Shown: positions 1-32,000 of the stretch, in pieces
How positions within the stretch are numbered: position 1 is the stretch's first letter
Layout: each line of letters begins with the position of its first letter
DNA from: Bellilinea caldifistulae
GTDB taxonomy: Bacteria > Chloroflexota > Anaerolineae > Anaerolineales > Anaerolineaceae
DNA length: 32,000 nucleotides
Direction of reading: 5' to 3'
Assembly (NCBI RefSeq): GCF_001306055.1
Contig: NZ_LGHJ01000024.1
Coordinates: 30,001-62,000, forward strand
Notes under the pieces: generated by a model
Database searches by the model: none
The model's input: the letters and a program-made list of their open reading frames with translations, nothing else
What the model was told of the DNA's origin: nothing
Made by a program: the position numbers and the translations under genes

Positions 1-1
1 C

Positions 2-256
2 CGTCCGGGTGAAAAACTGCACGAAGTGCTGATTTCCGAGGACGAAGCCCGCACCACTGTGGAGTTGGAGGATATGTATGTGGTACAACCGGCTGAAACG
101 CTCTGGTTTGGCCGGGAATGGGAAAAACGCGGCAAACCTCTGCCGGACGGCTTCCGTTATGCCAGCAACACCAACACCGACTGGCTGACGATTGAGAAAA
201 TTCGTGAGATCATCCGTCCGATTGAAGAGGCCTACAAACAGGGAACCCTGGAATGA
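2..256 (+). CDS. UDP-N-acetylglucosamine 4,6-dehydratase family protein (PseB/FlaA1 / CapE-FnlA-WbvB type), C-terminal fragment; 5' end lies outside the window
   Basis: The frame is open to the window edge. Translation from nt 2 reads RPGEKLHEVLISEDEA...FRYASNTNTDWLTIEKI, which matches the conserved C-terminus of Polysacc_synt_2 dehydratases. The GTG at 26 in the ORF track is internal. Stop TGA 254-256 overlaps the next start (ATGA). Confidence 0.75.
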   Translation, partial: RPGEKLHEVLISEDEARTTVELEDMYVVQPAETLWFGREWEKRGKPLPDGFRYASNTNTDWLTIEKIREIIRPIEEAYKQGTLE

Positions 257-1191
257 TGCGGATTCTGGTCACAGGTGCCAGCGGCTTGCTGGGCTTGAAC
301 TTTGCCCTGCGTTACCACGCCGATCATCAGGTCAGCGGGGTGGTTCACCGCAACCCGCTGCGCAACCCGCCCTTTCGGCAAATCGTCGCCGACCTGAGCG
401 ACCCAAAAATGCTCGAAGCCGTGTTGGAGCAGACTCAACCGGAGGTGGTGCTGCATTGTGCTGCGCTGGCCAATCTGGACGAATGCGAACGCAACCCCCA
501 GCGCGCGGTTGAGATCAATGTGAACCTGCCGGCGGCGTTGGCGCGTTGCGCTGCGCGGGATGGCTTTCGGCTGGTGCATCTTTCTACCGACGCGGTTTTT
601 GACGGACAGCGTGGTGACTACACCGAAGAGGATACCCCCAACCCCTTGAGTGTGTATGCCCGCACCAAGCGGCAGGCCGAACTGCGCGTCCTGGAAACCT
701 GTCCGCAAGCGCTGGTGGCACGGGTTAATTTTTACGGGTGGAGCCTTTCCGGTCAGCGAAGTTTGGGGGAGTTTTTCTTTTATAACTTGAAAGAAGGCAG
801 GCCGGTCAAGGGCTTTACGGATGTGTTGTTTTGCCCGCTGGAGGCCACCCAACTGGCCGATCTTTTGCTGAGTCTGGTTCGTAAGGGCGCTGCGGGTTTG
901 TTCCACGTGGTCAGCAGCGAGTGCCAGTCCAAATATCAGTTTGGGGTGAGCATTGCCCGCCGGTTTGGGCTGGATGAAAGGTTGATCGAACCGGTTTCGG
1001 TGATGGAGGGGGGGCTGGTTGCCCGGCGTTCGCCCAATTTACGCCTGCGCACCGATAAACTGCGTGAGGCGCTTGGCGAATCTCCACCCGGGCAGGCGGA
1101 GGCTCTGGAGCGTTTTTATGAATTGTATTTATCCGGTTATCCGCAGCGAGTCCGCTCGCTGGCGGATGGCCGTGGAAGCCAATCGGCCTAA
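253..1191 (+). CDS. RmlD-like NAD(P)-dependent sugar-nucleotide 4-reductase (extended SDR)
   Basis: N-terminal Rossmann motif ILVTGASGLLG, catalytic YARTK (YxxxK), and STDAVFDG typical of the dTDP-4-dehydrorhamnose reductase family. Translationally coupled to the upstream dehydratase. Confidence 0.8.
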   Translation: MMRILVTGASGLLGLNFALRYHADHQVSGVVHRNPLRNPPFRQIVADLSDPKMLEAVLEQTQPEVVLHCAALANLDECERNPQRAVEINVNLPAALARCAARDGFRLVHLSTDAVFDGQRGDYTEEDTPNPLSVYARTKRQAELRVLETCPQALVARVNFYGWSLSGQRSLGEFFFYNLKEGRPVKGFTDVLFCPLEATQLADLLLSLVRKGAAGLFHVVSSECQSKYQFGVSIARRFGLDERLIEPVSVMEGGLVARRSPNLRLRTDKLREALGESPPGQAEALERFYELYLSGYPQRVRSLADGRGSQSA

Positions 1192-1216
1192 TTTCTGAGA
1201 AGAAGGAGACAGTCAG

Positions 1217-2290
1217 ATGTCCGTAGAAATCAAAATTGGAAATCGAATCATCGGCGACAATCACCCCACTTACTTTGTGGCTGACATTGCCGCCAACCAT
1301 GATGGCAGTCTGGAACGTGCCAAGTATCTGATCAAGCTTGCCAAACAAGCCGGCGCCGATGCGGCCAAGTTTCAGAACTTTGCCGCACCAAAAATCGTTT
1401 CGGATTACGGCTTCAAGGCGCTGGGTTCGCAGCAATCCCATCAGGCCAGCTGGAAGCGTTCGGTTTTTGAAGTCTATCAATCGGCTTCCATTCCCTTTGA
1501 ATGGACGTATGAGCTTAAGGAAACCTGCGACAAAGTTGGGATTGATTACTTTTCCGCGCCGTATGACTTCGAAGCGATTGATTTCCTTGATGAACATATG
1601 CCGGTTTACAAAATCGGCTCCGGCGATATTGACTGGCTGGAAGCCATTGAGCGGATTGCCCGCAAGGGCAAGCCGGTCTTTCTGGCAACAGGGGCATCCA
1701 ATATCGGTGATGTCCAGCGCGCCGTCCATACCGTGCTGGCGCATAATCCCCAACTGGTGCTGATGCAGTGCAACACCAACTACACCGGTAGTATCGAGAA
1801 TTTCAAACATGTTCACCTGAATGTGTTGAAAACCTACCGCGCCATGTTCCCGAACGTGGTGCTGGGACTTTCGGATCATACCCCCGGACATGCTGCGGTT
1901 TTGGGCGCGGTGGCGTTAGGCGCAAGGGTGATCGAAAAACACTTTACCGATGACAACACCCGCGAAGGCCCGGATCATGCCTTTGCCCTTGATCCGATTG
2001 CCTGGGAAGAGATGGTCATGCGTACCCGCGAGCTGGAAATGGCGCTGGGAGATGGCGACAAACGGGTAGCCGATAATGAACGTGAAACCGTCATCCTGCA
2101 GCGGCGCTGCCTGCGGGCGGCACGCGATATCCGCGCCGGAGAGATCATCACACGTGAGATGATTGATGTGCTGCGGCCGGCAACCCCGGGCGCCATCCTG
2201 CCGCCGGAGATTGATCGCGTGATCGGCACCAAGGCCCTGCGCGATTTGCCGTATGGCAAAGAAATTCGCTGGACGGATTTGGGCGATTGA
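1217..2290 (+). CDS. NeuB-family ulosonic (nonulosonic) acid synthase with C-terminal SAF domain
   Basis: IGDNHPTYFVADIAANHDGSLERAKYLIKLAKQAGADAAKFQNF is the NeuB/PseI/SpsE signature. The C-terminal RRCLRAARDIRAGEIITREMIDVLRP is SAF-like. RBS GAAGGAG lies 8 nt upstream of the ATG. Confidence 0.85.
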   Translation: MSVEIKIGNRIIGDNHPTYFVADIAANHDGSLERAKYLIKLAKQAGADAAKFQNFAAPKIVSDYGFKALGSQQSHQASWKRSVFEVYQSASIPFEWTYELKETCDKVGIDYFSAPYDFEAIDFLDEHMPVYKIGSGDIDWLEAIERIARKGKPVFLATGASNIGDVQRAVHTVLAHNPQLVLMQCNTNYTGSIENFKHVHLNVLKTYRAMFPNVVLGLSDHTPGHAAVLGAVALGARVIEKHFTDDNTREGPDHAFALDPIAWEEMVMRTRELEMALGDGDKRVADNERETVILQRRCLRAARDIRAGEIITREMIDVLRPATPGAILPPEIDRVIGTKALRDLPYGKEIRWTDLGD

Positions 2291-3444
2291 AGATTCTGTA
2301 TTTTTCGCGCGACTACACTCCCCACGACCACCGCTTTTTGAGCGCGCTGGCGCAGTCGCCGCATACCATCTACTACCTGCGGTTGGAGCGGCAGCCCCGT
2401 CAATTGGAAGATCGTCCGTTGCCGCCCCAGGTGGAGCAGGTGGTCTGGCAGGGTGGACGCCAGTCAGCCGGCTGGCGGGACTACCCGCGCCTGCTGAGGG
2501 ACTTAAAACGCGTCATCCGCCAGATTCAACCGGATGTCATCCATGTCGGGCCGATTCAATCGGCGGCTTTTCTGGCGGCGTTGAGCGGTTTTCAGCCGCT
2601 GGTGAGTATGTCGTGGGGTTCGGATCTGCTGCTGGATGCCGGGCGTTCGGCGTGGATGCGCTGGGTGACCCGCTTTACCCTGCGCCGCACCACCGTGCTG
2701 GCAGCCGACTGTCGTACCGTGCAAATAAAAGCCGCCTCCTTTGGATTCCCGGCTGAGCGGGTTGTTCTCTTCCCCTGGGGGGTGGATTTGACTCAATTCC
2801 GCCCCGGCCGGGCGGAGGAGTTCCGGACGCGGCGCGGCTGGCAGGAGGCGTTTGTGGTGCTTTCCCTGCGTACCTGGGAACCGCTCTACGGCGTGGATGT
2901 GGTAGCGCGCGGCTTTGCACGCGCCGCCCGCCAGAATCCGCGCCTGCGTTTGCTGCTGCTGGGCGGCGGCTCGCAGGCAGGCCTGATTCGTACCATCTTT
3001 CAGCAGGAAGGGGTACTGGAACAGGTCTTTTTTGGCGGGCAGGTCAACGGGGATGAACTCCCGCAGTATTATCAGGCTGCCGATTTGTATGTCAGCGCCT
3101 CTCACAGCGATGGTTCTTCGGTTTCGCTGATGGAAGCCCTGGCCAGCGGACTTCCGGTGCTGGTTTCGGACATCCCATCCAACCGCGAGTGGGTGACCGA
3201 CGGTCAGGAGGGCTGGCTCTTCCCGGATGGCGATGATCTCGCTTTGAGCGAGGGGATATTGCGGGCGGCCGGCCAGCCGGAGGTGCTGGCTCCAATGAAA
3301 TTGGCTGCCCGCCGACTCGCCGAGGAACGCGCCAACTGGCCGGTCAATTTTCAGCGCTTGCTGGAAGCCTATCAACGGGCGGTGGATTTGCATCGTTCTT
3401 CACTCTCTTCAATCTCAAAACCCTTGAAGGAGCAGCAACCATGA
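2287..3444 (+). CDS. Glycosyltransferase family 4 (GT-B, Glycos_transf_1)
   Basis: C-terminal EX7E-type region SVSLMEALASGLPVLVSDIPSNREWVTDGQEGWLF. TTG start overlaps the upstream stop. Confidence 0.85.
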   Translation: MKILYFSRDYTPHDHRFLSALAQSPHTIYYLRLERQPRQLEDRPLPPQVEQVVWQGGRQSAGWRDYPRLLRDLKRVIRQIQPDVIHVGPIQSAAFLAALSGFQPLVSMSWGSDLLLDAGRSAWMRWVTRFTLRRTTVLAADCRTVQIKAASFGFPAERVVLFPWGVDLTQFRPGRAEEFRTRRGWQEAFVVLSLRTWEPLYGVDVVARGFARAARQNPRLRLLLLGGGSQAGLIRTIFQQEGVLEQVFFGGQVNGDELPQYYQAADLYVSASHSDGSSVSLMEALASGLPVLVSDIPSNREWVTDGQEGWLFPDGDDLALSEGILRAAGQPEVLAPMKLAARRLAEERANWPVNFQRLLEAYQRAVDLHRSSLSSISKPLKEQQP

Positions 3445-4226
3445 CAGTCACTCCACCCCATGTGGTTGCGATTGTGCAGGGGCGGATGACTTCCAGCCGC
3501 CTGCCGGGCAAAATCCTTGCCGATTTGGGCGGTAAGCCGATGCTGGCACACGTGGTCGAACGGGTGCGCCGGTCTAAAACTGTTCGGCAGGTGGTGGTTG
3601 CCACTACGGTGGATCGCAGTGATGACCCGGTGACCGAATTCTGTCAGAAGCATGGCTATGATTGCTTCCGCGGTAGTTTATTCGATGTGCTGGACCGCTT
3701 TTACGAGGCAGCCCGGGCTTACCGTGCGGATGTGATCGTACGCATTACCGCCGATTGCCCGTTGATTGACCCGCTGGTGATTGACCAGACGGTCGAAGCC
3801 TTTTTTGCTCATCAGGCAGATTTTGCTGCCAACCGCCTGCCGCCGCCGTGGAAACGCACTTTCCCTATTGGATTGGATACGGAAGTGTGCAGTTTTGCGG
3901 CGCTGGAACGTGCCTGGCGCGAAGCGGACAAACCGCATGAGCGCGAGCATGTCATGCCGTATCTGTACGAGGAAGAAGGCCGCTTCAAGGTGCATGTCAT
4001 CCACGCCGGGCAGGATTACGGCAACCTGCGCTGGACGGTGGACACCCCCGAAGATTTGACCGCCATGCGGGCTTTATTTGCCCTGTTTCAAAATCAACCG
4101 CCGCTTTCCTGGCTGGAGGTGCTTCCGGTCTGGCTGCAGCATCCGGAAGTCCAATCGCTCAACGCCGGGGTGCAGCATCACTGGTTCAACGAATATGACG
4201 AACGTTTTGGCAAACAGGAATCGTAA
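3441..4226 (+). CDS. SpsF/PseF-like cytidylyltransferase (CMP-ulosonic acid synthetase family, COG1861 type)
   Basis: VVAIVQGRMTSSRLPGKILADLGGKPML is the nucleotide-binding N-terminus. RITADCPLIDP and WTVDTPEDL motifs are characteristic of SpsF-type enzymes. ATGA overlap with the upstream gene. Confidence 0.85.
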   Translation: MTVTPPHVVAIVQGRMTSSRLPGKILADLGGKPMLAHVVERVRRSKTVRQVVVATTVDRSDDPVTEFCQKHGYDCFRGSLFDVLDRFYEAARAYRADVIVRITADCPLIDPLVIDQTVEAFFAHQADFAANRLPPPWKRTFPIGLDTEVCSFAALERAWREADKPHEREHVMPYLYEEEGRFKVHVIHAGQDYGNLRWTVDTPEDLTAMRALFALFQNQPPLSWLEVLPVWLQHPEVQSLNAGVQHHWFNEYDERFGKQES

Positions 4227-4229
4227 GCA

Positions 4230-5162
4230 ATGCCGCTTTTGACCATCTTCACCGCCCCCAAACCGTTTACCAACCCGCACATTGCGATGATTCAGCGCAA
4301 TGCCCTGCGTTCGTGGCTGGCTTTGGGTGATGAGGTGGAGGTACTGCTGATCGGCGATGAAGAGGGCCTCGCCGAAACGGCGGCAGAATTGGGTATCCGC
4401 CACTTGCCACAGGTGGAACGCAACGCCTACGGCACGCCGCTGATTCGCTCGATATTCGACCTCGCGCGCCGGCACGGCAGCGGTGAAATTCTGGCTTATG
4501 TGAATGCCGATATTCTGCTGCTGCCCGATTTTGTGGAAGCGGCAAAGCGGGCTGCCGGGCAGTTTTCAGGTTTCCTCATCGTTGGGCAGCGTTGGGACGT
4601 GGATGTGCGCCAGTCGCTGGATTTTGAAGGGGAGTGGGCCGACCGACTGCGGCAAATGGCGCTCAACGAGGGACGCCTGCACTCGCCCGGCGGCAGCGAT
4701 TATTTCATCTTCCCCCGTGAGTGTTTCGAGAATGTGCCGCCAATGGCGGTCGGGCGGGCCGGCTGGGATAACTGGATGATTTATGCCGCGCGGGCGGCTG
4801 GTTTACCGGTGATTGATGCCAGTCAAAGCGTGATGATTTTGCATCAAAATCACGACTACTCGCACCTGCCCGGCGGTCAGCCCCACTATCGCCTTCCGGA
4901 AACGGAAGAAAACGTGCGATTGGGCGGCGGCAAGTTGACCATCTTCAAACTGACGGATGCCACTCATCGCCTGACCGACGAGGGAGTCTCCCCTTTGCCG
5001 CTGAAGGGCGAAAAACTGCGCCGCGAGGTGGAGATTTTCCCGCTGGTGCGCCTGCATTCGTCGGCGCTGGCGTGGTTGTTTTTTGCCGTTTTTCACCCTT
5101 ATAAGGCCTATGCCGAATTGCGCAAACGGCTGACGGCTCCTCACAACCGAAAGGAAGGATGA
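4230..5162 (+). CDS. Conserved hypothetical protein, possible GT-A-fold glycosyltransferase
   Basis: 310-aa ORF tightly packed in the operon. N-terminal LTIFTAPKPF...QRNALRSW and a central YVNADILLLPDF (DXD-like position) resemble uncharacterised GT-A-like proteins. I recognised no definitive motif. Confidence 0.55.
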   Translation: MPLLTIFTAPKPFTNPHIAMIQRNALRSWLALGDEVEVLLIGDEEGLAETAAELGIRHLPQVERNAYGTPLIRSIFDLARRHGSGEILAYVNADILLLPDFVEAAKRAAGQFSGFLIVGQRWDVDVRQSLDFEGEWADRLRQMALNEGRLHSPGGSDYFIFPRECFENVPPMAVGRAGWDNWMIYAARAAGLPVIDASQSVMILHQNHDYSHLPGGQPHYRLPETEENVRLGGGKLTIFKLTDATHRLTDEGVSPLPLKGEKLRREVEIFPLVRLHSSALAWLFFAVFHPYKAYAELRKRLTAPHNRKEG

Positions 5163-5165
5163 ACG

Positions 5166-6122
5166 ATGCGTGTAGGTCAAAACCCGGCCAAGTTCGTCAA
5201 AGAAGTTGCCAACCCGGAACGCATTACGGTAGCGGTGTTAAGTTACATCCCGTTCCTGAGCGGTTTTTATGCCGAAACGCTGGATGTGCTGAAGGTTTGC
5301 CTTGCCTCGGCACGCAAAGATGCCGGTCTGCCGTTTGATCTGCTGGTGTTCGACAACGGCTCATGCGCCGAGGTGCAGGACTGGCTGGTAAGTGAGCAGC
5401 GTGACGGTAATATTCAGTATTTGATCCTATCGGAGAAGAACCTCGGCAAGGGCGGAGCGTGGAATATCATCCTGAACGGTGCGCCGGGAGAGATCATTGC
5501 CTACGCCGACAGTGATGTGCTGTTTTACCCCGGCTGGCTCAAGCAGAGCGTTGACCTGTTGGAAACCTTTCCCCATGTGGGCATGGTGACAGCCCGGCCT
5601 TACCGCACCAATCCTCAGTTTTACAGCAGCACCGTAGCCTGGGCAGAGTCTCAACCGGACGTGCAGGTCGAGCGCGGGCAGTTCATCCCGTGGGAGGTAT
5701 TCCGTGAATTTGACCTGAGTTTGGGACAGAGTGAGGAAGAAATCCGCCAGCGTTACGAGACGACCGAGGACGTGCGGATTACCTACCGCGGCATGCAGGC
5801 GATTGCTGGAGCGTCTCACTGGCAATTCACGGCTTACAAGTCCACGCTGGCGCAATTTTTGCCATTTCAGATGGATCGCCCAATGGGGCAGGTTAAGCAA
5901 CTGGATCAGCGCGTCAATGATGCCGGCCTGCTGCGGCTGATGCCCACCCAGCCCTTCGCCATGAATCTGAGCAATACCCTGCGCGGTCTGAAAGCCGATC
6001 AACACCAGCCTGGCCGCCTGCGCTCCAAACGCCCAAATCCGCTGCTGGATTTTCCGCCGCTGCGGGCGTTGTTGTTGAAATTTTACGACACGATTTTCCG
6101 CTGGTATTATGACCGGCGATAA
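5166..6122 (+). CDS. Glycosyltransferase family 2-like (GT-A)
   Basis: ITVAVLSYIP...LLVFDNGSCAEV...IAYADSDVLFYPGW gives a GT2 layout with DNGS and DSD motifs. Confidence 0.75.
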   Translation: MRVGQNPAKFVKEVANPERITVAVLSYIPFLSGFYAETLDVLKVCLASARKDAGLPFDLLVFDNGSCAEVQDWLVSEQRDGNIQYLILSEKNLGKGGAWNIILNGAPGEIIAYADSDVLFYPGWLKQSVDLLETFPHVGMVTARPYRTNPQFYSSTVAWAESQPDVQVERGQFIPWEVFREFDLSLGQSEEEIRQRYETTEDVRITYRGMQAIAGASHWQFTAYKSTLAQFLPFQMDRPMGQVKQLDQRVNDAGLLRLMPTQPFAMNLSNTLRGLKADQHQPGRLRSKRPNPLLDFPPLRALLLKFYDTIFRWYYDRR

Positions 6123-6124
6123 GG

Positions 6125-7579
6125 ATGGGAGAGATAACCGCAAGTCCTATGACAAACAAACGCATCTTCATCAGTGCTGACCATGGTTTAGCGGTGGTTT
6201 ACTTCCTGCAAACGGATGTGCTGCCCACGCTCTTGAAGGGCGGGGTTGAGGTGGTGCTGCTGACCGACGACGGTCTGGTGGAACAGATTCAACGCCGCTT
6301 TGGGCAGCCGGGTCTGATTGTCGAGGGGTTGCGCCTCAAACAGGCGCGCCATTATTTTGAGACGCACGACCACAGCACGCAGTACTGGCTGCACTTTTTA
6401 CGCTGGATGGGCGGCTCGCGGCGAATCAACACCAACGCCATGGACGGTCACCTGCGCCAGATGCAGCATGAGACCTCCCGGCGGGGTAAATTGTTGATGC
6501 CCTTCATCCGGGCTGCCACGGCGGTGCTGCGTCGTTCGGCTGTGGCGCGGCGGGCGCTGGTCAACTTTCAGATGCGCTACACCCCGCAAATTTATGGTGA
6601 CCTGTTTGAGAAATACCGCCCGGCGCTGGTGGTTGCCAGCACTCCCGGCTGGCGCTTTGACCGCTACCTGCTGCGTGAGGCGGTCCGGCAGGGTATTTGC
6701 ACTGCCACGGCGATTATCGGCTGGGATAATCCCAGCAGTTACCGGCTGCCGGGCGCTCCGGTGGACTACATCACCTGCTGGTCGGAAATTCAAAAGGAAG
6801 AACTGGTGCTGGGTTCAGACTGGCAGCCGGAGCGGGTCAACATCGGCGGTATTCCGGCTTATGACGGTTACTTCCGCAAACAGTGGCAGATGAGCCGCGA
6901 AGAATACTTTGCCCTGCACGGGCTTGACCCGCAGCGTAAATTGCTGGCTTACGCTTCCAGTTTTGTCACTTTTGCGCCGAATTACCCCAACATCGAGGCG
7001 TTGGCGCGGCTGGTAGCCGAAGACCGCCTGGCTTACCCGGCGCAGCTGCTCATCCGTCTGCATCCCAATCATTTCATCCCCGGTTCGCTCTACGAAAAAG
7101 AGGCGCAGCGCGTTCGTCAACTGGTTGGTGAATTACCCCATGTTCATCTGGTTGAGCCGGTCCCGCTGGGCGGTGAATTGGGATATTATTCCGGGGAGGA
7201 CATGCCGGAAAAATCCTCGATGATGGCCCATGCGGATGTCTTTCTGACTGTTTATTCAACGATGGTGGTGGAAACCGCCATCCACGACCGCCCGATTGTG
7301 AGTGTGTGCATTGACACACCCGGCGGGTGGAACACGCCCGGCAAATTTTCACTGGCGCTTTCGGAAATTGCCGAATGGCCGACTCATTTACGCTTCCGGC
7401 AGGCCGGTGCCGGGCGGGTTGCGCTCAATCCCGAACAGGTGCGCGAGGCGGTCAATTTTTACCTGACTCAGCCGGATGCCGACCGCGAAGCACGCCGCCG
7501 CTTTGTGGAGCGGGAAGTGACTTTCACGGATGGCAGCGCCGGCAGGCGTACCGCCGAATATCTGCTTTCTCTGGTGTGA
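6125..7579 (+). CDS. Uncharacterised GT-B-like protein with HP motif; candidate CMP-ulosonic-acid (sialyl/Kdo-type) transferase
   Basis: 484 aa, with LIRLHPNHF (HP codons at 7061-7066) followed by FLTVYSTMVVETAIHDRPIVSV. This arrangement resembles Capsule_synth/sialyltransferase-type GT-B C-terminal domains. The assignment is tentative. Confidence 0.45.
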   Translation: MGEITASPMTNKRIFISADHGLAVVYFLQTDVLPTLLKGGVEVVLLTDDGLVEQIQRRFGQPGLIVEGLRLKQARHYFETHDHSTQYWLHFLRWMGGSRRINTNAMDGHLRQMQHETSRRGKLLMPFIRAATAVLRRSAVARRALVNFQMRYTPQIYGDLFEKYRPALVVASTPGWRFDRYLLREAVRQGICTATAIIGWDNPSSYRLPGAPVDYITCWSEIQKEELVLGSDWQPERVNIGGIPAYDGYFRKQWQMSREEYFALHGLDPQRKLLAYASSFVTFAPNYPNIEALARLVAEDRLAYPAQLLIRLHPNHFIPGSLYEKEAQRVRQLVGELPHVHLVEPVPLGGELGYYSGEDMPEKSSMMAHADVFLTVYSTMVVETAIHDRPIVSVCIDTPGGWNTPGKFSLALSEIAEWPTHLRFRQAGAGRVALNPEQVREAVNFYLTQPDADREARRRFVEREVTFTDGSAGRRTAEYLLSLV

Positions 7580-7587
7580 GGAAACTC

Positions 7588-8574
7588 ATGAAGTTCTTGA
7601 TCGCCGGTTTTGGTTCGATAGGCCGCAGGCATCTGCGCAATTTGCTGGCGCTGGGGGAGCGCGATATTATCCTGTACCGCACCCACCGTTCCACCCTGCC
7701 GACCGATGAAATTGAGCAGTTCCCCACCGAAACCTCTCTGGAAGCCGCGCTTGCCCACCGTCCCGATGCGGTGATCATCTCCAACCCGACCGCTTTGCAC
7801 CTTTCGGTTGCCATACCGGCTGCCCGGCAGGGCTGCCACATCCTCATGGAAAAGCCGATTTCCCACTCGTTGGAGGGATTGGACGAACTGCGCCGCGCGC
7901 TGGAGCAGGGCGGCGGTCAATTGCTGATGGGATACCAGTTTCGCTTTCATCCTACCTTGCGGACGGCAGCGGCGGTGATCGCCGCCGGTGAGATCGGCCG
8001 GCCGCTGGCGGTGCGGGCGCACTGGGGCGAGTACCTGCCCAACTGGCATCCGTGGGAAGATTACCGCCAGAGTTATGCAGCCCGCCCAGACCTGGGCGGG
8101 GGGGTCATCCTGACCCTCTGCCACCCGCTGGACTACCTGCGGATGATGATTGGAGAAATCCGCTCGGTCAGCGCCATGACGGCTACCATCCCCGAGCTCG
8201 ACCTGAATCTGGATGCGGTGGCGGAAATTCTGCTGGGTTTTGAGAATCAGGCGGTTGGCAGTGTCCATCTGGATTACATTCAGCAGCCGGCCCAACACAC
8301 CGTGCAGGTGATTGGCAGTGAGGGTGTGCTGAATTGGGATAACACCAGTGGCCTGCTCGCCTGGCAGCGGGTGGGAGAAAACCAGCCACACCACGCTCAC
8401 CCGCCGGCGGATTTTGAGCGCAACTGGATGTTTCTGGAACAGATGCGCCATTTTCTGGAAGTGGTGCGCGGAGAAGACCGACCGATTTGTACGCTGGAGG
8501 ACGGCCAACGCGCTTTGCAAATTGCTCTGGCAGCGCTCGATTCGGCCCGGCAGGGACGGACATTCACGATATGA
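7588..8574 (+). CDS. Gfo/Idh/MocA family NAD(P)-dependent oxidoreductase
   Basis: MKFLIAGFGSIGRRHLRNL Rossmann N-terminus and the EKP motif (ILMEKPISH). I chose ATG 7588 over the track start at 7327 because the extension overlaps the upstream CDS and the fold begins at 7588. Confidence 0.85.
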   Translation: MKFLIAGFGSIGRRHLRNLLALGERDIILYRTHRSTLPTDEIEQFPTETSLEAALAHRPDAVIISNPTALHLSVAIPAARQGCHILMEKPISHSLEGLDELRRALEQGGGQLLMGYQFRFHPTLRTAAAVIAAGEIGRPLAVRAHWGEYLPNWHPWEDYRQSYAARPDLGGGVILTLCHPLDYLRMMIGEIRSVSAMTATIPELDLNLDAVAEILLGFENQAVGSVHLDYIQQPAQHTVQVIGSEGVLNWDNTSGLLAWQRVGENQPHHAHPPADFERNWMFLEQMRHFLEVVRGEDRPICTLEDGQRALQIALAALDSARQGRTFTI

Positions 8575-8585
8575 GGAAGAAAACC

Positions 8586-9356
8586 ATGCAAACCCATTCC
8601 CGCTCTCCCATGACATGGATACTCATATGGCTGACGGCTGCCCTCGCTCTGTCTGCCTGTCAACCCCAGCAAAACACCACTCCAACCGCCGATGTTCAGG
8701 AAACGGCGTTGTCTATGGCAAAGACGGCCCTCAACCCGACGGCCAGCCCAACTCCGGCGGCCACTGCTACGCCCTCACCCACGGTAACCCTCACCTTGAC
8801 CGCCACCCCAACGCTGCCGCCGACCGAAACGCCCACACCGGCACCCTTGTTTTCCAGTCTTCGTTTCATCGGCGTAACGGCTCGTTATGATGGCGCCAGC
8901 ATCATCCTTGAAATCCCCAATTTGCAGCAGGTTTACAACCTGACCATCAACGGGGTTAATTATCTTTGTCAACTGGCGGAGAGCGCCCCCAACCGGCTGT
9001 TTTGCAACGGACTCGCCAAACCGCCGGTGGATCAACCGGTGCAGGTGATTTTGCGCGACCCCGAAACCAACCAGGCGGTATTTGAGACTGTCACTTCGAT
9101 CTCGTCCATTCTGGTGGTTACTCCCATGCCTCGTGGCTATTACGACCCGAATTGCCCGCAACGCGGGCTGGACGTGAAATGTGAGATGGAATGCCGCATC
9201 CCGCCCAGCGGTGAACCGTGTGTGGTGGCAAGTTGTTACGATTCGTGCGGGCTGTATTTATCCATTCATACCTGTCCCGAAAATGTGGATGTCTATCCGG
9301 CGCTTTGCACCGACGAACAGTGGGCAGAAATGAAAGCCCGCCACAATATTCCTTGA
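8586..9356 (+). CDS. Secreted lipoprotein with Pro/Thr-rich linker and C-terminal 10-Cys domain (paralog A)
   Basis: Signal peptide with lipobox LALSAC (Cys25), then a PT-rich linker (ASPTPAATATPSPTVTLTLTATPTLPPTETPTPAP), then a Cys-rich domain ending EQWAEMKARHNIP. AGGAAG lies upstream of ATG 8586. Confidence 0.7.
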   Translation: MQTHSRSPMTWILIWLTAALALSACQPQQNTTPTADVQETALSMAKTALNPTASPTPAATATPSPTVTLTLTATPTLPPTETPTPAPLFSSLRFIGVTARYDGASIILEIPNLQQVYNLTINGVNYLCQLAESAPNRLFCNGLAKPPVDQPVQVILRDPETNQAVFETVTSISSILVVTPMPRGYYDPNCPQRGLDVKCEMECRIPPSGEPCVVASCYDSCGLYLSIHTCPENVDVYPALCTDEQWAEMKARHNIP

Positions 9357-9371
9357 GTGAGTGATCAGAAA

Positions 9372-10127
9372 ATGAAATTCTACCGATTGAGTTTGTTGGT
9401 TCCGTTGATTGTGATCGTGGCAGGCTGTGCTTCACCGCTGCCCTTAACGGCCGAGCCGGCCCGCTCAACGCCGACGGAAAGTCCCACGGAGGCGGTAATG
9501 ATCACCTCCACATCCCTGCCGCCGATGCCGACGGCGGTAGAACCCTCTGCAACTTTTACCGCAACGGCAACGCTTCTGCCCAGCCCGACGATTGCGCCAA
9601 CCCCAACCCCGCTGGCGGATTTTTCTTCGCTGCGGGTGATTACGTTGGAAAGCAACACTTTCGGCTGGATGATACAGTTCCACCTGCCCGGAATTGGGCA
9701 GCCTCTGCTATTAAAATTGGATGGGAAAGACTACCGCTGTTCGCTAGACGAGCGTTACCCCGAGCGTTTATTTTGTCAGGGGCTGGCAAAACCGTCCGTG
9801 GATCAATCTATGTTGCTGGTGTTCGTCAATCCAGAAAATGGTGAGGAAGTGTACCGGGGCAGTTTGATCATCCCGCTGGCTTTTATGGTACCGCCAACTC
9901 CGGTGGGTTATCTGCATACGGCTTGCGATCAGCGCGGTAAGAATGTTTCCTGCGAAACAGAATGCCGGATTGATCCAAACGGCAATCCCTGTATTGTGGC
10001 AACCTGTACGGACGCCTGCGGACCTTACTTTGCCGTGCATTCCTGCCCGGATGATATGCCGCTGCCATCCCCTTCCTGCTCAGCGGAACAGTGGGCGATG
10101 ATGAAAAAACGCTATCAAATTCCTTGA
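9372..10127 (+). CDS. Secreted lipoprotein with Pro/Thr-rich linker and C-terminal 10-Cys domain (paralog B)
   Basis: MKFYRLSLLVPLIVIVAGC lipobox (Cys19), a PT-rich linker, and a C-terminal domain colinear with paralog A, with all 10 Cys aligned, ending EQWAMMKKRYQIP. I prefer ATG 9372 to GTG 9357. Confidence 0.7.
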   Translation: MKFYRLSLLVPLIVIVAGCASPLPLTAEPARSTPTESPTEAVMITSTSLPPMPTAVEPSATFTATATLLPSPTIAPTPTPLADFSSLRVITLESNTFGWMIQFHLPGIGQPLLLKLDGKDYRCSLDERYPERLFCQGLAKPSVDQSMLLVFVNPENGEEVYRGSLIIPLAFMVPPTPVGYLHTACDQRGKNVSCETECRIDPNGNPCIVATCTDACGPYFAVHSCPDDMPLPSPSCSAEQWAMMKKRYQIP

Positions 10128-10138
10128 GAGAGGTAAAA

Positions 10139-10963
10139 ATGAGCCACATTCTGGATAAGTTTCGAATGGACGGACAGGTTGCGGTAGTGACCGGCGGGGC
10201 AGGTTTGCTGGGACGGCAATTCTGCCGAACGCTGGCTGAAGCCGGTGCTGCCGTGGTGGTTGCGGATTTGAACCGCATGAGCGCCATCACGCTGGCGGAA
10301 AACCTGCAAAAAGACGGCTATCCGGCGCTTGGCACCGGCGTGGATGTGACCGATCCCGACTCGGTGGAAGATATGGTTGCAGCGGCGGTCAATCATTTTG
10401 GGCGGCTGGATGTGCTGGTGTGCAGTGCCGCCATGGATCCGAAATTCGATGCCGAACACGCTGATCAGCAGCAGGGTAACGCTTTTGAAACCTACCCGCT
10501 GGAAGCCTGGCGGCAGGCACTGGATGTCAACCTGACCGGCATGTTCCTCAGCGCTCAGGCAGCCGTCAAGCCGATGCTGGCGCAGAATCACGGTGTGATC
10601 ATCAATATCTGCTCCACATACGGATTGGTTGGCCCGGATCAGCGGATTTATCAGCGCCCTGGACAACCGCCGCAGTACAAGCCGGTGTTTTACTCCGTCA
10701 CCAAAGCCGGCGTGCTGGGGTTGACCCGCTATCTGGCGACCTATTATGCCGGGCGGAACATTCGCGTGAATGCGCTGACCCCCGGCGGGGTTTATCATCA
10801 GCATGACCCCGTGTTTGTCGAAAATTACAGTTATCGTACCGTGATGGGGCGGATGGCTGAACAGGATGAGATGAACGGCGCATTGCTCTTTCTGGCTTCA
10901 GACGCTTCCAGTTACATGACGGGCGCCAATCTGGTGGTGGACGGAGGCTGGACGGCATGGTGA
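10139..10963 (+). CDS. Classical short-chain dehydrogenase/reductase (SDR)
   Basis: VAVVTGGAGLLGRQF (TGxxxGxG), the NICSTYG region and YSVTKAG (YxxxK). ATG 10139 has the RBS GAGAGAGG. Confidence 0.85.
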   Translation: MSHILDKFRMDGQVAVVTGGAGLLGRQFCRTLAEAGAAVVVADLNRMSAITLAENLQKDGYPALGTGVDVTDPDSVEDMVAAAVNHFGRLDVLVCSAAMDPKFDAEHADQQQGNAFETYPLEAWRQALDVNLTGMFLSAQAAVKPMLAQNHGVIINICSTYGLVGPDQRIYQRPGQPPQYKPVFYSVTKAGVLGLTRYLATYYAGRNIRVNALTPGGVYHQHDPVFVENYSYRTVMGRMAEQDEMNGALLFLASDASSYMTGANLVVDGGWTAW

Positions 10964-12183
10964 ACAACACCGAAGTGCTGGCGATCATCCCGGCGCGCGG
11001 CGGATCGAAGGGCATTCCGCGCAAGAATATCCGCAACTTTGCCGGTCATCCGTTGATTGCGTATAGCATTGCAGCGGCCTTGCAGTCGCGCCGGGTTACC
11101 CGGGTGATTGTTTCGACCGATGACCCCGAAATTGCCGAGGTGTCCCGCTCCTACGGAGCCGAGGTGCCCTTCCTGCGCCCGGCCGAACTGGCTCAGGACT
11201 CGACACTGGATTTGCCGGTCTTTCAACATGCTCTGGCATGGTTGACGGCCAATGAAGCCTATGCTCCAGATGTGGTGGTGCAGCTTCGCCCGACTTCTCC
11301 GATCCGCCCGGTAGGGTTGGTGGACGAGGCCGTGCGGATTCTGCTGGAACACCCCGAAGCCGACTCCGTGCGGGGTGTGGTGCCGGCCGGACAAAACCCT
11401 CACAAGATGTGGCGGATTGACCTGCAAACCGGACAGATGAAAAATTTGCTGGATGTGCCGGGGGTGCCGGAGCCGTACAATGCGCCCCGTCAGATCCTGC
11501 CGCCGGTTTACTGGCAGACCGGCCACATTGACGCCATCCGCCCGGTGACGATTCTAGAAAAAAATTCGATGAGCGGCGAGGTGATTTTACCGGTGATGAT
11601 TGACCCGCGCTACACGGTGGATATTGACTCGCTCTCAGATTGGGTGCGGGCCGAGTGGCTGGTGTATCACGGCGGGCTGGAGATGGTGCATCCCGGCCGG
11701 GTGCGCCGTCCATTGCCGGATGAGGTGACTCTGGTGGTTTTCGATTTCGACGGCGTGCTGACCGATAACCGCGTGTGGGTGGATTCCGAGGGCCATGAGT
11801 TCGTTGCCGCCTATCGCTCGGACAGCCTCGGCATTCAAGCGTTGCACAAAGCCGGCATCCAGACGCTGGTGCTTTCGACCGAAAAAGATGGGGCGGTTTC
11901 GGCCCGCTGCCGAAAAATGGGTGTGCCGGTGTTGCAAGGTGTGGAGGATAAAGCCGCGCGGTTGACCGAATACCTCAAAGAGCATGAACTCGATGCTCGC
12001 TCGGTCATCTTTGTGGGGAACGATGTCAATGATTTGACCTGTTTCGATCTGGTAGGCTGTGCGGTGGCTGTTGCCGATGCCCAGCCGGAAGTGCTGCGTC
12101 AGGCAGACCTGATTTTGACCCGTCGGGGTGGATATGGTGCCGTACGCGAGCTGTGTGATCTGCTGTTGCACAGGCAGGAATAA
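10957..12183 (+). CDS. Bifunctional fusion of an acylneuraminate-type cytidylyltransferase (NeuA/CTP_transf_3) with a KdsC-family HAD phosphatase
   Basis: The N-terminal half has LAIIPARGGSKGIPRKNIRNFAGHPLIAYSI. The C-terminal half has VVFDFDGVLTDN (DxD nucleophile motif at 11743-11754), STEKD, and GNDVNDL..VADA typical of Kdo-8-P/KDN-9-P phosphatases. Confidence 0.85.
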   Translation: MVNNTEVLAIIPARGGSKGIPRKNIRNFAGHPLIAYSIAAALQSRRVTRVIVSTDDPEIAEVSRSYGAEVPFLRPAELAQDSTLDLPVFQHALAWLTANEAYAPDVVVQLRPTSPIRPVGLVDEAVRILLEHPEADSVRGVVPAGQNPHKMWRIDLQTGQMKNLLDVPGVPEPYNAPRQILPPVYWQTGHIDAIRPVTILEKNSMSGEVILPVMIDPRYTVDIDSLSDWVRAEWLVYHGGLEMVHPGRVRRPLPDEVTLVVFDFDGVLTDNRVWVDSEGHEFVAAYRSDSLGIQALHKAGIQTLVLSTEKDGAVSARCRKMGVPVLQGVEDKAARLTEYLKEHELDARSVIFVGNDVNDLTCFDLVGCAVAVADAQPEVLRQADLILTRRGGYGAVRELCDLLLHRQE

Positions 12184-12221
12184 AACTGGATTGTTCGATT
12201 GAATTCTTAAGGAGTGAACCA

Positions 12222-13097
12222 ATGGCAAAGGCAGTCAAAATAGGGGATCGTTGGGTGGGGGATGGCCATCCCACCTATGTCGTGGCTGAAATTGGCATCA
12301 ATCACAACGGCGATATTGAAATTGCCAAGCGCTTGATGGATGCCGCCAAACATGCCGGGGTGGATGCGGTCAAGTTTCAAAAACGCACCCCCGAACTGTG
12401 CACCCCGCCCGATCAGCGTAATGTGATGCGTGAGACGCCGTGGGGCTACATCACCTATCTGGAATACCGCCATAAAATCGAATTTGGTGAGGCGGAATAC
12501 CGCGAAGTGGACCGTTACGCCAAAGAAATCGGGATCACCTGGTTCGTTTCGGTTTGGGATGAGCCCTCGGTGGACTTCATCGAGGCTTTTGACCCGGTGG
12601 CGTATAAAGTACCATCTGCTGCCCTGACCGATCACGGCTTGTTGCGTAAACTACGTTCGACCGGCCGACCGATCATCCTCTCGACCGGCATGTCCACCAT
12701 TGACCAGATCAAGGCGGCGGTGGAACTGCTGGATATGGAAAACCTGATTATCTGTCATACCACGAGTGCTTATCCCTGCCCGCCGGAAGAACTCAATCTG
12801 CGCATGGTGCAGACCCTCAAAGAGACCTATCCCTGCCCGATTGGGTACTCCGGTCATGAAGTCGGTTTGATCCCCTCGGTGGTAGCGGTTGCGTTGGGGG
12901 CTTGTCTGGTGGAACGTCACATCACCCTCGACCGCGCCATGTGGGGATCGGATCAGGCGGCTTCGGTAGAGCCGGGCGGCTTTGAACGACTGGTCAAATA
13001 CATCCGCGTCACCGAACTTTCGCTGGGTGACGGCGTGAAACGGGTGTACGACAGCGAACTGCCCTCTTTGAAAAAACTGCGCAGGGTGTTCAACTAA
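12222..13097 (+). CDS. NeuB-family ulosonic-acid synthase, short form lacking the SAF domain
   Basis: IGDRWVGDGHPTYVVAEIGINHNGDIEIAKRLMDAAKHAGVDAVKFQKR is the signature. At 291 aa it ends right after the TIM-barrel region, and no SAF-like tail is present. RBS AAGGAG. Confidence 0.85.
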   Translation: MAKAVKIGDRWVGDGHPTYVVAEIGINHNGDIEIAKRLMDAAKHAGVDAVKFQKRTPELCTPPDQRNVMRETPWGYITYLEYRHKIEFGEAEYREVDRYAKEIGITWFVSVWDEPSVDFIEAFDPVAYKVPSAALTDHGLLRKLRSTGRPIILSTGMSTIDQIKAAVELLDMENLIICHTTSAYPCPPEELNLRMVQTLKETYPCPIGYSGHEVGLIPSVVAVALGACLVERHITLDRAMWGSDQAASVEPGGFERLVKYIRVTELSLGDGVKRVYDSELPSLKKLRRVFN

Positions 13098-13103
13098 TCC
13101 AGC

Positions 13104-14720
13104 ATGAACTGGACGGTGGAGCGCATCCGCAAGGGCGTGCAGCGGCGCTGGCTGCAAGCGCAGAATAACCGGCGCCTGGCTGATCTGGCAGCGCAAATTG
13201 AACGAAATGCGCCGCCGGTGGTCGATTCGCGCCCGGTGGTGATGTTCAATGCGTCCAGCCGGCTGGCGTGGATGAGCCTGAATGCGGCGTTTACCCTGCT
13301 GAGCGGTTGGGGTTTGCGTCTGGCGGGGGTGCCGGTGGTGCATTTCGTCTGCCGGGCGGGGATGACGCGTTGTCAACTCGGCAGTGCGCTGACCCCGTTT
13401 GACCAACCGCCGCCGTGTGCGGCTTGCGTCCGCCAGTCGGGGCATCTTTACCGCAACGGAAAGGTGCGCTGGTTTGAGTACCAGCCGGTGGAAGAAGTCG
13501 AACGCGCCACAGCCGGTCTGCCGCTGACCGATTTGATGGGTTTTGGGTGGCAGGGTTTACCGCTGGGTGAACTGGTGCTGCCATCGCTGCGCTGGGCGCT
13601 GCGCCGCCATGATCTGGAAGATGACGAGCCGACCCGCTTTCTGCTCAGGCAGTTCCTTCTTTCGGCGGCGCGGGTGGCGGTGGAGTTTTCCCGCTTTGTT
13701 GAGGAAGTGCAGCCCCGGGCGGTGGTGGTATTCAACGGCGTTTCCTACCCGGAGGCGGTGGCAAGGCAGATTGGACAGAAGCACGGCCTGCCGGTGATTA
13801 CGCACGAGGTGGGCTTACAGCCGTTCAGTGCTTTCTTCTCGCACGGGCATGCAACTGCCTACCCGATTGATGTGCCGTCCAATTTTGAACTCAACCCGGA
13901 CCGGGAAGCGCGCCTGAACGCTTACCTTGAAAAACGCTTTCAGGGGCAGTTCAGCATGGCGGGCATCCGCTTTTGGCAGGACATGCGTCATCTGGATGAG
14001 GGTTTACTGCAAAAGGCAGCTGCCTTCCGTCAAATTGTGCCGGTTTTTACCAATGTGATATTTGATACCAGCCAAATCCACGCCAACATCCTCTTCCGGG
14101 ATATGTTCGCCTGGCTGGATGAGGTGTTGGAGATCATCCGCGCTCACCCCGAAACCCTGTTTGTGGTGCGGGCTCATCCCGATGAAGACCGTCCCGGCAA
14201 ACAAGCTCGCCAGAGTGTTACCGGCTGGGCTGCCCAAAAACGGCTGACTGATTTGCCGAACGTGGTGTTCATTCCGCCGGCGGAATATCTGAGTTCTTAT
14301 GAGTTGATCCAACGCTCCAAATTTGTGATGGTTTATAATTCGACCATCGGTCTGGAAGCCTCTATCCTGGGGAGTGCGGTGTTGTGCGGCGGGCAGGCAC
14401 GCTACACCCGTCTGCCAACCGTGTTTTTGCCCCAATCGGCCGAGGATTTTCGCCGGATGGCGGAAGCCTTTTTACGCGCCGAGCGAGTTAGTCCACCGCC
14501 TGAGTTTCAACGAAACGCCCGCCGATTTTTGTACTATCAACTATTTCGGGCTTCACTGCCGTTTGATGCCTTTTTGGAAGAGGACCTGACTCCCGGTTTT
14601 GTGCGCCTGAAAAAGAACCTGGGCTGGCAGGACTTTTTGCCCGAATCTTCCCCCACGCTGGCGGTGATCAACCGCGGGGTGCTTCAGGGTGAGCCGTTTT
14701 TGCTACCGGAGGAGGATTAA
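13104..14720 (+). CDS. Capsule_synth (KpsC/KpsS)-like GT-B protein; candidate CMP-ulosonic-acid transferase
   Basis: VVVFNGVSYPEAVARQIGQKHGLPVITHEVG, then LFVVRAHPDEDRPGK (HP codons at 14175-14180), then VMVYNSTIGLEASILGSAVLCGGQARY. This closely mirrors the KpsC/KpsS beta-Kdo transferase motif order. The N-terminus carries a CX6C...CX2C cluster. Confidence 0.55.
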   Translation: MNWTVERIRKGVQRRWLQAQNNRRLADLAAQIERNAPPVVDSRPVVMFNASSRLAWMSLNAAFTLLSGWGLRLAGVPVVHFVCRAGMTRCQLGSALTPFDQPPPCAACVRQSGHLYRNGKVRWFEYQPVEEVERATAGLPLTDLMGFGWQGLPLGELVLPSLRWALRRHDLEDDEPTRFLLRQFLLSAARVAVEFSRFVEEVQPRAVVVFNGVSYPEAVARQIGQKHGLPVITHEVGLQPFSAFFSHGHATAYPIDVPSNFELNPDREARLNAYLEKRFQGQFSMAGIRFWQDMRHLDEGLLQKAAAFRQIVPVFTNVIFDTSQIHANILFRDMFAWLDEVLEIIRAHPETLFVVRAHPDEDRPGKQARQSVTGWAAQKRLTDLPNVVFIPPAEYLSSYELIQRSKFVMVYNSTIGLEASILGSAVLCGGQARYTRLPTVFLPQSAEDFRRMAEAFLRAERVSPPPEFQRNARRFLYYQLFRASLPFDAFLEEDLTPGFVRLKKNLGWQDFLPESSPTLAVINRGVLQGEPFLLPEED

Positions 14721-14726
14721 GCCGGC

Positions 14727-15683
14727 ATGTCGAAACCACGCTGCTCGATTGTCATCCGCGCATATAACGAGGAAAAGCACATCGGCCGGCTGTTGAGCGG
14801 CATCCTGCAGCAGACCGTGCAGGATGTGCAGATTGTGCTGGTGGATTCGGGTTCAACCGATGCGACCGTTGCGATTGCCAGCCGCTTCCCGGTTGAGGTG
14901 GTGCATATCCGTCCGCAGGAATTCACCTTTGGGCGCTCGCTTAATATGGGGATTGCCCGGGCACGTGCTGATGTGGTGGTCATGGCCTCGGCGCATGTCT
15001 ATCCGGTTTATCCGGACTGGCTGGAACGATTGCTCGAACCGTTCGAGGATGGGCAGGTGGCGGTGGCTTACGGTAAACAGCGCGGCGCAGCCACCACCCA
15101 CTACTCCGAGCATCAGGTTTTTCGGCGCTGGTTCCCCGACCAATCCACCCTGCGCCAGCCGCATCCGTTTTGCAACAATGCCAACGCGGCCATCCGCCGC
15201 GCCTTGTGGGAGCAGCACGCTTATGATGAACTTCTCACCGGTTTGGAAGATCTGGCCTGGGCGCGCTGGGCGCAGAGTCAGGGCTATGGAGTTGCCTATG
15301 TGGCCGAGGCGGAGGTCATTCATGTTCATCAGGAAACCTGGCGCGGAATTTACAACCGTTACCGGCGTGAGGGGATGGCCTTCAAGCAGATTTATCCGCA
15401 GGAGCATTTTCGATTCACCGATTTTGTGCGCCTGTGGGTGAGTAATGTGTGGAGCGATTGGCGGGCGGCAGCCAGCGATGGCTTACTGGCTAAAGAATGG
15501 GCGAATATCGTCCGGTTTCGACTGATGCAGTTCTGGGGAACCTATCAGGGCTATCGCCAGTCCGGGCCGCTGACCTGGCAGCTCAAACAGACGTTCTACT
15601 ACCCCAACCTGAATGAACCTCCCAACGGACAAACCGTCCGGCGGGATGTCCAGCCGATTCAATACAAAGAGGGCAATGAATGA
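14727..15683 (+). CDS. Glycosyltransferase family 2
   Basis: CSIVIRAYNEEKHIGRLLSGILQQT...IVLVDSGSTDAT is a GT2 N-terminus. Confidence 0.85.
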   Translation: MSKPRCSIVIRAYNEEKHIGRLLSGILQQTVQDVQIVLVDSGSTDATVAIASRFPVEVVHIRPQEFTFGRSLNMGIARARADVVVMASAHVYPVYPDWLERLLEPFEDGQVAVAYGKQRGAATTHYSEHQVFRRWFPDQSTLRQPHPFCNNANAAIRRALWEQHAYDELLTGLEDLAWARWAQSQGYGVAYVAEAEVIHVHQETWRGIYNRYRREGMAFKQIYPQEHFRFTDFVRLWVSNVWSDWRAAASDGLLAKEWANIVRFRLMQFWGTYQGYRQSGPLTWQLKQTFYYPNLNEPPNGQTVRRDVQPIQYKEGNE

Positions 15684-15714
15684 GAGAAGGATTCTTACCA
15701 GGCGAGGTGAGTGA

Positions 15715-16413
15715 ATGAAGACAGACCCCATGATTGTGGCACTGGTGCCCATGCGCCATCACTCGGTGCGTGTACCCGGCAAGAACTACCGTCCGCTGGC
15801 GGGAAAACCGCTCTTTCACCATATTTTGAGCGCTTTGCTGCAAACTCCGGAAATCGGCCGGGTGGTGGTGGACACCGACTCGCCGGTATTGATGGAGGGA
15901 ATTTCCCGTGATTTTCCGCAGGTGACCCTGCTGGAACGCCCGGCTCACCTGACGGCGGACACGGTGCCGATGAATGAAATTTTGATGTACGATACCGAAC
16001 AGGTGGCAGCCGATTTTTACCTGCAAACCCATTCCACCAATCCGCTGCTGCGCCCGCAAACCATCTCCAAAGCCATCCAGACTTTTCTCAGCCATTACCC
16101 GGCTTATGATTCACTCTTTTCGGTGACCCGTCTGCAAACCCGCTTGTGGGACGGGCTGGCTCGACCGATCAATCACAACCCGGCGATCCTGCTGCGCACC
16201 CAGGATTTACCGCCGGTTTACGAGGAAAATTCCTGCATGTATATTTTTACACGCCAAACCCTGGCACAGCGGCGTAACCGGATTGGCGAACGTCCCTATC
16301 TATTTGAAATGGATCCGCTTGAAGCCCGCGACATTGATGAAGAGTTCGATTTCCTTCTGGCGGATTTGCTGATGCGCCAGCGGCTGCAGGCCGAAAGCGG
16401 CAGGGAGGACTGA
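15715..16413 (+). CDS. Acylneuraminate cytidylyltransferase family protein (third CMP-activating enzyme)
   Basis: IVALVPMRHHSVRVPGKNYRPLAGKPLFHHIL plus LQTHSTNPLLRP, a CTP_transf_3 / NeuA-like fold. 232 aa. Confidence 0.85.
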   Translation: MKTDPMIVALVPMRHHSVRVPGKNYRPLAGKPLFHHILSALLQTPEIGRVVVDTDSPVLMEGISRDFPQVTLLERPAHLTADTVPMNEILMYDTEQVAADFYLQTHSTNPLLRPQTISKAIQTFLSHYPAYDSLFSVTRLQTRLWDGLARPINHNPAILLRTQDLPPVYEENSCMYIFTRQTLAQRRNRIGERPYLFEMDPLEARDIDEEFDFLLADLLMRQRLQAESGRED

Positions 16414-17393
16414 TGTACACGGTATTGCTTTCTGCACCGTACATGCTGCCGGTGGTGGAGCGCTTCCGCCCCTTGTTCGATCACTACGGGTTGACGGTTA
16501 TCGTTCCGCCAGTTCATGAACGGCTTTCCGAGCAGGAAATTCTGGCGTATGCCGGCCGGTTCGATGCCACGATTTGCGGCGATGACCGCTATACCGAGCG
16601 GGTGCTGCAAGCCTGCGCCCCGCGATTGAAGGTGATTTCCAAATGGGGGACGGGGATTGACTCGATTGACCGGGCTGCAGCAGCCCGGCTGGGCATTCAG
16701 GTGCGCAATACGCCGAATGCCTTTACGCTGCCGGTTTCAGACAGCGTGCTGGGCTACATTCTCGCCTTTGCCCGTCAGCTGCCGTGGATGGATCGCGCCA
16801 TGAAGGATGGCCGGTGGGAAAAACTGCCAGGCCGTTCGTTGAGTGAATGTACGCTGGGAGTGGTGGGGGTCGGAAATGTCGGCAAGGCGGTGCTGCGGCG
16901 GGCGCGGGCGTTTGGGATGCGCCTGCTGGGTAACGATATTGTGCCGATTGCGCCGGATTTCGTCCTCGAAAACGGAGTGGAGATGACCGGTCTGCGTGAT
17001 TTGCTGGAACGCTCCGACTTTATCAGCCTGAACTGCGATTTGAACCCGACCAGCTATCATCTGATCAACGCTGAGACGCTGGGATGGGTCAAACCCGGAG
17101 CGGTATTAATCAACACAGCGCGCGGGCCGGTGGTGGACGAGCCCGCGCTGATTGCCGCCCTTCAAGAAGGACGGTTGGCCGGCGCGGCGCTGGATGTTTT
17201 TGAGGTGGAACCGCTGCCGCTTGATTCGCCTCTGTTGAAGATGGACAATGTTCTGCTGGCAGCGCATAATTCCAATTCCAGCCCGGCAGCATGGGAGCGC
17301 GTTCACTGGAACACCATCCGCAATCTGCTGGATGGTTTGGGCCTGGATGTGAGCGGTTTGGAAGAGTGGAGAAAACGTTTGGGCAGAGATTGA
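16413..17393 (+). CDS. D-isomer-specific 2-hydroxyacid dehydrogenase (phosphoglycerate/glycerate dehydrogenase-like)
   Basis: LGVVGVGNVGKAVLRRARAFGM (GxGxxG), INTARGPVVDE and the LLAAHNS catalytic His region. Its start shares 1 nt with the upstream stop (TGATG). Confidence 0.85.
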   Translation: MYTVLLSAPYMLPVVERFRPLFDHYGLTVIVPPVHERLSEQEILAYAGRFDATICGDDRYTERVLQACAPRLKVISKWGTGIDSIDRAAAARLGIQVRNTPNAFTLPVSDSVLGYILAFARQLPWMDRAMKDGRWEKLPGRSLSECTLGVVGVGNVGKAVLRRARAFGMRLLGNDIVPIAPDFVLENGVEMTGLRDLLERSDFISLNCDLNPTSYHLINAETLGWVKPGAVLINTARGPVVDEPALIAALQEGRLAGAALDVFEVEPLPLDSPLLKMDNVLLAAHNSNSSPAAWERVHWNTIRNLLDGLGLDVSGLEEWRKRLGRD

Positions 17394-17409
17394 GGATGAG
17401 TCCTTTAGT

Positions 17410-19059
17410 ATGAGCCAAAAATTGGAACGAAGATTATTGATCTTGATTTTGACGGCGTATGGGGTGTATGCGGTTGTCTTTATCGCAAAGACCATCTTTT
17501 GGGTGGATGGAATCCCCTATTCAGCGCTTTTCGACGATATGATGATTTCAATGACCTATGCCCGCAATCTGGCACAGGGGTATGGACTGGTGTGGAATCC
17601 CGGCGGTGAACGGGTAGAAGGCTTCAGCAATCCGTTGTGGGTGGCGTTTATGGCGTTGTTTCATTTGCTGCCCATCCCGGAAAACTGGATCAGTCTGGCG
17701 GTGCAAATCAGCGGCGGGGTCTTTTTCCTCGCCAGTTTGCTGGTGCTGCGGCGGGTGGCTGAACAGGTTTCCGCCCGGCAGGCACGGGTTGTTTTGCTGG
17801 CGGTGCTGTTGACCGCTTTTTACTACCCACTCAGCAACTGGTCGCTGTTGGGGTTGGAGGTCAGTGTGTTGCTGCTGATGGTCAACCTCTCCATGTTTCT
17901 CGCCTTGCGCACACTGGAGAGCGGGCAATTTTCGCGCCGGCTGTACCTGCTGATGGGGCTGGCTACGCTGGTGCGGGTGGATGCAGCCGTCACTTACCTG
18001 ACCGTGTGGGGATTGCTGGTGTGGTTTGACCGTGCCAACCGCCGCCGTCACTTAATTGAAGGCAGTCTCTTCTTGCTGCTATTTGTGGGTGGTCAGACGC
18101 TGGCGCGCAAACTGTACTACGGCGAATGGGTGCCGAACACCTACATTCTCAAGGTGGAAGGGCTGCCGCTTTGGGCGCGCTTGCGTCGCGGATTGCAGGT
18201 GACCTGGAACTTCGTGCGCGGCTTTTCTCCATTACTGATGATCTTTCCCTTCACGGTCTTTCTTTTCCGCCGTGACCGGAAAGTGTTGCTGGTGGCACTG
18301 GTCTTTATGGCGCAGGTAGCGTACAGCATCTACGTCGGCGGGGATGCCTGGGAGCACCGTGGCGGGGCGAACCGCTTTGTGGCGTTGGGAATGCCGGCCG
18401 TGTTTGTCCTCTTCTCGCTGGCGGCGTGGGAGTGGTATGACCGGCTTGGCGACTGGTTGCACCAACGCGGTGGGGCTTTGGCGCGCGGTCTGATCCGGCT
18501 GATGCCGGTCGGGCTGGCCGCTTTCATCCTGCTGAGCATGCTTCTTTGGAACCGAATGCCGGGGAATTATGGGATTATTACCAGCCTGAGGCGGATTGAT
18601 GAAGGTGAGTTGCGTTTTTTCCTGCTGCTGGATCGCTCCATTTACGTGCCGGGTAATGAGCGATACACCCGTGATGCGATCATCATCCGCCGGCTGACTC
18701 AGCCGGATGCCAGTGTGGCGATGGTAGCTGCCGGCAATATCTGCTACTTCTCCCATCGCTACTGCATTGATTTACTGGGCAAGAGTGACCCGGTGATTGC
18801 CCGTGGTGGCATTCAGGTGCCGCCAGATGCGGACTGGCGCGAATTGCAGCCGGGGCATATCAAGTTCAACTATCAGTATTCCATTGGAACACTCAAACCC
18901 GATGTGGTGGTTGAAATCCGCCGCAGTACGGGGGATATTGCCGAAAAGTATCTGGATGATGAATACCTCATGGCAAAAGTGAACACCCATCCGATGTACT
19001 TCCGCAAAGACTCCAACAAAATAGATTGGGTACAATTAGAATATGTCCGAGAAGATTGA
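17410..19059 (+). CDS. Polytopic membrane protein, GT-C-fold glycosyltransferase-like, with C-terminal soluble domain
   Basis: Many predicted TM helices across the N-terminal ~400 aa. An acidic DD motif sits in the first loop (SALFDDMMISMTYARNL), as in GT-C enzymes. The C-terminal ~150 aa are hydrophilic. Confidence 0.5.
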   Translation: MSQKLERRLLILILTAYGVYAVVFIAKTIFWVDGIPYSALFDDMMISMTYARNLAQGYGLVWNPGGERVEGFSNPLWVAFMALFHLLPIPENWISLAVQISGGVFFLASLLVLRRVAEQVSARQARVVLLAVLLTAFYYPLSNWSLLGLEVSVLLLMVNLSMFLALRTLESGQFSRRLYLLMGLATLVRVDAAVTYLTVWGLLVWFDRANRRRHLIEGSLFLLLFVGGQTLARKLYYGEWVPNTYILKVEGLPLWARLRRGLQVTWNFVRGFSPLLMIFPFTVFLFRRDRKVLLVALVFMAQVAYSIYVGGDAWEHRGGANRFVALGMPAVFVLFSLAAWEWYDRLGDWLHQRGGALARGLIRLMPVGLAAFILLSMLLWNRMPGNYGIITSLRRIDEGELRFFLLLDRSIYVPGNERYTRDAIIIRRLTQPDASVAMVAAGNICYFSHRYCIDLLGKSDPVIARGGIQVPPDADWRELQPGHIKFNYQYSIGTLKPDVVVEIRRSTGDIAEKYLDDEYLMAKVNTHPMYFRKDSNKIDWVQLEYVRED

Positions 19060-19813
19060 AAACCGAATTGTGTTGATTACCGGCGCTGCCGGTGGGATTG
19101 GAAGGGCAACGGTCAGTTTGTTCGTCGAGCGCGGCTGGCGGGTGATTGGGGTTGACCGGCAATCCTTTGGTGAGGATTTTCCGGTTGAGGGATTGTTCAT
19201 CCAGGCGGATATTTCCGAACCAGCCCAGCTGGAGGGTATCTACGAAAAAACGCGCGCCTACACCGGCCAGTTGAATGCCGTCATTCACAACGCTGCCCTG
19301 CAAATTGCCAAACCGCTAATCGAAACTACCGCCGAGGAATGGGATGCGGTGATGGCATCGAACCTGCGTTCGGTGTTTCTGGGGGCAAAACTGGCCTATC
19401 CGCTGCTCAAAGCAGCCGGCGGCGGGGCAATTGTCAATGTTTCCTCGGTTCATGCGGTTGCCACTTCCGCCAACATTGCTGCATATGCAGCCAGCAAGGG
19501 CGGTCTGCTGGCCCTGACCCGTGCCATGGCGATTGAATTTGCTCCCGACAACATCCGAGTCAATGCCATTTTGCCGGGTGCGGTGGATACCCCCATGCTG
19601 CGCGCCGGTTTGAACCGCGGACATGTCGGCGGGGAAACGATTTACGACCGCCTTGAAAATCTGGCACGCAAGACGGTCAACGGACGGATCGGCAAGCCCG
19701 AAGAAATTGCCCACGCCATTTATTTCCTGGCTGATGACACCCAGTCTTCGTTTATGACCGGTCAGGCGTTGATTGTGGATGGCGGGGCGACAGCGAGGCT
19801 CAGCACCGAATGA
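19043..19813 (+). CDS. Classical short-chain dehydrogenase/reductase (SDR)
   Basis: IVLITGAAGGIGRAT, NAAL, SSVHA and YAASKGG (YxxxK). The start overlaps the upstream gene by 17 nt. Confidence 0.85.
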   Translation: MSEKIENRIVLITGAAGGIGRATVSLFVERGWRVIGVDRQSFGEDFPVEGLFIQADISEPAQLEGIYEKTRAYTGQLNAVIHNAALQIAKPLIETTAEEWDAVMASNLRSVFLGAKLAYPLLKAAGGGAIVNVSSVHAVATSANIAAYAASKGGLLALTRAMAIEFAPDNIRVNAILPGAVDTPMLRAGLNRGHVGGETIYDRLENLARKTVNGRIGKPEEIAHAIYFLADDTQSSFMTGQALIVDGGATARLSTE

Positions 19814-20622
19814 GCGGATGGCGTGAGACGCTTAAGAAAATCTTGCCGCCGAGCGCGGTTGACCTGCTGCGTGAGGCGCGCGACGGCCTGGTGCGGCTGG
19901 GCGACTTGCCGGATGCTTACGGCCATCCTTGGCGGCGAGACACGATTCGCCGGCTGCCGGCCCTGAGGAACAGTCAGCGCGGCAAACGCTGTTTCATCCT
20001 TGGTAACGGCCCGAGTCTGGCCAGAACCGATCTGACCCGCCTGCGGGATGAATACACCATCGGCCTCAACCGCATTTATCTGGCTTTTCCGCAGATGGGC
20101 TTTGAGACCAGTTACTACCTCTCGATCAACGATCTGGTCATCGAGCAATGCGCCGAGGAGATCAAAACGCTCAAAATGCCGCGCTTCGTTTCGTGGCGGG
20201 CGCACCGCTGGCTGCAACCGGACGATAATCTTTACTTTCTCTACACCACCTACACCGGACCAAGGTTCGCCCGTGATCTGACCGGCCGGGTCTGGGAAGG
20301 GGCAACCGTGACCTACGTCGCTTTGCAGGTGGCGTTTTACCTCGGCTTTGAGACGGTGATTTTGATTGGGGTGGATCACAACTTCACCACCCAGGGCAAA
20401 CCCAACACGACCGTGGTTTCGCAGGGAGATGACCCCAATCACTTTCACCCCGGCTACTTTGGTAAGGGATTCCGCTGGCAGCTGCCGGATCTGGAAACAT
20501 CCGAACGGGCTTATCGCATGGCGCGTGCCGCTTACGAAGCCGAGGGCCGACGTGTGCTGGATGCAACCATCGGCGGAAAATTAACCGTTTTTCCCAAAGT
20601 GGATTACGACTCGCTATTCTGA
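19810..20622 (+). CDS. DUF115/Maf-like or GT42 (Cst-II)-like putative nonulosonic-acid transferase
   Basis: CFILGNGPSLARTDLTRLRDEYTIGLNRIY (GNGPSL codons at 20002-20019) parallels the Cst-II N-terminus IIAGNGPSLKEIDYSRL...FRCNQFY. TYVALQVAFYLGFETVILIGVDHNF parallels SGVYMCAVAIALGYKEIYLSGIDFY. Downstream His residues are present (NHFHPGYFG). Confidence 0.5.
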   Translation: MSGWRETLKKILPPSAVDLLREARDGLVRLGDLPDAYGHPWRRDTIRRLPALRNSQRGKRCFILGNGPSLARTDLTRLRDEYTIGLNRIYLAFPQMGFETSYYLSINDLVIEQCAEEIKTLKMPRFVSWRAHRWLQPDDNLYFLYTTYTGPRFARDLTGRVWEGATVTYVALQVAFYLGFETVILIGVDHNFTTQGKPNTTVVSQGDDPNHFHPGYFGKGFRWQLPDLETSERAYRMARAAYEAEGRRVLDATIGGKLTVFPKVDYDSLF

Positions 20623-21569
20623 TGAGCGCACCGCTGGTTTCGATTATTACCCCATCCTTCAATCAGGCGGCTTTTCTGGAACAGACGATCCGTTCGGTGC
20701 TGGAACAAACCTACCCGCAGATCGAGTACATGGTGGTGGATGGCGGTTCGACGGATGGCAGCCGTGAAATCATCGAAAAGTACGCCGACCGGCTGGCGTG
20801 GTGGGTTTCGGAGAAGGACGCCGGGCAGGCAGATGGAATCAACAAGGGCCTGCGCCGCGCCCAAGGGGAGATTGTGGCGTGGCTCAATTCGGATGATTAT
20901 TACCTGCCGGCTGCGGTGGGGCAGGCGGTGGAGGTGTTTCGTCATCACCCGCAGGCCGGGCTGGTGTTCAGTGATGTTGAGTCGGTAGATGGGGAGGGTA
21001 ACCGGTTCAACATCATGCGCTTTGGTGAGTGGGGGTTGACCGATTTAATGGCGTTTCGGATCATCAGCCAACCGGGCGTGTTCATGCGCCGCAGTGTGCT
21101 GGAACAAGCCGGTTACCTCGATCCGAATTACCACTACTTGCTCGATCATCACCTCTGGTTGCGGATGGCGGTCATCGCTCCGCTGCATTATGCCCGGGGG
21201 GCGCGTTGGGCGGCAGCGCGCTTTCACCCGGCCGCCAAAAATGTGGCCCAGGCGGCTGGTTTTGGCAACGAAGCCTTACGGCTGGCGGCGTGGATGGAGA
21301 GCGATCCGCGCTTCAAGGAGCATCTGCCGTCCGTCCAAAGGCGCATGTGGGCCGGCGCCTACCGCTTAGACGCCTTCTACCGGTTGGATGCCGGCGACCG
21401 GCGCGCTGCACTGGCGGCATACGCTCAAGCCTTTCGCTATCATCCACCCACGGTACTGCGCGATTGGCGCAGGCTGCTGTATGCCCTGCTCAGCCCGTTG
21501 GGGCTGGAAGGCCTGCGGCAGGCTTACCTGCGGCGTCGCAGCCGGCGTTTTCAGCAGCGGGGGCATTGA
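20622..21569 (+). CDS. Glycosyltransferase family 2 (paralog 1)
   Basis: [42 protein letters not shown]...WLNSDDYY. Confidence 0.85.
   Translation: MSAPLVSIITPSFNQAAFLEQTIRSVLEQTYPQIEYMVVDGGSTDGSREIIEKYADRLAWWVSEKDAGQADGINKGLRRAQGEIVAWLNSDDYYLPAAVGQAVEVFRHHPQAGLVFSDVESVDGEGNRFNIMRFGEWGLTDLMAFRIISQPGVFMRRSVLEQAGYLDPNYHYLLDHHLWLRMAVIAPLHYARGARWAAARFHPAAKNVAQAAGFGNEALRLAAWMESDPRFKEHLPSVQRRMWAGAYRLDAFYRLDAGDRRAALAAYAQAFRYHPPTVLRDWRRLLYALLSPLGLEGLRQAYLRRRSRRFQQRGH
20725..20819 (+). repeat. Near-identical nucleotide tract shared with 24617-24711 (copy 1)
   Basis: Hand alignment gives about 95 nt with 4 mismatches, including a 47-nt perfect run (20770-20816 = 24662-24708). Flanking codons of the two GT2 genes are much more diverged. 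Confidence 0.8.
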
Positions 21570-21572
21570 ACC

Positions 21573-23114
21573 ATGGACGAAAATGGATTACCCCACACCG
21601 CCGGCAGACCAGGCCTGTTTGTTCAGCCGCGCTGGCTGAGCGGTGTGCTGCTGGTGTTGCTGCTGGTGGGCGGGGCGGCTTTTCGCCTGTATGACCTGAC
21701 CGACCCGCCGCTGGATTTTCACCCCACCCGGCAGGTGCGTTCTTTGATCATTGCGCGCGGTATGTACTTGCAACAATTGCCCGATGTGCCGGAACAACAG
21801 CGCGAGTATGCTGTACGTCAATGGCGGGCGCAGGATGTGATCGAACCGCCGATCATGGAGTCGCTGGTTGCCTTTACCTACCGCTTATCCGGCGCTGAAA
21901 TCGTCTGGGCGGGAAGGGCTTTTTCAATCTTCTTCTGGATGCTGGGCGGGCTGGGTTTGTGGCTGCTTGGTCGCCGTTTGATCCATGTGGATGTCGGTCT
22001 GTTGGCTCTGATGCTGTATTTGGGCTGGCCGTACGCCATTCTGGCTTCGCGTTCCTTTCAGCCAGACCCGTTGATGACCGCCGCCATTATCTGGGCTTTG
22101 TGGGGTGCCGCTGAGTGGCAAACTAGACCCGCCTGGGGCAGGGCAGTTCTGGCGGGTTTACTGGCCGGTCTCGCCCTGTTGATCAAGTGGACGGCCGTCT
22201 TTTTTATCGCCGGCGGCTGGCTGGGGCTACTGCTGGCCGATGGCGGGTTGCGCCGCTTGTGGCGGGATCGTCAGTTGTGGGTCATCGGCGGGCTGGCGGT
22301 TTTGCCGGGGCTGATATACGCGCTCTATTCAGCGATGGTGTTGAACAGCCTGCAAGGGCAGTTGAGCCTGCGTTTTTTTCCGCAAATGTGGCTGGATGCG
22401 GCTTTTTACCTGCGCTGGTGGACACGCTTAAACGCCGTGTTGAACCTGCCGTGGCTGGTGTTAATGATTGCTGGAATTTTCTCGCTGTCAGCCGGGCGTG
22501 CCCGCTCGCTGTTACTCGGCTGGGCGGTCGGTTATGGGGTCTATGCGTTCATTTTTTCGTACTACGTCAGCACACACGACTATTATCACCTGCCGCTTAT
22601 CCCGCTGGCGGCGCTGGGTGCAGGCAGCGCACTGGCCGGGCTGTTGTCCATTTTGCAGGTTCACGCCGGCTGGCGGCGAGGCATGGCGGTGCTTGGGCTT
22701 GCTTTCATTTTTCTGGCCGAGGGCTGGTCGGCACGCACCCTGCTCAAACGGCAGGACTTTCGTCCGGTTGTGGAGCAGATTCAATCCATTGCGGCGCACT
22801 TTTCGCCGGAGGACAGTCTGGTCAGTCTTGCGCCCGATTACAGTTTACCGCTGGTCTATTGGGGTTGGCTGAACACGACTCACTGGTTTGGGGTGGGTGA
22901 TTTTGCCCTGCGAGAGGCAGCCGGGCAAAAGATGGATTTTGAAGAGTATTTTCAAAATCAGACCCGTGGGCGGGATTACTTTCTGGTGACCGATTTTGAG
23001 GAACTGGCGCGCCAGCCGCAGCTGGAAATGGAATTGAAAAATCACTATCCGCTGGTGCTGGAAGGGCCGGATTTTCGGGTGTATGATTTACGGCAGCGGA
23101 AAGAATCGCCATGA
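21573..23114 (+). CDS. GT-C-fold membrane glycosyltransferase, ArnT/PMT (GT39/GT83)-like
   Basis: About 12 hydrophobic segments. The first loop FRLYDLTDPPLDFHPTRQVRSLIIARGMY resembles PMT_2/ArnT-family N-termini. The C-terminal ~120 aa are soluble. Confidence 0.6.
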   Translation: MDENGLPHTAGRPGLFVQPRWLSGVLLVLLLVGGAAFRLYDLTDPPLDFHPTRQVRSLIIARGMYLQQLPDVPEQQREYAVRQWRAQDVIEPPIMESLVAFTYRLSGAEIVWAGRAFSIFFWMLGGLGLWLLGRRLIHVDVGLLALMLYLGWPYAILASRSFQPDPLMTAAIIWALWGAAEWQTRPAWGRAVLAGLLAGLALLIKWTAVFFIAGGWLGLLLADGGLRRLWRDRQLWVIGGLAVLPGLIYALYSAMVLNSLQGQLSLRFFPQMWLDAAFYLRWWTRLNAVLNLPWLVLMIAGIFSLSAGRARSLLLGWAVGYGVYAFIFSYYVSTHDYYHLPLIPLAALGAGSALAGLLSILQVHAGWRRGMAVLGLAFIFLAEGWSARTLLKRQDFRPVVEQIQSIAAHFSPEDSLVSLAPDYSLPLVYWGWLNTTHWFGVGDFALREAAGQKMDFEEYFQNQTRGRDYFLVTDFEELARQPQLEMELKNHYPLVLEGPDFRVYDLRQRKESP

Positions 23115-24514
23115 AATCGGTCTTCGAGCGGGTGGTTTTGATTGTAGTTTGCCTGGTGCTGCTTTGCGGTCTGGGAGCGACGGCATACGCCGGCACTTTC
23201 AGCCGTTACTGGGCGGATGACTACTGTTACGCGGCGGTGGTACAGCGGGATGGTCTGATCCGCGGCACGCTGTACTGGTATCAGAACGGCGGTAACCGCT
23301 TTGCGGCCTTCCTTGCCGTTGGGCTGATTGAGCGGCTAGGTCAGGCGTCGGTTGTGTTTTTACCGTCGGGGCTGCTGATCGCCTGGGCAGCGGCGGCCAG
23401 CTTTGCCTTGAACGCACTGGTGAAACTGGCGGGCTGGAAGGTACACCGTCTGTGGCTGGCAACTGCCTCGCTGGGCTGGGTATTTTTCCTGACCTATACT
23501 TCGCCTGACCGTTTGCAAACCCTCTACTGGCGCATGGGACTGCTGCACTACTCCCTGCCGCTGGTGCTGATCCTGATTCAGGCTGGGGTGGTGCTTGGCG
23601 GTCTGACTACCGGCAAGCCCGCCCGGCTGGTGTGGATCAGCGCTGCCAACGGCCTTTTGGCTCTGTTTTGCGCCGGCCTTTCGGAAACGGCGGCAGCGCT
23701 GCAAACGACCCTGTATTTGCTTTTGGCAGCCGGGCTGGTGATATGGGGCGGCGGCGGAAAGCGCAACGGGCTGGTGTTGTTGAGTGGCGGGCTGATGGCT
23801 TCGCTGCTTGCCCTGTTGATCATGGCGCTTTCTCCGGCCAACGAGTGGCGGCAGGCCTTATTACCCCCTCCGCCTTCGGCTGGCGCGTGGGGCGGTGCGC
23901 TCCTGCGTTACACCATTGATTTTGTGCGGGATACTTTACGTACTCTACCGCTGCCGTTGGGGATGTGGCTGGCGTTTTGTGGCGTGCTGGGTTATCTCCT
24001 GAATGGAAATAAGCCGAGAAATTCAGGGCTGGCGGGATGGGCGCTGCTGGCTGCCGGGATCATTGGCACGGCGGCGGCGATGGCGCCGAGTGTTTATGCC
24101 GGGCTGCAATACCCCGCTGGCCGGGCGTTGATGACCGCCCGTTTCCCGCTGATGAGCGGGTTGGGTCTGGCGGCCGCCGCGTGGGGCAACTGGCTGAAAG
24201 GCCGCTTGCCCTCTGCTTCCCACCAGTGGGTGAGCGCCGCCGGGCTGGTTGGGCTGCTGCTGGTTGGGGCTTATGTGCTGCGGGCCACCCAGCTGCCGCT
24301 CAAAGAGGCACAGATGCTGGCGGTCAAAGCCGCCCGCTGGGATGCACGTCAGGCTGAGATTTTATCTCAGCGCGCCGCGGGTTTACAGACCATTCGCGTT
24401 CGCGAGGTGGATGTCGTCAGCACGCTGGAAGACCTGACTCCCCAGCCTGAGCATTGGGTCAACGGCTGTGCCGCGGATTACTATCAGGTCGAGCAAATTA
24501 TTGCAGAGCGATAG
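23111..24514 (+). CDS. Polytopic membrane protein with N-terminal-loop DD motif (GT-C-like or polymerase-like)
   Basis: Highly hydrophobic 467-aa ORF. YWADDYCYAAV follows the first TM helix. ATGA overlap with the upstream GT-C gene. Confidence 0.45.
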   Translation: MKSVFERVVLIVVCLVLLCGLGATAYAGTFSRYWADDYCYAAVVQRDGLIRGTLYWYQNGGNRFAAFLAVGLIERLGQASVVFLPSGLLIAWAAAASFALNALVKLAGWKVHRLWLATASLGWVFFLTYTSPDRLQTLYWRMGLLHYSLPLVLILIQAGVVLGGLTTGKPARLVWISAANGLLALFCAGLSETAAALQTTLYLLLAAGLVIWGGGGKRNGLVLLSGGLMASLLALLIMALSPANEWRQALLPPPPSAGAWGGALLRYTIDFVRDTLRTLPLPLGMWLAFCGVLGYLLNGNKPRNSGLAGWALLAAGIIGTAAAMAPSVYAGLQYPAGRALMTARFPLMSGLGLAAAAWGNWLKGRLPSASHQWVSAAGLVGLLLVGAYVLRATQLPLKEAQMLAVKAARWDARQAEILSQRAAGLQTIRVREVDVVSTLEDLTPQPEHWVNGCAADYYQVEQIIAER

Positions 24515-24523
24515 AGAGGCAAG

Positions 24524-25288
24524 ATGTTAGTTTCGATTGTTACTCCCTCTTACAATCAGGCGCGTTATCTGGAAGAAACCATCCGCTCGGTACTTGAGCA
24601 GGATTACCCCCACATTGAGTACATGGTGGTGGACGGCGGCTCGACGGATGGCAGCCGTGAGATCATCGAAAAGTACGCCGACCGGCTGGCGTGGTGGGTT
24701 TCGGAGAAAGATCGCGGCCAGACGGAGGCGATCAACAAGGGTTTTGCGCGGGCGCGTGGGGAAGTGCTGGCATGGCTCAATTCGGATGATACTTACCAGC
24801 CCGGCGCGGTCCGCGAGGCGGTTGAATTTTTGCAGCAAAACCCGCAGGTAGGATTGGTGTATGGGGACGCTAATTACATTGACGAGTATGGGCGCGTGAT
24901 CGGCCGTTTTCCGGCGGCGCAGACCGATTACCGCCGTCTGCGGCAGGGCTATGTTCACATCCCCCAGCAAGCAGCTTTCTTTCGGGCGGACTTGTGGCGC
25001 AAGGTGGGTCCGCTGGATGAGCGTTTTTACTTTGCAATGGATTATGATTTATGGGTACGGTTGGCGCGCGAAGCGCCGATTGTCTATCATCCGCGCCTGT
25101 GGGCGAATTTTCGCCTGCATTCGGATGCCAAAACCATCGCTGCCGATGACCGCTGCTGGCCGGAGATGTTGCGGGTGCATTATCGCGATGGGGGTTCGCC
25201 ATTTTCGATGATTGTGCTTAAGTACTGGATTAGAAAACTGGCTGCACCTTATATCAACTGGCGAAGACGGCGCATGTTCCGGCTATAA
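24524..25288 (+). CDS. Glycosyltransferase family 2 (paralog 2)
   Basis: [42 protein letters not shown]...WLNSDDTY. Colinear with the 20622-21569 product over the catalytic domain. Confidence 0.85.
24617..24711 (+). repeat. Near-identical nucleotide tract shared with 20725-20819 (copy 2)
   Basis: Same alignment as copy 1. Both copies encode [32 protein letters not shown]. Confidence 0.8.
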
Positions 25289-25307
25289 TGGTAGTTGGAG
25301 GTGGCTC

Positions 25308-25718
25308 ATGGCTCGAAAAACCTCGTCTCCCTCAGGCCGTTATTCGCCCGGCTTTTTTGGCGAAATTGCGCTGCGCATCAAACTGGTGCTGCGTTTGCTG
25401 GCTGATCCGCGCGTCAACATTTTTATCAAACTGATTCCCTTTGCTTCCTTCATCTATTTTTTCCTGCCGGATCTGGTGATCGGGCCGCTGGATGATGCGG
25501 CGGTGCTGGGGATTGCTTTCAGCCTGTTTGTTGAGCTGTGTCCGCCGGAGGTGGTGGAAGAACATCTGCAGCAACTGCGGGCAGAAGCCCAGAGACGATC
25601 GGCCTCTCCGTCGGAGCGCAAGGCCATTGAGGAAGACATCATCGAGGGCGAGTATTACGAGATTAAGGACGTGACCATTCACGAAAATGGCCACAAAGAG
25701 GAGAAAGAGAAGCGATGA
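25308..25718 (+). CDS. Small membrane protein, DUF1232 (YkvA)-like, with charged C-terminal tail
   Basis: LLADPRVNIFIKLIPFASFIYFFLPDLVIGPLDDAAVLG resembles the DUF1232 core (Y..P.DLIP...G.LDD). ATG 25308 is preceded by GGAGG. ATGA overlap with the next gene. Confidence 0.55.
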   Translation: MARKTSSPSGRYSPGFFGEIALRIKLVLRLLADPRVNIFIKLIPFASFIYFFLPDLVIGPLDDAAVLGIAFSLFVELCPPEVVEEHLQQLRAEAQRRSASPSERKAIEEDIIEGEYYEIKDVTIHENGHKEEKEKR

Positions 25719-27037
25719 AAGTTCGTTCCCCCATTGTGTTGCGGCTGAGTCTGGCCATGCTGCTGTTTGGTTTGATAGCTGCGGCTTGCAGCCCAACCCC
25801 GCAGATTACCCCGCCGGCGACATTAATGCCCACTTCTCCGCCGTCGCAGCCGACCACTCAGCCAGAACCGGTTTCCTCACCTGTAGCCGAAGCAACTCCA
25901 CTAACCGAGGATACGGCAGTGTCTTCTCCCACCGAAACCGCTGGGCCGGGCAACGTGACGGCCTTTCCGGCCGTTGCGGCTTTTGATTGGGTTACCATCG
26001 CCGGCGGTTTGCGCCGCCCGACCGATTTTGCCGATCCGAATGATGGCAGCGGACGATTGCTGGTGCTGGAACAGCCGGGCTTGATTCGGGTGATTGCGGA
26101 TGGGCAGCTCCAGGAGCGTCCGTTTCTGGATCTGACCGACCGGGTGGGCGCCAATTCGTCTGAACAGGGATTGCTGGGAATTGCGCTCGATCCGGATTAT
26201 GCGGAGAACGGCATTTTTTACCTGAATTACACCGACAAGAACGGCAATACCGTGGTTTCCCGCTTCCGGCGTTCTGCTGATGGGACAAGCGGTGATCCTC
26301 AATCCGAGCAGGTGTTGTTGTACGTGGAGCAGCCCTACGCCAATCACAACGGCGGTGATTTGGAGTTCGGCCCGGATGGCTATTTATACATCGGTTTGGG
26401 AGATGGTGGTTCTGCCGGTGACCCGCAGCGGCGTGCCCAAAACAATCAAACCTTGCTGGGCAAGATGCTGCGTTTGGATGTACGCGGTCAAACCCTGTAT
26501 GCCATCCCGCCGGACAATCCGTTTGCGGACGGTAACGGTGGACGTCAGGAAATCTGGGCAAACGGGTTGCGCAACCCGTGGCGCTACACCTTCGACCGAC
26601 TGACCGGTGACCTGTATATTGCAGACGTGGGACAGAATAAGTACGAAGAAATCAATTTTGTACCGGCGGGCAGCCCACCCGGCCTCAATTTTGGATGGCA
26701 TTACCGTGAAGCAACCCATCCGTTTGCGGATACACCCCCGGCCGGCTTGTCGTTGTACGATCCGGTGCATGAATACGGGCGCAACGATGGTTGCTCGGTT
26801 ACCGGTGGTTATGTCTATCGTGGCAGTCAATTACCGGAGTTTTACGGGGTTTACCTGTTTGGCGATTACTGCAACGGCTTTGTGTGGGGGATGCTGCGGG
26901 ACTCAAACGGTAACTGGGTGGTCGAGCGTCTCTTCCAGTTGGGTGCCAACATCAGCTCATTTAGCGAGGATGCGCAGGGGGAGTTGTACCTGCTGGATCA
27001 TCGTTCGGGCAGCATCTACAAGCTGATACGCCGGTAA
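25715..27037 (+). CDS. PQQ-dependent sugar (glucose/sorbosone) dehydrogenase family lipoprotein, beta-propeller
   Basis: Lipobox LIAAAC, a Pro/Thr/Ser-rich linker, then LLVLEQPGLIRVI, GLLGIALDPDY, NHNGGDLEFGPDGYLYIGLGDGGSAGDP and LLGKMLRLDV. These are the classic GSDH motifs. Confidence 0.85.
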   Translation: MKVRSPIVLRLSLAMLLFGLIAAACSPTPQITPPATLMPTSPPSQPTTQPEPVSSPVAEATPLTEDTAVSSPTETAGPGNVTAFPAVAAFDWVTIAGGLRRPTDFADPNDGSGRLLVLEQPGLIRVIADGQLQERPFLDLTDRVGANSSEQGLLGIALDPDYAENGIFYLNYTDKNGNTVVSRFRRSADGTSGDPQSEQVLLYVEQPYANHNGGDLEFGPDGYLYIGLGDGGSAGDPQRRAQNNQTLLGKMLRLDVRGQTLYAIPPDNPFADGNGGRQEIWANGLRNPWRYTFDRLTGDLYIADVGQNKYEEINFVPAGSPPGLNFGWHYREATHPFADTPPAGLSLYDPVHEYGRNDGCSVTGGYVYRGSQLPEFYGVYLFGDYCNGFVWGMLRDSNGNWVVERLFQLGANISSFSEDAQGELYLLDHRSGSIYKLIRR

Positions 27038-27083
27038 GAGAGGATGAAAATCCAACCGAATGGGTAAAAATCATCCTGTTCAA

Positions 27084-27110
27084 TTGCCCGGTTTTACGCT
27101 ATGCTATGGT
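27084..27110 (+). promoter_or_regulatory. Possible sigma70-type promoter (TTGCCC-15 nt-TATGGT)
   Basis: Hexamers read by eye in the 95-nt gap upstream of the small ORF. The spacer is short and the -10 is weak. Confidence 0.2.
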
Positions 27111-27132
27111 AAAGGATTACTGGAGGTGTGTG

Positions 27133-27357
27133 ATGGCTGACAAACGCTGGGAAACGATCCGTGTGCAGTTTTGTGACCATGCCGGCTGTGAAGTGCGGCT
27201 GGAGGCTGAACTGGTCTATCCGGCTGAATTTTTACCCGATCAACCGCCGCGCCTGGTTTCCAAACGCTGTTCGCGCGGTTTGGAATGCAACATGTGGAAC
27301 AACATGACCTGCATCTGGGCCGGCACCAATCCGATGTATGATCCGTTTGAGAAGTAA
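27133..27357 (+). CDS. Small Cys-rich hypothetical protein (74 aa)
   Basis: ATG 27133 is preceded by GGAGG. The protein is MADKRWETIRVQFCDHAGCEV...CSRGLECNMWNNMTCIW with 5 Cys. I recognised no family. A strong terminator follows. Confidence 0.45.
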   Translation: MADKRWETIRVQFCDHAGCEVRLEAELVYPAEFLPDQPPRLVSKRCSRGLECNMWNNMTCIWAGTNPMYDPFEK

Positions 27358-27411
27358 ACATCCGGTAAAAGCAAGCCAGCCTGGTAATTTGAATCATCGA
27401 AACCGGTATCA

Positions 27412-27439
27412 AACAGCGGGGTAAATCCCCGCTGTTTTT
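27412..27439 (+). terminator. Rho-independent terminator
   Basis: Perfect 10-bp stem AACAGCGGGG (27412-27421) / CCCCGCTGTT (27427-27436), a 5-nt loop TAAAT, and a T-run through 27439. Confidence 0.75.
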
Positions 27440-27491
27440 GCTTGTCTGTAGAAGGCTCAGGAAAATCTTAATCCGTTATAATTTGGTGGTT

Positions 27492-27733
27492 ATGAAAAAT
27501 CGCTCAATGGATTGGTTCAAACAGGCAGAGCGGGACTTGCCACAGGTGGTTGACTCTCAGCGAAACCTTTACCATGAGTGGGCTTGTTTTGCCGCGGTTT
27601 GCCGCTGCCGGCGGATGTGATGGTTTACACGGTTGACGAGTGGAAAAATTTGCAAAAAAACTCGGCTTTGGTTCAGAAAATTACTTCTGAAGTTTATTGG
27701 ATTTTTGAAAGGTCTGAGGAAACAACCGAATAA
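27492..27733 (+). pseudogene. Decayed HEPN / minimal-nucleotidyltransferase (MNT) toxin-antitoxin remnant
   Basis: 27492-27620 encodes MKNRSMDWFKQAERDLPQVVDSQRNLYHEWACFAA, a HEPN N-terminal helix pair that stops prematurely. In another frame, ~27601-27733 reads PLPADVMVYTVDEWKNLQKNSALVQKITSEVYWIFE, a nucleotidyltransferase C-terminus. The region is locally AT-rich. Confidence 0.5.
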
Positions 27734-27736
27734 AAC

Positions 27737-28477
27737 ATGGAACTATCTATATCGCTTACATTACCGATTCTGATCTTTCTGGCGGCTATTTTATATGCCT
27801 CGGTGGGGCACGGGGGAGCCTCGGGTTATCTGGCGGTGATGGCGTTGTTTGGGGTTGCGCCAGCCGTGATGAAACCCACCGCTTTGACCTTGAATATCCT
27901 TGTTTCGGCAATTGCCTTTTTTAAGTTTTATCGGGCGGGTTGCTTTTCATGGCGATTGTTCCTGCCGTTTGCGCTGACCTCGGTGCCGTTGGCTTTTGTG
28001 GGGGGCAGTTTTGTCTTGCCAACCACTCTCTATAAACCGATTGTCGGCGCAGTGTTGATTTATGCGGCAATTCGCTTGTTTTTCAGCGCAAAATCTGCCC
28101 AAGCCACTGAATTGCGACCGGTCATTATCCCTGTGGCTGTCTTGTTGGGTGCTGTTATTGGTTTGCTTTCTGGGCTGACGGGGGTTGGCGGGGGAATTTT
28201 TCTCAGTCCATTGCTGGTGTTTCTGCGCTGGGGGGATGTGCGCCAGACTGGAGGGGTAGCGGCAGCGTTTATTCTGGTCAACTCAATTTCCGGGTTGCTC
28301 GGTCACTTTTCCGTCGTCGCGGAACTTCCTTCGTTCATCCCTGTGTGGGCGGTAGCGGCTGTGGCGGGCGGTTGGCTTGGAGCCGAGTTTGGCAGTCGTC
28401 GGCTGGGTAACCCGGCTTTGCGCCAGTTGCTGGCTGCGGTGTTGGTGATTGCCGGCTTGAAAATGATTTTGGTTTGA
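27737..28477 (+). CDS. TauE/SafE family sulfite/anion exporter (DUF81) membrane protein
   Basis: 246 aa with about 7-8 TM segments. LYASVGHGGASGYLAVMALFG and GLTGVGGGIFLSPLLV are the two repeated family motifs. Confidence 0.85.
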   Translation: MELSISLTLPILIFLAAILYASVGHGGASGYLAVMALFGVAPAVMKPTALTLNILVSAIAFFKFYRAGCFSWRLFLPFALTSVPLAFVGGSFVLPTTLYKPIVGAVLIYAAIRLFFSAKSAQATELRPVIIPVAVLLGAVIGLLSGLTGVGGGIFLSPLLVFLRWGDVRQTGGVAAAFILVNSISGLLGHFSVVAELPSFIPVWAVAAVAGGWLGAEFGSRRLGNPALRQLLAAVLVIAGLKMILV

Positions 28478-28508
28478 GTAAAAATCACCGAACCCTATAC
28501 GAGGGGTA

Positions 28509-28535
28509 TTGCCCTGCCCTGCTTTCCGATAGAAT
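28509..28535 (+). promoter_or_regulatory. Possible sigma70-type promoter (TTGCCC-15 nt-TAGAAT)
   Basis: Hexamers sit about 36 nt upstream of ATG 28571. RBS GAGGAG at 28557-28562. The site overlaps an imperfect inverted repeat CTGCTTTCC...GGAAGCAG. Confidence 0.25.
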
Positions 28536-28570
28536 GGAAGCAGGTCATTGAAATTCGAGGAGTGGACTAA

Positions 28571-29488
28571 ATGAAAACGGTGCGGCGGATTCTGATAGGG
28601 ATTTTGCTGCTGATTGGCGGATTTGCTGTGTTTTTAGTCGGTTCAGTTTTGGTGGATATGGTGCTCGGCGCCAATCGCCTGGCGGCGGTTACCAATACCA
28701 CCATTCCCGCTTCCGGCGGCGGGCCGGATGTGCGCGCTTATGTTGCCGTCCCGCCGGGGGAGGGACCGTTCCCGGCGGTGATCATGATTCACGAGTTCTA
28801 CGGGTTGAACCAGAGCATCGTTGGCAAAGCGCAGGGATTGGCCGAGGAGGGTTATGTGGTTGTCGCACCGGATACCTTTCGCGGTTCAACCACCAGCTGG
28901 ATACCGCGGGCAATTTTTCAGGTGATTACCACCCCTGTTGAGCGGGTCAATCAGGACCTGGATAGTGTATTTACGTGGCTGGCGTCGCAGCCCAATGTCA
29001 ATCCGAAGCGGATCGCCATCATGGGATTTTGTTACGGTGGACGCACCTCACTGTTATACAGTTTACACAATCCCAATCTCGCGGCTACGGTTGTCTTTTA
29101 TGGCTTGCCGGTCACTGATGCAGAGGCGCTGCGACAATTGCCCGGCCCGTTGCTGGGTATATTCGGCGGGGCGGATCAATCCATCCCTCTGGAACAGGTG
29201 CGGGCTTTTGAAACGGCCTTGCAGCAGGCCGGAGTACCCCATGAAATTACCATCTATGACGGGCAACCGCATGCGTTTGTCACCGACATGGAGTCCATCC
29301 GCGCCGGTGGGGTGCAGGGTCAGGCGTGGGCGCAGCTGCTGAGCTTTCTGGAACGCAGCCTGCGGGGCGATAGCCCCTATTATCAGCCCTCGGCTGCCGA
29401 TTTACCGGTCAAAGCCGGGTTCGACTGGCATTACTACTGGATGCTGGTTTACGAACACGCCTTTGGCAGCGCCAGCCACGCCCATTAG
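28571..29488 (+). CDS. Dienelactone hydrolase family protein with N-terminal membrane anchor
   Basis: The N-terminal TM is ILIGILLLIGGFAVFLVGSVLV. PAVIMIHEFYGLN, IAIMGFCYGG (nucleophile Cys elbow) and QPHAF are DLH features. Confidence 0.85.
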   Translation: MKTVRRILIGILLLIGGFAVFLVGSVLVDMVLGANRLAAVTNTTIPASGGGPDVRAYVAVPPGEGPFPAVIMIHEFYGLNQSIVGKAQGLAEEGYVVVAPDTFRGSTTSWIPRAIFQVITTPVERVNQDLDSVFTWLASQPNVNPKRIAIMGFCYGGRTSLLYSLHNPNLAATVVFYGLPVTDAEALRQLPGPLLGIFGGADQSIPLEQVRAFETALQQAGVPHEITIYDGQPHAFVTDMESIRAGGVQGQAWAQLLSFLERSLRGDSPYYQPSAADLPVKAGFDWHYYWMLVYEHAFGSASHAH

Positions 29489-31272
29489 AAGAGCGGCCAG
29501 ATCAAAGGCAGGAAAATCATCACCACAATAAACAGCAATACATTGAGCAAAGCGCCAACGCGGGTGTAGTCGGTGAACCGATAACCACCCGGTTCCATGA
29601 CCAGCACATTGGCTTGATGTCCAACCGGGGTGAGGAAACTGGTCGAAGCGCCGATGACAGTTGCCAGCACAAACGGACGTGGATCTGCACCCAGCCCCAG
29701 GGCTACATCAATGGCAATCGGCACCATCAACACGGTAGCGGCGGCGTTGGACATTGGCTCGGTGATCAGGGATGCGAGGATATAAATGCCGGCCACGACA
29801 GCCAGCGGGCCGAGGCTGCCGACCAGACTGACAATCTGTTCGGCAAGGAAGCGCGCCGTGCCGGTGTTTTCCATCGCCAAACCCAGCGGCAGCATGCCGG
29901 CGATCAGGAAAATACTGCGCCATTCAATGCTCTGGTAAGCCTCGTCCATTGTCAGGCAGCCGCTCAAGACCATCAGCACTGCGCCGATGACCATCGCCAG
30001 AGAGATATGCAAACCTCCCACAATGGTCAACAGCAGTACCAGCGCTAAAATTCCACCAGCCAGGGGGGCTTTTTGGGTCTGGCGGGTGGTGTAATTTACC
30101 GGTTCAAGCAGCAAAAAATCTTCACTGGTTTGCAGAGCAGGTAGTTGACTTTTTCGTCCGCGCAGCAGGAGCGTATCGCCAAACTGCAAGCGGACATCCC
30201 GAAGCCGCTCGAAAATCACTCTCCCCTGGCGGTGGATTGCCAAAGCGGTGAAACCATAGCGGTCGCGAAAATGCATTTCGCGCAATGTTTTTCCGGCGAT
30301 ACGCGAACGAGGGGAGAGGACTGCTTCCACGGTGACTTCATCGTTTCCGGTCAGTTCGGCTAATTGAAGTTTATGCTCGGCTTCAATGGCTAAACCAAGC
30401 GACTCTTTAGCTCGAATCAGGTTGTCTATCCTGCCTTCTACGACCAGTATTTCATTGGGTTGTAAGCAGTAATCGCGATGAGGAATCAGGCGTTTCTGAT
30501 TCGGGTCTATGATGGCGATGACGCTCAGGTCGTAATCTGAACCGAGACGCGACTCGGCAAGTGTTTTTCCGGCCAGTTTACTATCCGGCAGCAGGCGTAC
30601 CTCGCTCAGGTACTCGCGCAGGTTGTAGGTTTCCTGAATATCTTGCGGTTGACGGGCAGGCAGGAAGTGTCTGCCAATCAAAACCATGTACACGATGCCG
30701 GCGGTAAATACAAGGATGCCGGTTGGGGTGAAATCGAAAAAGGCAAAACCGGGCAGCCCGCGTTCGCTGAGAATGCTGGCAGCCAGCACGTTCGGCGGCG
30801 TACCAATAAGGGTCATGTTGCCACCCATCAGCGAGGCAAAGGAGATCGGAATCAACAATTTGGAAAGCGGAACTCCGCTGCGGCGGGAAATTCCAACGGC
30901 TGCCGGTAACATCACAGCAGTTGCGCCGATATTGTTCATGAAAGCCGAAAGCAGACCGCAGCCGAGCATCAGCGCGGCAATCAGTCGCGCCTCTCCATTT
31001 CCGGCAATGCGTAAAATTCGTTCGCCGAGCAGGTTTGCAACGCCGGTGGCAAATAAACCGCCTGATACAATGTACACCGCCCAAACGGTGATGACGGCCG
31101 GACTTGCGAAACCTGCAAAGGCCTGAGCCGGGTCAATCAGGCCGGTCAGGGTTACGGTGATCAGCACCAGCATGGCAATCACGTCCACGCGTAGTTTTTC
31201 GCTGGCAAACAGCCCAACGGCGGCGGCAATGATCAGGAGAGTCAGTCCAATTTGGGGTGTAAATTCGGTCAT
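29485..31272 (-). CDS. SLC13/DASS-family anion permease with two central TrkA-C (RCK C-terminal) domains
   Basis: 595 aa. The terminal halves are hydrophobic, with ATAVMLP and NAAATVLMVPIA hairpin motifs. Two TrkA-C-like repeats are present (SEVRLLPDSKLAGKTLAESRLGSDYDLSVIAI and EAVLSPRSRIAGKTLREMHFRDRYGFTALAIHR). Confidence 0.9.
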   Translation of the reverse strand: MTEFTPQIGLTLLIIAAAVGLFASEKLRVDVIAMLVLITVTLTGLIDPAQAFAGFASPAVITVWAVYIVSGGLFATGVANLLGERILRIAGNGEARLIAALMLGCGLLSAFMNNIGATAVMLPAAVGISRRSGVPLSKLLIPISFASLMGGNMTLIGTPPNVLAASILSERGLPGFAFFDFTPTGILVFTAGIVYMVLIGRHFLPARQPQDIQETYNLREYLSEVRLLPDSKLAGKTLAESRLGSDYDLSVIAIIDPNQKRLIPHRDYCLQPNEILVVEGRIDNLIRAKESLGLAIEAEHKLQLAELTGNDEVTVEAVLSPRSRIAGKTLREMHFRDRYGFTALAIHRQGRVIFERLRDVRLQFGDTLLLRGRKSQLPALQTSEDFLLLEPVNYTTRQTQKAPLAGGILALVLLLTIVGGLHISLAMVIGAVLMVLSGCLTMDEAYQSIEWRSIFLIAGMLPLGLAMENTGTARFLAEQIVSLVGSLGPLAVVAGIYILASLITEPMSNAAATVLMVPIAIDVALGLGADPRPFVLATVIGASTSFLTPVGHQANVLVMEPGGYRFTDYTRVGALLNVLLFIVVMIFLPLIWPLF

Positions 31273-31403
31273 GCTTCACGCCGGAACAAAGAACACGGGA
31301 AGGATGTAAATCAATGGGCCTATTAAAGTGGTTCTATTATAGTGCATTTGTAAATTCGGAGAACTGCGCGTTGCATCAACCCATGAAAACCCGATTCGGG
31401 AGG

Positions 31404-31430
31404 TTGGATTGACTGTTACGCGGCTATAAT
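31404..31430 (+). promoter_or_regulatory. Possible promoter for the 2Fe-2S gene (TTGGAT/TTGACT ... perfect TATAAT)
   Basis: Perfect TATAAT at 31425-31430, about 31 nt upstream of ATG 31462. -35-like TTGGAT (31404-31409) and TTGACT (31409-31414) sit at suboptimal spacing. Confidence 0.3.
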
Positions 31431-31461
31431 TAGGGGAACGAGAGAGCGATTTCGGCACACC

Positions 31462-32000
31462 ATGGATACCCTTCCTTCTGCTGACTTACCGGAACACACT
31501 GAGGAAACCTGTGAGGTGTTGTTTTTGCCCGCCGGCCGGACCGGCAGGTTCAAACGTGGGTTGACCTTGTTAGAAGCCGCCCGCCAGTTGGGTGTGATGA
31601 TTGAGTCGGCGTGCGGCGGTGAAGGCTGGTGCGGGCAGTGCGCAGTATATATTCAGGAAGGCCGCTTCGGTTCGGCCGGGGGAGTTTCGGCGCTGAGTCA
31701 CCTTTCGCCGGCCGACCAGGCCGAATTGGACGAGCTTACCGTCCGTGGTATGCCTTCCGGCAGCCGCCTGGCGTGTCTTGCTCGCCTGTTGGGGGATGTG
31801 TGTGTCGTGACCGGAGGTGGGGAGCGTCCATCGGCTGGTTTTTTGGGCAAAACGCTTCGGGAGGGTGCCTTTGAGGTTGACCCGCTGATTCGACTGTGCT
31901 GGTTGCGGCTTGATCCATTCCCTTCCGGTTTATCTTCTCTACTTGAACAGGCGCAGCAAGTGTTGGCGGAACGGTTTGGCATGTCCGCGGTGGAGTGGGA
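31462..32000 (+). CDS. 2Fe-2S ferredoxin-domain protein, N-terminal part (RACo / ASKHA DUF4445-type corrinoid activation-like); 3' end lies outside the window
   Basis: The frame is open from ATG 31462 to the window end; this ORF is not in the track. ACGGEGWCGQCAV...GSRLAC is a plant-type 2Fe-2S cysteine pattern, as found at the N-terminus of RACo-like proteins. Confidence 0.65.
   Translation, partial: MDTLPSADLPEHTEETCEVLFLPAGRTGRFKRGLTLLEAARQLGVMIESACGGEGWCGQCAVYIQEGRFGSAGGVSALSHLSPADQAELDELTVRGMPSGSRLACLARLLGDVCVVTGGGERPSAGFLGKTLREGAFEVDPLIRLCWLRLDPFPSGLSSLLEQAQQVLAERFGMSAVEW

Follow-up and report, generated by a model that had tools for sequence, protein, structure and literature searches.

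Tandem stalked lipoproteins in a nonulosonic-acid glycan operon of Bellilinea caldifistulae, probable carriers or assembly partners of a sugar coat

Bellilinea caldifistulae encodes two adjacent lipoproteins, here called A and B, inside a nonulosonic-acid glycan operon, and these proteins probably carry a sugar coat or help to assemble it. As a best guess, they would be accessory lipoglycoproteins of the cell surface that are tied to an outward-facing step of glycosylation. A link to glycosylation outside the cytoplasm has support from the genomic evidence, which does not discriminate between an acceptor, an accessory subunit of a GT-C enzyme, and a glycan-binding anchor. The reading preferred here, to which a probability of roughly one in three is given, is that A and B are co-transcribed surface lipoproteins that serve as dedicated protein carriers of the nonulosonic-acid glycan of the locus. 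All coordinates refer to the window, which is the whole stretch of 32,000 nucleotides that was analysed.

Anaerolineae are filamentous Chloroflexota that abound in digesters, sediments, and hot springs, and their cell envelope is almost unknown at the molecular level. The analysis defines a small uncharacterised family whose disulfide-rich module is predicted with confidence and is unmatched in the libraries searched, and strict synteny and gene co-variation tie the long form of this family to a nonulosonic-acid/GT-C locus. Two of the hosts, Bellilinea caldifistulae GOMI-1 and Anaerolinea thermolimosa IMO-1, are cultured type strains, and the choice between carrier and assembly partner is therefore directly testable by glycoproteomics. 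If glycosylated, A and B would, judging by the literature searched, be the first lipoglycoproteins known from Chloroflexota, and they would exemplify acceptor genes that lie within an operon for sugar biosynthesis. Otherwise they would still form a new domain family that merits an entry in Pfam, of specialist interest only.

Two paralogous genes with a lipobox and a stalk

The original prediction of two adjacent genes with a shared architecture is borne out by two + strand open reading frames, each of which encodes a lipobox signal peptide, a stalk rich in Pro/Thr (about 61 aa), and a head of 170 aa. The features of the two genes are as follows.

8586-9356, +: gene of lipoprotein A (BECAL_00661), open reading frame of 256 aa, Bellilinea-type 'A' paralogue
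8586-8660, +: signal peptide of A with lipobox L-S-A-C, read from the sequence; Cys25 (8658-8660) is the predicted lipidation site
8661-8843, +: Pro/Thr/Ala-rich stalk of A, 61 aa; T+S 34%, P 20%; dN/dS 0.12-0.21
8844-9128, +: N module of A, predicted Ig-like beta-sandwich with 2 conserved cysteines; columns 1-95 of profile A2; dN/dS 0.10-0.11
9129-9353, +: C module of A, 75 aa with 8 cysteines; columns 96-170 of A2, hmmsearch domain match; dN/dS 0.03
9372-10127, +: gene of lipoprotein B (BECAL_00662), open reading frame of 251 aa, 'B' paralogue, orthologous across genera
9372-9428, +: signal peptide of B with lipobox V-A-G-C, read from the sequence; Cys19 counted from ATG 9372, position conserved
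9429-9614, +: Pro/Thr/Ala-rich stalk of B, 62 aa; T+S 34%, P 23%
9615-9899, +: N module of B, predicted Ig-like beta-sandwich; predicted disulfide C123-C135 (251-aa numbering) between two invariant cysteines; AF2, Foldseek, and hmmsearch coordinates
9900-10124, +: C module of B, three strands and one helix in the AF2 model; dN/dS 0.02-0.04

A and B share 92 of 230 residues (40%, E = 4e-57; BLASTP of 8586-9353 against 9357-10124), in agreement with the identity of about 40% first estimated by eye. This similarity is far beyond chance, and A and B are thus paralogues. The duplication had been called old, with both copies maintained, and this view is confirmed: the B-type copy forms a single orthologous clade across Bellilinea and Anaerolinea, and dN/dS over the folded parts of A and B is 0.02-0.17. 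Comparison with two orthologues (0.12-0.14 for the whole of A) indicates that both are genuine genes under purifying selection. Both exact sequences are in the deposited protein collection as hypothetical proteins, A as GAP09517.1/WP_061913448.1 of Bellilinea caldifistulae and B, at 251 aa, as GAP09518.1/KPL72329.1/WP_062158973.1.

The start of B had been placed at GTG 9357. It is most likely ATG 9372 (MKFYRL...) instead, since homologues begin with MKNYRF or MKNFRF and the deposited BECAL_00662 has 251 aa. A GAGGA lies 8 nt 5' of the ATG of A at 8586; a start of A at ATG 8571, which would overlap the stop of the upstream GFO/IDH/MocA oxidoreductase (GFO) gene as ATGA, was rejected as it is absent from the protein collection. 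The genes are closely packed, with gaps of 11 nt between GFO and A, 15 nt between A and B, and 11 nt between B and the downstream SDR oxidoreductase gene, and no promoter-like or terminator-like site was found between these four genes. A search of the whole window against Rfam found no RNA families.

The N-termini of A (...LALSAC) and B (...IVAGC) both show the pattern [LVI][ASTVI][GAS]C after a positive n-region and a hydrophobic core. The lipobox is present in most family representatives with an intact N-terminus, and at least 90% of 39 aligned family members keep its cysteine. Judged from this motif, A and B would be cleaved at the lipobox cysteine, which would be lipidated. The window does not include the lgt and lsp genes.

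Alanine makes up a further 15-16% of both stalks. Across the family, the stalk has a median length of 60 aa (range 51-74) and a T+S content of 35%. Its length and composition are kept and its sequence is not: B and its close orthologues match at 46-62% of residues in the stalk and at 95-97% in the C module, where the constraint equals that of the enzymes. The dN/dS of the stalk of A likewise indicates relaxed constraint. The Ser/Thr/Pro-rich region near the mature N-terminus that is typical of Pmt-type substrates is present in both proteins, and this feature is not specific. A stalk of the same kind is found on the GSDH lipoprotein at 25715 of the same window. Pro/Thr stalks are thus generic to the lipoproteins of this organism, and the stalk alone does not mark A and B as acceptors. 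The original description of a linker of about 60 aa stands, and the linker is not special to these two proteins.

The head and its two modules

The original prediction saw the head as a single ten-cysteine domain. All 10 cysteines do align between A and B, as had been stated, and they are invariant or nearly so across the 39 family members. The single domain resolves into two modules joined by a Pro-rich hinge, namely an N module with 2 cysteines and a C module with 8.

N module: The AF2 model of B has seven strands at pLDDT 86-97, and A is read from its paralogue. The best Foldseek matches in the PDB are CBM48, TIG/IPT, and S-layer Ig-like domains, with probabilities to 0.99 and weak E values of 3e-3 to 0.05; SGBP-B and an accessory domain of GH157 were also matched. 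TM scores stay below 0.36, which is explained by the presence of two domains in the query. Ig-like/E-set sandwiches such as TIG/IPT, CBM48-like, and S-layer Ig domains are therefore given as the nearest structural neighbours of the predicted seven-strand sandwich. In contrast to these modules, which match only at E of 3e-3 or above, the N module belongs to no Pfam family and is marked by a conserved disulfide of its own and by the motif YPDRLFCQGL.

C module: Modelled alone, the module of B reaches pLDDT 92.5 and pTM 0.74 (AF2). It carries the conserved motif CP.RG.N.SCETECR...PC.V..C.D.CG.Y and terminates in an invariant C-terminal Pro. Two charged motifs, E-x-E-x-R on strand 1 and D-x-C-G-x-Y, are near-invariant even in distant members. 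The disulfides predicted for B are C185-C216, C194-C212, C198-C236, and C207-C225 (251-aa numbering). The pattern was inferred from correlated cysteine loss across the family, which backs three of these four pairs: cysteines 117 and 155 are missing together in all listed short forms except P0071 (about 40 sequences), 126 and 144 in 9, and 113 and 131 in 3. Both proteins are expected to be disulfide-bonded and exposed at the cell surface.

Database searches gave little for either protein. Pfam returned no family at E of 0.01 or below, and NCBIfam gave only noise-level matches on the low-complexity stalk, at E of 0.011 or above and far below the cut-offs. A sequence-profile search of the PDB found nothing below E 3.9. 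With the C module, Foldseek found no fold match at E below 1e-3 or TM above 0.5, the best being E 0.55 (TMq at most 0.36) in the PDB and E 0.15 in BFVD. The C module is without a relative in the libraries searched (Pfam, NCBIfam, PDB, and BFVD). The early impression that the head holds no recognisable domain is accurate for this module and needs qualifying for the N-terminal half, which is predicted to be an ordinary Ig-like sandwich. An S-layer protein is ruled out by the size of about 25 kDa, the lipobox anchor, and the lack of an SLH or CTD domain in Pfam and NCBIfam.

The glycan locus and the distribution of the family

A and B sit in a slot between the GFO and SDR genes. The features of the locus that bear on their role are as follows.

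7588-8574, +: GFO/IDH/MocA oxidoreductase gene (Pfam), the upstream border of the slot, conserved in all family-positive loci
10139-10963, +: SDR oxidoreductase gene (Pfam), the downstream border of the slot, conserved in all loci and followed by a cytidylyltransferase-HAD fusion and NeuB
17410-19059, +: gene of a 549-aa polytopic membrane protein of GT-C-like architecture, with at least 7 hydrophobic segments and then a soluble tail of about 160 aa (hydropathy scan)
21573-24514, +: PMT_2 (GT-C, PF13231) and DUF6056 membrane-protein genes (Pfam), flanked by GT2 genes, with about 9 hydrophobic segments each (hydropathy scan)

The operon contains 2 NeuB genes, 3 cytidylyltransferases, a MptE/Maf-like protein, five GT2 genes, and three polytopic GT-C-like proteins. 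Within it, the PMT_2 and DUF6056 proteins are candidates for glycosyltransferases that face outward. Together with the 549-aa protein, which weakly matches the LA_3751/LA_3752 putative glycosyltransferase family (NCBIfam, E 1.8e-5), and the five GT2 genes, they are the candidate enzymes of protein O-glycosylation. The proteins at 6125-7576 and 13104-14717 give weak matches to the model of the BFO_1060 family of glycosyltransferases.

The family is rare, with 97 representatives among 1.84 billion proteins, and it occurs in 11 of 185,579 GTDB species, all of them Anaerolineales. The long form lies at a NeuB/GT-C locus in the window and in 18 of 18 readable homologous loci (L001-L016, L026, and L027), which include the same contig recovered twice in some cases. 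Its hosts are Bellilinea, Anaerolinea thermolimosa IMO-1, and MAGs, with 1-3 copies per locus. The copy that adjoins the SDR gene belongs to the one orthologous clade across the two genera and keeps its position, and the slot is retained across about 11 species even though protein identity drops to 37-45%. On the other hand, short-form relatives lie outside glycan loci, beside AdoHcyase or kinase/phosphatase genes. The fold therefore has a role that is independent of the glycan locus, and the supposed linkage to NeuB/GT-C genes holds for the long form and not for the short forms.

The slot is not always occupied by this family. In about 18 metagenomic loci, GFO directly adjoins the SDR gene, and in one locus (L024) the full syntenic cluster is present without A/B-type lipoprotein genes. 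The lipoprotein genes are thus dispensable for the cluster. Elsewhere the junction holds a PAPS synthase and a membrane protein (at least 6 loci) or other genes (several loci), and most of these inserts look glycan-related, being genes for sulfation and for polytopic membrane proteins that are built like GT-C enzymes. In L025, the slot holds a tandem pair of Pro/Thr-stalk lipoproteins beside different large membrane proteins; this pair is unrelated to A and B, and distant homology was rejected at an hhalign probability of 0.1%.

The lipoprotein family co-varies with a second position. The gap between the 2-hydroxyacid-dehydrogenase gene and SDR2, where the 549-aa protein is encoded, contains a gene of 1.65-1.8 kb in all 6 loci that have the family and in none of the 7 that lack it, a comparison of 13 loci set on an NJ tree without support values. 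In this tree, the negative loci L024 and L025 are nested within the family-positive clade and the positive locus L016 lies outside it, a pattern that requires at least 3 events of joint gain or loss. BLASTP found no similarity between the gap gene of L016 and the 549-aa protein, and homology of the two was rejected on this ground. Genes like that of the 549-aa protein also occur without the lipoprotein family in L045, L047, and L054.

Possible roles and comparison with known systems

If A and B are dedicated carriers, they would be co-transcribed and would cross the membrane through Sec, with the lipobox cysteine as the site of lipidation. A mucin-like Pro/Thr stalk, about 60 residues long, would keep the head, an Ig-like sandwich with a compact four-disulfide module, off the membrane. 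Outside the membrane, a GT-C-type enzyme supplied by the GT2 and CMP-sugar enzymes of the operon may attach O-glycans to the stalk, and the strongly conserved head may be recognised by the co-varying 549-aa membrane protein. A and B would then be an accessory, outward-facing part of the nonulosonic-acid glycan locus of Anaerolineaceae. Both the glycosylation and the partnership with this enzyme are inferred. In a bolder version, which seems doubtful, the C module is a new fold and the handle for recognition in a protein-specific O-glycosylation that takes place outside the cytoplasm. The 549-aa protein, as a dedicated GT-C-like enzyme, would put a glycan containing nonulosonic acid on the Pro/Thr stalks of the lipoproteins of its own operon, and the enzyme and its cognate lipoglycoproteins would form a self-contained cassette that can be swapped for non-homologous ones as in L025.

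The carrier reading is favoured by the conserved lipobox and stalk, the tight operon without an internal terminator, the fixed slot between GFO and SDR, the glycan genes of the operon, the co-variation, and the replacement pair of L025. In addition, the enzyme-like constraint on the C module, the stalk that keeps length and composition but not sequence, and the precedent of lipoprotein O-glycosylation in actinobacteria point the same way. Against it stand the generic stalks, the short forms elsewhere, and the completeness of the cluster without these genes in L024 and many other loci. Moreover, genes like that of the 549-aa protein occur without the family, the gap gene of L016 is dissimilar, and the co-variation is based on 13 loci. 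A head under enzyme-level constraint also argues against a mere carrier, which would not need one. The literature searched holds no glycosylation data for any Anaerolineae protein, searches on nonulosonic acids in Anaerolinea, on O-glycosylated lipoproteins in Chloroflexi, and on Bellilinea caldifistulae returned nothing on A or B, and glycoproteins go unmentioned in a 2026 paper on a Chloroflexota envelope.

The same constraint on the C module (dN/dS 0.02-0.04) would suit an extracytoplasmic accessory or lectin subunit, and this is a possible if tentative alternative. Here the head would bind the nascent or finished acidic glycan, or dock on the soluble domain of the 549-aa protein, and would act as scaffold, chaperone, or anchor and not as substrate. 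The near-invariant charged motifs suggest a binding surface, presence co-varies with a polytopic membrane protein, and the tight stalk length of 51-74 aa is as expected for a spacer of defined reach. The carbohydrate-associated Foldseek matches of the N module (CBM48, SGBP-B, and the GH157 accessory domain) point in this direction, but the Ig-like matches are weak and not specific for sugar binding. The motif also recurs in short-form homologues outside glycan loci, and the cluster of L024 is complete without the lipoprotein genes. These last two points also speak for a third reading, in which the junction is a permissive insertion hotspot and the genes are hitch-hiking cargo, co-transcribed by chance and with a role unrelated to the glycan, such as adhesion, cell-cell contact in filaments, or wall binding. 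The high variability of the junction (empty, PAPS synthase with a membrane protein, other genes, and the L025 pair) fits such cargo, which is nevertheless judged unlikely: the exact slot is kept in two genera down to 37-45% identity, the B-type copy stays orthologous and in position, the genes are lost or replaced jointly with a second gene 7 kb downstream, and most other inserts also look glycan-related.

A metal-binding or redox module, with the eight cysteines as ligands of a metal or an Fe-S cluster or as reactants in thiol chemistry instead of as partners in structural disulfides, is very improbable. The spacings C-x3-C, C-x4-C-x3-C-G, and H-x-C-P resemble metal sites, and the host is an obligate anaerobe, in which extracytoplasmic disulfides are less expected. 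However, the cysteines are lost in specific pairs, as disulfide partners would be, and many members have D or Q in place of the His. The Sec/lipobox signal peptide has no twin-arginine motif, which makes a pre-folded cofactor protein unlikely. An Fe-S or metal site as such was rejected on account of the paired cysteine loss and the absent Tat motif.

The carrier reading can be set beside three known types of system. GtrA/GtrB/GtrC and CsbB/GtcA/YfhO: Like the present operon, these pair a GT2 with polytopic GT-C-like proteins, and their logic is the use of lipid-linked donors outside the membrane. In contrast, their targets are O-antigen or teichoic acids, and they lack a dedicated lipoprotein component. 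Within the window, no GtrA-type flippase was identified.

Tannerella forsythia TfsA/TfsB: These proteins carry an O-glycan that ends in nonulosonic acid, and they are tandemly encoded surface proteins like A and B, whose host is likewise predicted to make a nonulosonic-acid glycan. Two proteins of the window weakly match the BFO_1060 family model, and BFO_1060 is linked to nonulosonic-acid transfer in Tannerella. TfsA and TfsB are self-assembling S-layer proteins of over 100 kDa that are exported by the type IX route with a C-terminal domain, and their genes are not inside a sugar-biosynthesis operon. On the contrary, A and B are about 25 kDa, are predicted to be lipid-anchored, and show no homology to them.

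Actinobacterial lipoglycoproteins: O-glycosylation of actinobacterial lipoproteins falls on Thr-rich N-terminal stretches. The LpqH 19-kDa antigen of M. tuberculosis, which the GT-C enzyme Pmt O-mannosylates with polyprenyl-phosphate-mannose from Ppm1, is an example. Like A and B, such proteins are small lipobox lipoproteins of cells without a classical outer membrane. They share with A and B a Thr/Pro/Ala-rich stretch straight after the lipidated cysteine (predicted in A and B), and GT-C-type and GT2 genes are on hand. According to three papers (PMC5341126, PMC5673659, PMC3460810), actinobacterial lipoproteins are O-glycosylated by a GT-C enzyme, and one of them (PMC3460810) describes glycosylation genes of Corynebacterium that are operon-linked to lipoprotein processing. 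In contrast to LpqH-type proteins, the head of A and B is unrelated in sequence and fold, and the stalk, at about 60 aa, is much longer. As candidate enzymes the locus has PMT_2, DUF6056, and LA_3751-like proteins and not a PF02366 Pmt, and it makes CMP-activated nonulosonic acids, not mannose, for a glycosylation that is itself presumed in A and B. Moreover, the lipoprotein genes of A and B themselves lie inside the sugar operon.

Gene models and head architecture

In the window, a stretch of Bellilinea caldifistulae DNA, the GFO/IDH/MocA oxidoreductase gene and the SDR gene enclose two plus-strand ORFs, and the adjacent paralogous lipoprotein genes expected there are real. The two products share 40% identity across 230 residues (E = 4e-57), and their exact sequences are deposited as BECAL_00661 (GAP09517.1, 256 aa) and BECAL_00662 (GAP09518.1/KPL72329.1, 251 aa), both under the public name 'hypothetical protein'.

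7588-8574, +, GFO/IDH/MocA oxidoreductase gene (GFO)
8586-9356, +, lipoprotein gene A (BECAL_00661)
9372-10127, +, lipoprotein gene B (BECAL_00662)
10139-10963, +, SDR gene

Gene A starts at ATG 8586, with GAGGA 8 nt 5' of the ATG. An alternative in-frame ATG at 8571, which overlaps the GFO stop as ATGA (8571-8574) and adds the five residues MRKKT, was rejected because the longer protein is absent from the public collection. The original prediction opened B at GTG 9357; its start is moved to ATG 9372, since the orthologues begin with MKNYRF or MKNFRF and the deposited form has 251 aa. The gaps across GFO-A-B-SDR are 11, 15 and 11 nt and no promoter-like or terminator-like site was found between the flanking genes, so co-transcription of A and B with the operon would be the simplest reading.

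The proposed lipobox, Pro/Thr linker and ten aligned cysteines are all present: the lipoboxes are LSAC (Cys25) in A and VAGC (Cys19) in B, the stalks span 61-62 aa (T+S 34%, P 20-23%), and all ten cysteines of the 170-aa C-terminal heads align. Lipid-anchored proteins on Pro/Thr stalks are an already known kind. Long stalks of this type seem general among the lipoproteins of B. caldifistulae, since a glucose/sorbosone dehydrogenase (GSDH) homologue (25715-27037, +) also has a lipobox (LIAAAC, Cys25), with a Pro/Thr/Ser-rich stalk of ~75 aa ahead of its catalytic domain. The 700 nt between the GSDH and TauE genes (27038-27736) have lower G+C (0.485 in 27001-28000), no Rfam match and no long ORF; they contain an 83-aa cysteine-rich ORF (27106-27357, +) and short ORF fragments.

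The head, modelled by AlphaFold2 from a 37-sequence alignment (mean pLDDT 88.7, pTM 0.58), consists of two well-predicted parts and a low-confidence Pro-rich connecting hinge (PPTPVGY). The N module (alignment columns 1-95) has two invariant cysteines and is predicted to form a seven-strand sandwich. The PDB structures closest to it are Ig-like (CBM48, TIG/IPT, and S-layer and biofilm Ig domains), all weak matches with a best E of 3e-3. The C module (columns 96-170), whose eight cysteines are expected to form four disulfides, is confidently predicted when modelled alone from a 59-sequence alignment (pLDDT 92.5, pTM 0.74) and shows three strands and then a helix. Sequence searches of Pfam, NCBIfam and the PDB gave no match for it, and structure searches gave no neighbour in the PDB (best E 0.55) or BFVD (best E 0.15). 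The claim of an unrecognised domain therefore stands for the C module, which is new in having no family or fold match in these four collections, and probably does not for the N module, which the model suggests is an ordinary Ig-like sandwich. Residues kept even in the remotest members are C-P-x-R-G, C-E-x-E-x-R and D-x-C-G-x-Y, and by strand periodicity the E-x-E-x-R residues should face opposite the disulfide-bonded cysteines.

Distribution, synteny and selection

A word-indexed search of 5.8 billion clusters returned 48 relatives, every named one from Bellilinea, Anaerolinea or 'Chloroflexota', and an exhaustive profile search of 1.84 billion representatives returned only 97 at E <= 1e-3, nearly all lipoproteins of 150-265 aa. 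The long form occurs in 11 of 185,579 GTDB species representatives, all Anaerolineales and among them the cultured Anaerolinea thermolimosa IMO-1. This is a rare, Anaerolineales-restricted lipoprotein family. It is modular, as some distant members have the N module alone or the C module alone on the same type of stalk, and a short form lacks the terminal helix, C117 and C155.

The suggested co-occurrence with NeuB and GT-C genes holds for the long form, found in the same cluster in every locus read. Of four short-form contexts looked up, the two on contigs long enough to judge lie outside glycan loci: one adjoins AdoHcyase, PfkB and IF-2B genes, and the other is flanked by a Ser/Thr kinase and PP2C pair and an M20 peptidase. 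The window and every readable homologous locus (L001-L016, L026 and L027, including some contigs recovered twice) have their long-form genes between the same GFO and SDR genes, followed on the 3' side by a cytidylyltransferase-HAD fusion, NeuB, a Capsule_synth-like protein and more genes. The long form is in strict synteny inside a nonulosonic-acid/GT-C locus, and it is new to see tandem lipoprotein genes built into a nonulosonic-acid operon at one fixed position.

The ~22 co-oriented genes of window 253-25288 (+) appear to constitute one operon. It comprises two NeuB paralogues, of which only one has a SAF domain; three CMP-sugar synthetases, one of them a fusion with a KdsC-like phosphatase; two proteins that match the BFO_1060 family weakly; one MptE/Maf-like protein; and five GT2 enzymes. 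Three further products are polytopic membrane proteins of GT-C type or build: PMT_2, DUF6056 and a 549-aa protein that matches LA_3751/2 weakly. An initiating phosphoglycosyltransferase, Wzx, Wzy or an ABC exporter was not seen within the window. Another uncharacterised component of the locus is a 310-aa protein (4230-5159, +) with no Pfam or NCBIfam match and no hydrophobic segment, whose position is kept in all related clusters at 47-88% identity.

Copy number ranges from one (L015, L016) through two (most Bellilinea) to three (A. thermolimosa, L005/L012, L011). In a neighbour-joining tree of the heads, the SDR-adjacent copies of both genera group in a single clade and the upstream copies group by genus, so the duplication is older than the Bellilinea/Anaerolinea split. 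The expectation of an old duplication with both copies maintained was correct: the paralogy is ancient and both copies are retained. In L003/L014 (OY969938.1, a 4.87-Mb MAG chromosome; 9695-10456), the B-type copy is annotated as the 151-aa P0044 and a separate 58-aa upstream ORF, and a tblastn alignment of 270 residues spans both. Either the gene is truncated, it seems, or the repetitive stalk region contains a frameshift or was misassembled. P0038 (361 aa, 19.6 kb ENA contig) lacks the conserved C-terminus (...DQWAADEEKVRHP), and its reading frame runs on into what resembles the following tandem lipoprotein, with signal peptide and stalk; an assembly frameshift is the probable cause of the fusion, and the read-through confirms the tandem arrangement there.

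dN/dS by the Nei-Gojobori method, window versus orthologues in L001 and L007
C module: 0.02-0.04
N module: 0.05-0.11
Stalk: 0.12-0.34
Flanking SDR gene: 0.02-0.03
Flanking GFO gene: 0.05-0.10

The head is under strong purifying selection, and the constraint on the C module equals that on the adjacent enzymes. Across the family, stalks are alike in length (median 60 aa, range 51-74) and composition, while their sequence is not conserved.

A variable junction and a co-varying membrane protein

For a reverse test, further loci were collected from the cytidylyltransferase-HAD fusion and scored by tblastn and hmmsearch. The GFO-SDR-cytidylyltransferase-NeuB core is far commoner than the lipoproteins. 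GFO directly adjoins the SDR gene in about 18 loci (gap 6-224 nt), including the Bellilinea MAG locus L024, which has the full syntenic cluster and zero lipoprotein genes, and about 10 loci have other inserts at this junction. Most often a PAPS synthase (a bifunctional ATP sulfurylase/APS kinase of ~574 aa) is inserted together with a polytopic membrane protein of ~525 aa; both are found in at least six metagenomic loci (L034, L041, L045, L052, L054, L056), which hints that these related clusters make a sulfated glycan.

The L025 junction (contig_42876, ERZ25039483) contains DUF6311, a 560-aa membrane protein and, just 5' of the SDR gene, two tandem paralogous Pro/Thr-stalk lipoproteins (5529-6335 and 6355-7122). 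These are unannotated and mutually 36% identical (E 2e-36), each with four cysteines past the lipobox and the motifs FWCLP...SCTLVF.FNQP...PCW.GS.PDPVTL.C. Homology to the window family was ruled out (hhalign probability 0.1%, no hmmsearch match), and the pair looks like a non-homologous replacement of the cassette; such an apparent swap of one lipoprotein cassette for an unrelated pair is new. Since junctions are empty or differently filled in L024, L025 and others, the slot is a variable region for presumed outward-facing accessories, and the lipoproteins are dispensable for the cluster and not needed to make its sugars.

Lipoprotein presence co-varies with a polytopic membrane protein in a small sample of 6 positive and 7 negative loci. 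Between the 2-hydroxyacid dehydrogenase and second SDR genes, all six family-positive loci with a visible junction have a 1.65-1.8 kb polytopic membrane-protein gene, whereas the gap is just 24-142 nt in all seven family-negative ones. In five of the six this gene is a homologue of the 549-aa protein (window 17410-19056); no BLASTP similarity to that protein was detected for the L016 product. In a neighbour-joining tree of concatenated SDR, cytidylyltransferase and NeuB proteins, built without support values, the negative L024 and L025 nest in the family-positive clade and the positive L016 falls outside, so several joint events are needed. L045, L047 and L054 have remoter homologues of the 549-aa protein but no member of the lipoprotein family.

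Possible roles and predicted disulfides

We favour, with a probability of roughly 0.35, the reading that A and B are the locus's own surface lipoglycoproteins. Glycans would be O-linked to the stalk, and a dedicated GT-C-like enzyme would recognise the head, a scheme that would work like the actinobacterial lipoglycoproteins modified by Pmt (PMC5341126, PMC5673659 and PMC3460810). The main rival, rated almost as likely, makes the head an accessory that binds the glycan or docks on an enzyme and is not itself glycosylated as a substrate; the C module, with its enzyme-level constraint and conserved charged motif, suits this reading no less than the lipoglycoprotein one, and the two are not mutually exclusive. 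Hitch-hiking would fit the slot variability, but it is doubtful given the long retention of the genes, their positional orthology and the fact that they are lost together with a gene at 7 kb distance. The lipoprotein family is a solid lead, testable in two cultured strains, with a narrow taxonomic range and a putative functional role.

A metal or redox role for the cysteines is very improbable. Disulfide partners were predicted from correlated cysteine loss over the family sequences in hand (alignment numbering). C117 and C155 are both missing from every listed short-form sequence (about 40) but one, P0071; C126 and C144 are jointly lost in 9 sequences, and C144 alone in 5 others, which have a new C-terminal cysteine; C113 and C131 are jointly lost in 3, with single losses in 2; and C104-C135 would pair by elimination. 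Because loss is pairwise and the signal peptide is of Sec type without a twin-arginine motif, the eight C-module cysteines point to structural disulfides rather than a metal site.

Among distant members, P0115, P0119, P0120, P0123, P0125, P0128, P0133 and P0135 replace C144 with Ile or Leu, and several of them are without any N module. Most have a new C-terminal cysteine motif (GPCW, GPCY or SPCN), which suggests a rewired disulfide.

Follow-up and report, generated by a model that had tools for sequence, protein, structure and literature searches.

Three adjacent genes of Bellilinea caldifistulae (Anaerolineae, Chloroflexota) probably form a self-contained module for a CMP-activated 3-deoxy-nonulosonic acid that is built by way of a 9-phosphate. 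They encode an SDR protein, a fusion of a CMP-transferase (CT) domain with a HAD phosphatase domain, and a short NeuB-family synthase that lacks a SAF domain (NeuB-short). Judged from sequence, the product would most likely be a Kdn-like nine-carbon acidic sugar, activated with CMP after passing through a phosphorylated intermediate, and the in silico evidence for such a phosphorylated route is good. The window is the whole stretch of DNA that was analysed, 32,000 nucleotides at positions 30,001-62,000 (forward strand) of contig NZ_LGHJ01000024.1 in assembly GCF_001306055.1, and its relevant features are:

1217-2290: second NeuB of the window, with SAF
7582-8574, + strand: GFO/IDH/MocA oxidoreductase (Pfam GFO_IDH_MocA domains)
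10091-10963, + strand: SDR (adh_short_C2, 1.3e-49)
10957-12183, + strand: CT-HAD fusion ORF, 408 aa (ORF list and domain profiles)
10957-11664, + strand: CT half of the fusion, residues 1-236 (CTP_transf_3, PseF-like)
11722-12183, + strand: HAD phosphatase half of the fusion, KdsC-like type C0, residues 256-408
12222-13097, + strand: NeuB-short, 291 aa, without SAF (PF03102)
13104-14720, + strand: candidate CMP-ulosonate-dependent glycosyltransferase (Capsule_synth / BFO_1060-like), a putative assignment

The 408-aa and 291-aa ORFs lie exactly where the first-pass annotation placed them. The true start of the SDR is probably the ATG at 10139 (MSHILDKF...); at its other end, its stop and the start codon of the fusion share bases (ATGGTGA). 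An AGGAG ribosome-binding site is found 8 nt 5′ of NeuB-short.

In the proposed pathway, NeuB-short would use PEP and a hexose 6-phosphate (mannose-6-P most likely) to give a nonulosonate 9-phosphate (Kdn-9-P). The HAD domain would remove the 9-phosphate, with Asp263 as the nucleophile and the sugar held by Glu309, Arg317 and Lys320; the N-terminal CT domain would turn the free sugar acid and CTP into the CMP-sugar; and one or more glycosyltransferases encoded downstream would consume it. Either the precursor or the product may be epimerised or modified by the SDR and GFO enzymes, so that the pathway may end in Kdn or in a sugar closely derived from it. What we observe are domain identities, residue conservation, tree placement and a conserved gene association; from these we infer the substrates, the order of the steps and the roles of the SDR and GFO enzymes. 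Domain profiles found no NeuC, aminotransferase, dehydratase or N-acetyltransferase for a non-phosphorylated hexosamine in the window.

Pfam and NCBIfam matches to both halves bear out the earlier description of the 408-aa protein as a CMP-transferase domain joined to a KdsC-like HAD, and the E-values of the domain matches of the fusion and NeuB-short are far beyond chance. The CT half matches Pfam CTP_transf_3 (PF02348; 3.7e-22, residues 9-145) and an NCBIfam PseF-like family (2.6e-46, residues 8-235; the PseF score is 158 bits against a cut-off of 206), and it has the N-terminal CTP-binding motif, IPARGGSKGIPRKN. Its PDB matches are NeuA (9ftb, 2.4e-29), PpNeuA (9t4z, 1.4e-16) and also CMAS. 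The HAD half matches Hydrolase_3, KdsC (NF007019, 3e-33, residues 256-407) and KDN-9-P phosphatase (NF058599, 6e-23), and in the PDB 3mmz (1.4e-40) and the KdsC and BT1713 structures (1e-19 to 1e-25).

The first-pass annotation had raised the possibility that the fusion is an assembly or frameshift artefact. This is ruled out by independent full-length homologues and by single ORFs across Anaerolineae: more than 100 homologues among the matches listed, on independent contigs, carry both domains at near-full length (406-417 aa), and a genome scan found the fusion as a single ORF in 80 Anaerolineae species representatives. Among the best 150 representatives of 50%-identity clusters there are 83 CT-HAD fusions and 4 reversed HAD-CT fusions. 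The genome scan found Anaerolineae only, and cross-phylum gene context was therefore drawn from separate loci. When both flanks are visible in metagenome loci (n = 39), a NeuB is present in 34 and a CT in 33. HAD, short NeuB and CT are found together in several gene arrangements, whichever domain of the fusion comes first, and their association is conserved across phyla. The fusion may channel its substrate, as first proposed; many relatives have the HAD, CT and NeuB of the same predicted pathway as separate genes.

The HAD half carries the residues expected of a phosphatase in such a pathway. Translation verified the DFDG of motif I at 11743-11754; motif IV (GNDVND) lies at 12016-12033 and the specificity loop (Ser307...Glu309...Arg317...Lys320) at 11875-11916. 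Core motifs I-IV contain Asp263, Asp265, Ser307, Lys332, Asp356 and Asp359, all of which hardly vary, and Asp263, Asp265, Ser/Thr307 and Lys332 are kept in 83/83 diverse fusions. Glu309, Arg317 and Lys320 align to Glu56, Arg64 and Lys67 of BT1713 (sequence checked against the supplement of PMC6200933). This Glu/Arg/Lys triad is kept in 81, 80 and 82 of 83 fusions, respectively, in 78/78 metagenome loci and in 80/80 Anaerolineae. The Glu56/Lys67 pair together with Arg64 is reportedly a marker of Kdn-9-P phosphatases, and the HAD active site is tetrameric. In motif IV, Asn355 takes the place of the Mg-binding Asp of BT1713 and KdsC (first position of GDD); the HAD half probably tolerates it, because it is invariant in the lineage.

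If the HAD half were instead an ordinary KdsC, the module would make an eight-carbon Kdo-type sugar via Kdo-8-P. KdsC is indeed its top NCBIfam match (115 bits), and many homologues bear the database name ‘YrbI/KdsC’. However, the scores fall under the KdsC cut-offs (115 against 208 bits for NF007019, 99.5 against 106.95 for TIGR01670), as does that for KDN-9-PPhBT (NF058599, 81.7 against 180 bits). Glu and Lys stand where KdsC has Arg and Thr/Ser (the triad positions are Arg/Arg/Thr or Ser in the enzymes of E. coli and P. syringae), the KdsC clade separates from the HAD half in 193/200 bootstraps, and the synthase partner is of the NeuB family, with KdsA in 0/39 metagenome loci with both flanks visible. 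Anaerolineae are generally held to be without LPS, which also counts against a Kdo product. We regard this alternative as extremely improbable, the HAD half being set apart from KdsC by residues and by tree. The fused GND HAD lineage forms its own branch in that tree (80/200 alone, 135/200 with the mouse C-domain), and a sister relationship to BT1713 was not recovered.

The HAD half could also serve oligomerisation without being catalytic, as the C-domain of vertebrate CMAS does, with NeuB-short using a non-phosphorylated sugar in the manner of ordinary bacterial NeuB, PseI and LegI. Vertebrate CMAS shares the CT-then-HAD order and has a C-domain without phosphatase activity (PMC8636478), and the motif IV Asp-to-Asn change is found in mouse CMAS as well. 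Yet the mouse domain no longer has the nucleophile, Arg and Lys, all of which the HAD half keeps, and the bacterial lineage shows next to no variation in the catalytic residues and the triad (83 + 78 + 80 sequences). A scaffold role is no explanation for stand-alone HADs of the same lineage that adjoin NeuB and CT genes, and the reversed domain order is found too. A dead HAD domain is thus very unlikely, and a catalytic phosphatase is the reading kept here.

The synthase gives a second line of evidence. PF03102 covers NeuB-short end to end (1-241 of 241, 7e-76) and Pfam profiles give no SAF match, in agreement with the first description. It has the equivalents of NmNeuB Glu25, Lys53, Lys129, His215, Glu234, His236 and Asp247, with Ala at Glu134, so that the catalytic Glu and metal-binding His residues of the TIM barrel are represented. 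Its scores lie below the cut-offs for NeuB (250 against 399.65 bits) and PseI (207 against 340.25). With the KdsC, KDN-9-PPhBT and PseF scores given above, no curated NCBIfam equivalog cut-off is reached, a point against the proposed pathway. By scores and SAF it is classed as other than a canonical bacterial NeuB or PseI. It is 64% identical to a Streptomyces NeuB that adjoins a HAD gene and 36% to the proven Kdn-9-P synthetase of P. parvum. Raw pairwise scores were rejected as proof of a Kdn-9-P synthase (142-159 bits to Kdn-9-P synthases, 144 to the paralogue in the window); because they do not discriminate alone, a bootstrapped tree was used instead (a small NJ tree with 200 bootstraps, not ML). 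NeuB-short groups there with the proven Kdn-9-P synthases, in a clade (190/200 bootstraps, 95%) that also holds BT1714, the enzyme of P. parvum and every NeuB associated with a HAD, and NmNeuB, PseI and SpsE fall outside it. NeuB-short is predicted to be a nonulosonate-9-phosphate synthase, with Kdn-9-P as the most likely product.

The absence of SAF had been taken as a sign of the phosphorylated route, and this idea had to be dropped. BT1714 (346 aa), a proven Kdn-9-P synthase inside the clade, has a SAF domain, and the SAF-less Leptospira protein 6ncs lies outside, so SAF loss is not diagnostic. What survives of the original interpretation is the phosphorylated route itself: the argument that a dedicated phosphatase indicates a 9-phosphate ulosonate is favoured by the HAD residues, both trees and the conserved gene association. 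SAF as a marker does not survive, and the upstream SDR and the CT pocket were not part of that interpretation.

Gene context widens the module. NeuB-short lies directly 3′ of the fusion in 67/76 Anaerolineae loci (with SAF in none), and the SDR directly 5′ in 63/71. The conserved unit is a triad of SDR, CT-HAD fusion and NeuB-short; the extent given previously was right for the last two and left out the coupled SDR and the frequent GFO/IDH/MocA gene. The best NCBIfam match of the SDR is PRK09186 (182 bits, below cut-off), and in the PDB it matches polyol dehydrogenase 3awd and gluconate 5-dehydrogenase best. The GFO/IDH/MocA protein is inositol 2-dehydrogenase-like (114 bits, far under cut-off); many Anaerolineae loci, like several metagenome and Prevotella-like ones, have its gene just 5′ of the SDR, and in the window two secreted-protein genes are inserted between them. 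Orthology of the window's SDR and GFO with those beside a Prevotella-like BT1713 homologue was rejected, the likeness being at family level only (23-31% identity). The glycosyltransferase candidate has two weak matches (PF05159, 2e-8; NF046086, 3.5e-11), and roughly one Anaerolineae locus in two has its gene 3′ of the NeuB. The textbook Kdn pathway has no role for SDR or GFO enzymes, and their conservation counts against a plain Kdn module.

The sugar pocket of the CT half bears on the identity of the product. It has Arg111 (11287-11289), Asp192 (11530-11532) and Met205 (11569-11571), the counterparts of Gln110, Tyr183 and Arg196 in PpNeuA, and across 80 Anaerolineae loci the Arg and Asp are invariant and the third position is Met or Leu. 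Arg196 of PpNeuA is an experimentally validated Kdn gatekeeper, Leu at this position being the Neu5Ac type, and R196L turns the enzyme to Neu5Ac (PMC12934254). Because the CT half has Met205 in place of the gatekeeper Arg, the end product of the module may be something other than plain Kdn; by sequence the CT half is predicted to work like CMAS and is not assigned as a Kdn-specific one. It is conceivable, if rather unlikely, that the phosphorylated route stands and the product is not plain Kdn, the Arg/Asp/Met pocket being fitted to a different sugar. GFO and SDR might epimerise the hexose 6-phosphate, Kdn or CMP-Kdn might be tailored, or ManNAc-6-P might be converted to Neu5Ac-9-P. Such a product would suit the departure from the Gln/Tyr/Arg pocket of Kdn-specific PpNeuA and the R196L shift, the invariance of the pocket in 80 Anaerolineae species, the Tyr...Arg pocket found instead in Kdn-making Streptomyces, the translational coupling and conservation (63/71 loci) of the SDR, and the presence of GFO and SDR in the BT1713-homologue cluster as well. 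BT1713 is also said to hydrolyse Neu5Ac-9-P, which would count in the same direction. However, in the tree the NeuBs that accompany Gln/Tyr/Arg-type CTs do not separate from those that accompany Arg/Asp-type CTs and, given also the 64% identity to the Streptomyces NeuB, apparently catalyse the same step. An SDR adjoins Gln/Tyr/Arg-type fusions too (e.g. locus L159), a gene for ManNAc-6-P supply is absent from the window, and trout CMAS favours Kdn although its gatekeeper position is Leu (PMC12934254). A link between pocket type and SDR presence was considered and set aside (no clear link, with few Gln/Tyr/Arg-type loci). One form of this alternative, which we consider unlikely, is a so far undescribed deaminated nonulosonic acid (for example a Kdn stereoisomer or oxidised form), for which the GFO/SDR pair would epimerise the hexose 6-phosphate or modify the product and which an uncharacterised CT subfamily with the Arg/Asp/Met pocket would have evolved to activate. 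If true, such CTs, whether in fusions or on their own, would point to a sugar that is widespread among environmental bacteria and has gone unrecognised. The reading carried forward is Kdn or a close derivative.

Phosphatase-transferase fusions have already been published, and the Kdn-9-P route is already known in Bacteroides, in an alga and (genetically) in Streptomyces, so the module is less new than was implied at first. It would bring a known pathway into a phylum new to it and draws attention to an uncharacterised CT pocket, without overturning current understanding. A literature search found no biochemical characterisation of members of the CT-HAD lineage. If the assignment holds, phosphate-route synthases could be told from NeuB, PseI and LegI by clade and by an adjoining Glu/Lys-type HAD rather than by SAF; surveys of NulO in sludge and the environment state that they cannot tell these synthase types apart (PMC10483923). 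Anaerolineae, filamentous bacteria that form a dominant group in digesters and granular sludge, would then be likely Kdn producers there. Kdn is abundant in sludge EPS (PMC10483923), and sludge is a habitat in which Anaerolineae are common, which was counted in favour of a Kdn module. The bacterial fusion is also a predicted catalytically intact counterpart of the dead C-domain of vertebrate CMAS, which should make the origin of that domain easier to study.

Several known systems resemble the module in part. The Kdn pathway of B. thetaiotaomicron (Wang 2008 and Lu 2009, cited in PMC6200933) consists of the Kdn-9-P synthase BT1714, the Kdn-9-P phosphatase BT1713 and a CMP-Kdn synthetase. Here too a NeuB-family synthase, a type C0 HAD with the Glu/Arg/Lys triad and a CT are encoded together, and BT1714 shares the 95% clade with NeuB-short. 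However, each is encoded by its own gene, SAF is present in BT1714, motif IV of BT1713 has Asp rather than Asn, identity is only 34-35%, and the HAD lineages were not recovered as sisters. Streptomyces makes a teichulosonic acid of chemically established Kdn (PMC11481543), with a cluster that includes SCO4880/4881 (PMC13011467, PMC11481543). SCO4873-SCO4882 also has a CT-HAD fusion with a SAF-less NeuB immediately 3′ of it; NeuB and HAD are 64% and 49% identical to the window proteins, and motif IV is the same (GNDVND). Unlike the window, it has a CT with a Tyr...Arg, Kdn-type pocket and a transferase of the polysialyltransferase family, and no SDR or GFO was found within 8 kb; a literature search found no characterisation of the SCO4873-SCO4882 enzymes.

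In P. parvum, the synthase proven to be specific for Man-6-P has 312 aa and likewise consists of a NeuB domain that lacks SAF; beyond its clade and its 36% identity, it shares the KFQKR motif with NeuB-short. This alga differs in being a eukaryote in which a phosphatase homologue was not found, and its CT is separate and membrane-anchored, with Arg196 against Met205 in the window. In Leptospira interrogans, NeuB is fused to a phosphatase-like domain, which was argued to indicate an animal-like phosphorylated sialic acid route (PMC3438082). There the fused partner of the phosphatase-like domain is the synthase rather than a CT, that domain is unrelated (endonuclease/phosphatase-like), and the SAF-less NeuB (6ncs), unlike NeuB-short, is not in the Kdn-9-P synthase clade. 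Vertebrate CMAS/CSS (PMC8636478; PDB 1qwj, 3ewi) matches the fusion in domain order and in its GN[DE]xxD variant of motif IV. In the dead mouse C-domain (3ewi), however, the nucleophile Asp has become Asn and the equivalents of Arg64 and Lys67 have become Leu, whereas the window fusion keeps all three.

Nearly all genes of the window lie on the plus strand, and together they form a single long glycan cluster. The stretch from the GFO/IDH/MocA oxidoreductase to the GT2 gene makes up one sub-module. Within it, a 408-aa protein joins a cytidylyltransferase (CT) half to a KdsC-like HAD phosphatase half (the fusion), and a 291-aa NeuB-family synthase without a SAF domain (NeuB-short) lies directly 3′ of it; these genes probably serve a route through a phosphorylated sugar.

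Features of the cluster (window coordinates)
253-4226, plus strand: second ulosonate-type module (RmlD-like reductase, NeuB with SAF, GT4, KdsB-like cytidylyltransferase)
1217-2290, plus strand: NeuB with SAF, the second NeuB of the window (profile match)
3441-4226, plus strand: KdsB-like cytidylyltransferase, resembling the ORF upstream of BT1714 in Bacteroides thetaiotaomicron
7582-8574: GFO/IDH/MocA oxidoreductase
8487-10127, plus strand: two secreted Thr/Pro-rich paralogues, inserted
10091-10963: SDR, its stop overlapping the ATG of the fusion (ATGGTGA)
10957-12183, plus strand: fusion, 408 aa (ORF call); N-terminal CTP_transf_3/PseF-like CT domain, residues 8-235 (profile matches); C-terminal KdsC-like HAD domain, residues 256-407 (profile and PDB sequence matches)
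12222-13097, plus strand: NeuB-short, 291 aa, with an AGGAG ribosome-binding site
13104-14720, plus strand: Capsule_synth/BFO_1060-like glycosyltransferase, 3′ of NeuB-short; a GT2 gene is next
15715-16413, plus strand: third cytidylyltransferase, with Tyr and Arg at positions 183 and 196 of PpNeuA (the P. parvum CT), a Kdn-type gatekeeper
3′ of the third cytidylyltransferase to 20622, plus strand: D-2-hydroxyacid dehydrogenase, 549-aa ORF, another SDR, MptE/Maf-like protein
21573-24514, plus strand: PMT_2-family membrane glycosyltransferase and adjoining DUF6056 protein

The first-pass annotation had placed both ORFs exactly (10957-12183 and 12222-13097), and translation bears out the DFDG motif that it read at 11743-11754. 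It had also named an assembly artefact as a possible source of the fusion. Among the matches listed, at least 100 homologues of 406-417 aa on independent contigs carry both domains (named carriers are Bellilinea, Thermanaerothrix and other Anaerolineae). An exhaustive search covered 1.84 billion cluster representatives, and the best 150 include 83 CT-HAD fusions and 4 reversed HAD-CT fusions. In the 80 best-matching genome loci the fusion is always one continuous ORF; almost all of these loci carry an Anaerolineae label or that of another Chloroflexota group. These independent full-length homologues and single-ORF loci rule out an artefact, and the fusion is real. A 5.4-kb contig labelled as a Thiomonas intermedia MAG (L040, DYKQ01000126.1) carries an Anaerolineae-type fusion (64% identical) and then NeuB-short; it is probably a binning contaminant, not evidence of a betaproteobacterial gene.

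Neighbour counts across the 80 Anaerolineae loci establish a triad of SDR, fusion and NeuB as the conserved unit: NeuB is directly downstream of the fusion in 67 of the 76 loci with that side visible, and the SDR is directly upstream in 63/71. None of these 67 NeuBs has a SAF domain (modal length 289-295 aa). The original pairing of fusion and NeuB was thus correct as to adjacency, and it missed the SDR as third conserved member. The SDR is similar to polyol and gluconate-5 dehydrogenases, and the GFO enzyme is inositol-dehydrogenase-like; similar genes accompany a cluster with a homologue of BT1713 (the B. thetaiotaomicron Kdn-9-P phosphatase) in Prevotella-like contigs. Many other Anaerolineae loci have GFO and SDR side by side; here they are split by tandem paralogous secreted proteins (8487-9356 and 9357-10127, plus strand). 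Both begin with a hydrophobic segment, continue through a long Thr/Pro-rich linker and end in a Cys-rich domain, and neither has a Pfam or NCBIfam match; they are possible O-glycosylation acceptors for the cluster.

Residue conservation in the HAD half was scored over 83 diverse fused representatives. All 83 have Asp263 (the nucleophile), Asp265, Ser/Thr307 of motif II and Lys332 of motif III, and motif IV reads G-N-D-x-x-D (Asn355 in 76, Asp356 in 80 and Asp359 in 81 of 83). Asn355 replaces Asp at what is presumably an Mg ligand, and it does so across the lineage. The same residues occur in 80/80 Anaerolineae and 78/78 metagenome loci (nucleophile 77/78). As for specificity, the key sugar-binding residues of BT1713 are reportedly Glu56, Arg64* and Lys67*, and Lu et al. 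2009 and Daughtry et al. 2013 are said to have proposed Glu56 and Lys67 as markers of Kdn-9-P versus Kdo-8-P phosphatases. Glu309, Arg317 and Lys320 of the window HAD align with these three residues and are kept in 81, 80 and 82 of the 83 representatives, respectively, whereas KdsC of E. coli and P. syringae has Arg/Arg/Thr or Ser there (the BT1713 sequence was checked against the supplement of PMC6200933). In an NJ tree, the three KdsC sequences group together at 193/200 with the window HAD outside, and the fused “GND” lineage branches separately; of the HAD phylogeny proposed at first pass, separation from KdsC was recovered and sisterhood to BT1713 was not. Against curated NCBIfam profiles, the window HAD scores below the cut-off for KdsC and also below that for BT-type Kdn-9-P phosphatase, and its best PDB match is 3mmz (1.4e-40), which belongs to the same lineage as a Streptomyces HAD.

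A serious rival explanation is that the HAD half has no phosphatase activity, following the precedent of vertebrate CMP-sialic acid synthetase (CMAS), which shares the two-domain layout of the fusion and has a HAD-like C-domain without that activity (PMC8636478). Direct residue comparison, however, finds that bacterial fusions keep HAD residues that the mouse C-domain (PDB 3ewi) has lost: motif I is N-I-D-G, without the nucleophile Asp, where the window has DFDG, and Leu occupies both the Arg and the Lys sugar-binding positions kept in the window HAD. The unusual motif IV G-N-[DE]-x-x-D is common to 3ewi and the bacterial fused lineage (window 11743-12033 compared). With N-I-D-G and two Leu, yet a common motif IV, the dead vertebrate C-domain looks like a decayed member of the bacterial fused lineage, and these sequences suggest descent from an active bacterial-type CT-phosphatase fusion.

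The phosphorylated route can also be judged from the synthase. NeuB-short covers the Pfam NeuB profile from end to end and a profile search finds no SAF domain in it, as had been described; the catalytic and metal residues of NmNeuB are all kept apart from Glu134, which is Ala. The P. parvum Kdn-9-P synthetase, biochemically proven with Man-6-P and PEP (PMC6200933), is a 312-aa NeuB without SAF, 36% identical to NeuB-short. Reading SAF absence as a sign of the phosphorylated route nevertheless fails: SAF loss is not such a marker, because BT1714, the proven Kdn-9-P synthase adjoining BT1713, has 346 aa and a SAF domain. An environmental group of SAF-less NeuBs has been documented (PMC8208679). 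In the proposed synthase phylogeny (bootstrapped NJ), a split at 190/200 does put NeuB-short with the proven Kdn-9-P synthases BT1714 and the P. parvum enzyme; the Streptomyces NeuB and all HAD-associated metagenome NeuBs fall on its side too, opposite NmNeuB (ManNAc), PseI, SpsE, the window NeuB with SAF and the SAF-less 6ncs of Leptospira. At two metagenome loci (L098, L099) the NeuB adjoining HAD (341 aa) ends in an 80-residue extension that matches neither SAF query; this could be a diverged SAF or another kind of domain. NeuC, aminotransferase, 4,6-dehydratase and N-acetyltransferase were all absent within the window, which therefore cannot supply a non-phosphorylated 2-acetamido sugar.

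The CT sugar pocket, like the SDR and GFO enzymes, is at odds with plain Kdn as product. Experiments on PpNeuA validated Arg196 as a Kdn gatekeeper, R196L making the enzyme prefer Neu5Ac, and Gln110 is called strictly conserved there (PMC12934254). The window CT has Arg111 in place of Gln110, Asp192 in place of Tyr183 and Met205 in place of Arg196; Arg and Asp are invariant in 80/80 Anaerolineae loci, the third position being Met or Leu. A Gln/Tyr/Arg pocket is found in 34 other fused representatives and, unlike the window CT, in the Streptomyces CT. NeuBs partnered with either pocket type are intermixed in the NeuB tree, which makes a common synthase step probable. SDR presence shows no clear link to pocket type among the few Gln/Tyr/Arg-type loci.

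The gene association extends beyond Chloroflexota and backs the route independently. A Streptomyces genome has a HAD of the same lineage (49% identical to the window HAD) with a SAF-less NeuB of 312 aa (64% identical to NeuB-short) as its immediate downstream neighbour; GT2, polysialyltransferase-family and acyltransferase genes lie divergent alongside, and there is no SDR or GFO within 8 kb. Behind an assembly N run, the HAD frame also encodes the C-terminal portion of a CT domain; Streptomyces therefore has the fusion too. At this locus (L081, GCA_001700545.1) the N run, at about 7750-7850, interrupts the CT half, and gene callers therefore predict a “HAD” of just 226 aa; database entries for many Streptomyces homologues carry the flag “partial”, which hides the fusion. 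The Kdn teichulosonic acid of Streptomyces walls is the product of SCO4873-SCO4882, a set in which SCO4880 bears the label “transferase” and SCO4881 the label “polysaccharide biosynthesis-like protein” (PMC11481543, PMC13011467, PMC8003754). Metagenome loci were retrieved by a motif characteristic of the same HAD lineage, and their counts describe the lineage, not all HADs: of 39 with both HAD flanks visible, 34 have NeuB, 33 have CT and none has KdsA, and SAF occurs in 1/48 complete NeuB ORFs, a distal second copy. Their gene orders include HAD-NeuB-CT, NeuB-HAD-CT, HAD-CT-GFO-SDR-NeuB and GFO-SDR-CT·HAD-NeuB.

In the proposed route, NeuB-short would form a nonulosonate 9-phosphate from PEP and a hexose 6-phosphate (most likely Man-6-P), the HAD half would take off the phosphate, and the CT half would convert the free sugar to a CMP-sugar for a downstream transferase. 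The chances that the final sugar is unmodified Kdn are about even; a new Kdn-like sugar is unlikely. Putative channelling by the fusion is plausible and is not required, since many unfused versions exist. In total the window has three CMP-transferases and two NeuBs. Precursor-supply genes for the 253-4226 module are not visible within the window and may lie upstream of its start, and the 549-aa ORF in the 15715-20622 region has no family match. The PMT_2 and DUF6056 pair suggests protein or lipid-linked glycan transfer on the external side of the membrane.

Much of this has precedent. The Kdn-9-P route in B. thetaiotaomicron and the Glu/Lys marker pair are already in the literature, and Daughtry 2013, whose assays reportedly included an S. 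avermitilis enzyme, is said to have noted Kdn-9-P phosphatase orthologues fused to the pathway nucleotidyltransferase. The CT-HAD architecture is known from vertebrates and “some bacteria” (PMC8636478), and the P. parvum Kdn-9-P route is published (PMC6200933). To these the locus adds an extension of the pathway to Anaerolineae, an uncharacterised type of CT pocket, and SDR and GFO enzymes as coupled partners.
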